Below, piece after piece: positions 1 to 38,132 of a stretch of 38,132 bases of DNA. The first letter of the stretch is position 1; the number at the start of each line of letters is the position of its first letter. The stretch lies in IMG/VR virus record IMGVR_UViG_3300027908_000014, positions 1 to 38,132 of that record; one strand, 5' to 3'. The notes beneath the pieces are model-generated. The model searched no databases. It saw nothing but the letters and a program-made list of their open reading frames with translations, and was not told where the DNA came from. A program made the translations under genes and the position numbers. The stretch is from a virus.

Positions 1-99
1 AGGAGCTTGCAGCGTGCCCGGCGTATCCACCACGGCGCACCACCATCAGCGATGGGTCGGGACCAGGGGGCACGTCGCCAATAGCTGAATGGCTTAGTC
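1..99. repeat. Terminal identity, copy 1 (same 99-mer as 38034..38132); circular-closure overlap
   Basis: Read directly: nt 1-99 and 38034-38132 are identical (aggagcttgcagcg...aatggcttagtc). An ORF stays open in frame across the join. Confidence 0.95.
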
Positions 100-227
100 A
101 CCCCTCGCTCCTCGCTACCCAAGGATGCTGCGCGTCCCGTCTTGTGCATGAGGTCGGCGGTAGGACTGAACTTGAAGTCCCGGTTGGTCGGCATGCCACG
201 GTGATTACGTTGACCACGCTTGCTCAC
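1..227 (-). CDS. Hypothetical protein, 5' part of a junction-spanning ORF (~131 aa; nt 100..227 continue into 38132..37865)
   Basis: GTG at 227..225 overlaps the TGA (226..224) of the upstream gene (GTGA). Manual translation VSKRGQRNHRGMPTNRDFKFSPTADLMHKTGRAASLGSEERGVTKPFSYW... stays open across the join. GC3 about 69%. Confidence 0.5.
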   Translation of the reverse strand, partial: MSKRGQRNHRGMPTNRDFKFSPTADLMHKTGRAASLGSEERGVTKPFSYWRRAPWSRPIADGGAPWWIRRARCKL

Positions 228-697
228 CACACCTTCCCTTCGGCTATTGGATCGGAACCATCGGGCAACGGAACGGATTGCATCGGCCCTGATGGGAGGG
301 CGGCGGCGATGAACCTCTCATGGTGCGGTAGCGGACACTCACCAGCCCGGTGCCGAGCGATGTGGTAATCACGATCAGCACCGCCCGGGAGGAACCCAGC
401 AAGGCTCGGACCTTCGATGCCGAACTCGGCCTTATACTTTTGGTCGCTCAGATCCTGAGCGTGCTTAGACGCTGACACGTAGAGGGCATCGGCCAAGCGC
501 ACGAACTTCCGCAGCCGCTCCAGCTCTTCGTCGCGAGCCGGGAGAGCCGCCAGGAGGGCGAGCGTGTCACGTGCCATCGCTATTTCGTTAGCCATTCGCT
601 TTGGGCGACCAGGCCAGGGGCCAAGGACGTTGGCCATGAGAGTGATACTGGCCCGCACTCTTGCCCGCTCCACCAGTTCGGCTACGTCGTCAGTCAC
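224..697 (-). CDS. Hypothetical protein (~157 aa)
   Basis: C-terminal two thirds of track ORF 224..997. GTG at 697..695 overlaps the TGA of ORF 694..915 (GTGGTGA). The N-terminal Thr/Ala/Gly/Arg-rich extension of the track ORF looks non-coding. Start could also be 700 or ATG 637. Confidence 0.55.
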   Translation of the reverse strand: MTDDVAELVERARVRASITLMANVLGPWPGRPKRMANEIAMARDTLALLAALPARDEELERLRKFVRLADALYVSASKHAQDLSDQKYKAEFGIEGPSLAGFLPGGADRDYHIARHRAGECPLPHHERFIAAALPSGPMQSVPLPDGSDPIAEGKVW

Positions 698-915
698 CAC
701 ATCACCTGCATGTTCTTGGCGTCCTCGGCCACGATGCCAAAGAGGGCCGCAGACTCGCGGGAAAGGTCGGGGGGGTTGAGCGCTGCCTTGACCCGGTCCC
801 AGTCGACCCTGGCATACGAGTGAGGTGCGCTGTTTCGGAACGTCTGGTGCGCCGCCCTTGCCGCCGCTTCGACCTCCTCCTCCTTTTGCGGACGGGGTGG
901 GGTTCGACCCGTCAT
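694..915 (-). CDS. Hypothetical protein (73 aa)
   Basis: Protein-like translation (MTGRTPPRPQKEEEVEAAARAAHQTF...). Its ATG overlaps the stop of the upstream mini-ORF (ATGA) and its stop overlaps the next start (GTGA). Confidence 0.6.
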   Translation of the reverse strand: MTGRTPPRPQKEEEVEAAARAAHQTFRNSAPHSYARVDWDRVKAALNPPDLSRESAALFGIVAEDAKNMQVMW

Positions 916-1025
916 CGGTCGTCCCGTCCGAAGTCCGGGTCGTCCCAGCAGCTGTACGTGCCCTCGTCGTCGTCATCGTCAAGTACGTCGTCGTCAATGA
1001 CGCCTGGGGGGTAGTTGTGCATCAT
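912..1025 (-). CDS. Small acidic ORF (37 aa, MMHNYPPGVIDDDVLDDDDDEGTYSCWDDPDFGRDDR)
   Basis: Below the track size cutoff; found by hand. It fills the RecT to next-gene gap exactly, with ATGA stop/start overlaps at both ends. Confidence 0.45.
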   Translation of the reverse strand: MMHNYPPGVIDDDVLDDDDDEGTYSCWDDPDFGRDDR

Positions 1026-2293
1026 CGCAACTGGTCCATCAGGGTCTGCGCATCGTTGTCGTCAACGATCTCAGCATCCTCGACGTCCCCGTCGTAGTCG
1101 ACCCCCTCGACTTCGGGGACCGCCACCGAGTCGGGCCAGCCCGCCACGATGTTGATGGCGTCTTGGAGTTTGGACGCGCTCAACTTGGGCAGATCCCCCC
1201 AACCGTGCTGGGCCAGGTAGGCCCGCACGATGGGCTGCTGACCCCGGTCGAGGTTGTTGATGATGGCCGTGAGTCCCTTGCGCAACTCCAGCCGTGCGGC
1301 GCTATCGGCTTCGACCTGTGCTTGCTCCTCGGGCGTGCGGTCAGCCACCCTCTTGCGCTTGGCCGGCGGGGTCGGTCCTGGTGCGGGCAAAGTACTCGTT
1401 GATTCGGTCGGTGACCCATCTTCGGCCACAGGAGCGGCCAGGGATGCAGATGACGACTCGCTCTCCGCGCTCGTAGGCGGCGATGACTCGCTGGGCAAAC
1501 TCGGATTGCCAGTCCCAGGCGGCGTCGAGGTGGGTGTGGGCGGCGGCGGGGTCGCTTGGGATGATGCACCTCCATCGTTGTCGTTACCGAAGTCTCGGAT
1601 CTCCTCGGGCGTGTAGCTCATGCCCGCCAGCACGTCGGCAAAGTGCCGCCGTCCCGCCCCTGACGTGGCGCGAGCGTCGAGCATGGCCCGAGGGTTCTTT
1701 TTCCACGCATCCTTGGCCAGCAGTCCCGCCGTGGCGGCGTCGATCATCGAGTAGGTGTACTCCTCCCACTCGCCCGCGGGCCAGTCCGAGCGGCGGCAAC
1801 GAGCCGTGGTGGCATCCTCGCCGTCGCGCAAGATGATCTGGTGGCCGTTGTCCATGATGAGGGCGCGCATGGACTCAGCAGTCAGGCCGACCTTGCCTTG
1901 GATCACATTGAAGCTGTCCAGCGCCTGCATGGGGCCGAACCCGAGTTCGTAGCCGCGCATGAAGCAGGCCAGGATGGCGTCAGGGCGGCCACGGAAGGCT
2001 ACTGGCACCATCTCGGTCGAGTGGATGGTGCGGGCCAGCTTCATGTAGTCACGGACGTATGGCAGGCCGCCAACCACCTTGGGCGGGATGGACGGGTAGG
2101 TGGGCTCGTACTCGACCACCTGTGGCGGGGCGGCCGGCACGATCTCGCCGTGTTCGGTCACCTCTTCGCTCATGTGGATCTCGGGGTGGACGATCACCTC
2201 GACCTCTTCGACGGTCGGCTCTTGTGGGGCCTCGACCTCGGCGCGCTTGGCCGAGAGGAGGCCAGCGAGGCTGGTGGTGGGGGTTTGGGTCAT
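1022..2293 (-). CDS. recT: RecT-family single-strand annealing recombinase with a long C-terminal extension (423 aa)
   Basis: RecT-like core (VPVAFRGRPDAILACFMRGYELGFGPMQALDSFNVIQGKVGL...AKDAWKKNPRAMLDARA). Start taken at ATG 2293 (MTQTPTTS), preceded by AAGGAGGAG and overlapping the exonuclease stop (ATGA), not the track start at 2422. Confidence 0.8.
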   Translation of the reverse strand: MTQTPTTSLAGLLSAKRAEVEAPQEPTVEEVEVIVHPEIHMSEEVTEHGEIVPAAPPQVVEYEPTYPSIPPKVVGGLPYVRDYMKLARTIHSTEMVPVAFRGRPDAILACFMRGYELGFGPMQALDSFNVIQGKVGLTAESMRALIMDNGHQIILRDGEDATTARCRRSDWPAGEWEEYTYSMIDAATAGLLAKDAWKKNPRAMLDARATSGAGRRHFADVLAGMSYTPEEIRDFGNDNDGGASSQATPPPPTPTSTPPGTGNPSLPSESSPPTSAESESSSASLAAPVAEDGSPTESTSTLPAPGPTPPAKRKRVADRTPEEQAQVEADSAARLELRKGLTAIINNLDRGQQPIVRAYLAQHGWGDLPKLSASKLQDAINIVAGWPDSVAVPEVEGVDYDGDVEDAEIVDDNDAQTLMDQLR

Positions 2294-3267
2294 GACTCCT
2301 CCTTGGTGGCGCTGTAGCGGAGGGTCCGCACAGAGGTGGTCTTGGCGAACTCCGCGGCGAGGGCGGGATGCGCCTCCTTGAGGGCCTTGGTGTCGAGGGT
2401 CGTGCGAGCCGATCCCTTCCACGTGACGACCTTCTGGCTGCCGACCATGCCAACCTCAGCATCACCCAACGTCGCCATGATCGTGGCGTCGATGGAGTCG
2501 AGGTCGCCCTTGATCCGCTCGGCCTGCTCTTTGAGGCTGACCCGCATGGCGAGGAGTTCGGAGGCGAATGGCCCGAGGTCGACCACCTTGTCGGGGTCGG
2601 GCTGCCAGCGGCGCTGGAGGGCCTTGCGGGTCGATTCGGACCCATCGGGCGGCGGGGCCACCTGATTGAGGACGTTCTGCCAGAAGGCTTCCTCGATGGC
2701 CACCAGGTCGGCAATGAGTTGGTCGTTGCGCTCGACCTCAGCGATGACCAGCTTCTGGCCGCCGATCAGGCAGGCGTAGTGGACGACGGGCAGGCCGAGG
2801 ACAGCGAGGTAGTGCTGCCCCTGGACGGCGTAGGTCAACGGGACGGTAACCGCCCCGTTCTCGTCCTCGGCCCACTGGTCAGCAAACCGGGTGGTCTTGA
2901 TTTCAAGCACCCCGTCGAGCTTGGTGGCCGGACCGGTCAGACGGTCGACGTTGGCGAACATGAACGGATAGTCCGTGTTGCGGACCATCCGGTTGAAGGT
3001 CTGGACCTCGATGCCGGTGCGCCGGGAGAACTCCTCAGCGATGGGATCTTCGAGCAGCTTGCCCCAGGTCTGGTACTCCTTCTCGTCGCCCGGGTCGGGC
3101 AGGACGCCTGCCACCTTCTCGGTCCACAGCTCATACGGCGAGCGCCACGTGGACACACCGGCCACCACCCCAGCGTCCGAGCCGCCCAGGCCGCCCAGCC
3201 GCAGCCGGTGCCACTCTGGTGAGTCCGAACCGATCTCGTCTAGGTCAGCGATGATCTCGATAGCCAT
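2290..3267 (-). CDS. YqaJ / lambda-Exo-like (PD-(D/E)XK) recombination exonuclease (325 aa)
   Basis: YqaJ-type N-terminus (WHRLRLGGLGGSDAGVVAGVSTWRSPYELWTEKVG) and EIK motif (LEIKTTR). It is paired with recT. Start at ATG 3267 (MAIEIIADL) has the SD AAGGAGG. Confidence 0.85.
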   Translation of the reverse strand: MAIEIIADLDEIGSDSPEWHRLRLGGLGGSDAGVVAGVSTWRSPYELWTEKVAGVLPDPGDEKEYQTWGKLLEDPIAEEFSRRTGIEVQTFNRMVRNTDYPFMFANVDRLTGPATKLDGVLEIKTTRFADQWAEDENGAVTVPLTYAVQGQHYLAVLGLPVVHYACLIGGQKLVIAEVERNDQLIADLVAIEEAFWQNVLNQVAPPPDGSESTRKALQRRWQPDPDKVVDLGPFASELLAMRVSLKEQAERIKGDLDSIDATIMATLGDAEVGMVGSQKVVTWKGSARTTLDTKALKEAHPALAAEFAKTTSVRTLRYSATKEES

Positions 3268-3310
3268 GCGGGGTGCCTCCTTGGTTGTCAGAACTGCTGC
3301 TCCCGTCGTT

Positions 3311-3339
3311 AGTATGACAGGACGCTGTGACAATAGCAA
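3311..3339 (-). promoter_or_regulatory. Candidate promoter for the exo-recT unit (-35 TTGCTA, 17 bp, -10 CATACT)
   Basis: Hexamers read on the minus strand, between the terminator and the exo SD. This is sequence pattern only. Confidence 0.4.
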
Positions 3340-3357
3340 GGTTTGTTGCCCCCGGGC

Positions 3358-3396
3358 ATGAGAAACCCCCGCCACTTGGAGGCGGGGGTTTCTCAT
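3358..3396. terminator. Bidirectional intrinsic terminator ending the late/lysis unit
   Basis: Perfect 16-bp inverted repeat atgagaaacccccgcc / ggcgggggtttctcat with a 7-nt loop. The GC core CCCCCGCC/GGCGGGGG is followed by UUUCUCAU on either strand. It lies 60 nt after the stop of 3457..3786. Confidence 0.8.
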
Positions 3397-3456
3397 CTTT
3401 GGCCAGGAGACGCAGTGCTTGGGAGCAGAAGCAACCCTTTGGCCAGAAGCCTTACG

Positions 3457-3786
3457 TTAGTCCGTCGACTTGGTGGTCAGCCCCGCCTCTCGGGTCATCT
3501 GACGCTTGCCCTCCTGCACCCCCTCCAGCCGAGCGATAGCGGTGGCGTGGGCGTTGGACACCCCATCCTGGCGGGCCTGGGCCGATTCGATCTTGACGAA
3601 CCGCGGGGTCACCTGCACCGCGATGATGTCCCCCACCTCGTCACGGATGGTGTCCTTGATCGAGCGTTGGAAGGACTTGAGGAGGACCACGCCGACCGGG
3701 GTCAAGAGGACGACGACTGAGGACGCCGTGAACAGAGCGCCTTCCCAGTTGACGCCTGTGGTGTGGACCGCCACCATGTCGATCAT
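3457..3786 (-). CDS. Holin-like / lysis-associated membrane protein (109 aa)
   Basis: One clear hydrophobic span (ALFTASSVVVLLTPVGVVLL). It is directly downstream of the endolysin and is the last gene before the terminator. Confidence 0.5.
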   Translation of the reverse strand: MIDMVAVHTTGVNWEGALFTASSVVVLLTPVGVVLLKSFQRSIKDTIRDEVGDIIAVQVTPRFVKIESAQARQDGVSNAHATAIARLEGVQEGKRQMTREAGLTTKSTD

Positions 3787-3823
3787 CAGAGAGCACTACC
3801 CGCTATCCGCCTCGGGCAACCCA

Positions 3824-4612
3824 TCAGGTGGCGGCCGAGGGGGCGGTGCCGTTCTCCATGAAGTCGGGGGCGGTGTAGAGGTTGTAGACCAGCTTGCCGG
3901 TGGCCTGGCTGGTGCTGATGACGCACACACCGCCGTCAGCGGTGATGTAGGCCGTCTCCATCGCCTCGGTTTTGGGGTTCCAGACTCGGGTAATCATGTC
4001 GTCGGTGATTCCTTCCGGTAGGGGTGGGGGAACAACGGGTGGTGGGTCGGTGAGGCCGAAGAGGTCGTCGTACTGGACCCCGGTGCCATGCCAGGACGAC
4101 TCATCGCACAGGCCCGGGATGCCGGGGATGTCGGCGCTGGGGGTGAACTGCCACATGACGCCCCAACCGGGATATCCCTGGTTGTAGGCGGCGCACCAGG
4201 TGGTACTCGGCACCTGGGCACGGATGCTCCCGAGCGTGGACGCGGAGCCGTAGGTGCACCGGGCGGTCGGGTCCAGGTCGAGTGCGGAGAGGAACGAGCG
4301 CGCCCACGCCGTGTTGGTCGACGTCTCGATGTCGAGGACGCGAGCCCATCGAACGCCAGCGGTAGCCACGAAAAACTCGGCCTCGTCGCCAGCGTCGGTG
4401 AAGCTGGCGAAGTGATACGCCAACACGTCGATCTCGGCTTCCTGCGCCCCGTCCATGTCGCGTTCGTACCAGGGGTTCACGTAGGTGGTCCCCTCGGTGG
4501 CCTTGATGATCGCCGTGGTCACCCCGGCCGCCCGAACCAGCCCCCAGTTGATCGGGTCGCCGCCAGGGTGGTTATTGCTCGACAGGTCGATGATGCGTCC
4601 GATGGTTGTCAT
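3824..4612 (-). CDS. Endolysin, glycoside hydrolase family 25 (muramidase) with an unassigned C-terminal domain
   Basis: GH25-type N-terminus (IIDLSSNNHPGGDPINWGLVRAAGVTTAIIKATEGTTYVNPWY...LDIE). A Pro-rich linker precedes an ~70-aa C-terminal domain. Confidence 0.8.
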   Translation of the reverse strand: MTTIGRIIDLSSNNHPGGDPINWGLVRAAGVTTAIIKATEGTTYVNPWYERDMDGAQEAEIDVLAYHFASFTDAGDEAEFFVATAGVRWARVLDIETSTNTAWARSFLSALDLDPTARCTYGSASTLGSIRAQVPSTTWCAAYNQGYPGWGVMWQFTPSADIPGIPGLCDESSWHGTGVQYDDLFGLTDPPPVVPPPLPEGITDDMITRVWNPKTEAMETAYITADGGVCVISTSQATGKLVYNLYTAPDFMENGTAPSAAT

Positions 4613-4965
4613 CAGAAGAACGTTACCGTGGTATCGGTCACGGCGAGGGTGGCCGAGTACAGGTCGATGTCAGCGGGCGGCGAGGCCGGGAAGCTGACAA
4701 GGGACGGGGCGGTCAGGGCGAGGGGGGTCCCGGTGTCGCCCGAAATGCCCTTGAGCGTCATGGCGACAGCGTTGCCCGCGGCCGGCTGGATCAGGACACC
4801 GACCGACCAGGAGGGCACGGCGACCAGGTTGTCCCCCTCCGCCAGCACCACGTTGAGCACCTGGACCAGGTTGCTGATCGTCGGGGCGATGGTCACGGTC
4901 GGGATGGACAAGGTGCCCTGGGGCAGTTCGTTGAGCACCGCTTGGATCGTCACTCGGCCAGCCAT
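4612..4965 (-). CDS. Hypothetical virion-associated protein (117 aa)
   Basis: Track ORF with SD GGAGGA 8 nt before the ATG and a TGATG overlap with the lysin start. It lies between fibre and lysis genes. Confidence 0.6.
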   Translation of the reverse strand: MAGRVTIQAVLNELPQGTLSIPTVTIAPTISNLVQVLNVVLAEGDNLVAVPSWSVGVLIQPAAGNAVAMTLKGISGDTGTPLALTAPSLVSFPASPPADIDLYSATLAVTDTTVTFF

Positions 4966-4981
4966 CAGGGGATCCTCCGTG

Positions 4982-6334
4982 TCATGAGCTTGTTACCGTC
5001 TCCCAGGCCGTAGCGCCGCCGATGCGGAGCTTGGACAGGGTGGTGTCGTAGTACATGCCGCCCTTGACGTAGGTCGGGGCCGAGGCCAGGGCTTGGATAA
5101 TGGCGTTAGAGCCGAGGATGGCCCCGCCGAGATTCTGCAGGACACCAGAGATCATGATGGCGTTGAACGAGGAACCGGCTGGGTAGGCGTCGGCAAACGA
5201 TCCCCCGGTGATCCATGCGGCACCGATGTCGACGCCGTTGACTATCGTCCCACCGCTGGCCGTCACGCCCTTGATGAAGTAGGTGAACGGGGACGGGGGG
5301 GCGGTGCCGAACGTCGGCGTGCTGAGCAGGATCCCAGCGCCAGCGTGTGTGGTTTCCTGGATCATGGGGGAACTGGCCGGTGCGGCGGGGCCTTGCACGA
5401 AACGTGGCGAGTTCCAAACCGATTGGCGGGTTGCGTTCGAGCGGTCGATAAGGGGCACGTCAGAGGTGCCCGCGACGGTGTCGACCGTGCAGCCGTTGAA
5501 GGTCTGCGCGCCGTAGTCCTCTACACAGGCGTTCGAGCCGGCGGCGTTGGCTTGCGAGTTGCCGACAAAGTGGCAGTTGGCGTACTTGTCGTCGGCCCCG
5601 GCGCACACCGATGTGCCACCTGAGAAGATGGAGTTGGCTACCGACCAGTCCGTGCCCTGGGCGTTGAGCGCCAGGACGGTGGAGGCGGGGTTGGACCCGG
5701 CGAAGGTGCGGACCACGATGTCCGAGGCGGTGAACTCGGTCGAGGATGAGTTGGAGTCGAGCGCGGTGGTGGTGGCCCCGTAGACCCCGATGTTGCGGGA
5801 GCGGCACTCAGGAGCCTGGACCTGGAGGCCGTAGGGCACCGCAGTCGAGGTGCCGAGGGGGTAGGCGTTGATCTGGATGTCCTGGAGTCCAGAGCATTTG
5901 TTGACCAACTGGACCAGCGCGGTCGGGCTGAAACCGGTAGCCGGGACGATCTGCGTCCCACCTTCAAAGCCGAGTTGGGGGCCGGTGCCGTTGGGCTGGT
6001 CGACCATGCCCGACGCCTTGAGAGTGAAGCCGATGGGGGGCTGGAGGGGGAGTTGCGTGCCGATCTGGCCAGGGGGAAGCACCAAGTTGTTCTGCCCCGA
6101 GTTGGTGATGTTCTCCATGTACGTCATGATCGTGGCGTACTCGTCCTGGCCACCGACCACGACGTTAGGCATGTAGATGTTCTTCTCGGTCCGCTCATTG
6201 TTGCCCGCAATGGCCGCCCCCATCGCGAGCAGGAGGACGCCGAGAGTTACGTCGCTCGGCGGTGTCCCGTCGAGGTCGTTGATGATGATGTAGCGGTAGA
6301 TCTCATCGAGAGAAAGAGGGTTCGTGACCGACAC
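4982..6334 (-). CDS. Tail fibre / tailspike-like protein (450 aa)
   Basis: Position after the Gly-rich fibre. Ser/Thr/Gly/Asn-rich beta-type composition. The C-terminus (YYDTTLSKLRIGGATAWETVTSS) resembles fibre tips. GTG start. Confidence 0.55.
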   Translation of the reverse strand: MSVTNPLSLDEIYRYIIINDLDGTPPSDVTLGVLLLAMGAAIAGNNERTEKNIYMPNVVVGGQDEYATIMTYMENITNSGQNNLVLPPGQIGTQLPLQPPIGFTLKASGMVDQPNGTGPQLGFEGGTQIVPATGFSPTALVQLVNKCSGLQDIQINAYPLGTSTAVPYGLQVQAPECRSRNIGVYGATTTALDSNSSSTEFTASDIVVRTFAGSNPASTVLALNAQGTDWSVANSIFSGGTSVCAGADDKYANCHFVGNSQANAAGSNACVEDYGAQTFNGCTVDTVAGTSDVPLIDRSNATRQSVWNSPRFVQGPAAPASSPMIQETTHAGAGILLSTPTFGTAPPSPFTYFIKGVTASGGTIVNGVDIGAAWITGGSFADAYPAGSSFNAIMISGVLQNLGGAILGSNAIIQALASAPTYVKGGMYYDTTLSKLRIGGATAWETVTSS

Positions 6335-6369
6335 GGACTAGGACAGGCCCTGGGACGTGATGGTCACGG

Positions 6370-7518
6370 TTACGCCACCTGGTAGATGACTACGTACCCC
6401 GAACCGCCGGGGCCGCCAGCACCACCGGCGGTGCCCGCACCACCACCACCACCACCACCACCGGTATTGGCCGCCGCCGTTGCGCCGAGGCCACCCTGGC
6501 CAGCGGTACCGTTGTTGCCGTTGCCGCCATTGGCCCCACCGCCACCGCCCCCGAGCGCGGTACCACCACCTCCGGTGCCACCGAGGGACGAACCACCAGG
6601 GCCACCGGAGGCCGAGGTCGGGCCACCACCACCACCGCCACCGGATCCGAACCGATTCATACCAGGACCACCGCGACCACCGGCCACATTGGTGGCGAAT
6701 CCAGCCCCGCCTGATGTGCCTGCGGCGGGAGCGTTGATGTTGGTCGAGGGCGATTGGTTGTCTCCACCGATGCCCGAGGTCTTGCCACCCTGCGCAGTCA
6801 CGGTCCCAGCTACCGGCCCGGTGATCGAGGTCGGATTGCCGTTGGTGGCCGAAGCTCCGCCAGCTCCAATGGTCACGGTCTGTGCTCCGGTCACATTGCC
6901 GAGGTCGTAGTCCTGGAGGACTTCACCACCACCACCACCGTTGCCGCCGGTTGAGGCAGAGCCGACCGCACCACCACCACCGCCGCCAATGATGAGAGCA
7001 CGAAAGATGGCCCGCCCGGTGGTCGAAGGTGTCCAGGTGTTGGCCCCGACCGCGGTGAATACGACCGGGGCGGCCAGTTCGGTACCGGCGACCGCGGTGG
7101 TGACGAACGCCGTGGTGGCCAACTGGGTTGTATTGGTCCCGGCCGCCGCTGTGGGCGCCGCCGGAATACCGGTGAACGTAGGGTTGGCTAGCGGTGCGGC
7201 TCCGGTTATTTGGCCGACCGAATAGTCGCCCGAGGTCGCGGTGACGGCTCCGGTGCGGGTGAATACCGACGTGACCGGGGCTGCTGTTTGGTTTGCCTGG
7301 ATGATCGAGATGACGTTGGCCGTGGCCACCAGAGTGGTGGCGTTCGATCCAGCGGCTGCCGTCACGTCGCCGGTCAGAGCCGCTCGAGCGACAGTGACTG
7401 CTCCGGTCGTCGGGGTGACGATAACCGTGCCGTTGGCCGCTGTGACCGAGGTGATTGCCCCCCCTCCAGCCGCCGCCCCGAGACTGATCCCGCCGACCTC
7501 GCCAGCGCCGAAACCCAT
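6370..7518 (-). CDS. Tail fibre protein with a C-terminal glycine-rich domain (382 aa)
   Basis: Fibre-type motif (LANPTFTGIPAAPTAAAGTNTTQLATTAFV) followed by IIGGGGGG...GGNGGGGG...GGGGGGGG...GSGYVVIY. Start taken at ATG 7518 (TAATG overlap with the upstream stop). Confidence 0.7.
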   Translation of the reverse strand: MGFGAGEVGGISLGAAAGGGAITSVTAANGTVIVTPTTGAVTVARAALTGDVTAAAGSNATTLVATANVISIIQANQTAAPVTSVFTRTGAVTATSGDYSVGQITGAAPLANPTFTGIPAAPTAAAGTNTTQLATTAFVTTAVAGTELAAPVVFTAVGANTWTPSTTGRAIFRALIIGGGGGGAVGSASTGGNGGGGGEVLQDYDLGNVTGAQTVTIGAGGASATNGNPTSITGPVAGTVTAQGGKTSGIGGDNQSPSTNINAPAAGTSGGAGFATNVAGGRGGPGMNRFGSGGGGGGGPTSASGGPGGSSLGGTGGGGTALGGGGGGANGGNGNNGTAGQGGLGATAAANTGGGGGGGGAGTAGGAGGPGGSGYVVIYQVA

Positions 7519-7841
7519 TACGTCCTCTGGCAAAGGACAGCGACGTTGGCAGTCGAACTGGCCACGACGGCATAGAGCGAATCGTTCCCGACGACGTTGT
7601 ACGGGACGGCCTCACCAGCCAAGAGCTCCTCCCCGGTCGAGGTGGTCACGGCCGACCCCCCGAGGTAGACGGTCACCGCACTCACGTTGCGGACCAGGAT
7701 CGGGCGGGGGTCGTTCGGCGTGCCGGCCCAAAAGATCTGGCTGGCGGGGGCGACCGCCGGGTCAGGGGACACACCGCTGGTGGTCTGCCACAGGAGCGTG
7801 GCCGTGGTCCCCACCGCGACGATATCGGCTGTAGCTGCCAT
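7518..7841 (-). CDS. Hypothetical virion protein (107 aa)
   Basis: Track ORF with protein-like composition, coupled to the fibre gene. Confidence 0.55.
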   Translation of the reverse strand: MAATADIVAVGTTATLLWQTTSGVSPDPAVAPASQIFWAGTPNDPRPILVRNVSAVTVYLGGSAVTTSTGEELLAGEAVPYNVVGNDSLYAVVASSTANVAVLCQRT

Positions 7842-7852
7842 GACCGCGGACT

Positions 7853-8389
7853 TTACCTCAGTTTGCGCACCGAGGCACGGTTGCGCTCCTGCTCAGCCAA
7901 TGCGGCGTTGCGGGCCTCTATGGCACGGAGGGCTCGATTCTCGGCCGTCCGCTTGGTGCGGAAGTCCTGGCGGCGCTGGCGTTCGGCGGCCTTCTTGGCG
8001 GCCTCGGCATAGGTCAACTCGCCCATAAAGCGGATCCGCAGCTGGCGATGGCACCAGGTGTCCCGCTTGGTGTCGATCCGAAACTCCCAATCCTCCAGGG
8101 GGCAATTGCGGGCCAGCCACTGCTCGATGTTCCGCCGGTCGCTGTAGATCAGGCGGTGGGTTTCCCGCTTGCCGCCCTTCCAATGCTCGCTGACGATGGC
8201 CCACTGGCCGAGGTGTTCTTCCTTGCGGCACAGGTCGAAGTGGGCCATCCAGGGCGACTTGCGCGGTGGCGGGCGGTAGCGGCCCGGCGGCGGGCGCTCA
8301 AAGCGCAGGTCGACCATGCCCTTGGGGCGTTTCGGCTCGGGTGGCCCATTGAGGTCGTTGGGCACCGTGTCACTCGGCACCGTTCTCAT
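7853..8389 (-). CDS. Hypothetical basic protein with a C-terminal coiled-coil-like tail (178 aa), partner of the RHH gene
   Basis: Track ORF overlapping the RHH gene by ~20 nt. The start is ATG 8389 or GTG 8380 (9 nt after GGAGG). I recognise no family. Confidence 0.55.
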   Translation of the reverse strand: MRTVPSDTVPNDLNGPPEPKRPKGMVDLRFERPPPGRYRPPPRKSPWMAHFDLCRKEEHLGQWAIVSEHWKGGKRETHRLIYSDRRNIEQWLARNCPLEDWEFRIDTKRDTWCHRQLRIRFMGELTYAEAAKKAAERQRRQDFRTKRTAENRALRAIEARNAALAEQERNRASVRKLR

Positions 8390-8582
8390 CCTCCAGCATC
8401 AGCCAGATCACCGTGGCGTCCTGTAGGGCGTCAGAGCGGTTGGTGATCCCGTTGGGCTTCGTGGCGATCCGAGCGTCGAGCAACTCGGCCACCGCTTCGG
8501 AGACTCGGAACGAGAGGGTCACCGCCGCCGGTCCCTGATTGGGGAACTGCTTGCGGGTGTAGCGCCGTCGTTCTGCTCCCAT
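8370..8582 (-). CDS. Ribbon-helix-helix (Arc/CopG-like) DNA-binding protein (70 aa from ATG 8582; track start GTG 8621 also possible)
   Basis: RHH-type strand-helix pattern (AAVTLSFRVSEAVAELLDARI). ATG 8582 lies 6 nt after a TACACT -10, which fits a leaderless mRNA. Confidence 0.6.
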   Translation of the reverse strand: MGAERRRYTRKQFPNQGPAAVTLSFRVSEAVAELLDARIATKPNGITNRSDALQDATVIWLMLEDENGAE

Positions 8583-8588
8583 GAGCGG

Positions 8589-8617
8589 AGTGTATACACG
8601 GAGGGCCGAGCGCGCAA
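8589..8617 (-). promoter_or_regulatory. Candidate internal promoter plus operator for the RHH cassette (-35 TTGCGC, 17 bp, -10 TACACT, 6 nt, ATG)
   Basis: Hexamers read on the minus strand. The -10 lies inside the perfect 10-bp palindrome GTGTATACAC (8590..8599), which is flanked by direct CGGAG repeats. Confidence 0.4.
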
Positions 8618-8620
8618 ACA

Positions 8621-11600
8621 CTACCAGTCGGCAGGGGTCGGCGGCGGCAGTAACGACTCGATGGGGGCGACCCCGGGGGTCGCTGCCTGGGCCTGAGCGT
8701 AAAGCTGGGAGAGGGCGGCGGGCGTGATCTCGTATGCAGGGTTGAGGGGATTGGGCACCGTCGAGTACCCCTTGAGGCTGGAGAAGTCCCCGGAGGAGAA
8801 GGCATTGTATGCGGCCGTCTTGGCCGTCTCGTACCGGGCGGCCTCGTCCCGGGCGGCGATCTGCTTGAGGTTGATCGGCGGGTTGACGAAGGGGATGTTC
8901 ATGGCCGAGAGCATCTGCTTGATGGCCGCCGAGCGGTCAGTGTTCCACGTGGAACGTACCCCGCCGATGGCACTGAGGGCCTCGGTGGCGGCCCCGAGTT
9001 GAGGGACGAACTGGGAGAGGCCGGTGATGGCGTTGCCCTGGGGGCCAGCCTGCTCGGTGCCGTAGAAATCGTTGTACGTGACGCTCGGGTAGAGGGTGTT
9101 GGCCCCGAACACGGCCTCGGGGTTGACCATAGCGAATGGAGCGATGATGGCCGGGTTGAGGGCCTCCATGAAGCCGGTCAGGCTGGCGTAGTTGGCCACG
9201 TCACGGAACGGGTCGAGGGCTCGGATGTCCACCGCGTTGACGTTGCCCTGGGAGTCAGGGGAACCCAGCATGAAGAGAAGTTGGATTCGGATCGGGTAGG
9301 CCGCCGGCACCGCCTGGCTGGCGTTGAAAGCCATCTGGCTGAGCACCAGTGAGCGCCAGGGGTGGTCGAACGGGAAGGTCATCACGTAGCCCAAAATGTG
9401 CTTCTGCCAGCCGTAGAAGGGCATGATCGACTGGGCGATCTGGCGCTCGAAGGGGGACATCCGCCCGAGGTTGCCGAACACCTCGTTGACGTGGTGCATC
9501 CCCTCGACCAGCGCCCGATCACTGGAGAGGTCGAGAGTCTTGCCGGTGACCGCATCCTCAACCGACACCCGGGCCGAGCGGCGCTCGACCTTGGCGGCGG
9601 CGTCCATGTAGGCCACAGCGGACTGCAGGTCACGCACGTAGCGGGTGAAACGAAAGTTGAGGTCGGCCAGGGCACGGACGTAGTGGAAGGGCTTAGCGGC
9701 CCCCCGGGCGACCTTTTGGACCACCTCAATGTGCTCGTTGACCCCCATCTTGAGCAGATCCTTGCCACCCTCGGTCTGGAATAGGCGCACCACCGAGTCA
9801 TCGAATCCCTCCTCGACGGCGTGCCGACCACCGACGATCTCAGGCAGGGTGCCGTCGCGCAGCGCCCGAGCGGCGTCCCCGAGCATGGTGGCGGCATACG
9901 GGGTCGAGCGCAGCGCGAGCATCATGGTCGCCCCGAAGAGGATGTGGGCGGTATAGCGCGGCGAGAGGCCGAGGATCGAGTACCGGAAGATCTTGTTGGA
10001 CACCCCGAGGGCTTTCATCCCCCGGCCACGCTCGGCGTTGAGTTGCTTGAGGGCGTTGACGATGGGGGTGGGGAGGTACACCTCGTCCTTGCCCCAGCGG
10101 GGCAGCCGGAAGCCGAAGATGGCCTCGGGGTCGAACGCCGAGAGGCCCAGCTGCTTGACCGTGGTCGAGAGGTACTCATGGGGGAGGTTCCCGCCCGTCG
10201 CCCGGTCCTCAGGCCGGAAAACTTTATCTATGAAATCGTTAACCTGTGTCCTGGTCATTGTCATCGGTTTCAGGTAATGCTCTGCCAGGTCGATGGTGGC
10301 GTCACGCTGGAGGGCCTGGACCACGGCCTTGTTGATCCCGAGGGCGAAGTCGCCCTTTTGCGGGGTCAGATCCCATGCCCGGGCCTTGGCCATGTCGGGC
10401 TTGGGGATGCCGTGGCCGATAATCGGGGCCATCGAGTCCCGCCCGAGGCGGGTGTCGAGGTCAGTGGCGACGGGGATGTACTCGATCCGCATGCCGCGGG
10501 CGAGGAGGATCTGGAGCTCGGCCTTGGCTGACTTGGTGGCGTCCTTGACCGCCTGGCGGGCGTCGGCGGCCACCTCGGGGGTGATGGTCGGCTGCATAAA
10601 GATGTCGTTGAAGCGGGCGGTCATGTACTCGATCATGAGCTGAGGGTCGCGGCGGATGGCGGCGATCCGCTCGGTCCCCATCCCGGCCTCTTGCATCCGC
10701 CGCACGGTGGCCTCGATCATGGCCGCCGAGTGCTCATGGGCCATCAGGTGCTTCTCGTAGAGGACCGTGAAGGCGTCCCGGTACTCGTCCGAAGGATGGT
10801 CGGCCACGGCCTGGTGGAAGGCTTTGACGGTCTTGCCGAAGGCCAGGACGTGGGCCAGGGCCTCCCCCATGTCGTTCTTCTCGTCCTCGACCTTCTTGAG
10901 GAGCGCGGCCTTCTCGGCGTACTGCTTCTTGGTCAGTTTAAGCAGGTCACGGTCCCGCTCCAGCTTGGCCACCTTGGTCGCGTTGAGGAAGTCCCGCCGG
11001 GCACCGGCCACCGAGACGGTCACGTTGTGCTTGACCCGGGCGATCTCGCTCCGGACCTTGGGCATGATCTGGTCACGCAACACCTTGGCCGTCGCTCGTT
11101 GGGCTTCTCGCTCGCCGTCGTCCTCGATCATGCCAATCATCCACGTCAGGTGGTCGCTGTAGGTCTGCGTGCGGGCGGCAAAGGAGCCCCGGGCCTTGGT
11201 CAACTTGGCCTGATACCCCTCGTTGAGGGTGTCACGCTCGGCGGTCTGGCGCTCCTTGAGGCGGTCCATCAGCATGGAGCCGTACTCGCCCCGGGCGTTG
11301 CGCAGGCCCCGCTGGACGTCAGCCTCGCCGTGAATGGCCCGGTCGACGTCGTTGGCCTCTTGAATGTACCGCTGTGCCCACTGTTCCATCGAGTCGACGG
11401 TCTGTGCCAGGGCGGTCAGTTGGGGGTACTGGGCGGCCATCTCGGCGGCGTCGATGGACTTGGGACCCCATTTGGAGAGGCGCGACTTCATGGCCCGGGA
11501 CAGGTGCAGGATCTGGTGGGGGTCGTGGTTCTTGCGGATCTGGTCGAGCACCTGGTCGGCCAGCCCCCCCTCCCCCACCACGGCCTGGACCTGGCGGGAC

Positions 11601-13003
11601 TTGGAGATCCCGCGCGAGGTGTGGAAGCGGGTCGGCTTGGAGAGATCCTGGGTGGCGTTGCCGGTCACGTGGTCCTCGGCCACGGCCCGCCGGACCGCGA
11701 TGAGTCGATCAGCGAACTGCTTGGTCCCAGCCACCAGCGCCTTGTCCAGAGCCGCCACAGCCTGGGCGTGGGGGGCCAGGCGGACCAACTGGTCCAGCGC
11801 CCCCTTGTGTGCGGTGTCCCGAGCCGCCTTGGCGGCCAGCACCGAGAGGGTAGAGCGGTCAGTGGCCGAGTAGGTGGCTGTGCGCCCGTCCAGCGTCTCG
11901 ATGGGCCGCAGGTGCGAGTTGAAGATCGACTCCTCGGTGGCGAAGCGCAGAGGGCCGTTGAGGGACAGGTTGATGGCTTCCTTGACACGGGGGTCGGCGG
12001 CGGGATCGTCCATGATCTTGCGGATCATCGCCCCCTGGTCGAGGTTCCGGCTGGACAGCACCTCGCGGATCTGCGCCCGCTGCTCAAGACTGAGGTCACC
12101 GAGCGCACTGGAGAGGCCGTCCATCAGCCAGGCGTAGTCGGTCGAGCGCAACGAGCCGGCCAGGTTGTACGCCTCGCCCAGTGAGGACAGCGCGGGGCCG
12201 ACGCCAGCCCCACCGGGACCGATCGAAGCCGCCATGTTCTTGATGACGTCGGACACGCTCAGGTTCTCGCTCAGCACACTCTCGGTGGTGACCCCGGTCT
12301 TGCCGGTCTTGATCCCACCGACCGCCTGGGCCAACCGGGTGGCCACCCCTTGGTCGGCACCGTGCGCCGCCAGCTTGGCCGCCAGATCACGCCCCGAGTC
12401 GCCCAGGAGCCCCCTGGCCCCAGCCTTCTCCAGCAACCCCCCCTCACCAGGCATGACGTCAAGCACCGAGATCAGGGGGTGCTCAAGCAGGGCATCGAGG
12501 CCCGAGTCACCGCCGAGAGTCGGGTCAGCTTCAAGCACGTCCCCGACGTCAGCCGCCCCGGGCAGATACGACAGGAGGGTGTGGGTCAGCCAGTTGCCGA
12601 TGGTGCCCCCGAGGCCCTTGCCGTCGAGGGAACCGGGGTGGATCACCCCGTCGAAGGTGGCCTGGGTCGAGTCCCACAGTTGCTTCTCGAACGAGCCGGT
12701 GAAGATCCCGGCGATACCAGTGGCGATCTTGCCCGCGTCCGAGACAGTGTTGCCCAGCACGTTGGACGGGTTCGGGTTGTCGGTCGGGGCCGAGGTGACG
12801 TCGTTGGGGTTGTGGGCGGCCAGGATCTCCAGGTTGCGCTCGACCTGGGACATCGGGTACTCGCCGTTCTTGATGCGGGTGACATCGAGTTGGTAGACCG
12901 GCAGGTACGACGAGGCCGAGATGCCCTGTGACTGTGCCCAGGCCACCGCCTTGGACCAGTCTGAGTTGAACTCGTCCTCAGTCGAGCGGGGTGTTTCGGG
13001 CAT
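8621..13003 (-). CDS. Very large virion protein (1460 aa), candidate internal/ejection protein
   Basis: Longest ORF. It lies after two other large low-complexity virion proteins and before the fibres (T7 gp16 / P22 gp16 position). It has a long helical, charged middle and hydrophobic segments near residue ~1000. I recognise no catalytic motif. Confidence 0.6.
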   Translation of the reverse strand: MPETPRSTEDEFNSDWSKAVAWAQSQGISASSYLPVYQLDVTRIKNGEYPMSQVERNLEILAAHNPNDVTSAPTDNPNPSNVLGNTVSDAGKIATGIAGIFTGSFEKQLWDSTQATFDGVIHPGSLDGKGLGGTIGNWLTHTLLSYLPGAADVGDVLEADPTLGGDSGLDALLEHPLISVLDVMPGEGGLLEKAGARGLLGDSGRDLAAKLAAHGADQGVATRLAQAVGGIKTGKTGVTTESVLSENLSVSDVIKNMAASIGPGGAGVGPALSSLGEAYNLAGSLRSTDYAWLMDGLSSALGDLSLEQRAQIREVLSSRNLDQGAMIRKIMDDPAADPRVKEAINLSLNGPLRFATEESIFNSHLRPIETLDGRTATYSATDRSTLSVLAAKAARDTAHKGALDQLVRLAPHAQAVAALDKALVAGTKQFADRLIAVRRAVAEDHVTGNATQDLSKPTRFHTSRGISKSRQVQAVVGEGGLADQVLDQIRKNHDPHQILHLSRAMKSRLSKWGPKSIDAAEMAAQYPQLTALAQTVDSMEQWAQRYIQEANDVDRAIHGEADVQRGLRNARGEYGSMLMDRLKERQTAERDTLNEGYQAKLTKARGSFAARTQTYSDHLTWMIGMIEDDGEREAQRATAKVLRDQIMPKVRSEIARVKHNVTVSVAGARRDFLNATKVAKLERDRDLLKLTKKQYAEKAALLKKVEDEKNDMGEALAHVLAFGKTVKAFHQAVADHPSDEYRDAFTVLYEKHLMAHEHSAAMIEATVRRMQEAGMGTERIAAIRRDPQLMIEYMTARFNDIFMQPTITPEVAADARQAVKDATKSAKAELQILLARGMRIEYIPVATDLDTRLGRDSMAPIIGHGIPKPDMAKARAWDLTPQKGDFALGINKAVVQALQRDATIDLAEHYLKPMTMTRTQVNDFIDKVFRPEDRATGGNLPHEYLSTTVKQLGLSAFDPEAIFGFRLPRWGKDEVYLPTPIVNALKQLNAERGRGMKALGVSNKIFRYSILGLSPRYTAHILFGATMMLALRSTPYAATMLGDAARALRDGTLPEIVGGRHAVEEGFDDSVVRLFQTEGGKDLLKMGVNEHIEVVQKVARGAAKPFHYVRALADLNFRFTRYVRDLQSAVAYMDAAAKVERRSARVSVEDAVTGKTLDLSSDRALVEGMHHVNEVFGNLGRMSPFERQIAQSIMPFYGWQKHILGYVMTFPFDHPWRSLVLSQMAFNASQAVPAAYPIRIQLLFMLGSPDSQGNVNAVDIRALDPFRDVANYASLTGFMEALNPAIIAPFAMVNPEAVFGANTLYPSVTYNDFYGTEQAGPQGNAITGLSQFVPQLGAATEALSAIGGVRSTWNTDRSAAIKQMLSAMNIPFVNPPINLKQIAARDEAARYETAKTAAYNAFSSGDFSSLKGYSTVPNPLNPAYEITPAALSQLYAQAQAATPGVAPIESLLPPPTPADW

Positions 13004-13006
13004 GGG

Positions 13007-14044
13007 CTAGCTGCCCGCCGACACGCCAGCACTCGGGATGGTGCCCCCCTGGGCCAGCGCCGATGATGCCGTGGCGGCCGAAGCCCCCTTGGGGATGGTC
13101 ACCTGCCCACCCTTGACCTGGAGGTCGGTAAGGGGTTCGAGCCCTTGAGTCGAGCCACCGTAGCCACCAGACTGCTCTAGGGCTTCGACCACCCCGGCGG
13201 GGATCGAACCAACCGAGGCGGTCGGGATCTCGCCGTAGTAGGAGAGGTTGGACGTGATGTGGCTGGCCAGCGCGGTCAGCCAGGCCGACTCGGGCGCGGT
13301 CGACACCTCCAGCTCGTTGGCCTGCCCATAAGCGGCCAGGGCTTTGGTGATCGGGCCAGCGGACGCGGCGTACTGCTTGCCATACGCCTGCTCGGCGGCG
13401 GTCACCGGAGCGGCCCCGGCGGTGCCCGCGTTGACCTGTGACTGGAGCCAACCCTGGCCCGCCCCGCCGATGGAACTGGTCCCGACCTCAGCGAGAGCCT
13501 GGTTGACCGCAGAGTTCTCGGCGGCGGGTCCGGTCGACCCCGAGACGGCGGCGATGGTCGGGGTTAGGGCGGACTCGTACTCCTTGATGACCCCCTCGGA
13601 CAGCTTGGACCACGGCCCACCAGCGATCTCGGATTCGATCTGCTTGGTTTCCTTCGCCTGGTCCTTGGCCGAACTGGCCGACTTGGCCGACTTGGGATCG
13701 GCCGCGGCAGCGTCGACCTGCTTGACCGTGCCCGGCGAGAAGTCCGGGGCCGAGTCGGGCGACACCACATAGGACTTGATCTGGTCGGCCTTCTGCTTGG
13801 GCGAGAGCTTCTGCCACTGCTCAGCCGAGTAGCCGTAGAACTGCTCAGCTCCCTCGCGCAACGACGCCTGGGACGGGGCCACACCGGCGTCGTTAGACAT
13901 GGTGGCAGCGACCTGGCTCAACGACATGTTGATGCCCGCGCTGTTCACCTCGCTCTCGTACTTCTCGGCGGCCTGGTGCGCGCCATCCACGCTGGTGCCC
14001 AGTTGCTTGGCCAGCTTGTCCCAATCAATCGAGGTGTCGGTCAC
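13007..14044 (-). CDS. Virion protein, candidate ejection/internal protein (345 aa)
   Basis: Track ORF with a GTG start after GGGAGGG. Ala/Ser/Gly/Gln-rich. Call is by position. Confidence 0.55.
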   Translation of the reverse strand: MTDTSIDWDKLAKQLGTSVDGAHQAAEKYESEVNSAGINMSLSQVAATMSNDAGVAPSQASLREGAEQFYGYSAEQWQKLSPKQKADQIKSYVVSPDSAPDFSPGTVKQVDAAAADPKSAKSASSAKDQAKETKQIESEIAGGPWSKLSEGVIKEYESALTPTIAAVSGSTGPAAENSAVNQALAEVGTSSIGGAGQGWLQSQVNAGTAGAAPVTAAEQAYGKQYAASAGPITKALAAYGQANELEVSTAPESAWLTALASHITSNLSYYGEIPTASVGSIPAGVVEALEQSGGYGGSTQGLEPLTDLQVKGGQVTIPKGASAATASSALAQGGTIPSAGVSAGS

Positions 14045-14045
14045 G

Positions 14046-14885
14046 TCACCCTCCCTGTCCGAAGTTGGCCCCGAGGCCGCCGATCAATGACGCCTGGGAA
14101 CCGAGCGCCGAGAGCTGCTGAGCTCCTTCCCCCTGGGCGCTAGTGATGGCGTTGAGGAACTGTTCGGGCTGGCCTGAGACGCCGAGCTGCTGCATCCCGA
14201 AACCGAGTTGGGCCGCCGCCTGCTGGGCGGTCAGCCCCTGGCTCTTGGCCGCCAAGCCCAGTTGGGCCTCTTGGCTCGCTGTCTGCTGCTGCTGGCCCGC
14301 GTAGCCGACCTCTTCGGACTGTTGGCCGAGGGCGGCCAACTGCTGGGCACGGAAGATGTCAGCCTTCTGCCACCCGTACTCGGACGCCTGGGTCTGTTGG
14401 GCCTGGCCGTGGCCGGTGGTGTTGAGGGTGCCCGCGCCCGCGCCACTGCTCGACATCTGCTCCAGCGTGTTGGTGTTTTGAAGGGCCGCTTCTTGGAGCT
14501 GCTCGGGGTACTGGGTGGACGACACCCCGTAGGACTGTTGCTCAATGGCCTGCTGGGCCGCGTTGGTGGCCGCCGATTCGCCCAGGGCACCGGCCTGCAG
14601 GCCCAGCCCCTGCTCGCCCAGGAGGGCACCGGCCATGTCGAATCCGGCCGAGTTGGTCAGTTCGGCCCCCTGGACCGCCATGCCCGCCGAGTCGAGGCCG
14701 AGCTGCTGGGAGCCAAGGGCCGACGACAGGCCGTAGCCCGCGATGGTGGCGTCGTAGCCACCGGCCAGATCCCCAGCCACTTGGTTCTGCCACGACGGGC
14801 TGGCCTGGAGGCCCGCTGCCGCGGTGGTCCCCGGCGCGACCGGTTGCTGCAAGCTGCCTGCGCTGCCGCCCCCGACCTGTGGCAT
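14046..14885 (-). CDS. Gln/Ala/Gly-rich virion protein, candidate ejection/internal protein (279 aa)
   Basis: Start taken at ATG 14885 (MPQVGGGSAG), in a TAATG overlap with the upstream stop. Confidence 0.55.
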   Translation of the reverse strand: MPQVGGGSAGSLQQPVAPGTTAAAGLQASPSWQNQVAGDLAGGYDATIAGYGLSSALGSQQLGLDSAGMAVQGAELTNSAGFDMAGALLGEQGLGLQAGALGESAATNAAQQAIEQQSYGVSSTQYPEQLQEAALQNTNTLEQMSSSGAGAGTLNTTGHGQAQQTQASEYGWQKADIFRAQQLAALGQQSEEVGYAGQQQQTASQEAQLGLAAKSQGLTAQQAAAQLGFGMQQLGVSGQPEQFLNAITSAQGEGAQQLSALGSQASLIGGLGANFGQGG

Positions 14886-15634
14886 TACCAGCCGTCCGAA
14901 CTGTCCGTATACGCGTAGACGGGCCACTGGGGATTGCCCGAAGTGAACTGGTCCCCTTGGTCAGTAAAGCGACTCGTCTTGTTGAACATGTTGATGAGCT
15001 GCATCGAGTACATGCCCATCGCCTCCTGCCACAGCGGGTCGCGGTCCCGGCGCTTGGCCTTGGCCACGGCGTACTCGTAGCAGATGTCCTCATACCCCGG
15101 GGTCAGGTCGAGCAGGTCGGTGTCGTTGACCGCCACCTGGGCCTGGCGGTAGTAGTAGAGGGTCAGGGTGCCGGTGGCTGCGATGACCGGGTAGGTGGCG
15201 AAGTACCACTGGCCGCCGGGGACACCGGTGTCATTCCAGAGGTAGAACGCCCGAGGGTAGGCGGCGGGCAGTTGGTGCAGGATGCCCCATATCTCGTCCA
15301 TCGTCTTGATGCCGTGGTACTCAAGGTTGTAGGTCTGATCCGAGTTGTCGATCGAATAATCAAGCCGGTGCACGCCGAGGAAGTCAGCCGGGACCATGTA
15401 GCTCTGCTGGCCCGCCACGGCGGGGATGGACGCCTGCATCCAGAGGCACTGGGCCTGCCGGCTGATGTCCTGCGCCCCCTGGTTGAGCCAGTTGTTGAGC
15501 ATGCTGTCGGTCCAAAACGCCGCCGCGTCCTCGTCAATGAGACTCCGCACCTCAGTGCGGGCGGCGGCGAGGGTGGTGGTCACGGTGTCATCGTACCCCT
15601 CTAGGCCCCGACGATCCGGTAGTTGATCGTGCAC
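14885..15634 (-). CDS. Virion structural protein, possible head-tail adaptor (249 aa; start uncertain)
   Basis: Track ORF. The call rests on position in the structural block and on a segment (FWTDSMLNNWLNQGAQDISRQ) that reminds me of adaptor proteins, which I cannot verify. No SD at GTG 15634. Confidence 0.45.
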   Translation of the reverse strand: MHDQLPDRRGLEGYDDTVTTTLAAARTEVRSLIDEDAAAFWTDSMLNNWLNQGAQDISRQAQCLWMQASIPAVAGQQSYMVPADFLGVHRLDYSIDNSDQTYNLEYHGIKTMDEIWGILHQLPAAYPRAFYLWNDTGVPGGQWYFATYPVIAATGTLTLYYYRQAQVAVNDTDLLDLTPGYEDICYEYAVAKAKRRDRDPLWQEAMGMYSMQLINMFNKTSRFTDQGDQFTSGNPQWPVYAYTDSSDGW

Positions 15635-16173
15635 GGGACGGCGTTGAGCAGCGACCCGCTGAGCTTGGCCACGAACTGGAGGGCGGTCAGGCTCGATCCA
15701 GACGGGTCAAAGGCCACCGAGTCGCTCTGGCTGGCGTCCCCGGGGAAGGCGACCACGCTGTAGCCGTAGGAGAACCCGGTGATGGCCAAGGTCACGAAGC
15801 CGAAGGTGGCGGTGGCCGTGCGAGAGCGCATGGCGTCGGTGAGGCGGGTGCCCGCAGGCGGGGCGGTCCCCACCTGGTAGTCGGTGGAGAGGTTGCCGGT
15901 GGTGGCGAGTTCGGCGTCGATGGTGACGATCTGCGCCTCGATGGCCGCCACGTCGGTCGAGAGGGTCGAGATGTCCGCGTTGATCGTGGTGATGTCGTTC
16001 TCGATGACCACGATGGCCGCCGCGTTCCCGCTGACCGAGCCGAGGGTGATCTTCGCCCAGTTCTCGATGGTCCGCGCGTCGGTCCCGTAGGAGTCGGCGG
16101 TCGGGCCGGCCGGGTTGGCCTTGTTGGGGATGAAGAGGGTGTTGCCAGCCCCGACGATGTTGGCCTTGGCCAT
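15601..16173 (-). CDS. Virion structural protein with a heptad-like segment (190 aa)
   Basis: Track ORF. It contains ENDITTINADISTLSTDVAAIEAQIVTIDAELA and has a 1-nt overlap with the upstream stop. Confidence 0.55.
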   Translation of the reverse strand: MAKANIVGAGNTLFIPNKANPAGPTADSYGTDARTIENWAKITLGSVSGNAAAIVVIENDITTINADISTLSTDVAAIEAQIVTIDAELATTGNLSTDYQVGTAPPAGTRLTDAMRSRTATATFGFVTLAITGFSYGYSVVAFPGDASQSDSVAFDPSGSSLTALQFVAKLSGSLLNAVPCTINYRIVGA

Positions 16174-17897
16174 CAGTTCGCGCTCGCCATCGACGCCACG
16201 ATGTTGTAACCGATATCGAGCGAGTGCAGGATCGGGGCCGAACCGGTGCTGTCACCGTTGATGGTGATCACGATGTCTTGTAGGCCGAGTGCCCCGATTC
16301 CGAAGTTGAAACGGAAAGTGGTCGGGTTCGGTCCGATGGTGGTGTCCGTGGTCTGCGATTCCGTCCCGACCGTCACGGTGGCGGTGGCAGTCGATCCATC
16401 GGGATTGGACAGGCGCACGATCACCTGGCGGACGTCGACCACCCGGTCGGCGGTAGGGACGACGTGGATGGGGAGCGACTGCCATTGCCAGTGGGTCGTC
16501 GGCACGGTGTTGTCGAACTTGTTGTACCACTGCCTGGTGCTGGCCGAAGTCTGGCTGAGGACCAGCGGGGCGGCGTACATCTCGTTGCCCGACCGGCCCT
16601 GTTTGAACCAGTAGAAGGTCAGCGGGAATAGTTCGGTGGAGGTCTGAGACTGGTTGGGGTAGAGGATCCACCACCCCCCGGTGTCGGGGTTGTAGAGGTA
16701 GTTGTTCGAGAACAGAATCCAGTCCTGCCAACGCTCGACCAGGAAGCCGTAGCCGGTGTCGGACACCACACCGCCGGTTGCTTGGGCGTTGAAGAAATCG
16801 TCGTCAAGCTGGGGGCTGATCTTTTGCGCAACGTTGCCGCCGTTCCATGACCACGCCCCCTCGTTTTGCGAGCAGTAGATAAGGCCAACGGTGGTCGAGC
16901 AGGCCAGACCCGAGAATCCCCCGGTCGACTGGACGCTCGGCAACGGGATGATGGACGACGGCGCGGCGATGTCGCCGTTGAGGACGACCGCCCCGCCGTA
17001 GTTCTTGATGAAGATCGCCTCCCCCACCGAGGTCGATCCCCATGCGCCGTAGCCGAAGGGGGACTCGGCGGCCAAGATGGTGTCGTTGGGGATATCGGCC
17101 CCGAAGTTGATCGGGTAGTCGTAGGACTGGGGCGGGTCGGTGTAGCCGATGTTCTCATTCGACACCACCCCTCCCCCAACCGGCCAGGTGGCCCCCTGGG
17201 GCTGCATGACCAGCACCCGGTTCCCGTAGCAGTAGATCGGGCCGGCAACGCCAGAGGAGCCCACGACCACGATGTCAGCGGGGGCGAAGGCGGACGGGTT
17301 GCCCGGGTTCGGGTAGACGTAGATGTGCCCATCGCCCCCATGCGAGTCGGTGGCTACCGCCCCTGGCCACACCAGGACCGGGGTCGGAAGAATGTAGCCC
17401 GACACCCCTTCGACCGGCTGGAGGGACATGCGGGTCCAGGAGGGGAACTCGGCCCCGAAGAACCCCGGGGTGGTGGTATTGGTGATGTTGAGGATGGAGT
17501 TGACCGTGTTGGTTTCAGCAATGACCGAATCGACCAGGTAGTAGTGGTTGGTGCCATTGTCGGCTTCGAGCATGATGACGAGCTCGGTGTCGCCGTTGGA
17601 CAGGATCGGGTTGACGGCGAAGCCGGTCACGTAGAGGTGGGTCGATCCGCCTGGGAAACTAGTGCCGTAACTCTCCTGCTGGGCCAGCGCGGGCAGTGGG
17701 CCAAGCGCCCCGCCGATGATGGAGGCGCAGGCGAAGGTGAACCCAGCGTTGGCCGCCCCGATGGGAGCCGAGATGATCGGCTCGGCGGTCGAGACATAGG
17801 ACGAGTCGAAGATGCCCGGCGAGAAGTCGTCAATGTGGACCCACGATTGGACCCGGGCGGTGTTGTCGTCGGCCGCCTGGATGATGGCGTTGGTCAT
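16173..17897 (-). CDS. Large virion structural protein, possible tail tube/nozzle (574 aa)
   Basis: Track ORF. Size and position resemble podovirus tail tubular protein B. I recognise no motif. Confidence 0.5.
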   Translation of the reverse strand: MTNAIIQAADDNTARVQSWVHIDDFSPGIFDSSYVSTAEPIISAPIGAANAGFTFACASIIGGALGPLPALAQQESYGTSFPGGSTHLYVTGFAVNPILSNGDTELVIMLEADNGTNHYYLVDSVIAETNTVNSILNITNTTTPGFFGAEFPSWTRMSLQPVEGVSGYILPTPVLVWPGAVATDSHGGDGHIYVYPNPGNPSAFAPADIVVVGSSGVAGPIYCYGNRVLVMQPQGATWPVGGGVVSNENIGYTDPPQSYDYPINFGADIPNDTILAAESPFGYGAWGSTSVGEAIFIKNYGGAVVLNGDIAAPSSIIPLPSVQSTGGFSGLACSTTVGLIYCSQNEGAWSWNGGNVAQKISPQLDDDFFNAQATGGVVSDTGYGFLVERWQDWILFSNNYLYNPDTGGWWILYPNQSQTSTELFPLTFYWFKQGRSGNEMYAAPLVLSQTSASTRQWYNKFDNTVPTTHWQWQSLPIHVVPTADRVVDVRQVIVRLSNPDGSTATATVTVGTESQTTDTTIGPNPTTFRFNFGIGALGLQDIVITINGDSTGSAPILHSLDIGYNIVASMASAN

Positions 17898-18205
17898 GCG
17901 GTCCTCGCTGCCAGGATGGCGGCCAGGGTGTCACGCTTGGCCCGGTAGCTCTCACAGAGGGACTGATCGAGGGTCACGACCTCGCGCAGCGCCCGGCAGC
18001 GCATCTCGCACTCGCGGTTCATGGCAGCGATGGACAGATCCTCATAGGGCAACTTCTGCCACTCGGTCCAGAACGACCGCTGGTAGGAACCCTCACTGAC
18101 CCCGACCTCTTCGATCTGGCGGGACAGGGCCTCGGTGGTGCGCTGGAGGAGGGTCATCAACTCCTCGATCGGCATGGTGCCCCAGTTGGGCGGGGCCTCG
18201 GGCAC
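17894..18205 (-). CDS. Hypothetical virion-module protein (103 aa)
   Basis: Track ORF with a GTG start and an ATGA overlap with the next gene. Confidence 0.55.
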   Translation of the reverse strand: MPEAPPNWGTMPIEELMTLLQRTTEALSRQIEEVGVSEGSYQRSFWTEWQKLPYEDLSIAAMNRECEMRCRALREVVTLDQSLCESYRAKRDTLAAILAARTA

Positions 18206-18207
18206 CG

Positions 18208-18966
18208 CTAGATCCGAGTCTGCGGCCCCGTGTCAGCCGACGCACCGCCACCGGCCAGGACGGCGGCCAACTGATCGCCCGACTCGGTTAAGTCCGGCTC
18301 GCGGTCCCCGCCCAGGCGGTCGTGGATGAGCTGGCGCATCGACTCCAACTCGGCCCGCATGTCCTCGTTCTCGCTCTGGAGTTTGTCGGTCAGGCGGCGC
18401 ATGTCCGAGTTCTCCTTGCCGGGCTCGGGGGCGTTGGGAACCGGGAAGGCCACCATGTCGGGCTGCTGGACCGGGAAGATTACCGGATCCCCCTCCATCG
18501 TGGTCACTTCCATCTTGGGGGCGTAGTCGACCAGCAGGTCGATCTTGTTGATGCCCGGGTAGTTGATCGGATCCTCGAACACGCCGTAGAGGCCGCACAG
18601 CCTCGTCAACTCCTCATGGCGGGTCACGCAGATGCCCCGCTGGCCGTCCTCGGTGTTGTACTTGACCACCTCGTTCTCCATCGAACGGGGGTCGCCCATC
18701 CGCATGGCGACGGCGGGGAAGGGGACATACCCCGTTTCCTGGGGCCGGATCGGGTAGCGGCGGCGGTCCCAGCGGAACTCCCAGGTCACGTCGTCGGTGT
18801 TCTTGACCGCCAGGATGTCGTGTTCGAGCAGGAACGGGCGGTCAGCCTTGCGAGCCTTGTGGCGGTCCTCGGGCTGGGAGACGACTCCGCGCGAGCGCAT
18901 CGGGATTACCGTCACCCCGCGCGAGCGGGGGGGGGCCGGGTCCATTGCGGGGGCGGGGATGGGCAT
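18208..18966 (-). CDS. Virion-module protein (252 aa)
   Basis: Track ORF with a strong SD (TAAGGAGAAG) before the ATG. Confidence 0.6.
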   Translation of the reverse strand: MPIPAPAMDPAPPRSRGVTVIPMRSRGVVSQPEDRHKARKADRPFLLEHDILAVKNTDDVTWEFRWDRRRYPIRPQETGYVPFPAVAMRMGDPRSMENEVVKYNTEDGQRGICVTRHEELTRLCGLYGVFEDPINYPGINKIDLLVDYAPKMEVTTMEGDPVIFPVQQPDMVAFPVPNAPEPGKENSDMRRLTDKLQSENEDMRAELESMRQLIHDRLGGDREPDLTESGDQLAAVLAGGGASADTGPQTRI

Positions 18967-18978
18967 TCGTTCTTCTCC

Positions 18979-20031
18979 TTAGCCGGGGATGAGGATCAGG
19001 GTACCAGCGGCACCGACAAGACCGACGACTCCACCGCCCGCACCAGCGGCCCCGCCAGCGCCACCGGCCACCGAGAGGGACGGGGCGTTCGATGTCAGGG
19101 CCGAGGTGTTGGCCGAGACGGCGTAAGGCTCGACTGAGGCCGACACGATGATGATGCACCCGCCGCCGCCGCCGCCGCCGCCCGAAGGGGTGCCGGTCGC
19201 GTTGGCTGCCCCACCCGCGCCGCCGATGCACTGGATGGTCCCGGTGCCGACCAGGGTCTTGGCCGCGATCACGATGATGCCCGCGCCACCGCCGCCCGCG
19301 CCCGAGAGGTTGGTTGAGTCGCCGCCGCCGCCGCCGCCGCCCGCGCCGCCTTGAAGCAGGGCGTAGGCAGTCGTGCCGAGGACGCGAGCCTGCAACGCCA
19401 GCGTGGAGGTGTACGGACCTTGGACCGTGGCGAGGGGCGCGGTGACCGTGCCACCGGCCGCCCCTGCGTTGGGGCCAGAGACGTTGGAGCCACCGGCTCC
19501 GCCAGCCCCGCCGAGGCCGTTGGTCCCGGACGACGACCCGGCGCTCCCGGTAGTGGTCGACCCCGCCGCACCGGCCGCACCGACCGTGGTGTTCGAGATC
19601 GTGCCCGAGTACGACAGAGCAGCGCCGGCAGCGTTGGCCACCCCGGCGTTCCCGTTCGAGTTGATGGCGCCGTTGACGGTCAAGAGGCCAGCGCAGAAGA
19701 TGCGGAAGCCCGAGGGCTTGATGGTCGTCCCAACCGGGATGATCGACCCACCGGCCAGATAGATGTCCCGGGTCATGGTGTAGACCCCACTCGACAGTGT
19801 GGCCCCGGCCACCGTGGTCGAGCCGGTCGAGATGAAGTTGCACTGGCCGTCAGCGCCGTCGCCGTACTGGCTCAGCGTCGAGCGGTACAGCGCGTGCTCG
19901 AAGATGTGCAGCAGGTTGTCGTCGGTGGTGATGTCGAGGGTGGTCGGGTTCGACCCGCCATCCGCGATGATGTTGCGCCAGATTTCCCCGAGCGTGATGG
20001 CGGTCGGGTTGCCTTGAATCTCAGACGGCAT
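18979..20031 (-). CDS. Glycine-rich beta-helix-like virion protein (350 aa), related in composition to the C-terminus of 6370..7518
   Basis: Contains QGGAGGGGGGGDSTNLSGAGGGGAGIIVIA...GGGGGGGGCIIIVS. Gly runs are encoded by (GCC)7 and (CCG)7 tracts on the plus strand. Confidence 0.6.
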   Translation of the reverse strand: MPSEIQGNPTAITLGEIWRNIIADGGSNPTTLDITTDDNLLHIFEHALYRSTLSQYGDGADGQCNFISTGSTTVAGATLSSGVYTMTRDIYLAGGSIIPVGTTIKPSGFRIFCAGLLTVNGAINSNGNAGVANAAGAALSYSGTISNTTVGAAGAAGSTTTGSAGSSSGTNGLGGAGGAGGSNVSGPNAGAAGGTVTAPLATVQGPYTSTLALQARVLGTTAYALLQGGAGGGGGGGDSTNLSGAGGGGAGIIVIAAKTLVGTGTIQCIGGAGGAANATGTPSGGGGGGGGCIIIVSASVEPYAVSANTSALTSNAPSLSVAGGAGGAAGAGGGVVGLVGAAGTLILIPG

Positions 20032-20045
20032 CTCTTACCTCTCGC

Positions 20046-20669
20046 TTACGGGATGTTGACGTTGACCCAGCACAGCTTCGGGCCGGTCGACACGGTGACC
20101 GCCTGCATGGCGACCCCGACACACGTGCCGTAGGTGCGGGTCGTGCCACCACTGTCCGAGCACTGTCCGGTGTGGAGGGAGGTGGTCGAGGGGATGATGG
20201 TGTGCCCGATGGTCGTGGTGTTGTCCACCAGCACCTGCATCAGCCCACGCTTGCCGACCATCGCCTGCATCGACGGGCCGACGCCCGAGACGGTGTTAGG
20301 CACGGCGTAGGCCGGGGCACCGAGCGATCCGACCCCGAGCAGGATGCCCGCGAGGTAGATGGTCGATGACACCGGGGCCAGATCGACATCAGCGACCGAC
20401 CAGTTGTACGGGAAGGTCGGGTTCCCCGAGTTGCCCGAGTCCCCCCCCTGGTTGGCCGATGCGCCATAGCCCAGCGGCGGGTACGACCCGACGCCCGCGG
20501 TGTTGAAGGTCAAGAGGGCACCGGGCACCCATGCGCCCGCCCCGGCGGCGGTCGGGAACACGATGGCTCCAGCCGAGGCCGGGTCGATGCCGAACGGCTC
20601 CCACAGCGCCTGGTATTCAGGCTGCTGGTTGAGGTTGCCGAGGGCGTTGTAACTGTTGGTCAGGGGCAC
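20046..20669 (-). CDS. Capsid-associated protein, possible decoration protein (207 aa)
   Basis: Immediately downstream of the major capsid gene. GTG start after AAGGAG. Confidence 0.45.
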   Translation of the reverse strand: MPLTNSYNALGNLNQQPEYQALWEPFGIDPASAGAIVFPTAAGAGAWVPGALLTFNTAGVGSYPPLGYGASANQGGDSGNSGNPTFPYNWSVADVDLAPVSSTIYLAGILLGVGSLGAPAYAVPNTVSGVGPSMQAMVGKRGLMQVLVDNTTTIGHTIIPSTTSLHTGQCSDSGGTTRTYGTCVGVAMQAVTVSTGPKLCWVNVNIP

Positions 20670-20678
20670 GGATTCTCC

Positions 20679-21644
20679 TTACGCCGTGAGGGCAGTGAAC
20701 TTGCAGTTCAGCTGGGGGTTGGTGCAGATGATGTTCCCGGCGACGTAGACCAGCGACGTGATGACGAACTGGTTGGTCGGCTGCTGGAACGGATGCACCA
20801 CGAAGTCACCGTTCTGGTTGATGACCAGTTCCCAGTAGTCGTCGTTGACGAAGAACAGGAGGCCCTCGATGCCGATCGGGTTGATGTGCTCGTCCACGAT
20901 CCAGGGCTGGTTTCGATACCAGCCACCCGAGAAGCCGCCGCTGGCAAAGGTCTGGTCCACCACAGCGGTCGGCTGGGTGTACTGGACCTGGGCCTGGAGG
21001 AGGTTCTCGTAGCGGGTCAGGTTCGAGCGGGTGGACACGGACAGCTTGGGGGCGCGGGCACCCTTGGTCCCGAGATCCCACAGCGAGTTCATGGAGGACA
21101 TCCCCAGCGTCGTGGTGGACGAGTCCACCTGGGCGTTGAGGAACGGGTACGACGACCGGGAGAGGCCACCGTAAGTCGGGGAGATGGTGCCGTTGTCGAT
21201 GACCTCGTAGACGCCATCGAACGCCTTGTAGTTGGACCCGTCCGACCAGACCCCGTAGGCCAGCTTGTCGCGCAAGTCCATCTTGGCGTTCTCGCACTGC
21301 TCGACCACGTAGTTGGCCACGGCGTACTCACTGTCAGCCCGGATCAACGAACGCTGGTCGATGGTGACGTTGGTGTAGTACTCCTTCCAATCCCAGGACC
21401 CCGAGATCTCCGTGTCGGACGGCTCGACGTTGAGCACCTCGGGGCCGTAGAAGGCCCCGCCGGTCGACCACGGCTGGTAGATGAACCGGGACTCGATATG
21501 GAGTCCTCCCCGGCGCACCACCTTGTTCTTTTTCCAGAGCCGCCACGTAAAGGGCGAACCCAGGTAGTACACATCGGTCGCCTCCTCTCGCAGAATCCTC
21601 CGAGAGATCGACGTGATTGTGTCTACCCCGCTGGGTGTGACCAT
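20679..21644 (-). CDS. Major capsid protein (321 aa)
   Basis: Position directly after the scaffold gene, typical size, SD GGAAGGAAG. The family call is from synteny and general resemblance only. Confidence 0.7.
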   Translation of the reverse strand: MVTPSGVDTITSISRRILREEATDVYYLGSPFTWRLWKKNKVVRRGGLHIESRFIYQPWSTGGAFYGPEVLNVEPSDTEISGSWDWKEYYTNVTIDQRSLIRADSEYAVANYVVEQCENAKMDLRDKLAYGVWSDGSNYKAFDGVYEVIDNGTISPTYGGLSRSSYPFLNAQVDSSTTTLGMSSMNSLWDLGTKGARAPKLSVSTRSNLTRYENLLQAQVQYTQPTAVVDQTFASGGFSGGWYRNQPWIVDEHINPIGIEGLLFFVNDDYWELVINQNGDFVVHPFQQPTNQFVITSLVYVAGNIICTNPQLNCKFTALTA

Positions 21645-21647
21645 CGG

Positions 21648-22691
21648 TTAGCTTCCTTCCCTTTCAGCGTTCATGCCGGCCATCAGTTGGCTGATCAAAC
21701 TCTGGCGTGACGACTCATCAATCCGCCCGTCCTCACGCGTGGTGATGGGGGCAGCCCGGGGCGCGTCGCCACCGGGCGAGGCCGCCGACGACAGGGCGGT
21801 CAGTGACCGCTTGCGCTCGGTCGATGCGGGCGAAGTGCCAGACGGCAGCGCCGTGACGGGGGCCGGTGCGGGAGCGCCCAGCACCTTGGCCAAGAGGGCG
21901 TCGTCGGAGCGCAGGACGAACTCAAGCGAACGGTTCATGGCCTCTTCGATGTTGTTGCCCGTCGTCGGCAAGAACGCCTCGGGCAACTTCTGCGCCGCGG
22001 CACGCTGGGCCACCGCTTGCATCTCGATCGGGGTCAGCTTGTCGCCGTAGCGGGCGGCGAAGGCGGCAGTCGCCGTGCGGGCGGCAGCCATGTTCCGCTC
22101 CTGCGCGGTGGCCTGATTCTGGACCTGCGTCGCTTGTGATTGTTCGAACAAGAGCCGCTGCGTCTCCTGCTGCTCGTTCCACAGTTGGGCTTCGAACGAG
22201 TCGGGGTCCACGTGCTCTGGCAGGGGCTTGGCGGCGAATGACGGGCGCTCAACCGGCGCTGGCGGGGCAACCGGCGGCGCGGCGGCGGGAACACCGAGGT
22301 ATGCCTGGCGCACGGCCAGGGCACGCTCGGGATCGGCCAGGGCCTGGCGGATGGCAGCCAGCTCTTGGCGCTCCAGGTCGGTCATCCCGTCGTCGGGGAC
22401 GGCAGGAACCCCGGCCTCGACTGTGGGGACGGCAGGAAGTGTGGCTACCGGCTCATCCACCACAGGCGCGGCCACTGGGGCTTGCACCACTCCACCCTCG
22501 GATGCCGGTGGCTCCCCCGAGGTATCGACAGGCGCAGGCGGGGCGGTGATGGGTGCCGCGCCACCGGGCTCACCAAGCGGCGGCCGGTCACGCAGAACTT
22601 GGGCGAGGGCACCGTCGAGCGCAGCGGGATCGAACGGCGTCTCGTTGTCCTCTAGGCCCGTCCCCCCGAACAGCTCACCAATCGAACTCAC
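21648..22691 (-). CDS. Scaffolding protein (347 aa)
   Basis: Ala/Pro/Glu/Gln-rich helical composition. Lies between portal-side genes and the capsid gene. GTGA overlap with the upstream stop. Confidence 0.55.
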   Translation of the reverse strand: MSSIGELFGGTGLEDNETPFDPAALDGALAQVLRDRPPLGEPGGAAPITAPPAPVDTSGEPPASEGGVVQAPVAAPVVDEPVATLPAVPTVEAGVPAVPDDGMTDLERQELAAIRQALADPERALAVRQAYLGVPAAAPPVAPPAPVERPSFAAKPLPEHVDPDSFEAQLWNEQQETQRLLFEQSQATQVQNQATAQERNMAAARTATAAFAARYGDKLTPIEMQAVAQRAAAQKLPEAFLPTTGNNIEEAMNRSLEFVLRSDDALLAKVLGAPAPAPVTALPSGTSPASTERKRSLTALSSAASPGGDAPRAAPITTREDGRIDESSRQSLISQLMAGMNAEREGS

Positions 22692-23092
22692 GACGCGTCA
22701 TCCGCGCCGACAGCGGCCAGTTGACGGAGCGAGTCGGCGTCCATGCCGCCGCTTCCGCCGCCGGGACCCGAACTGAGGCCACCCGACGCCGCCGCGCTCG
22801 GGCCTTGGGGACTCGCGCCTTGAAGGCCAGCGAGTCCACCCATGAGGCCACCGCCGCCTGCAGCAGGAGGTGCACCACCTGGAGCAGCACCGCTCGGAGC
22901 AGGCGGTTGACCCGGCTGGCCACCGACCTTGAGCTTGCCGTGGATGAGGTCGAGGACATCGGTCTGGAGCTTCATCAGTTCGCCCGCGGCCTGGGTGGCG
23001 TCGGGTGCCTTCATGGTGTCGGTGATGGCACTGAGGACGTTGCCCAGCCCCTCAGCTACCGACGCCGGCCCTGATGATTTGCTCGTCGCCAT
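22688..23092 (-). CDS. Low-complexity Gly/Ala/Pro-rich protein (134 aa)
   Basis: Track ORF, coupled to the scaffold gene. Confidence 0.5.
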   Translation of the reverse strand: MATSKSSGPASVAEGLGNVLSAITDTMKAPDATQAAGELMKLQTDVLDLIHGKLKVGGQPGQPPAPSGAAPGGAPPAAGGGGLMGGLAGLQGASPQGPSAAASGGLSSGPGGGSGGMDADSLRQLAAVGADDAS

Positions 23093-23094
23093 CT

Positions 23095-23253
23095 CTAGAG
23101 GTCGGGGTTGTCCCGGACTTCTGGAATCTTGCCCATCACCATCGGGTCAGCACCCCATGCGGTCGTTTCGGTCTGACCTTGCCGCATGATGTTGGCCTTG
23201 CCCTTGGGCTGGGGGCCGTAGTTCGGGCCTACCTGGTTTCCACCATCTGCCAT
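23095..23253 (-). CDS. Small ORF (52 aa, MADGGNQVGPNYGPQPKGKANIMRQGQTETTAWGADPMVMGKIPEVRDNPDL)
   Basis: Not in the track (<60 aa). AGGAGG lies 7 nt before the ATG. The stop TAG is 2 nt before the next ATG. Confidence 0.5.
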   Translation of the reverse strand: MADGGNQVGPNYGPQPKGKANIMRQGQTETTAWGADPMVMGKIPEVRDNPDL

Positions 23254-23278
23254 TTTCGGACCTCCTGGTCTGGCGCGG

Positions 23279-23308
23279 ATAGTACACGCGGTACACGATC
23301 ATTGCACG
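23279..23308 (-). promoter_or_regulatory. Candidate promoter of the capsid-assembly block, overlapped by copy R6 of the 19-bp motif
   Basis: On the minus strand: -35 GTGCAA, 17 bp, -10 TACTAT, then an AGGAGG-led ORF. Nt 23290..23308 read CGTGCAATGATCGTGTACC, 17/19 identical to the copy at 32633..32651. Confidence 0.4.
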
Positions 23309-23315
23309 CGGACGC

Positions 23316-23357
23316 GGAAATGCCCGCCCTACGCAACAAACCCGGGCGGCCATTTCC
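23316..23357 (-). other. 14-bp stem hairpin (one mismatch) between two transcription blocks; possible attenuator or processing site
   Basis: ggaaatgcccgccc (23316..23329) pairs with gggcggccatttcc (23344..23357), with a 14-nt loop. There is no U-tract, so it is not a canonical intrinsic terminator. Confidence 0.4.
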
Positions 23358-23375
23358 AGTAACGGAAGGGGGGAG

Positions 23376-23594
23376 TTACCGACCCTTCCGTCCGTGCTTA
23401 CGGTGGCCCTTACGACCACGTGCGCGTGCACCCATGCTGTCACCTCCTCTCGATGAGGAGCGGGGTTTCCGCTTGGAATCCCGCTGCTGGCGAAGTGCGG
23501 CGGCGACAGACTGAGACTGGCTGTGGCCAGCGTCCATCATCTCGGAAATGTTAGAACTGACGGTTTTGCGACTGGTGCCCTTCGACAGCGGCAC
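23376..23594 (-). CDS. Small basic protein (72 aa)
   Basis: The N-terminus MPLSKGTSRKTVSSNISEMMDAGHSQSQSVAAAL resembles a widespread short-protein pattern (MP..KG.S....S.NI......G....Q..AIAL). This is from memory and unverified. GTG start. Confidence 0.55.
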   Translation of the reverse strand: MPLSKGTSRKTVSSNISEMMDAGHSQSQSVAAALRQQRDSKRKPRSSSRGGDSMGARARGRKGHRKHGRKGR

Positions 23595-23600
23595 GGCCGT

Positions 23601-23825
23601 CTAGCCCTGCCTACCGTCGTAGTGGTTGTCCGGGTCCATGACCCCGACATCGCCCTGTGGACCGCAGAAGAACTCGTCGGGGTTCAGCGACGCGTTGCGG
23701 GTGACCCGCCCCATGTCGTCGGACCCCTCCCCGATCAGTGCGCCCCGGCCCGTCGAGAGGATGGACCCACGGCCCTCGGTGGACATTTCGTGGGATATCG
23801 AAGTTCCGTTGACAGCGTGGTCCAT
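23601..23825 (-). CDS. Hypothetical protein (74 aa)
   Basis: Track ORF with protein-like composition. Confidence 0.5.
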   Translation of the reverse strand: MDHAVNGTSISHEMSTEGRGSILSTGRGALIGEGSDDMGRVTRNASLNPDEFFCGPQGDVGVMDPDNHYDGRQG

Positions 23826-23841
23826 GTTCTGACTCTACCCC

Positions 23842-24045
23842 CTACGCCGCCGGCTGGCGCTGCCCGTTGCGCCAGGTCGACCACCGCGGGCCCGAGCGTG
23901 CCCAAAAGGCGTCGATCAGGACCAGGACGGCGATGATGATGAAGATGACCCCGAGCACCTTGGGGCTGATGGTGGCCCAGCCACCTGTGACCAGGCCCCA
24001 CAGGAAGAATCCAACGGCGACGGCGACGGCACTCAGTGGTCCCAT
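23842..24045 (-). CDS. Small membrane protein, two hydrophobic spans (67 aa)
   Basis: Start taken at ATG 24045 (MGPLSAVAVAVGFFLWGLVTGGW...VIFIIIAVLVLIDAF). The track start at 24114 adds an unlikely N-terminus. Confidence 0.5.
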   Translation of the reverse strand: MGPLSAVAVAVGFFLWGLVTGGWATISPKVLGVIFIIIAVLVLIDAFWARSGPRWSTWRNGQRQPAA

Positions 24046-24055
24046 GTCGCAGAGG

Positions 24056-24154
24056 TTACACCCAACGGCGGATGGCGACCAGTGCCGCCACCGCGGCCCC
24101 GTAGACGAATCCAACTGCCCCGACTGCCCCGATCACGATGTACTTAGTGCGCAT
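24056..24154 (-). CDS. Mini membrane ORF (32 aa, MRTKYIVIGAVGAVGFVYGAAVAALVAIRRWV)
   Basis: Found by hand. Its ATG overlaps the portal 3' end by 11 nt. GC3 is about 78%, and it has a single hydrophobic helix. Confidence 0.4.
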   Translation of the reverse strand: MRTKYIVIGAVGAVGFVYGAAVAALVAIRRWV

Positions 24155-25949
24155 GGCCCGTACCTGGTCCCTTCGGTTGTCCCTTCCCACCCCCGCTCAT
24201 GGCGGCGAGGATGGCCTGTTTCTGGCGCTCGGCGTCGTTGCGCTTCTTGACCGACTGCCAGTGCGAGACGCGGTACGCCTGGAGGACGTACTGCTCGTCC
24301 ACCACCCCCATCTCGAAGAGTTGGTTGGCCTCTGCGATCCGCGCCGCGCGGCTGGTCGGCTTGGACGACCCGGCGTTGACCAGGAGGGAGAATCGCATAG
24401 GCGAAGGGCCATCGGGACCAGGCGTGTAGAAGTGGTTGGCGCTGAGCTTGACCGAATCCATCTCGCCCTCGGGGCCGACGATGGCGACAGTGCGTGGCAC
24501 GTCGTAGTTGATGATGATGAGGTTGATGACCAGCTCGAACGCCTTGCGCAGGGAGAGCTCCAAGTTGCGCTGGGCCGAGCGGATGCGGATGAAACCGGCC
24601 TCTTGGGTGGCCGACACCTGCTTGTCGGTGGCCCGGCCCGAGGGGATCTCGCCCCGCTGCCCGCCCTGGAGTCCGGCGATCCGCTCGATCTCGTCACGCC
24701 AAAAGCCCATGAACTCCATCAGGAGATTGGGCAGACTCGGAGGGTTGAGCCACGACGGCTTGGCGTTCTGCGCGTTGGGGCCGCCGTCGACATCGTAGAT
24801 GCGACCCGGGCGGTTGATGAACGTCGAGCGGTCCATCCCTGAGTTCTTGACGCCGACGAAGATCGGGTTCCCGGTGTACTCGATGTTGTTCTGCGTCAGC
24901 GCCAGCAGCCGGTTGAGGGCCACCTGGCACGGCCCGATATCACGGACCAGCGGGTCGCCCCACAACTCGCCCGTCTCGACGTCGACGTAGCGGACGTAGG
25001 GGTGGCGGTTGGAGTGAAACAGGTTGGACGCCAACTCGTCCAAGAGGATGCGGCCGCCCGAGTAGACGATGACCCGCCACTCGGTGACCACCACGTCCTC
25101 AGGTGGCATGGTCGGATCGGCTGGCTGGATGTGCTCGACGTAGTTCTCTTTCAGCCAGCACTCGTACACGTTGACCGCCCGGAACGGCTGCTCGCCGTAG
25201 GGCTGCTGGGTGCCGCCCGGAGGCCCCCAGGTGGTCGGGCCACCACCGGCATCGACAGGGATCAGCACTCCTTGCTTGGGCACGTTCTGCTCTTGGGACG
25301 GCGAGATGTGGTCCTTACTCACGTCCCCTGAGATCAGGGCGGCGGCCACCTTGGACTTGGACACCTGGGGGAAGCGGCGCTCGATCTCGCTCGGGGTCAT
25401 GGTGTGGACCTCGGTGATGTACTCGGCGTCCTCTAGAGACTCGGCGTAAGGGTCGATGTAGATGCACCACGGCGAGGTGGACTTCATCACCACGTTGCCG
25501 AGGCCGCCTTCGAGCCCCTGGTCCCACCCGACCTTGAGGAATCCGACCCCGTACATGGCGCTGTTCCACAGCATCTTGACGATCTCGGCGTACCACTGGT
25601 CGGTCTGGTACACGCTGTTGACCAGGCACTCAAGCTGCTCGGCCAGCATGTCTTGGACGGCGAAGTACGGCGAGAAGGGGTCGGCGGCGGGGGTCACGGA
25701 GCAGGAGATCTCCTGGTCAGTCATCCACCCGATGCGCGAGTCGATGGTCGGGAAGATCTCGTTCGCCCTGATGCCCTCGGCGGCGGGAAGGGCCGACGAT
25801 GCCCGGTTCTTGGTCAGGCGGTAGTTCCGCTTCCACTCGTTGAGCATGTTGCCCTTGGCCTGCTTGGCCAGGGTGTATATCTGCGTCAGCTGGTTGACGA
25901 ACGCCCACTCGTCATAGGCGGGCGGCCGGGTGACCTCGACCATCGTCAT
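24144..25949 (-). CDS. Portal protein (601 aa)
   Basis: Size and position (first large gene after TerL, before scaffold and capsid). ATGA overlap with the upstream gene. Confidence 0.75.
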   Translation of the reverse strand: MTMVEVTRPPAYDEWAFVNQLTQIYTLAKQAKGNMLNEWKRNYRLTKNRASSALPAAEGIRANEIFPTIDSRIGWMTDQEISCSVTPAADPFSPYFAVQDMLAEQLECLVNSVYQTDQWYAEIVKMLWNSAMYGVGFLKVGWDQGLEGGLGNVVMKSTSPWCIYIDPYAESLEDAEYITEVHTMTPSEIERRFPQVSKSKVAAALISGDVSKDHISPSQEQNVPKQGVLIPVDAGGGPTTWGPPGGTQQPYGEQPFRAVNVYECWLKENYVEHIQPADPTMPPEDVVVTEWRVIVYSGGRILLDELASNLFHSNRHPYVRYVDVETGELWGDPLVRDIGPCQVALNRLLALTQNNIEYTGNPIFVGVKNSGMDRSTFINRPGRIYDVDGGPNAQNAKPSWLNPPSLPNLLMEFMGFWRDEIERIAGLQGGQRGEIPSGRATDKQVSATQEAGFIRIRSAQRNLELSLRKAFELVINLIIINYDVPRTVAIVGPEGEMDSVKLSANHFYTPGPDGPSPMRFSLLVNAGSSKPTSRAARIAEANQLFEMGVVDEQYVLQAYRVSHWQSVKKRNDAERQKQAILAAMSGGGKGQPKGPGTGHAH

Positions 25950-26212
25950 GAGCGCCTCACCACGTGGTAGTACTTGCAGACGATTTCAACCTCAAGAGCG
26001 GTACGCGGCCTCGCCAATGCGTCATAGGTCCACACGTCATAGAGCAAGAGTTTGGTGTGCTTTCCGGTGACGACCTTCTCCACTCGATTGGCGAGGTACG
26101 TCATGCCCATCGCCTCCACCGAATAGCGATACTCGGAACTCATCGTTACTGCTTCGCGCCAAAGAGCTAGGTCATTTTCAGTCCGCCACTCCTCGGCCTC
26201 GGCGTCACTCAC
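25946..26212 (-). CDS. Hypothetical protein (88 aa)
   Basis: Track ORF. GTG start in a GTGA overlap with the 51-aa ORF. Confidence 0.55.
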   Translation of the reverse strand: MSDAEAEEWRTENDLALWREAVTMSSEYRYSVEAMGMTYLANRVEKVVTGKHTKLLLYDVWTYDALARPRTALEVEIVCKYYHVVRRS

Positions 26213-26364
26213 GATGCAGACTCTAAACAGAAATACCGAGTCCAGCCCTTGAACGTGCCATCGACCTCGGTTTTGGCTCCGTGGTCATCCATGTGCCTGT
26301 GACAGGAATCGCAGATCGGTTGGCCATCCACGATGACGAACACGGCGTCCTTGGTCTTAGACAT
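26209..26364 (-). CDS. Small Cys/His-containing ORF (51 aa, MSKTKDAVFVIVDGQPICDSCHRHMDDHGAKTEVDGTFKGWTRYFCLESAS)
   Basis: Not in the track. Strong SD (GGGAGAAGGAGC) before the ATG. Coupled at both ends. Confidence 0.55.
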   Translation of the reverse strand: MSKTKDAVFVIVDGQPICDSCHRHMDDHGAKTEVDGTFKGWTRYFCLESAS

Positions 26365-26731
26365 GCTCCTTCTCCCAGTTCGCCTTCACGGTCGGTTCGA
26401 GATCCTCGGCGCGGACATCGGTCGAGTAGCCGTGCAGCTCGGCCAGCCCCTCCATGTCGCGGGCGTCGACGGTATCGAGCACGACGTCCATGCCCAACTC
26501 CTCGGACTCGCGCTCTTGGCCGGCGTGGAGCAGGGAGCGGAACTGGGCGTCGTTCTCGACGTACTGGCCGACGACGGGATCCCAGCGCCCCTGGTGCTTG
26601 AGGCTGGCCTTGTTGACCGAGAACGAGCGCAACCGCTTGGCCCGGTTGCCACATTCGAGGTCAACGATCGAGTCGGCGCAGACCTCGGACTCGATGATGC
26701 CGTGGCGGGGGCACACGTAGGCGTAGTTCAT
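26357..26731 (-). CDS. Hypothetical protein with an N-terminal Cys cluster (124 aa)
   Basis: Track ORF (MNYAYVCPRHGIIESEVCADSIVDLECGN...). Lies between TerL and portal. Confidence 0.55.
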   Translation of the reverse strand: MNYAYVCPRHGIIESEVCADSIVDLECGNRAKRLRSFSVNKASLKHQGRWDPVVGQYVENDAQFRSLLHAGQERESEELGMDVVLDTVDARDMEGLAELHGYSTDVRAEDLEPTVKANWEKEHV

Positions 26732-26734
26732 CGG

Positions 26735-28504
26735 TCAGAGCCAGTCATCAATCTCACCCGCCAGAGCGTAGACCGGGAGGAGGTCACGGTCCATGCCCGC
26801 GCCGGGCAGGACTTCAACCGGCGTCCCGGCCCCGGCGAAGGTCAGGCGGGCGGCGTTGGGCGTCTGCTCCCCGCGCTGGTCCGTCCCCATCACCGCGTTC
26901 ATGTCCAGGCTGGACCACTCGGTCACGCACGTCATGACCGCGATCCCGAGCGACATCACGCAGTCGTCGTGCCCGCTGCGTCGCGCCGGGCCGAAGGTGC
27001 CGTCCCCGAGCGACGTGTACTGGGTCATCTCGTAGCGGGTGGTCGGGTGGTGGATGATGATGTCGTGGCGCTTGAGCACCCCCTGGAGGGTGGCGAGCAT
27101 CCACTGCTTCGTCTCATAGGTGGTGTTCCACCCGAGGACCGCACCCGAGCGCCGCACCTTGTCGGGCCGCCGGTCGGTCCAGATGTTGGTGTACCCCGCC
27201 TCGCGCCACACTTCGAGCACCCGGCGGCCACCACCTTGGATCTCGGTGTTGACCAGGGCGTTGTGGTACCAGTACGCCCCACCCAGTGCGATCTCGCCAA
27301 TAGTGGCGGGGTCGGCCGAGCCGTGCCAGACGGCCACCTGCTCCATCGTGGCCCGGTTGAGGACTTGGATACAGGCCGGATCGCCCTCGACCGTCTTGGT
27401 CGGGTCGACCACCACGGCATACTTCTGACGACCCCGCGGGTCAGGGGTCCGGTAGATGGTCCAGTGCCCGTTGGGGTTCTCGGTGAAGCGGACCTTGCCG
27501 TTGTCGTTGTAGAGGAGGCCGCGGTCGAACCCGACGTTGGGCTTGTAGCAGATCTCCAGGTCGATGAGGGGGAACACGTTCGAGCCCGTCGAGAGGAAGG
27601 CTTCCTCGGGCGTGCAGGGGTACTCCTCATGGAACCCGTCGATCCCCTTGGGCGAGGCGTTGATCTTGCGCCGCCGCCACGCCATCTTGGCCAGCACCCG
27701 GTCCGGGGCCACCCCCTCGTTGAGCAAGAAGGCCAGGACATCGCGCTCGTCGCCGTAGCGCCCCTCGTCCTCTAGCATCTCGTAGGTCAAGTGGTGGGCG
27801 GGGATCTCGTACTCGTCGTGGCAGAACCACGGGAAGAACATGGCGACGAACTCGCTCTCGCCCTCGGGGTCGGTCGCCGCCTGCCACTCGTCGTGGAAAT
27901 ACCCGCCGACGCCATCGGCGGTCGACTCATGGATCCAGATCGTGCCGTGGTCATAGGGGATGGCCTCGCCCAGCCCCGGGATGATGGTGTCGGCGGTGTC
28001 CCCCCAGCGCGACACTTCCGAGCAGTGGGCCGCCTGGATGGTCTTACCGCGCCCCACTTCGTCCTTGGTCGCCGTGGCCACGCGCACCGTCGACTCGATG
28101 GGGGCATTGAACACCAACTCCTCCTTGGTGTCGTACTTGGTGCTGAACAGGTCGTGGAACGGGCCGAGGGTCCAGTACCGCTTGGTCATCTCGAAGAGGT
28201 AGGAGGAGTCGTCCTTCTCCTTGGACAGCACCAGCGAGTACGACCCGGGGTGGATGAACGCCCACAGGAACAGGATGGCCTCGGTCACCGTCGAGATCCC
28301 GAGCTGGCGGCCCTTGAGGACGATGATCCGCACCGGCAGCCCGGCGTTGTACTGGCGCTCGACCTCGGCCACGAACGCGCGCTGAGCCCATGCGAAGGGA
28401 TCATCGCGCCGAAGCTTGATCCTCTTGGCTTGCTTGGTCTGGATGCTCAACTGTTCGAGCATCGGCCACAGTACAAGATTAGGCATCGTCCTCGTCCGCT
28501 CCAT
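26735..28504 (-). CDS. terL: Terminase large subunit (589 aa)
   Basis: Deviant Walker-A-like segment (VLKGRQLGISTVTEA), ATPase/nuclease-sized protein, and position before the portal. The start could be ATG 28486. Confidence 0.85.
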   Translation of the reverse strand: MERTRTMPNLVLWPMLEQLSIQTKQAKRIKLRRDDPFAWAQRAFVAEVERQYNAGLPVRIIVLKGRQLGISTVTEAILFLWAFIHPGSYSLVLSKEKDDSSYLFEMTKRYWTLGPFHDLFSTKYDTKEELVFNAPIESTVRVATATKDEVGRGKTIQAAHCSEVSRWGDTADTIIPGLGEAIPYDHGTIWIHESTADGVGGYFHDEWQAATDPEGESEFVAMFFPWFCHDEYEIPAHHLTYEMLEDEGRYGDERDVLAFLLNEGVAPDRVLAKMAWRRRKINASPKGIDGFHEEYPCTPEEAFLSTGSNVFPLIDLEICYKPNVGFDRGLLYNDNGKVRFTENPNGHWTIYRTPDPRGRQKYAVVVDPTKTVEGDPACIQVLNRATMEQVAVWHGSADPATIGEIALGGAYWYHNALVNTEIQGGGRRVLEVWREAGYTNIWTDRRPDKVRRSGAVLGWNTTYETKQWMLATLQGVLKRHDIIIHHPTTRYEMTQYTSLGDGTFGPARRSGHDDCVMSLGIAVMTCVTEWSSLDMNAVMGTDQRGEQTPNAARLTFAGAGTPVEVLPGAGMDRDLLPVYALAGEIDDWL

Positions 28505-28913
28505 CGCTGCGCGCCCCGACGCCGACTACGAACCGCCCCGGCGGGGTGGCCTTGCTCGGTGACTCTCGGATCCCCTTCATGTGGTCCATCAGATCATCAA
28601 TCGCCTCGCGTGTCCCCTCGGACGGACGCTTGCCCGCGGCAGCGATCTGGCGACCGAGCACCGCGCCGGCCACCCGGTTGGCGTCAGCCACCGAGCCGTG
28701 GTCGATGATCTGGCCGGCCCGCTTGAGGGTCCGCCACTGGAGGTGTTCGAGATACTCGGCCTGGTCCGCGGTGCCGTACTCGGCCACCAGCACCTCGCGC
28801 CGCATCTCCTTGCACAGGTCGGGGGGTAGGGAGAACACCTCGGACACGACCTCTGAGGGGACGCCGTGTTCGAGCGAGCGCCGCACCAGCGCCTCGTAGG
28901 CGGCGATGTCCAT
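28479..28913 (-). CDS. Candidate terminase small subunit (144 aa)
   Basis: Call is by position only: immediately upstream of TerL and overlapping it. Confidence 0.45.
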   Translation of the reverse strand: MDIAAYEALVRRSLEHGVPSEVVSEVFSLPPDLCKEMRREVLVAEYGTADQAEYLEHLQWRTLKRAGQIIDHGSVADANRVAGAVLGRQIAAAGKRPSEGTREAIDDLMDHMKGIRESPSKATPPGRFVVGVGARSDGADEDDA

Positions 28914-29119
28914 CAGTCCCAGCCCATCGTGACCTCGATGGTCACCGGCTCACCGCGCAGGTGGTGCAGGCCGAGCCCCATGTCGGCCGCTTCGCTCGGG
29001 ACGTGGAACACGACCGACACCGAGCCATTGGCTAGGCCCGATACCTTGAACAAGTGCGCCGGGATCTTGGTCTGGTCGGGATCCCCCTCGCCCGGTGGCC
29101 GGTTGACGGCAGCGATCAG
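28913..29119 (-). CDS. Hypothetical small protein (~68 aa); 5' end unresolved (CTG in a CTGA overlap, TTG ~29053, or a frameshift product)
   Basis: GC3 is 85-95% in this frame from 28913 to ~29100. There is no ATG/GTG/TTG in frame between ~29053 and 29596. C-terminus ...SVSVVFHVPSEAADMGLGLHHLRGEPVTIEVTMGWD. Confidence 0.45.
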   Translation of the reverse strand: MIAAVNRPPGEGDPDQTKIPAHLFKVSGLANGSVSVVFHVPSEAADMGLGLHHLRGEPVTIEVTMGWD

Positions 29120-29592
29120 GAGGTCATGGAACCTGGACCCTGTGGATCCGCTATCACCCTCAGCCGGGCGTTGCGCAGTTGACTCGACAAGACGTCGCGC
29201 TCCGTGTTCAATTGCCTCAGTTCTTCCGCCTCCGATTCCTCCCGCTCGAAGATCGCCTGGATCCCGGTCGGTAGCGGCATCTCCGTGTCGCTGTCGTAGT
29301 TCGGTGGCCGCAGCTGTTCGATCAGGAGCTGCTCGTCGGGCGGACCGCTCGTCGTCTGCTGGCGGCCCTGGAGGATCGAGAGGACCAGATCCTTCGTCTC
29401 CTTCTGGCTCTCCCGCTGCATCCTCTCCATCGTCGTCATCACCGTCGTCAGCACCGAAGCCAAGCTCTGCGAGTCCGACTGAGATGTGGCGGGTGGGGGG
29501 GGCGTGCTCGGCGTCGTAGTCGAAGTCATCGACGTAGGGCTCACGGACGGGGCCTCGTCTAACCACCGCCTCAGCCACGCTCTGAAAGTCAC
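29116..29592 (-). CDS. Hypothetical protein (158 aa; start uncertain)
   Basis: GC3 is 80-95% in this frame over 29161..29460, against 40-45% for the overlapping 227-aa track ORF. The second half is coiled-coil-like (MERMQRESQKETKDLVLSIL...EELRQLNTERDVLSSQLRNARL). Confidence 0.6.
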   Translation of the reverse strand: MTFRAWLRRWLDEAPSVSPTSMTSTTTPSTPPPPATSQSDSQSLASVLTTVMTTMERMQRESQKETKDLVLSILQGRQQTTSGPPDEQLLIEQLRPPNYDSDTEMPLPTGIQAIFEREESEAEELRQLNTERDVLSSQLRNARLRVIADPQGPGSMTS

Positions 29593-29609
29593 TCATTTAC
29601 ACCCCGCCT

Positions 29610-30071
29610 TTATTTGGCGAGCGCCTCCGACAGCGTTTCGCCAATGTGGACCGGGCCGCTACCAGTCGCGACCGAGCGCAACTGCCCCCGCCGAACCGGC
29701 TTCTTGGGCTTGGCCGCCTCGGCAGCCTTCTGCGCCTTCTCCACGGCGTCGAGATCCTTAGCCACCAGCTTGTCAGCGACCACCGACATGGTGCCCGCCT
29801 TGAAGGTCTGGAGCAGTTCCAACTCCCCCTTGTCAATGTCGACCAACTTGGGGGTGTGCGAGGTGACCACGACGCGCACAGCGATGGTCAGCACCTCCCC
29901 GATCTCGTAGATCCGCCCTTCGATCCCGCCCGTCGTCGGATCGAACCCGTCGTTGGAGTTGGCCAACTTGGTCTTAACCGAGGTGATCTTCTTACCCCGA
30001 TAGTCCCCGAGGTCGAGCATCGGCTGCTCTGCGGCTGCGGTCATTGCATCTTCTCCTTTGGTGGTGGTCAT
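29610..30071 (-). CDS. Hypothetical protein (153 aa)
   Basis: Track ORF. ATGA overlap with the upstream mini membrane ORF. Confidence 0.6.
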   Translation of the reverse strand: MTTTKGEDAMTAAAEQPMLDLGDYRGKKITSVKTKLANSNDGFDPTTGGIEGRIYEIGEVLTIAVRVVVTSHTPKLVDIDKGELELLQTFKAGTMSVVADKLVAKDLDAVEKAQKAAEAAKPKKPVRRGQLRSVATGSGPVHIGETLSEALAK

Positions 30072-30208
30072 CGGCTGAACTTCTTGAAGTCATCGCGCCA
30101 GTGTGACCCGTCGCTCTCGGGAGCGGAATGGTCACGGAACGCGAAGTACATGAAGGCCCAGTACGCCGCGCCGATGCCGCCGACCCACAGGATCCGTAGC
30201 CACATCAT
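30068..30208 (-). CDS. Mini membrane ORF (46 aa, MMWLRILWVGGIGAAYWAFMYFAF...)
   Basis: C-terminal part of track ORF 30068..30520. ATGA overlaps at both ends. Confidence 0.5.
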   Translation of the reverse strand: MMWLRILWVGGIGAAYWAFMYFAFRDHSAPESDGSHWRDDFKKFSR

Positions 30209-30420
30209 CTGCACAACTTCGCGAATCGCTTGGTCACGTTCTGGCGCGACGTGGCGGTGCCGCGGGCAATCAGATCCCAGGAGCACCCAGCCTCTCGGGC
30301 CTCGACCACTCGGGTGTCGAGCGCCTCCTTGCAGGAGTTGACCGCGGCCACAGCTTCGGCAATGTACGCGATCCACTCGTCGCCATTGCCGCTTTCGTCG
30401 GTGACCGCCACCGCTGTCAC
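30205..30420 (-). CDS. Helix-turn-helix DNA-binding protein (71 aa)
   Basis: HTH-like C-terminus (GCSWDLIARGTATSRQNVTKRFAKL). GTG start in a GTGA overlap with the stop of 30417..30818. Confidence 0.55.
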   Translation of the reverse strand: MTAVAVTDESGNGDEWIAYIAEAVAAVNSCKEALDTRVVEAREAGCSWDLIARGTATSRQNVTKRFAKLCR

Positions 30421-30818
30421 TTCGTCGGGCGCGAGATGGGGAGGACTTGGCCGCCGGGGGGCACGTGGCCCCGGACGCCGTTGCTTTGGATCCCTTGCAG
30501 GCGGGCCATGTTCTGCGCATGCTCGGCGGCGGCCCGCTGCTTTTCCCACTCCTTCTCCTGCTGGGTCAAGTCCTTCTCGATCTGGTCGAGCTGCTTGGCC
30601 CGCTGGCCCTCGAAGTCGAAGTCAGCGCGGTCGAGGATCCCGGCGTCGAGGGCGAGGTGCTTGAGGTAGGTGGTCGCCCGCAAGGAGTCGAAGGCACCTT
30701 CGAGCGTCACCTGGCCGTTGGTCCGCTCCTTGATGGCGAAGATGCGGGCCTCGTTGTCATCTTTGAGGATGGCGTGCGCGCCCTCGTCGCTCAGGTCGTC
30801 TCTATTAGAGATCATCAT
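30417..30818 (-). CDS. Hypothetical protein (133 aa)
   Basis: Track ORF with protein-like composition. Confidence 0.6.
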   Translation of the reverse strand: MMISNRDDLSDEGAHAILKDDNEARIFAIKERTNGQVTLEGAFDSLRATTYLKHLALDAGILDRADFDFEGQRAKQLDQIEKDLTQQEKEWEKQRAAAEHAQNMARLQGIQSNGVRGHVPPGGQVLPISRPTK

Positions 30819-31245
30819 CTTCGAATACCTCGGGCATCATGGCACGCATATCAGCGCGCATAGCGGTCGTTTCGGCAACCAACAATCTTTCGGATTCGTA
30901 GTCACGGTCAAGGTGAGTCCCACTCAAAGCGGTCAAACGCTGCGCCTCGTTTTCGGGCCAGGAGCACTCTCGCCCTACATGCTGCTCCCAGGCGGTGTAG
31001 AGAACCTGAGTCAAGTCAGAGCGAGAAACGATCATCGGATCGTGCACGCCACCAGCGATGGCTTCGGCAATCGGTTCACTGACTCCACGGTCAATGAACT
31101 CCAACACAGCATCGACGCATGGGGGGCACAGCGTTGGGTCAGTAGCCGATTTAGTTCGGATTGTTCCCCACAGAGTTTGCTCCTTGGCCAGGAGCACTTG
31201 CACCAATCCGCAGCGGTCGCATTTCCAATGAATATCAACTGCCAT
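30805..31245 (-). CDS. Hypothetical Zn-ribbon-like protein (146 aa), atypical codon usage
   Basis: CxxC...CxxC (WKCDRCG...LCPPCVD). GC3 is visibly lower (~50%) than in neighbours. It has its own promoter-like signal and an ATG at leaderless distance. Confidence 0.6.
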   Translation of the reverse strand: MAVDIHWKCDRCGLVQVLLAKEQTLWGTIRTKSATDPTLCPPCVDAVLEFIDRGVSEPIAEAIAGGVHDPMIVSRSDLTQVLYTAWEQHVGRECSWPENEAQRLTALSGTHLDRDYESERLLVAETTAMRADMRAMMPEVFEDDDL

Positions 31246-31251
31246 GCTGCA

Positions 31252-31280
31252 AGGTTACTTACCGCAACCTCGCTTGTCAA
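31252..31280 (-). promoter_or_regulatory. Candidate promoter for a leaderless transcript of 30805..31245 (-35 TTGACA, 17 bp, -10 TAACCT, 6 nt, ATG)
   Basis: Hexamers read on the minus strand in the 37-nt gap. A 6-bp hairpin (aaggtt/aacctt) overlaps the spacer and -10. Confidence 0.5.
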
Positions 31281-31284
31281 TCCT

Positions 31285-32016
31285 CTAGATCGTCGGCGGT
31301 GTCCCCGGGTCGACGCTCGGGCTGGCCGACGATACCGCAGTCGTCTCGTCAGGAGCGGGGGCGGCCAGTGATTCAGTGGTGAACGTGGGGGCATCCGTAG
31401 CACCGGACCCGGTGGCATAAAAACCGCCGATCGTCTGCCCGGGCGCGAAGACGATCGGCGTGGTGATCCTGTTTTCACCGGTCGGAAGCGGCGTGTCGTC
31501 CTCGACCGGTGGCACTACCCCGGCCTCGGGGTTGCGCGGCGGCAGCGATACCGGGGCCGTCTCAGGCGCAGAAGCCAGGACGGGGGGAACGACGACCGCT
31601 CCGCCCTTGGTGTGATCCCGCAGCTTGGCGACGGCGGCCTCGACCACGTTGATCCCGGTGCGCAACGAGTCCAGGGCCACGGTGATGCCGTCGAGCAGTG
31701 GCTTGAGCTCGGGGTCGATTGCCTCGCCGACCGAGGCGGCAGCAGAAGCGATGCCCGCCAACTCCCTGGTGTCGCTGGCCAGGCCGTCCCTCGGCAGCAC
31801 CATCCCGGCCACCTTCTCGACTTCTCGTTCCACGTCACCAATGAGGTTGGATTCCATGAGGCGCGACGATAGCAAGGCTTCGTGCTCGATGTGAAGGGCG
31901 TTTCGGAGAAACTTTCCTCGGGCGCGAAGCGACCCCCCAAACGGGGGGCCGTAATCGCTGATATGACTGAACACGCTCTCCAACGCACTGCCATCTTTGC
32001 AGGTTATGTTGCGCAT
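31285..32016 (-). CDS. Hypothetical protein (243 aa; start uncertain), first gene left of the control region
   Basis: Track ORF. ATG 32016 has no SD and sits inside a TTGACA hexamer. The C-terminal half is Pro/Thr/Ala-rich. Confidence 0.5.
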   Translation of the reverse strand: MRNITCKDGSALESVFSHISDYGPPFGGSLRARGKFLRNALHIEHEALLSSRLMESNLIGDVEREVEKVAGMVLPRDGLASDTRELAGIASAAASVGEAIDPELKPLLDGITVALDSLRTGINVVEAAVAKLRDHTKGGAVVVPPVLASAPETAPVSLPPRNPEAGVVPPVEDDTPLPTGENRITTPIVFAPGQTIGGFYATGSGATDAPTFTTESLAAPAPDETTAVSSASPSVDPGTPPTI

Positions 32017-32035
32017 GTCAAGCCAAGGGTACCAG

Positions 32036-32065
32036 TTGACATTTCGGCCTGGCGGCGCGCATCAT
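32036..32065 (+). promoter_or_regulatory. Candidate rightward promoter (-35 TTGACA, 18 bp, -10 CATCAT), back to back with a leftward TTGACA at 32016..32021
   Basis: Hexamers read directly. There is no credible ORF downstream for ~900 nt. Confidence 0.3.
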
Positions 32066-32071
32066 GACGTC

Positions 32072-32335
32072 GAGGGGCTGCGGTCCCGACAGAACACTTA
32101 TTTCTCCATTGCGAACCCGGGTAGCCAACGAGCCCCGGAGGCCGGGACCCCTGGACACAGGGTTTGCGATCGCGCACCTAAGACGTGGGGTGCGAGGGCT
32201 GAACCAACGTCGAATGTACCGACGACTGGTGCCTGACAGCGGTGATGATGCGGTCTGTGCAACTCGAAACGGACGAGGAGCATGGGGGGAAGTGTCTCTA
32301 GAAGCTAACGCTTGCGTTAGCGCTTGTCCTTTAGA
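32072..32335 (+). ncRNA. Candidate non-coding transcript (~250 nt) from the promoter-like signal to a hairpin plus U-rich tail
   Basis: No ORF with genome-typical GC3. Ends at stem GCUAACG-CUUG-CGUUAGC (32304..32321) followed by GCUUGUCCUUUAGAUU. Internal pairings include GGTCCCG/CGGGACC and CCCTG-GACA-CAGGG. Unverified. Confidence 0.25.
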
Positions 32336-32400
32336 TTCAAAGGCTGCTACCGCACAATCCGCTTCGCTAGGATTGCTTGGTGTCTAAAACATTGTTAGCG

Positions 32401-32428
32401 ATTTTTTAAAAGTTCACCGCTAAAAAAT
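32401..32428. other. AT-rich hairpin / possible DNA-unwinding element
   Basis: atttttta (32401..32408) pairs with taaaaaat (32421..32428), with a 12-nt loop. This is the most AT-rich spot in the window. A CATAAT -10 on the minus strand lies at 32430..32435. Confidence 0.35.
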
Positions 32429-32598
32429 GATTATGAGCGGGGGATAGCGTGTGTGGATACCTCCCCTTCTCTAGTCCAGCCGGTGGGCCAAACGGTCTGC
32501 ATCGTCCAATGATCGTGTATCGGGCTGTGTGCAAGGGTCGTACACAGGAACTGCCCGGCCCCCCTAGGCACGTGTGACGATCTCGGAGGGAGGGAGTG

Positions 32599-32616
32599 GG
32601 AGGAGGAGGAGGAGGA
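32599..32616 (+). repeat. (GGA)6 microsatellite within a 33-nt polypurine tract (32585..32617)
   Basis: Read directly: ggagggagggagtgggaggaggaggaggaggag. Confidence 0.9.
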
Positions 32617-32878
32617 GCAGCATGAGCAGCAGCGTGCAAGGATCGTGTACTGAACTGCAATGCATTACATGTAATACGTAACGAGTCATTGAGTGCGTGC
32701 AAGCTAGCTTCACCACCTGACCCTCCAGCCAGCCTGTGGATAGCTTGTGCAAGGGTCATGCACAACCAGCATCAGGGGAGGGGGCGGGGTCAGTAGACCT
32801 CGGTGGCCGTCCACAGGGCGACACCGGTTTGGCCTTTCATCGTCCAGCGATCTGGCCGCGCATGCTACGCAACAAAGG

Positions 32879-32908
32879 TTGACACTGTGGTGCAGGGTGT
32901 GCAAGGAT
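32879..32908 (+). promoter_or_regulatory. Candidate rightward promoter of the plus-strand operon (-35 TTGACA, 18 bp including TGc, -10 AAGGAT), overlapped by motif copy 32898-32916
   Basis: Perfect -35 at 32879..32884 and an extended -10-like TGcAAGGAT at 32900..32908. The first plus-strand ORF starts ~55 nt downstream. Confidence 0.4.
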
Positions 32909-32968
32909 CGTAGACAGCGGCCGACGAGTGATCGGCTGCAGACTTGAGGGAGAGTGGGGGTGAAGGGT

Positions 32969-33127
32969 ATGAGTGCGGAGCGGGATGCGTATCAGGCAAG
33001 TGTCGACTTCAACAGTCTGATGGACTCGTTGGACTACGACGGGAAGGTCGTTTGGGTCAAAGCGGACATTGCACGGATGGATGCCGAACTTGATAGCGAC
33101 CGGTGCACAGCACACAGCCACGACTAG
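32969..33127 (+). CDS. Small ORF (52 aa, MSAERDAYQASVDFNSLMDSLDYDGKVVWVKADIARMDAELDSDRCTAHSHD)
   Basis: Not in the track. A G-rich SD-like stretch precedes the ATG. GC3 is about 69% and the composition is protein-like. Confidence 0.45.
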   Translation: MSAERDAYQASVDFNSLMDSLDYDGKVVWVKADIARMDAELDSDRCTAHSHD

Positions 33128-33186
33128 TCGAAACGCCGTTAGGCGTCGTGGTCAACTAGGCCACCTGATGAGACTTGGGAGCAGAC

Positions 33187-33390
33187 ATGGACGCTAAGCA
33201 CAGAGCAGTCGTGACCTGTCAATACTGCCGCCAGCCGCTGGACGATTCCGATGGCGCTTCATGGCCGCATTGCCCGGCGTGCGATCTGATTATCCGTACC
33301 GCCGCCCTTCGCTTGATCGAGCTGGCCGACGATGACGACACTGGCACGCAGAGGTTGGCCATCGCCTTGGGCGAACTGCTGGTGCCATGA
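33187..33390 (+). CDS. Zn-ribbon protein (67 aa)
   Basis: CxxC...CxxC (CQYCRQ...HCPACD). GGGAGC lies 5 nt before ATG 33187. The track ORF starts at TTG 33175. Confidence 0.55.
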   Translation: MDAKHRAVVTCQYCRQPLDDSDGASWPHCPACDLIIRTAALRLIELADDDDTGTQRLAIALGELLVP

Positions 33391-33686
33391 GCTCAATCCT
33401 CTGCGCTCGGTGCGATGACGCACCACGTGTCCCCGGTGGCGTCTTTTGCCCACGCTGTGAGGCGGAGGTACGTCACGGTGGCGAATCGGTGGCACGGTTG
33501 GCCGTCCCTCCAGTTCTAGCCCCTCCTGCGAAGCCACAGGCCGTCTCCCGAGTGGGTCGACCACCCTCGGAGTGTTGGTTTTGCACTGGCGGCACGCCAC
33601 CGAGTGATCCACCACCACCGATGTGTGACGCCTGCGATGACCTCATGTGCGACTTCTTGGCGTGGCTGCGCGCCTTGCGGTCGTGA
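33387..33686 (+). CDS. Cys-rich (multiple CxxC) protein (99 aa)
   Basis: CARCDD...CPRCE and CWFC...CDACDDLMC. ATGA overlap with the upstream stop. Confidence 0.55.
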   Translation: MSSILCARCDDAPRVPGGVFCPRCEAEVRHGGESVARLAVPPVLAPPAKPQAVSRVGRPPSECWFCTGGTPPSDPPPPMCDACDDLMCDFLAWLRALRS

Positions 33687-33892
33687 AGGGGTTCCGCCGG
33701 GAAGTCGTCTACGGTCGCCAGGAGATTGCCGAGATGGTGGGGGTCAAACTGGGGACCGTCCATTCGTGGTCACAACGAGGGGTGTCGTTCCCATTCCCGG
33801 CCCCGGACCTGACCGTCTCGGGGCTGCCAGCGTGGTACGCCTCGACCGTCGAGGAATGGGCGCTACTGGCCGGACGCGAGCTGGCCCGTTAG
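33683..33892 (+). CDS. Helix-turn-helix (MerR/excisionase-like) DNA-binding protein (69 aa)
   Basis: YGRQEIAEMVGVKLGTVHSWSQRG...P.W. GTG start in a GTGA overlap. The 3' end overlaps the rusA 3' end by 30 nt (convergent). Confidence 0.6.
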   Translation: MKGFRREVVYGRQEIAEMVGVKLGTVHSWSQRGVSFPFPAPDLTVSGLPAWYASTVEEWALLAGRELAR

Positions 33893-34249
33893 CTCAAGCA
33901 CCACGCCGTTGGGGCCGCGCTGAGGGGGTCGCATCATGATCCCCAATATCTCCTTGCCGGTGTCATCAGAGAGGATGCCAGCGTCACGCAGGCCGTCGAC
34001 ACAGGCTTTGACCACGCCGGTATGAGCCCCGGTGTCGGCCAGGACGCCCTTGGCCTGGTACGGCCAGCACTCGATGGTCACGGTGGCGAATCGTGGCAAC
34101 CAGATCTGTTCGGCGGCGGTCGCTGTCGTGGCCCGTCGCCATTTGGCGATGACTGTGCCCTGGGTGCGGTAGTGCGTGCGTTTCTGCCAGTTCATCGTCA
34201 TCATGACCGCTGGGGCGTCAACGACGAGCCGATAGGTGTCAGGCATCAT
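33863..34249 (-). CDS. rusA: RusA-like Holliday junction resolvase (128 aa)
   Basis: RusA-like layout: VTIECWPY...ADTGAHTGVVKACVDGLRDAGILSDDTGKEI...GVVLELTG. Confidence 0.7.
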   Translation of the reverse strand: MMPDTYRLVVDAPAVMMTMNWQKRTHYRTQGTVIAKWRRATTATAAEQIWLPRFATVTIECWPYQAKGVLADTGAHTGVVKACVDGLRDAGILSDDTGKEILGIMMRPPQRGPNGVVLELTGQLASGQ

Positions 34250-34385
34250 CCTCAGGCGGGGCCTCTGCCGCTACCGAGCCGACCAACGCCACCAGCGCCA
34301 TCAGGCGGTCACGTGTGCGGTCAGCCGGCCGAAGGTGGCCGTACCACTGGGCCTCGAAGCCGTCAGCCAGCTCCTCGCGTGTCAC
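34242..34385 (-). CDS. Small ORF (47 aa, VTREELADGFEAQWYGHLRPADRTRDRLMALVALVGSVAAEAPPEDDA)
   Basis: Found by hand. GTGA overlap upstream and an 8-nt overlap with the rusA start. High GC3. Confidence 0.45.
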
Positions 34386-34564
34386 CAGCCGACTTCCTCG
34401 CGGTCAATCGGCCAAGGGACGATGACGACAGCTGGCGACGGTTCAGCGTCGTGGCGACGCGGTTGGAGCTCCATCCCCTCTGAACGCGGCCGGTCCATCC
34501 ACGCAGCCACACAGAACAGGGCCAGGACGCCGACGATCATCGGGACAAAGATCCAGTGGGTCAC
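34382..34564 (-). CDS. Small membrane protein (60 aa)
   Basis: Start taken at GTG 34564 (GTGA overlap). Hydrophobic span WIFVPMIVGVLALFCVAAW. Confidence 0.5.
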   Translation of the reverse strand: MTHWIFVPMIVGVLALFCVAAWMDRPRSEGMELQPRRHDAEPSPAVVIVPWPIDREEVGW

Positions 34565-34800
34565 GACTGCCACGGCTTCTGATGCACGACGATGAACCAC
34601 CAGACACCGGTAGCGATATTCGGCCAGCCCACCCAGTCATGGGCACCGAGCCTCGCCCCACCGAGCCAGATCATGAAAACCCCAGCGCAGACCAGCACCG
34701 GCTCGCGGAGATGACCCAAGAACCACAGCTCCCGTAGCGTGCCCCACCAAGACCGGTCCGCCTCACAGCGTGCGACAAACTCAGATTTCGTCGGCTTCAC
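34561..34800 (-). CDS. Small membrane protein (79 aa)
   Basis: GTG 34800 overlaps the C5-MTase stop (GTGA) just after GGGGAGGGG. Hydrophobic spans VLVCAGVFMIWLGGA and IATGVWWFIVV. The track N-terminus (34561..35091) overlaps the MTase and is rejected. Confidence 0.55.
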   Translation of the reverse strand: MKPTKSEFVARCEADRSWWGTLRELWFLGHLREPVLVCAGVFMIWLGGARLGAHDWVGWPNIATGVWWFIVVHQKPWQS

Positions 34801-35555
34801 AACCCCTCCCCCTTGTCGGCTCCGGTGCTCTGAGGGGCCAGGTGGGCGAGGTGGGCGAGGAGTTGGGCGCCTATGAATTCTGTGTAGGCGGGAGGGATGG
34901 CCTGAGTCATTTCGTCGCGGGTCATCCATTCCACCCCCATCACACCGGCCGCGGCCTTGGTGGATGCTCCAGCCGTGTGCCCAGCAGGATCGGGCAATAC
35001 ACCAGTGACGCCGGCAGATGCGTGCGAATAACGGTTCCCAAGCATCCGACCGTGGCCTATGACCTCTCGATGCCTTTGGTGGGGATGGCACATGACCAGG
35101 AAGTTCGCCTCAAAGAGCCGGTGTCGATACATGCGAAGCCCGAAGTCCAACCCGCAGAGCATGAACGGTTCGACCAGCGGAGCGCCCATCACGTTTTCGA
35201 TGACATAAGTGAGGCCGGTTTGGATCAAGAGAGCACGCACTGGCTCAATCAGCAGCGGGTATTCCCTATCCCTTAGCCAGGGCAGGTGCCGCATCCGGCT
35301 ATACCCCTGGCATGGTGGACTGGCGTGAACCGCATCGAAGTGACCGAGGCACGGGCCTAATCGACCACGCTCATGCCAACAACCTTTGCGAACGTCCTGC
35401 ACCATCGCCGTGGCATCGGCCTGGTGGAACTCAAACGGGTAGTGCGGCTGGGGCTCGATGTCCACGCCCACCACGTCGAAGCCCGCACGGTGATAGCCCA
35501 TTGCCGCCCCGCCGGCGCCCGAAAATAAATCAAGGAGTCTCGGTCGGGGGCTCAC
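34797..35555 (-). CDS. DNA (cytosine-5) methyltransferase, orphan (252 aa)
   Basis: Motif I DLFSGAGG, motif IV ASPPCQGYS, motif VI YVIENV. Start taken at GTG 35555 (GTGA overlap with the 24-aa mini-ORF); the track start is 35561. Confidence 0.9.
   Translation of the reverse strand: MSPRPRLLDLFSGAGGAAMGYHRAGFDVVGVDIEPQPHYPFEFHQADATAMVQDVRKGCWHERGRLGPCLGHFDAVHASPPCQGYSRMRHLPWLRDREYPLLIEPVRALLIQTGLTYVIENVMGAPLVEPFMLCGLDFGLRMYRHRLFEANFLVMCHPHQRHREVIGHGRMLGNRYSHASAGVTGVLPDPAGHTAGASTKAAAGVMGVEWMTRDEMTQAIPPAYTEFIGAQLLAHLAHLAPQSTGADKGEGL
34802..34838 (-). repeat. Junction element copy A (37 nt, identical to 35625..35661)
   Basis: acccctcccccttgtcggctccggtgctctgaggggc. It encodes the last residues PQSTGADKGEG of the C5-MTase and carries the SD for the next ORF. 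Confidence 0.9.
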
Positions 35556-35626
35556 GGACACACTTCCCCCCGCTCGAGGAGGACTTCGGTGTCGAAGCGG
35601 TCGTCGTCGAAGAACGGCTCTGTCAC
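35552..35626 (-). CDS. Relay mini-ORF (24 aa, VTEPFFDDDRFDTEVLLERGEVCP)
   Basis: GTGA overlaps at both ends bridge the two methyltransferase genes. GC3 is about 83%. Confidence 0.45.
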   Translation of the reverse strand: MTEPFFDDDRFDTEVLLERGEVCP

Positions 35627-36402
35627 CCCTCCCCCTTGTCGGCTCCGGTGCTCTGAGGGGCGGTCAGGAGGACGCCTTGTGCGAGACGACCAACTGCGGT
35701 TTCGCAATACGCCTCGTTGGCCTCAATCCCGATTGCCCTGCGGCCCAACTCTCGAGCACCGACCAGCGTTGAACCGCTGCCCATGAAGGGGTCAAACACG
35801 GTCCATCCCGGCGCCGTTGAATAGCGAATGAGTGGGTCAAGGATGCCCAGTGGCTTCTCGGTCGGGTGGTTGCTTGAGCCATGACACGACCGGACCTCAA
35901 TGACGGTGGTTGCGAGTCGTGGGCCTCCGTCGACCGTCCGGTATGTTCCACCGCTGGCAATCTCACCCATGTGTGCTGGCCGTCGTTTCGTGCGCTTCAC
36001 TGAACGAGCGGTGGCATCCATCGTGACCGGAACGTCCAGCCTCAGCCCACGCCATTCGCCTCGGTAGAAGTGGACTGCCTGCTCATGGATACGGCGGAAT
36101 CGGTCGGCGTGAAAGCTCGATCCGTTGTGCTTTTTCCACACAACGTCCTGGCCGAACTTCCAATCTGAGAACTCGGCGGCGTGGCCCATGAACATTTTGA
36201 GCGACCCAAAACACCACATTTCATCGAACGGGATCAGACTCGGCCAACCGTCAACCCAGCGGTCCCACCCGAGACTCGTTTGCCCATAGGGCGGGTCAGT
36301 AACGGTGACAACTGGGGCGTGATCGAACGTCAGCGTAGGAATGATCTCGCGCATGTCCCCGTGATAGATCGTGATGCCGTCCTGTTCGTAATACGGCCTC
36401 AC
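35623..36402 (-). CDS. DNA N6-adenine / N4-cytosine methyltransferase (DPPY type), orphan (259 aa)
   Basis: Motif IV TDPPYG near the N-terminus and motif I VFDPFMGSGSTLVGA near the C-terminus (beta-class order). GTG start in a GTGA overlap after GAAGGAG. Confidence 0.9.
   Translation of the reverse strand: MRPYYEQDGITIYHGDMREIIPTLTFDHAPVVTVTDPPYGQTSLGWDRWVDGWPSLIPFDEMWCFGSLKMFMGHAAEFSDWKFGQDVVWKKHNGSSFHADRFRRIHEQAVHFYRGEWRGLRLDVPVTMDATARSVKRTKRRPAHMGEIASGGTYRTVDGGPRLATTVIEVRSCHGSSNHPTEKPLGILDPLIRYSTAPGWTVFDPFMGSGSTLVGARELGRRAIGIEANEAYCETAVGRLAQGVLLTAPQSTGADKGEG
35625..35661 (-). repeat. Junction element copy B (37 nt, identical to 34802..34838)
   Basis: Read directly. The bases flanking both copies differ on each side. 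Confidence 0.9.
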
Positions 36403-37133
36403 TCCTTCATCTCCGCGATGAACCCGTCAACCTCTTCGTTGGTCACCCCGTCGATGCCCTCGGCACCGTGGTCGTCGTGAAGGGCGAGAGCCTGGGCGAT
36501 ATCACCTTGGTGGATTGCCTCGGCCAGTTCTCGCAGTTCGGGCGTGAGTGTGGCGTCAGCCAAGTGCTTCGCGATGCGGAACGCTGTCTTGAAGTCGTCA
36601 CCTTTGACGGGACGGTCCCCCGTTATGCGCCACTTGTCGAGGTCGTCCACTGACAACCCCTCTTCGGAAGAACTGTCAGCGATGACGCCAAGCATCCACG
36701 CCAGACGCCCTGACTGTTTCCGCAGCCTTTCGTTCTCGGCCTCTAGCTCGGTGACGCGGGCTTCGGCTTCGTCGCGCTGATGTTTGATCGAAATCGCGGG
36801 CGTGTGCTTGGCGGCGGCGATCTGCTCAGCGGTCAACGAACGTGCGGCTCCCCCCGCCTCCCCTTGTTCGGCTCGGTGAGAGGTGGCGAGGGGTGGGTTC
36901 TCTCCTCGGCGGACCCTGATCGGCTCAATTATCGCGTCGTAGGCATCCCGAAGGCGCAGCGCCCAGCGCCTCATTAGTTCGTCCAGTTCTTCACTCACGT
37001 CATCGTGGTAGCGGCGACGCACAATCTCGGCAGCGACGGTCATCACTTCTTTTTCCTCGGGCTTGATGGGCCGCGTCGTTCCGATGATTCGTCCCCTCGC
37101 CGCCGCCTCATCCTCTACGGGTACGTCAGGCAT
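36399..37133 (-). CDS. Hypothetical protein (244 aa), possibly a fusion of two former ORFs
   Basis: Track ORF with SD GGAG 6 nt before the ATG. Contains an in-frame degenerate junction element (…PPLATSHRAEQGEAGGAAR…) and a coiled-coil segment (EAEARVTELEAENERLRKQ). Confidence 0.6.
   Translation of the reverse strand: MPDVPVEDEAAARGRIIGTTRPIKPEEKEVMTVAAEIVRRRYHDDVSEELDELMRRWALRLRDAYDAIIEPIRVRRGENPPLATSHRAEQGEAGGAARSLTAEQIAAAKHTPAISIKHQRDEAEARVTELEAENERLRKQSGRLAWMLGVIADSSSEEGLSVDDLDKWRITGDRPVKGDDFKTAFRIAKHLADATLTPELRELAEAIHQGDIAQALALHDDHGAEGIDGVTNEEVDGFIAEMKE
36851..36895 (-). repeat. Degenerate, in-frame relic of the junction element
   Basis: cccccgcctccccttgttcggctcggtgagaggtggcgagggg aligns with copies A and B with a few substitutions and indels, and has no stop codon. 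Confidence 0.6.
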
Positions 37134-37188
37134 CGAAACTCCGATCCAGTCGTTCGAGCTGAATCGACTTGCATTCGTGCAGGCTCAC
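37126..37188 (-). CDS. Possible relay mini-ORF (20 aa, VSLHECKSIQLERLDRSFDA)
   Basis: GTG overlaps the RNA ligase stop (GTGA). Its stop overlaps the next ATG (ATGCCTGA). GC3 is only ~65%, so the coding status is doubtful. Confidence 0.25.
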   Translation of the reverse strand: MSLHECKSIQLERLDRSFDA

Positions 37189-37218
37189 TTCACCCCTCCC
37201 TTGTCGGAGGCTTCGGGG
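37184..37218 (-). repeat. Junction element copy C (35 nt, 34/35 identical to 37864..37898)
   Basis: ctcacttcacccctcccttgtcggaggcttcgggg. It encodes PEASDKGGVK-stop of the RNA ligase. Confidence 0.9.
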
Positions 37219-37868
37219 GTGGGGGGGAAGTCACGCCCCTTGACTTTGACGATGATGCGTTCACCCTTGCGGTTGAACAGCGGGACGGTAGGCGTGCCGA
37301 CAATCCCTTCTATGCGTACGTTCTCCCAGGCCGATTGGACACGCTTGCAGCGGACCTTGGCGATGGCTTCGTTGAGTGTGAATGTGCCGATCACGGGAAC
37401 GGTGCGGAGTCCCAACTTTTCGGCCACGTCCGCCACATCTTCGGGTTGGAGCCACCAGTCCCCCACTCGCACGTCGAACAGGATGAAGTCGCACCCTTCG
37501 GGGTTGTAGTTGCCGGCGCCCTTTTGGACCTTGCGCCCGTAGCCTTCGCCGTAGAGCGTGGCCGATTGCGAATCGGGGAACGCTGCCTCCAGGTCGCTGG
37601 CCGTGAAGATGTCGGCCAGGCGGTCGTAAAGGAACGTCGGCATCTGGGCGTTGTCGGTGCGCCCACCGAACTGCACGACCGGGGCATTCTGGTCAGTGTG
37701 ATACAGGTACACCCGTACGTTGGTCCCGTCGACCTTCTCGGTCCAGCGCCAGTCCAACTCGGCCAGATAGCCGAACTCGGGACAGGCCCAGTCACCGTCG
37801 ATCAACTGGCCCTTCTCGTCGCGCTTGAACACGCTATTGATCTTCTGGTACTCGCGCATCTCACTCAC
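37185..37868 (-). CDS. RNA ligase family protein (nucleotidyltransferase domain only, 227 aa)
   Basis: Motif I lysine context WTEKVDGTNVRV, as in Pab1020/DraRnl-type RNA ligases. Later EGYG and KVK-type motifs. GTG start in a GTGA overlap 6 nt after GGAGG. Confidence 0.65.
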   Translation of the reverse strand: MSEMREYQKINSVFKRDEKGQLIDGDWACPEFGYLAELDWRWTEKVDGTNVRVYLYHTDQNAPVVQFGGRTDNAQMPTFLYDRLADIFTASDLEAAFPDSQSATLYGEGYGRKVQKGAGNYNPEGCDFILFDVRVGDWWLQPEDVADVAEKLGLRTVPVIGTFTLNEAIAKVRCKRVQSAWENVRIEGIVGTPTVPLFNRKGERIIVKVKGRDFPPTPEASDKGGVK

Positions 37869-37898
37869 TTCACCCCTCCCTTGTCGGATGCTTCGGGG
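37864..37898 (-). repeat. Junction element copy D (35 nt)
   Basis: ctcacttcacccctcccttgtcggatgcttcgggg. It encodes PEASDKGGVK-stop of the junction-spanning ORF. Confidence 0.9.
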
Positions 37899-38132
37899 AG
37901 GGGGCGTCCGTCCTGGTCGATTCCGGAGGCAGCGAGGATGGCGACGGCCAGCGGGCGCTCGTCGTCAAACGACTCACCACATCGAGTGCAGTAGGAACCC
38001 AGTGGGATCATGAGGTCATATCGGGCATGGCCGAGGAGCTTGCAGCGTGCCCGGCGTATCCACCACGGCGCACCACCATCAGCGATGGGTCGGGACCAGG
38101 GGGCACGTCGCCAATAGCTGAATGGCTTAGTC
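37865..38132 (-). CDS. 3' part of the junction-spanning hypothetical ORF (see 1..227)
   Basis: Manual translation ...WWIRRARCKLLGHARYDLMIPLGSYCTRCGESFDDERPLAVAILAASGIDQDGRPLPEASDKGGVK-stop. Open to the window end. Confidence 0.5.
   Translation of the reverse strand, partial: TKPFSYWRRAPWSRPIADGGAPWWIRRARCKLLGHARYDLMIPLGSYCTRCGESFDDERPLAVAILAASGIDQDGRPLPEASDKGGVK
38034..38132. repeat. Terminal identity, copy 2 (same 99-mer as 1..99)
   Basis: Read directly. Confidence 0.95.

Follow-up and report, generated by a model that had tools for sequence, protein, structure and literature searches.

Putative regulator-binding sites in the early control region and ahead of the head genes of an uncultured soil podophage

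Introduction

The operators of Cro and CI in lambdoid phages (OR1-3 and OL1-3; also those of P22 and 434) are several partly symmetric sites of ~17 bp, placed at the early promoters of a divergent control region. The operon under control itself encodes the small HTH protein that controls it, and both operator and recognition helix diverge between related phages, following the logic of heteroimmunity. In cluster A mycobacteriophages, which are temperate, a monomeric two-domain repressor acts at stoperators, asymmetric 13-bp sites whose orientation is tied to transcription; about 20-30 of them are dispersed in many short intergenic gaps, at the early promoter and elsewhere, and their specificities diverge (PMC9283540, PMC6550527). 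Here we report a phage locus at which the lambdoid traits listed above have counterparts, the promoters being predicted and the HTH protein a candidate, and which resembles the stoperators in the asymmetry, orientation, placement and divergence of its sites. The proposed device itself is ordinary: it follows familiar phage-operator logic, here in a phage family that had not been described.

Results

Phage genome and gene-free control region

The window (the whole stretch of DNA analysed, 38,132 nt) is the complete genome of a soil podophage of ~38 kb, belonging to a previously undescribed family that has no cultured relatives; the identity of its TerL to that of any cultured relative was at most 31%. 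Its relatives were binned with Acidobacteriota and Actinomycetota MAGs, and the family comprises uncultured, high-GC soil podophages of ~38 kb; TerL relatives number about 300. An exact-protein look-up found this phage alone, in four soil assemblies; because the copies are 100% identical, they offer no informative variation. A nucleotide search with the control region and 24 kb of sequence against 50,697 phage records gave no matches, the 243-aa protein flanking the control region had no relatives in IMG/VR, and a scan of JGI metagenomes with TerL produced only matches that were distant or on short contigs.

The control region is gene-free, as the initial annotation had described it: no ORF of raised third-position GC was present between 32017 and 32953, and gene callers run on the identical contigs called no genes from 32017 to 33186 of the window. 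The first rightward ORF begins with an ATG at 32969. Neither an integrase nor an S24 or CI-type repressor was detected in Pfam and PHROG scans of the ORFs searched, and the earlier suggestion of a genetic switch, taken in the lysogeny sense, was thus not borne out.

Seven sites with two-fold arms and a conserved centre

Six same-orientation copies of a motif had been listed in the control region, together with the dyad TTGTGCA-N7-TGCACAA (32745-32765) and the palindrome ATTACATGTAAT (32664-32675). All six sequences, the dyad and the palindrome were located at those positions. A seventh, strong copy on the minus strand had been overlooked, and the copy at 32503 proved weak. The sites are as follows.

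32504..32520, plus strand: weak copy GTCCAATGATCGTGTAT, overlapping a block partly conserved in relatives
32529..32545, plus strand: O1 GTGCAAGGGTCGTACAC, in the dyad slot of the family cassette, ending 29 nt before the conserved -10 hexamer (inferred centre ~-50)
32634..32650, plus strand: O2 GTGCAAGGATCGTGTAC, on the downstream side of both the conserved promoter and the purine tract, its centre 105 bp from that of O1
32697..32713, plus strand: O3 GTGCAAGCTAGCTTCAC, with both arms retained and the palindrome AAGCTAGCTT in place of the centre
32747..32763, plus strand: O4 GTGCAAGGGTCATGCAC, the sole perfectly symmetric copy
32899..32915, plus strand: O5 GTGCAAGGATCGTAGAC, following TTGACA (32879-32884) and preceding the Shine-Dalgarno-like G tract that belongs to the ORF starting at ATG 32969
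23291..23307, minus strand: putative head-module operator GTGCAATGATCGTGTAC, 6 nt before TACTAT (23279-23284) and right after a terminator-like hairpin, with the gene start at 23253 next

A formal scan of the whole genome showed that the motif is real and enriched above a shuffled background. The core 11-mer GTGCAAGGRTC occurred exactly four times in 38,132 bp (at 32529, 32634, 32747 and 32899, all on the plus strand), with no other exact match. The 19-mer consensus with up to three mismatches gave 3 matches against 0.00 expected from 100 shuffles, and the arm pattern GTGCA-N7-TNNAC gave 8 matches (7 sites) against 0.96 expected, a count that none of the 100 shuffles reached. Scanning the genome with a PWM returned only seven sites, six of them inside 420 bp, and this degree of clustering was never reached in 200,000 random placements. 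The weak 32503 copy scored 14.3, compared with 29-33 for the four strong copies, and the head copy, which with its flanks reads GCGTGCAATGATCGTGTACCG (23289-23309, minus strand) and lies in the short gap upstream of the head module, scored 22.4. A degenerate relative of the 32503 copy is present at 32838-32852. An arm match at 37177-37193 lies inside a repeated gene-junction element; since about one chance match is expected, it is probably a chance occurrence.

Each copy is conserved over 17-21 bp between unrelated flanking sequences, indicating that selection acts on the site itself. The arms (GTGCA-N7-TRNAC) are two-fold symmetric, and they enclose a conserved centre, AAGGRTCG. The copy at 32696 had been described as a left half only; both arms are in fact present (GTGCA-N7-TTCAC, 32697-32713), and only the centre differs. 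A second TGTGGATA box (32735-32742) lies ahead of O4 and a G tract (32774-32790) behind it, and purine tracts or G-rich leaders follow three copies. The spacing is irregular, as first noted (25-152): centre-to-centre distances were 25, 105, 63, 50 and 152 bp, or 2.4, 10.0, 6.0, 4.8 and 14.5 turns, and helical phasing was absent in both the window phage and its relatives. Site orientation follows transcription, the plus-strand copies preceding plus-strand genes and the minus-strand head copy preceding minus-strand genes.

Conservation is stronger in the centre than in the right arm, and the copies all keep to a single orientation. A simple symmetric dimer site would not usually look like this; the pattern would also suit a directional element or binding by a second factor. 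In an alternative reading the copies are not DNA sites but RNA hairpins in the rightward and head transcripts, for example for processing, stability or protein binding, with a stem of 5-7 bp and the 7-nt loop AAGGRUC. All of them are on the strand expected to be transcribed, where a number of arm mismatches turn into G-U pairs, and conservation peaks in the loop-like centre. However, the pairing register shifts from UGUGUGC/GUACACA in O1 to UUGUGCA/UGCACAA in O4, the C at arm position 2 is uncompensated in two copies, O5 has two broken pairs, O1 and the head copy would lie upstream of the inferred starts, and an Rfam search at E<=1 gave no match. We regard RNA hairpins as very improbable.

Several other assignments were discarded. 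GATC in the site centre is nothing unusual in a genome with 246 GATC; a host CRP-type site (TGTG-N8-CACA) does not fit the N11 spacing seen here; and a pac/cos packaging site is unlikely, with the putative small terminase gene 3.6 kb away and one copy at the head promoter. A motif scan of IMG/VR gave 42 single matches and no multi-copy locus, indicating that those matches arose by chance.

A conserved promoter cassette with a variable dyad

A cassette of ~190 bp aligned in seven phages (the window phage and the relatives L046, L063, L064, L067, L085 and L087), lying in the same gap in the six relatives. Its elements are, in order, an AT-rich tract (about 32390-32430 in the window), GTGTGGATAC, GGGCCAAA, a dyad, an extended -10 (TGnGAyGAT) and a purine tract. 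In the window, the blocks around the dyad slot are as follows.

32451..32492, plus strand: upstream blocks of the cassette, comprising the DnaA-box-like GTGTGGATAC (32451-32460), a C tract and GGGCCAAA (32485-32492)
32572..32580, plus strand: extended -10-like block TGTGACGAT, family-conserved (TGnGAyGAT in relatives), a candidate rightward promoter with an inferred start at ~32586
32583..32620, plus strand: purine tract GGAGGGAGGGAG, family-conserved, with GGA repeats lengthening it in the window; the rightward transcript probably has this tract as its 5' leader

The rightward promoter had previously been placed at 32879-32908, a region that a consensus scan did not call as a promoter. The conserved extended -10 at 32572-32580 appears to be the better-supported candidate; the same scan called neither it nor the head promoter, and every promoter and start site given here was deduced from consensus. 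The scan did call a leftward promoter (TCCACA-16-CATAAT), which we rejected because its -10 was not conserved in relatives; the conserved GTGGAT block is therefore not accounted for as its -35.

A dyad occupied the same slot of the cassette in six of the seven phages, with a sequence that varied between phages. Perfect inverted repeats of 5-7 bp were found at the slot in L046, L063, L067 and L085, and no clear dyad was seen there in L087. Running the window PWM on the relatives gave no matches, indicating that the motif is phage-specific. In place of the GTGCA-N7-TRNAC of the window phage, five relatives carried GTCAG-N5-CTGAC, which occurred 15 times in these five and once in the other 82 loci compared. 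Eleven of the 15 were distributed to either side of the conserved promoter within the control gap, two were upstream of the head module (L064 at 14849 and L085 at 14902) and two were elsewhere; one copy in L063 directly overlapped the -10 block. Generic k-mer family searches gave too much noise in this high-GC DNA to be informative. The relatives thus carry a parallel operator system, and with two-fold arms in the window and palindromes of different sequence at the equivalent position in relatives, the sites behave like those of a phage-encoded, probably dimeric DNA-binding protein, as had been proposed.

The cassette also bears on whether the motif is itself a phage-specific promoter element read by the host RNA polymerase, with TGCAAGGAT as an extended -10, so that the array would form tandem rightward early promoters like T7 A1-A3, plus one for the head genes. 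Every copy points toward downstream genes (plus strand in the control region, minus strand at 23291-23307), spacings of ~105-150 bp resemble those of tandem early promoters, TG-n-AAGGAT/AAGGGT/AATGAT within the motif fits TGn plus nAnnnT, and three copies have G-rich leaders behind them. Yet the distance from the motif to a better -10 varies, from 29 nt (GACGAT, O1) to 6 nt (TACTAT, head). The slot in relatives holds directionless perfect palindromes, with the conserved -10 ~30 nt downstream. Among the ORFs searched, neither a phage RNA polymerase nor a sigma factor was detected, a sub-threshold Sigma70_r4 match being the sole hint. We consider a promoter element quite unlikely.

The head-module site and the origin question

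Directly upstream of the head-module site is a second conserved element.

23322..23350, minus strand: terminator-like hairpin, followed by ATTTCC; relatives keep a hairpin at this position

In the window, L064 and L085, a strong dyad of the phage's own type was located directly behind the conserved terminator and before a conserved TAnnnT -10 that precedes the head module; L046 and L063 show a weaker likeness to the dyad at this place (p about 0.10 and 0.07). In L064, L085 and L046, the right arm (CTGACA or ATGACA) takes the -35 position, 18 nt before TAnnnT. In the window it is the left arm, GTGCA, that occupies the -35 position. The geometry therefore differs, with an inferred centre at ~-27 in the window versus ~-39 in relatives. 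The window site would cover the -35/spacer of the predicted TACTAT promoter.

This recurrence bears on the earlier suggestion that the copies are origin iterons. The conserved cassette could serve as the phage replication origin, with the motif as iterons for a phage origin-binding protein; an R-loop formed by transcription might prime replication, as at the origins of ColE1, T7 or T4. The direct, same-orientation copies lie beside an AT-rich segment, and the cassette holds C-rich and G-rich tracts in inverted orientation, the DnaA-box-like GTGTGGATAC, a promoter and a purine-rich transcript. The control region shows the strongest local G excess of the plus strand (GC skew +0.157), and purine tracts follow three copies. 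TGTGGATA occurs twice in the genome, both times on the plus strand inside this region, and all seven phages share the conserved block that contains the first box. The ORFs searched yielded no recognisable polymerase, primase, helicase or replication initiator; the phage may rely on host replication proteins.

On the other hand, the strong recurrence behind a terminator at the head promoter of three phages is a transcriptional context, and spacing of 25-152 bp, which is unphased, is unlike that of classical iterons. The two boxes match the DnaA box at 8 of 9 positions, and for DnaA-like boxes (7-8 of 9) two occurrences are barely above chance genome-wide (7 of 100 shuffles). No initiator gene was recognised next to the array among the ORFs searched. 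The iteron proposal is weakened by the head-promoter copy and the irregular spacing, while the AT-rich tract and the DnaA-box-like sequence still speak for it; overall we judge an origin unlikely. We give still less credence to a combined arrangement in which the cassette is an R-loop-type origin and the phage-specific operator protein gates both origin firing and the head genes, in a phage family with no recognisable replication genes; if true, the licensing of replication would be tied by the array to the early-late switch.

Candidate binding proteins

Two small genes encode HTH proteins that might bind the sites, both of which had been put forward as candidates.

33647..33892, plus strand: gene for a small 81-aa HTH protein, the last gene of the rightward operon, with weak Cro/AlpA/Cox/HTH_17 similarity
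30205..30420, minus strand: gene for a 71-aa HTH protein (phrog_686), the second candidate binder, with homologues in L063, L064 and L065

The 81-aa protein is the best candidate for the operator binder. The window, L046, L063, L064, L067 and L085 all encode a homologous HTH domain, at a distance of 1-4 genes downstream from the cassette; the relatives among them are five of the six that have the cassette. The putative recognition helix varies with the operator: it reads H/W-Q-x-(R/K)-x-R in the five phages with GTCAG and H-S-W-S-Q-R in the window phage, the sole one with GTGCA, a co-variation drawn from six phages. A difference from homologues in the recognition region is likewise seen in the HTH protein of 30205-30420, and the assignment of the cognate protein is accordingly that of a candidate, with this protein in second place.

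In profile comparisons, the HTH domain of the 81-aa protein weakly matched Cro (5w8y, 3bd1), AlpA (8c3t) and P2 Cox (4lhf), and in Pfam it weakly matched HTH_17, YdaS, Phage_Cox and P22_Cro, below the curated thresholds. The gene position fits a Cro-like protein of the early operon under control, with similarity only at sub-threshold level. A homologue search with this protein returned itself alone. AlphaFold2 single-sequence models of the two HTH proteins had pLDDT values of 51 and 62, too poor for a fold search.

In L064 and L085, the homologous HTH domain is borne by ParB_N proteins encoded beside the cassette. This fusion raises the question of centromere-like or ParB/KorB-type sites, serving either partition or the silencing of distant genes through a CTP-dependent clamp. 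The operators of these two relatives would suit such sites, being 15-bp palindromes both near and far from promoters, as is O_B of KorB. However, the window protein has only 81 residues and lacks a ParB_N domain, and neither a ParA partner nor plasmid-type maintenance genes were found among the ORFs searched. ParB_N domains are widespread in phage proteins, making their presence weak evidence for partition. Sites of the ParB/KorB type are, in our estimate, highly unlikely.

Discussion

We favor the reading that a phage regulator, probably a repressive one, uses the motif copies as operators. They are most likely the sites by which a small phage-encoded protein controls the early promoter cluster and the head-gene promoter. 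The regulator would most likely be a dimer of the 81-aa Cro/Cox/AlpA-like HTH protein. O1 upstream and O2 downstream would bracket the conserved rightward promoter (32572-32580), and O4 and O5 may sit at two partial duplications of the rightward promoter module further right. Since the regulator gene lies inside the operon that the array promoters would drive, the simplest circuit is Cro-like: the early rightward operon would yield the 81-aa protein, which would bind the array and shut down its own operon. We infer repression rather than activation. Transcription starts are predicted near 32586, 32779, 32951 and 23272. Through the seventh site, which would cover the -35/spacer of the promoter that precedes the scaffold and capsid genes, the same protein might also govern the timing of head-gene expression.

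These results provide a testable regulatory map for an uncultured soil podophage family, consisting of a conserved promoter cassette, a swappable operator, a candidate HTH protein and a second promoter that would be under its control. The variants of operator and recognition helix form a small natural specificity series for studies of protein-DNA recognition, and could supply orthogonal repressor parts for high-GC hosts.

Comparison with known systems

Unlike in the lambdoid phages, a CI-type repressor, an integrase and a lysogeny module were not recognised here. The sites are spread over ~400 bp at intervals of 25-152 bp rather than forming three abutting sites, and the extra head-promoter site, conserved centre and single orientation are further differences. 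In contrast to the stoperators, there are seven sites, which are two-armed, and six of them are clustered.

P2 Cox and 186 Apl are 80-90 aa winged-HTH proteins, to which the candidate shows weak profile similarity, and their boxes are likewise several same-orientation repeats between divergent promoters. However, those boxes are 9-10 bp at about one-turn spacing and the proteins double as excisionases, whereas the dyads here are 17 bp, lie 25-152 bp apart and have no detected integrase or attP context. The p4 sites of phi29 also belong to a lytic podophage, in which sites for a small regulator between divergent operons coordinate early shut-off with late genes. The site architecture differs, no relationship of sequence or fold was evident, and the late (head) promoter is 9 kb away here instead of in the same region. 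The lambda ori and plasmid iterons resemble the array in being same-orientation repeats of 17-19 bp with internal dyad symmetry near an AT-rich tract, but differ from it in spacing, which is irregular here, in the adjacent initiator gene, which was not found here, and in the extra copy, seen here, at a structural-gene promoter.

The KorB-O_B regulon of plasmid RK2 (ParB family) differs in that the window protein has no ParB_N, its HTH is C-terminal and resembles Cro/AlpA rather than the canonical ParB HTH, and neither a KorA partner nor a partition function is evident. It is similar in that the ParB_N protein of relatives carries the homologous HTH, that palindromes of ~15 bp in relatives lie just upstream of the -35 (inferred centre ~-39 at the head promoter) as well as at distant places, with an analogous layout of the sites in the window, and that one protein would control several separated promoters.

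Probable operator copies and their distribution

The initial annotation had listed six same-orientation copies of a 19-bp motif at 32503-32916, and all six were present at those positions; a strong seventh, on the minus strand, had been overlooked. The copy at 32503 is there but weak, and that at 32696, described as a left half only, has both arms (GTGCA-N7-TTCAC) and differs in its centre alone.

Copies of the motif, read as probable operators
32504-32520, plus strand: weak copy
32529-32545, plus strand: operator O1
32634-32650, plus strand: operator O2
32697-32713, plus strand: operator O3
32747-32763, plus strand: operator O4
32899-32915, plus strand: operator O5
23291-23307, minus strand: seventh copy, ahead of the head (scaffold, capsid) module

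The window (38,132 bp) has four exact matches to the core GTGCAAGGRTC, at 32529, 32634, 32747 and 32899, all on the plus strand, and no others. With up to 3 mismatches, the 19-mer consensus gave 3 matches versus 0.00 expected, and the arms-only pattern GTGCA-N7-TNNAC gave 8 (7 sites) versus 0.96 expected, a number reached in 0 of 100 shuffles. Six of the 7 sites lie inside 420 bp, which occurred 0 times in 200,000 random placements. Conservation between the copies is confined to 17-21 bp, with unrelated flanking sequence. Some mismatches in the copies are uncompensated and the pairing register shifts, which argues against reading them as RNA hairpins. An extra arm-pattern match, GTGCAGGCTCACTTCAC at 37177-37193 on the plus strand, lies within a junction repeat in the 51-bp gap that follows the RNA ligase gene and is probably due to chance. 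The control region is gene-free, as had been proposed: third-position GC is not raised in any ORF there, and gene callers placed nothing between 32017 and 33186 in identical contigs.

Genome organization and relatives

Positions 1-99 and 38034-38132 form a 99-bp exact terminal repeat, so the window is a complete genome, assembled as a circle, of ~38.0 kb (GC ~65%); the repeat is most likely a product of assembling a genome that is circular or circularly permuted. The minus strand carries nearly all genes.

Gene order
Minus strand, from 32016 downwards: small genes, HTH gene (30205-30420), large terminase, P22/SU10-type portal
Minus strand, next: scaffold and capsid, 1460-aa protein, endolysin, RecE/RecT
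Minus strand, wrapped past the contig ends: RNA ligase, two DNA methyltransferases, RusA
Plus strand, 32969-33892: the only four genes, all small, the last encoding an HTH protein

Among the ORFs searched, no integrase, CI-type repressor, DNA polymerase, primase, helicase or replication initiator was recognised, although this 38 kb phage has RecE/RecT, RusA, an RNA ligase and two DNA methyltransferases. Repeated gene-junction elements on the minus strand (34797-34860, 35623-35685, 37185-37230 and 37865-37900) have the form ...CCGACAAGGG(A/G)GAGGGGTGA, a strong Shine-Dalgarno plus a stop/start overlap, and give adjacent proteins the same C-terminal tails (..ADKGEG, ..SDKGGVK).

No nucleotide match to the window was found among 50,697 phage records, and the best cultured TerL match has 31% identity. 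The identical genome (100%) is present in four soil assemblies; the nearest distinct relatives (~72% TerL identity) come from a family whose contigs measure 37-39.5 kb. Four relatives with TerL identity of 49-68% were binned with MAGs, L066 and L067 with Acidobacteriaceae/Terriglobales (Acidobacteriota) and L068 and L069 with Acidimicrobiaceae, a binning that points weakly to the host phylum. No junction indicating integration was seen.

A conserved control-region cassette

In an alignment of seven phages, the window and six relatives, which are otherwise diverged, have a non-coding unit of ~190 bp in common in their control gaps.

Cassette coordinates (relatives all on the minus strand)
Window: 32440-32630
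L046: 2880-3068
L063: 3360-3548
L064: 5070-5257
L085: 1620-1812
L087: 5960-6155
L067: 4925-5117

Cassette order
Upstream part: AT-rich tract, GTGTGGATAC (window 32451-32460), C tract, GGGCCAAA (window 32485-32492)
Downstream part: ~35 nt, dyad, GC-rich stretch, TGnGAyGAT (window 32572-32580, TGTGACGAT; relatives TGCGATGAT, TGCGACGAT, TGGGATTAT), and 5-8 nt further a purine tract (GGAGGGAGGGAG)

The exact 20-mer CAGAGGGAGGGAGGGAGCCT of the purine tract is common to L046 and L063, and the distance from GGGCCAAA to this tract, measured in three phages, is 108-110 nt. The TGnGAyGAT block, which a simple consensus scan did not call as a promoter, would be an extended -10, with the purine tract as the putative start of a rightward transcript. 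O1 lies exactly in the dyad slot, its centre presumably at about -50, and O2 lies downstream of the leader.

The octamer TGTGGATA occurs only twice in the genome, both times in the control region on the plus strand (32452-32459 and 32735-32742); it agrees with the DnaA box at 8 of 9 positions, and its first copy belongs to the cassette. This conserved block, the AT-rich tract, the predicted G-rich transcripts and the failure to recognise replication genes among the ORFs searched would suit origin control, the main rival reading, whereas the unphased spacing and the motif copies at the head promoter argue against it. O4 and a G tract come after the second TGTGGATA (32735), while a CATCGTCCA..GATC block (32838) precedes TTGACA, O5 and another G tract; in these O4 and O5 modules the cassette seems to have been partly duplicated, which would account for part of the operator amplification.

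The C tract (32460-32471) is complementary to the purine tract (32583-32597; alignment columns 22-33 with 151-163), and RNAalifold gave an 11-pair helix between them, kept in 4 of 4 sequences tested; a transcript that started at the purine tract would not include the C tract. The window's purine tract is enlarged by GGA repeats (GGAGGAGGAGGAGGAGGAG, region 32583-32682), and after it an ATG at 32623 opens a predicted 19-codon micro-ORF (MSSSVQGSCTELQCITCNT) passing through O2. Upstream, 32290-32440 is an AT-rich segment with TTAGCG/CGCTAA inverted repeats, one of them a hairpin scored as terminator-like (GCTAACGC-TT-GCGTTAGC, 32304-32321); GTTAGC arms also make up the L063 dyad.

Matching dyads at the predicted head promoter

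Layout at the seventh copy (minus strand)
First part: stop of a small basic-protein ORF, GC-rich hairpin then ATTTCC, GCGTCC, motif GTGCAATGATCGTGTAC
Second part: 6 nt, TACTAT, Shine-Dalgarno, ATG at 23253 of a 52-aa gene

Relatives conserve the 52-aa gene at 69-81%, and the scaffold and capsid genes come after it. Relatives have the same layout (terminator hairpin, GCGTCA, ~25-30 nt, TAnnnT, CCGCG, Shine-Dalgarno, ATG). At the head promoter of L064, L085 and L046, 18 nt separate the right arm (CTGACA or ATGACA) from the TAnnnT downstream of it, which puts the arm at the -35 position; in the window this place is taken by the left arm GTGCA. Just upstream of the L063 head module, a 15-nt direct repeat, CCGCGGTTGCGTGCA (14627-14641 and 15119-15133), stands on either side of an HNH endonuclease gene segment and may be the trace of a mobile HNH insertion.

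Dyads in the cassette slot
L046: GGTGTCA-N7-TGACACC
L063: GTTAGC-N5-GCTAAC
L085: GTCAG-GGATG-CTGAC
L067: CTGTCAG-ACATG-CTGACAG
L064: GTTAG-CGTCC-CTGAC
L087: no clear dyad seen

GTCAG-N5-CTGAC occurred exactly 15 times in five relatives versus once in 82 other loci. Of these 15, 11 fall within the control gap, to either side of the conserved promoter, with an L063 copy overlapping the -10 block; two precede the head module (L064 14849, L085 14902) and two are elsewhere (L067 3388, L085 711). When the sequence upstream of the purine tract was locally aligned with that upstream of the head genes in each phage, the phage's own dyad appeared in both places, in the window (18/20 positions, p<0.004) and L064 (16/17, p<0.004) and more weakly in L046 (13/16, p ~0.10) and L063 (12/14, p ~0.07). 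The L064 16-mer has three copies versus 0.17 expected. On these comparisons, the window motif is a variant, with its own specificity, of an operator system shared across the family, and has multiplied here to six control-region copies. Were the copies promoter elements instead, their uniform orientation would be accounted for, but their distance to the -10 candidates varies and relatives have perfect palindromes at the same slot.

Candidate binding proteins

The C-terminal HTH domain of the 81-aa protein (33647-33892) is also present in proteins of five relatives, whose genes lie 1-4 genes downstream of the cassette.

Putative recognition helices
Window, 81 aa: HSWSQR
L046, 171 aa: HQRRHR
L063, 166 aa: HQWRRR
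L067, ORF 4207-4917: HQLKSR
L064, 328 aa, ParB_N fusion: WQSRKR
L085, 307 aa, ParB_N fusion: WQRKRR

All five GTCAG phages have the helix pattern H/W-Q-x-(R/K)-x-R, from which the window, the sole phage with the GTGCA operator, departs. Profile matches of the domain, all under curated thresholds, were weak: Cro proteins (5w8y, 3bd1), an AlpA-family regulator (8c3t) and P2 Cox (4lhf), and in Pfam HTH_17, YdaS, Phage_Cox and P22_Cro. Compared with its 166-171 aa homologues (L046 1988-2503, L063 2606-3106), the 81-aa protein keeps the N-terminal RLLG..RLA..G.RR and the C-terminal HTH and lacks a middle part of ~80-90 aa. It is the likely operator binder. The second protein initially suggested (30205-30420, phrog_686) is also a possible binder, since its helix differs somewhat from that of its homologues. 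Single-sequence AlphaFold models of both were too poor for use. The ParB_N proteins of L064 and L085 end in the homologous HTH domain; a ParB/KorB-like system would at most apply to relatives, because the window protein has no ParB_N.

Proposed mechanism and comparison with known systems

A Cro-like circuit fits best with the observed sites, cassette and between-phage parallels; the start sites, binder and sign of regulation that we infer would combine as follows. Early rightward transcription from the conserved promoter would make the small HTH protein, with further rightward transcription probably from the two partial promoter duplicates. The protein would then occupy both the operators bracketing the rightward promoters and the one that spans the -35/spacer at the head genes. 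The sites are predicted at about -50 and about +55 relative to the conserved promoter, from about -32 to -16 in the O4 module and from -35 to -19 at the window's head promoter; this placement favours repression, in which distant sites may be joined by looping. Activation at the head promoter is conceivable, the site in relatives being centred near -39.

As for the genetic switch proposed initially, the array differs from a lysogenic one in that neither CI nor integrase was recognised among the ORFs searched. It departs from the origin iterons proposed alongside in its spacing and in that no initiator was recognised among those ORFs, and a link of the array to replication is improbable. The array also differs from stoperators in number and dispersal and from Cox/Apl boxes in size and spacing. 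In its proposed function it resembles lambdoid Cro/CI operators, and in its distribution over separated promoters it resembles KorB; it most likely represents a well-defined operator system in a family of soil phages not described before.

Follow-up and report, generated by a model that had tools for sequence, protein, structure and literature searches.

Why should unrelated enzymes of a single phage end in the same peptide, encoded by almost the same DNA? The question is raised by a soil phage of 38 kb and 65% GC (IMGVR_UViG_3300027908_000014), which carries short repeat elements in its variable early-gene region. The window analysed here is the whole 38,132-nt contig, which is circular, since its first and last 99 nt are the same (1-99 = 38034-38132). 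Apart from this terminal overlap, two pairs of long dispersed repeats, A and B, are the only ones in the genome. Pair A is identical at 37 of 37 nt, with a start-to-start spacing of 823 nt, as the first-pass annotation had reported. For pair B it had given 34 of 35 nt (37184..37218 against 37864..37898); that match is correct and extends to 38 of 41 nt, the longest stretch free of mismatches being 25 nt and the spacing 680 nt. The three differences within pair B comprise one synonymous change and two changes in a single codon (L to T).

All copies lie on the minus strand, which is the coding strand here, and form the final codons of the C5 methyltransferase, the N6/N4 methyltransferase, the RNA ligase, and a 131-aa junction-crossing ORF (Table 1). 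The elements thus occupy the 3′ ends of unrelated genes, and in each pair the sequence flanking the copies is unrelated on both sides, in agreement with the earlier view that gene duplication is not involved. Each pair brackets one cassette: pair B the RNA ligase, and pair A the C5 methyltransferase together with the 62-nt spacer and the mini-ORF upstream of it. Counting a decayed copy, there are four to five elements, confined to one strand and to the non-structural region.

Table 1. Repeat elements, related junctions and neighbouring genes, in window coordinates.
Feature	Position	Strand	Description
Element copy A1	34802..34838	-	Last codons of C5 methyltransferase (...APQSTGADKGEGL, stop); 37/37 with 35625-35661
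Element copy A2	35625..35661	-	Last codons of N6/N4 methyltransferase (...APQSTGADKGEG, stop)
Element copy B2	37184..37224	-	Last codons of RNA ligase (...PPTPEASDKGGVK, stop); 38/41 with 37864-37904
Element copy B1	37864..37904	-	Last codons of 131-aa junction-crossing ORF (...RPLPEASDKGGVK, stop)
Probable decayed fifth copy, CCCCTCGCC...GCCGAACAAGGGGAGGCGGGGGG	36845..36900	-	In frame within the 244-aa ORF
Weak junction of the same general type, GCCGAAGGGAAGGTGTGGTGAGC	222..264	-	nhmmer E = 1.3
79-aa ORF	34561..34800	-	Predicted membrane character; starts at the GTGA overlap of A1
C5 cytosine DNA methyltransferase	34797..35561	-	PF00145; phrog_363, residues 5-240
N6/N4 DNA methyltransferase	35623..36402	-	PF01555, 5.9e-29, residues 34-236
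244-aa ORF	36399..37133	-	Apparent fusion: small conserved protein, decayed junction element, unrelated C-terminal part
RNA ligase	37185..37868	-	PF09414, 4.5e-19, residues 40-210; phrog_548; bracketed by B1 and B2
Junction-crossing 131-aa ORF, 3′ part	37865..38132	-	Start 227, end 37865; continues from 227-100
RecT-like annealing protein	1022-2293	-	RecT-like phrogs
YqaJ-type exonuclease	2290-3267	-	PF09588 on called gene

Pairs A and B have only CCGACAAGGG(GG)AGGGGTGA in common, which amounts to a strong Shine-Dalgarno (SD) sequence followed by a GTGA overlap of stop and start. The string CCGACAAGGG(GG)AGGGGT is present in all four copies and at no other place in the window, and the 4-nt GTGA overlap likewise occurs in all four. 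The SD motif, GGGGGAGGGG or GGGAGGGG, lies 1-6 nt 5′ of the GTG, inside the 3′ end of the upstream gene. Most genes of this genome lack a strong SD, so the very strong one at the elements is unusual and could serve another purpose.

What follows the overlap differs between copies. In A1 the repeat is followed by TTGTGA, where the stop (34797-34799) overlaps the GTG (34800-34798) of the 79-aa ORF; in B1 the stop overlaps a GTG at 37868, and the RNA ligase probably starts at the ATG at 37859. A substantial ORF therefore follows GTGA at both A1 and B1. In A2 the overlapping GTG opens a mini-ORF of 24 codons, and the C5 methyltransferase begins 62 nt downstream in the +1 frame. In B2 it opens one of 20 codons, and the next gene, which shares the frame of the ligase, begins 52 nt further on. 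The original proposal, by which SD, stop and next start are all part of the element, was right about the SD-like run and the overlap, and applies directly at A1 and B1 but not at A2 and B2. The coding status of the junction-crossing ORF itself is uncertain: its GC3 signal is weak and the assemblies' gene caller did not call it.

The tails are add-ons outside the catalytic domains, judging from alignments with homologues. Pfam and PHROG domains of the enzymes finish ahead of the shared tails. In the RNA ligase, tblastn homology starts at residues 3-6, and matches to phage RNA ligases all stop at residue 214-218 of 227; matches to the C5 methyltransferase end at residue 231 of 254. An alignment of 14 homologues of the N6/N4 methyltransferase shows a conserved body common to relatives, with the tail as an extra, the homologues terminating at RLAQGVL(L). 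The enzyme of the closest relative, L033, stops at this same point, and nucleotide homology with it ends before element A2.

A further boundary can be placed precisely within the 244-aa ORF. Its homologues are small stand-alone proteins that match residues 12-81 only and end there. Nucleotide homology with three relatives (L127, L144 and L145) stops at 36903, 36904 and 36907, which is the site of the decayed copy, and after the stand-alone gene each of the three has a different gene. The elements therefore coincide with mosaic boundaries. The 244-aa ORF appears, from these alignments, to be a fusion of a small conserved protein (residues ~12-81), a decayed element, and an unrelated C-terminal part. 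The degenerate copy initially proposed within 36399-37133 scores poorly by sequence (E = 4.9, not significant, when a profile of the four good copies is used), and draws its support from its position. The more diverged copy suggested at ~221..250 can be recognised as a junction of the same general type at ~222-264, where one ORF ends at 224 and its stop shares bases with the GTG (227) from which the junction-crossing ORF starts; it resembles the GAGAACGGGTGGGTGAAGTGAGC junction of L033, although its similarity to the elements is weak.

The region from RecT to RusA is hyperplastic. RecT, the N6 methyltransferase, and RusA are common to this phage and L033, and the genes that separate RecT from the N6 methyltransferase in L033 all lack homologues in the window. 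Comparable SD-N-GTGA(GC) junctions are used by L033 (GGGGGAGGGGACGTGAGC, GGGTGGGTGAAGTGAGC). The extended 37-41-nt element was not found in relatives, IMG/VR or JGI metagenomes, and it is absent from relatives that have the N6 methyltransferase, the small protein, and RecT in common with this phage.

The reading that we favour, with a probability of about 55%, is that the repeats are junction modules for translational coupling, and that homologous recombination duplicated them within a hyperplastic region. Successive early-region genes would carry copies of this short module at their 3′ ends. Its core, CCGACAAGGG(GG)AGGGG-TGA, would place a strong SD right before the overlapping stop and start, the standard layout for translational coupling by termination-reinitiation. 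An intragenic SD upstream of 4-nt overlaps promotes termination-reinitiation (Huber et al. 2019, PMC6728339), and the elements resemble such gene pairs in that the upstream gene contains the SD at its 3′ end, ahead of the 4-nt GTGA overlap. Ordinary coupled junctions, however, have no long identical repeats and put no common tail on unrelated proteins. Direct coupling is plausible at only two of the four copies, the mini-ORFs at A2 and B2 counting against this reading.

The identity over 37-41 nt within pairs would not be required for coupling, and is better seen as a footprint of, and potential substrate for, homologous recombination between junctions. Such recombination may have put the RNA ligase and C5 methyltransferase cassettes between two copies. 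The catalyst was probably the phage's own YqaJ/RecT pair, or RecA. The recombination genes of the phage (1022..3267, with matches to the RecT-like phrog_561 and phrog_4171) lie directly upstream of the variable region. Minimal efficient pairing segments are 23-27 bp for Red-beta and 31-34 bp for RecA (De Paepe et al. 2014, PMC3945230); in pairs A and B the longest exact runs, 37 and 25 nt, reach or exceed the former, and that of 37 nt exceeds the latter. Selection or gene conversion could also keep pair A perfectly identical, a point against this reading. The module lies upstream of the stop and is hence translated, so unrelated proteins would share an 11-13-residue tail as a by-product. Most likely, then, the elements mark points of gene-cassette recombination and the shared tails are a side effect. 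No genome with a cassette gained or lost at the repeats was found, look-ups in collections returning the identical genome each time, and we therefore infer the recombination history from one genome. What the sequences show directly is the anatomy of the elements, tails that are additions, boundaries that are mosaic, and no elements elsewhere; the coupling activity, like the recombination, is deduced from these.

Two known systems bear on the proposed recombination. The first comprises the modular exchange proposed for lambdoid phages and the mosaicism for which Rad52-like recombinases are responsible (De Paepe et al. 2014, PMC3945230), and the present phage is comparable in having short homologies at gene boundaries as proposed crossover points, in encoding an exonuclease/annealing-protein pair, and in repeat lengths that match the minimal pairing segments (PMC3945230). 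In those systems the homology is found between genomes, whereas here the repeats are direct repeats within one genome for which no partner genome is known. The second system, the PeSLs of T4-type phages, had been offered as a model for a recombination linker. PeSLs are intergenic, have a sigma-70 promoter and a working terminator, occur in about 50 copies per genome, differ between close relatives, and form mini-circles (Arbiol et al. 2010, PMC2839356). The comparison is apt for behaviour: in both cases short repeated junctions are concentrated in a hyperplastic early region and flank single accessory genes, the element ends in an SD and the next gene's start with stem potential between G- and C-tracts, and an exchange involving adjacent copies would remove or add a cassette of one gene. 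It does not extend to composition, as the elements described here are translated in frame inside gene 3′ ends, have no predicted promoter or terminator, and number only four or five. The idea of linkers, conserved boundary sequences that permit modular exchange in lambdoid phages, reportedly goes back to Susskind and Botstein.

A possible but doubtful alternative is that selection acts on the full 37-41 nt as a cis-acting site. This site might form an RNA hairpin in which the C-rich 5′ arm keeps the SD masked as long as the upstream ORF is not translated, so that coupling is strict. It might instead form an intercistronic hairpin that serves in processing or stabilisation, or it might bind a factor of the phage or the host and so be comparable to SAS/ESAS in Cluster K mycobacteriophages. 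In 5/5 copies a C-run (GCCCCTC, CCCCTCCCC, CACCCC, CCCCTCGCC) lies 15-25 nt upstream of the G-rich SD and is able to pair with it, as it does in the minimum-energy folds. PolyG and polyC tracts beside an SD and start codon are also present in PeSL stem-loops (PMC2839356), a role in preventing de novo initiation at coupled genes has been suggested for local structure (PMC6728339), and the restriction to one strand and the non-structural region would suit a regulatory site. Against this, the predicted folds are no more stable than those of dinucleotide shuffles (z between -1.1 and +1.1), and the copies show neither covariation nor compensatory change. The elements have no Rfam match, no terminator call, and no T-tract, and a scan of 33800-38132 for sigma-70 consensus promoters found no promoter-like site. 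Pairs A and B differ all through the putative loop and 5′ arm, and the extended sequence is not kept in relatives that have the same flanking genes.

The resemblance to SAS, which had been suggested for a start-associated role, does not survive closer comparison. SAS have a 13-bp consensus, GGGATAGGAGCCC, occur in 11-19 copies, and are conserved at orthologous genes across subclusters, 3-7 bp upstream of start codons (Pope et al. 2011, PMC3203893). The elements are like SAS/ESAS in being asymmetric repeats in one orientation in the non-structural half of the genome, and in overlapping the ribosome-binding-site position just 5′ of starts, sometimes containing the upstream stop codon. They are unlike them in three respects. 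In place of a short consensus there are 37-41-mers that are nearly identical within each pair, and GGGATAGGAGCCC has a single match, with two mismatches, at 11177 on the other strand, where 1.55 are expected by chance; the copy number is lower; and the elements are missing from relatives. Of the four to five copies, all in the non-structural region, two directly precede a real gene.

More speculative, and unlikely, is a dedicated, integrase-free cassette system, in which the element would be a portable in-frame 3′ linker with SD and stop/start, and YqaJ/RecT would capture, excise, and reshuffle single-gene cassettes while keeping each coupled to its neighbours. Excision would then yield circles of 680 and 823 bp. 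The layout is that of integron cassettes (gene plus attC): single-gene cassettes without promoters stand in an array, and each closes with a related short element that has inverted-repeat potential. The resemblance is in layout only: these elements are translated and have no attC-type core site, and no integrase or recombinase family was detected among the ORFs scanned, which were part of the genome's total.

It is highly improbable that the shared C-terminal peptides (…STGADKGEG and …PEASDKGGVK) work as tags by which accessory enzymes are targeted, packaged or turned over, one of the roles first put forward. It is true that a short hydrophilic tail is common to unrelated enzymes and lies beyond their catalytic domains. 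Conservation, however, is at the nucleotide level, including all wobble positions of pair A; the sole amino-acid change in pair B (L to T) is non-conservative; and D-K-G is all that the two tail types have in common. The differences within the pairs give no sign of peptide selection independent of DNA. The closest homologues of every enzyme lack such a tail, and metagenome scans gave no related peptide context. Among the three roles between which the first-pass annotation had left the choice open, the evidence favours a combination, a coupling core within extended identity derived from recombination.

Recoding is scarcely credible. A +1 shift at A2, where the C5 methyltransferase frame is open across the spacer, might produce an N6-C5 methyltransferase fusion, and at B2, which has the following gene in frame 0, read-through could yield an RNA ligase joined to that gene's product. 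At A2 an SD-like AGGGGGAG stands directly 5′ of GGG-UGA-C, which we take to resemble the prfB +1 frameshift site. In sites of that type an SD lies about 3 nt upstream of the slippery codon, followed by UGA C, and the downstream ORF is in the +1 frame. Frames fit and spacers are open at both A2 and B2, but an open 20-codon spacer is expected about half the time at 65% GC, and some recoding event always fits one of three frames. Moreover, A1 (UUG UGA) and B1 do not match the model, and the spacing from SD to shift codon is unlike that of prfB.

An assembly artefact, by collapse or chimeric joining, is essentially refuted: de Bruijn assemblers can be misled by short repeats, and the Logan contig (SRR3984957, k=31) breaks at 35632, inside repeat A, but four independent assemblies (ENA ERZ27255970, k141; ERZ28653432; ERZ923594, k127; and the Logan contig) agree at 100% over the region, those with k = 141, 127 and 99, above repeat length and from different samples, are 100% identical across both pairs, and every reading frame is intact. 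The two objections foreseen at the outset, that the tails might belong to conserved domains or that the copies might be artefacts, are thus answered by homologues that lack the tails and by independent assemblies that agree.

How phages gain or lose single genes without breaking operon expression has so far been argued mostly from comparisons between genomes. Here, the proposed crossover sequences are direct repeats that bracket two enzyme cassettes in one genome, at mosaic boundaries that comparison with relatives resolves to the base, and beside the phage's RecT-type genes. If the coupling and recombination reading is true, it would extend the PeSL idea to a 40-nt junction that has just an SD and a stop/start overlap and is read as protein, so that the same junction would be both expression signal and recombination handle. 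Identical C-terminal tails on unrelated phage proteins can, accordingly, be translated junction DNA and not functional tags.

The first 99 bases of the window are repeated perfectly at 38034-38132 as a terminal direct repeat. This shows that the contig closes into a circle of ~38,033 bp, and that the 'junction-spanning ORF' of the first-pass annotation is an ordinary ORF. The sequence is a tailed-phage genome with a G+C content of 65%, in which the minus strand holds almost all genes. Structural and lysis genes (P22/SU10-type portal, terminase, 1460-aa tail protein and GH25 lysin) are followed by an early non-structural region, which carries the junction elements considered here. Soil-metagenome assemblies contain the identical genome. 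No close isolate phage was found, megablast of 25 kb against GenBank phages being without a match. For the portal protein, identity to any isolate is only ~22%; the accessory enzymes have their most similar counterparts in actinobacteriophages.

Early genes, in transcription order, and the junction elements that lie among them
Feature	Coordinates	Strand	Remarks
YqaJ exonuclease	2290-3267	-	First of the early genes listed
RecT-like annealing protein	1022-2293	-	Followed by small ORFs
131-aa ORF	227 -> 37865	-	Crosses the contig junction
RNA ligase	37185-37868	-	
244-aa ORF	36399-37133	-	
N6/N4 DNA methyltransferase	35623-36402	-	
C5 DNA methyltransferase	34797-35561	-	
79-aa ORF	34561-34800	-	
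RusA	33863-34249	-	Last of the early genes listed
Element B1	37864-37904	-	End of 131-aa ORF
Element B2	37184-37224	-	End of RNA ligase
Element A2	35625-35661	-	End of N6/N4 methyltransferase
Element A1	34802-34838	-	End of C5 methyltransferase
Relic	36845-36900	-	Probable decayed fifth copy
Weak site	222-264		

Public assemblies start the C5 methyltransferase at an ATG at 35501 (234 aa; within 35501-35561, minus strand); this start drops the DLFSGAGG AdoMet motif, so GTG at 35561 or 35555 is more likely. The same assemblies call no gene over ~860 nt running from 694 through the contig junction to 37868 (minus strand), a stretch in which GC at third positions gives a weak signal. It contains two long open ORFs, 697-224 (157 aa) and the 131-aa ORF, which have no family matches and are putatively coding. 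At 32000-33000, G+C falls to 57% and a convincing ORF is absent. This interval, which is probably a regulatory or divergent-promoter region, adjoins three small ORFs on the plus strand (33175-33892; one is HTH-like), which are oriented opposite to the main direction of transcription. No integrase was seen. Gly-rich, collagen-like stretches, arising from GGN/CCN-type repeat runs, occur in structural genes at 6400-7000 and 19000-19350 (minus strand), and repeats of a similar kind are found in the relatives L035 and L037.

Four unrelated ORFs of the early region owe their last 11-13 residues to two pairs of short repeats, both located exactly where the first-pass annotation had placed them. The copies of pair A (coding strand GCCCCTCAGAGCACCGGAGCCGACAAGGGGGAGGGGT) are identical at 37/37 positions and lie 823 nt apart. 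Those of pair B (CCCC[CT/AC]CCCCGAAGC[A/C]TCCGACAAGGGAGGGGTGAAGTGAG) lie 680 nt apart and match at 34/35 positions over the span first reported, or 38/41 when extended; their longest uninterrupted match is 25 nt. The flanks are unrelated on both sides, with no homology extending past the repeats in any of them. Each pair encloses exactly one cassette, and a k-mer repeat scan detected no other dispersed repeats of this kind in the genome. An assembly artefact, against which the annotation had cautioned, is excluded, as four assemblies with k-mers longer than the repeat agree to the base. A Logan contig (k=31) terminates within repeat A, at 35632, as expected of a genuine 37-nt repeat.

The tails encoded by these repeats lie outside the conserved catalytic domains. 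Pfam and PHROG models stop short of them, and homologues lack them. All homologues of the N6 methyltransferase (14/14, 55-79% identity) end in RLAQGVL plus a few variable residues; the closest, on contig L033, stops directly after GVLL, and nucleotide homology between this contig and the window breaks off before the element. In the top-listed tblastn hits, the RNA ligase (227 residues) is aligned only as far as residue 214-218 and the C5 methyltransferase (254 residues) as far as residue 231. The tails are add-ons at mosaic boundaries. The original observation is confirmed, and the interpretation attached to it is supported in part.

Pairs A and B have in common only CCGACAAGGG, a 0/2-nt indel and AGGGGTGA, which is a strong Shine-Dalgarno (SD) sequence and then a stop overlapping GTG. 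Several gene ends in L033 have similar junctions, for example GAGGGGGAGGGGACGTGAGC and GAGAACGGGTGGGTGAAGTGAGC, the latter resembling B and the weak site. The search for elements at gene ends in related contigs, proposed at the outset, found the extended 37-41-nt sequences nowhere else: they are absent from relatives fetched via the N6 methyltransferase, RecT or the small protein related to the 244-aa ORF, as well as from IMG/VR and JGI metagenomes, and ~16 relatives contain no comparable junction repeats. The core pattern gave 28 single matches in IMG/VR, which is chance level by our own estimate, and 83 in JGI metagenomes, none of them window-related. The RNA ligase and the 244-aa protein, used as anchors in IMG/VR, had no match. 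No cassette-gain or cassette-loss variants were present in the collections searched, exact-protein look-ups of four window proteins giving only the identical genome. Since the core recurs in L033 junctions and the extended sequence is absent elsewhere, the core behaves as a functional junction shared across the lineage would, and the extended identity as a product of recent common descent within this one genome would. L033 also has an uncalled ORF of ~100 codons at 2795-3090, opened by a GTGA overlap that follows a B-like junction (GGGTGGGTGAAGTGAGC) and closed by a further GTGAGC junction; GTG-AGC ('VS...') starts are found in many ORFs of this lineage.

Lookalikes of the elements were set aside. 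A 39-nt repeat in L143, a distant relative (3003-3041 and 3296-3334), takes in an SD together with an ATGA overlap; the pair of neighbouring genes is paralogous, sharing ...MLAFIEKVA.W...EAF.LIKKVRG, and the repeat is consequently an ordinary tandem gene duplication. A JGI sub-family ending in ...ADKGEG-stop represents an unrelated conserved sequence of ~60 nt, present across many unrelated metagenome contigs (L050, L061, L064, L067, L070, L073, L075, L077, L087, L092, L093, L115, L120 and L122). One frame reads ...(K/W)(C)PQP(M/I/K)(K/N)GxGGRxADKGEG-stop, then TTGGCC; because usually only ~18 codons are open, it is probably not an ADKGEG ORF. The upstream frame in L093 contains a peptide stretch that we take to resemble a translated tRNA gene.

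A degenerate copy had also been reported in frame inside the 244-aa ORF (CCCCTCGCC...GCCGAACAAGGGGAGGCGGGGGG). Sequence similarity alone does not sustain it (a profile built on the four good copies gives E = 4.9), but its position does. In an exhaustive representative search, 10/10 homologues of this ORF are small stand-alone proteins of 48-145 aa that match only residues 12-81 (family core AAEIxRRRYxDDVSxELDExMxxWAMRL), and in the alignment the majority terminate at ...EPIRVRR or no more than a few residues away. The remaining ~145 residues had no detected homologues, and another search for homologues of the 244-aa protein found nothing but the query. In the contigs L127, L144 and L145, which carry the small protein, nucleotide homology to the window is lost at 36903, 36904 and 36907, respectively, and a different gene follows in each. 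The degenerate copy lies immediately downstream of this loss. In 76 kb, counting both strands, around five matches at its level are to be expected; for one to fall on the right strand, less than ~60 nt from an independently mapped gene boundary, the chance is roughly 0.004 by our own estimate. Given this placement, the 244-aa ORF appears to be two parts fused across a decayed junction element, and the array would read B1 - RNA ligase - B2 - small protein - relic - C-terminal part - (plain AAGGAGTGA junction) - N6 methyltransferase - A2 - spacer/C5 methyltransferase - A1 - 79-aa ORF. The second part could have a start of its own, an in-frame TTG near residue 100.

Taking every gene start in 25900-38132 and 1-7841 together, a recognisable or strong SD is missing from most genes. 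Strong SDs are limited to a few early genes (YqaJ, RecT and the junction elements), which makes those of the junctions unusually strong. ATGA or GTGA overlaps link many neighbouring genes. At A2 and B2, the stop-overlapping GTG opens ORFs of only 24 and 20 codons, and the next genes, each preceded by a purine-rich leader of its own, begin 62 and 52 nt downstream.

The suggestion that the shared tails act as a functional peptide tag is unlikely: what is identical is the nucleotide sequence, the one amino-acid replacement is non-conservative, D-K-G is all that the two tail types share, and homologues do without tails. Recoding carries no statistical weight. The N6 methyltransferase ends ...GAG GGG UGA C directly after an SD-like run (35623-35561, minus strand), resembling a prfB-type site, and the C5 methyltransferase lies in the +1 frame beyond a 62-nt spacer without a stop. 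A prfB-like +1 shift at AGGGGGAG-GGG-UGA-C could thus yield a fused N6-C5 methyltransferase, and read-through could join the RNA ligase to the next ORF, yet this fits only some copies. The whole element may still be a selected hairpin or protein-binding site, but nothing supports this: a C-rich run able to pair with the SD is in every copy, but predicted fold stabilities equal those of dinucleotide shuffles (z ~0, range -1.1 to +1.1), and there are no compensatory changes among copies (RNAalifold), no matching Rfam family, and no sigma-70-like promoter or intrinsic terminator at the elements.

The parallel drawn with the SAS repeats of Cluster K mycobacteriophages (PMC3203893) does not hold in consensus, copy number or conservation. 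In the mechanism proposed below, the window junctions would operate as PeSL cassettes do in T4-type phages (PMC2839356), but they have no promoter or terminator and lie in frame inside genes, and so are not PeSLs.

Compared with L033, the RecT-RusA interval has undergone complete gene replacement, with RecT, the N6 methyltransferase and RusA retained. This result rests on tblastn, as tblastx of the variable regions gave only summed E-values that were spurious, arising from short GC-rich segments. The phage has its own YqaJ/RecT pair, and Rad52-like recombinases drive phage mosaicism via short homologies; minimal efficient pairing segments are given as 23-27 bp (Red-beta) and 31-34 bp (RecA) (PMC3945230). 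From these observations, together with the single cassette in each pair, we infer a recombination step in which the SD/stop-start junctions of the lineage would be used as short homologies. A foreign gene could then come to lie between two junction copies, either through two unequal crossovers or by integration of an excised circle. Each new cassette would remain coupled to its neighbours, and the translated part of the junction would become a common C-terminal tail. On the evidence of this one genome, these short junction repeats mark, and probably mediate, modular exchange.
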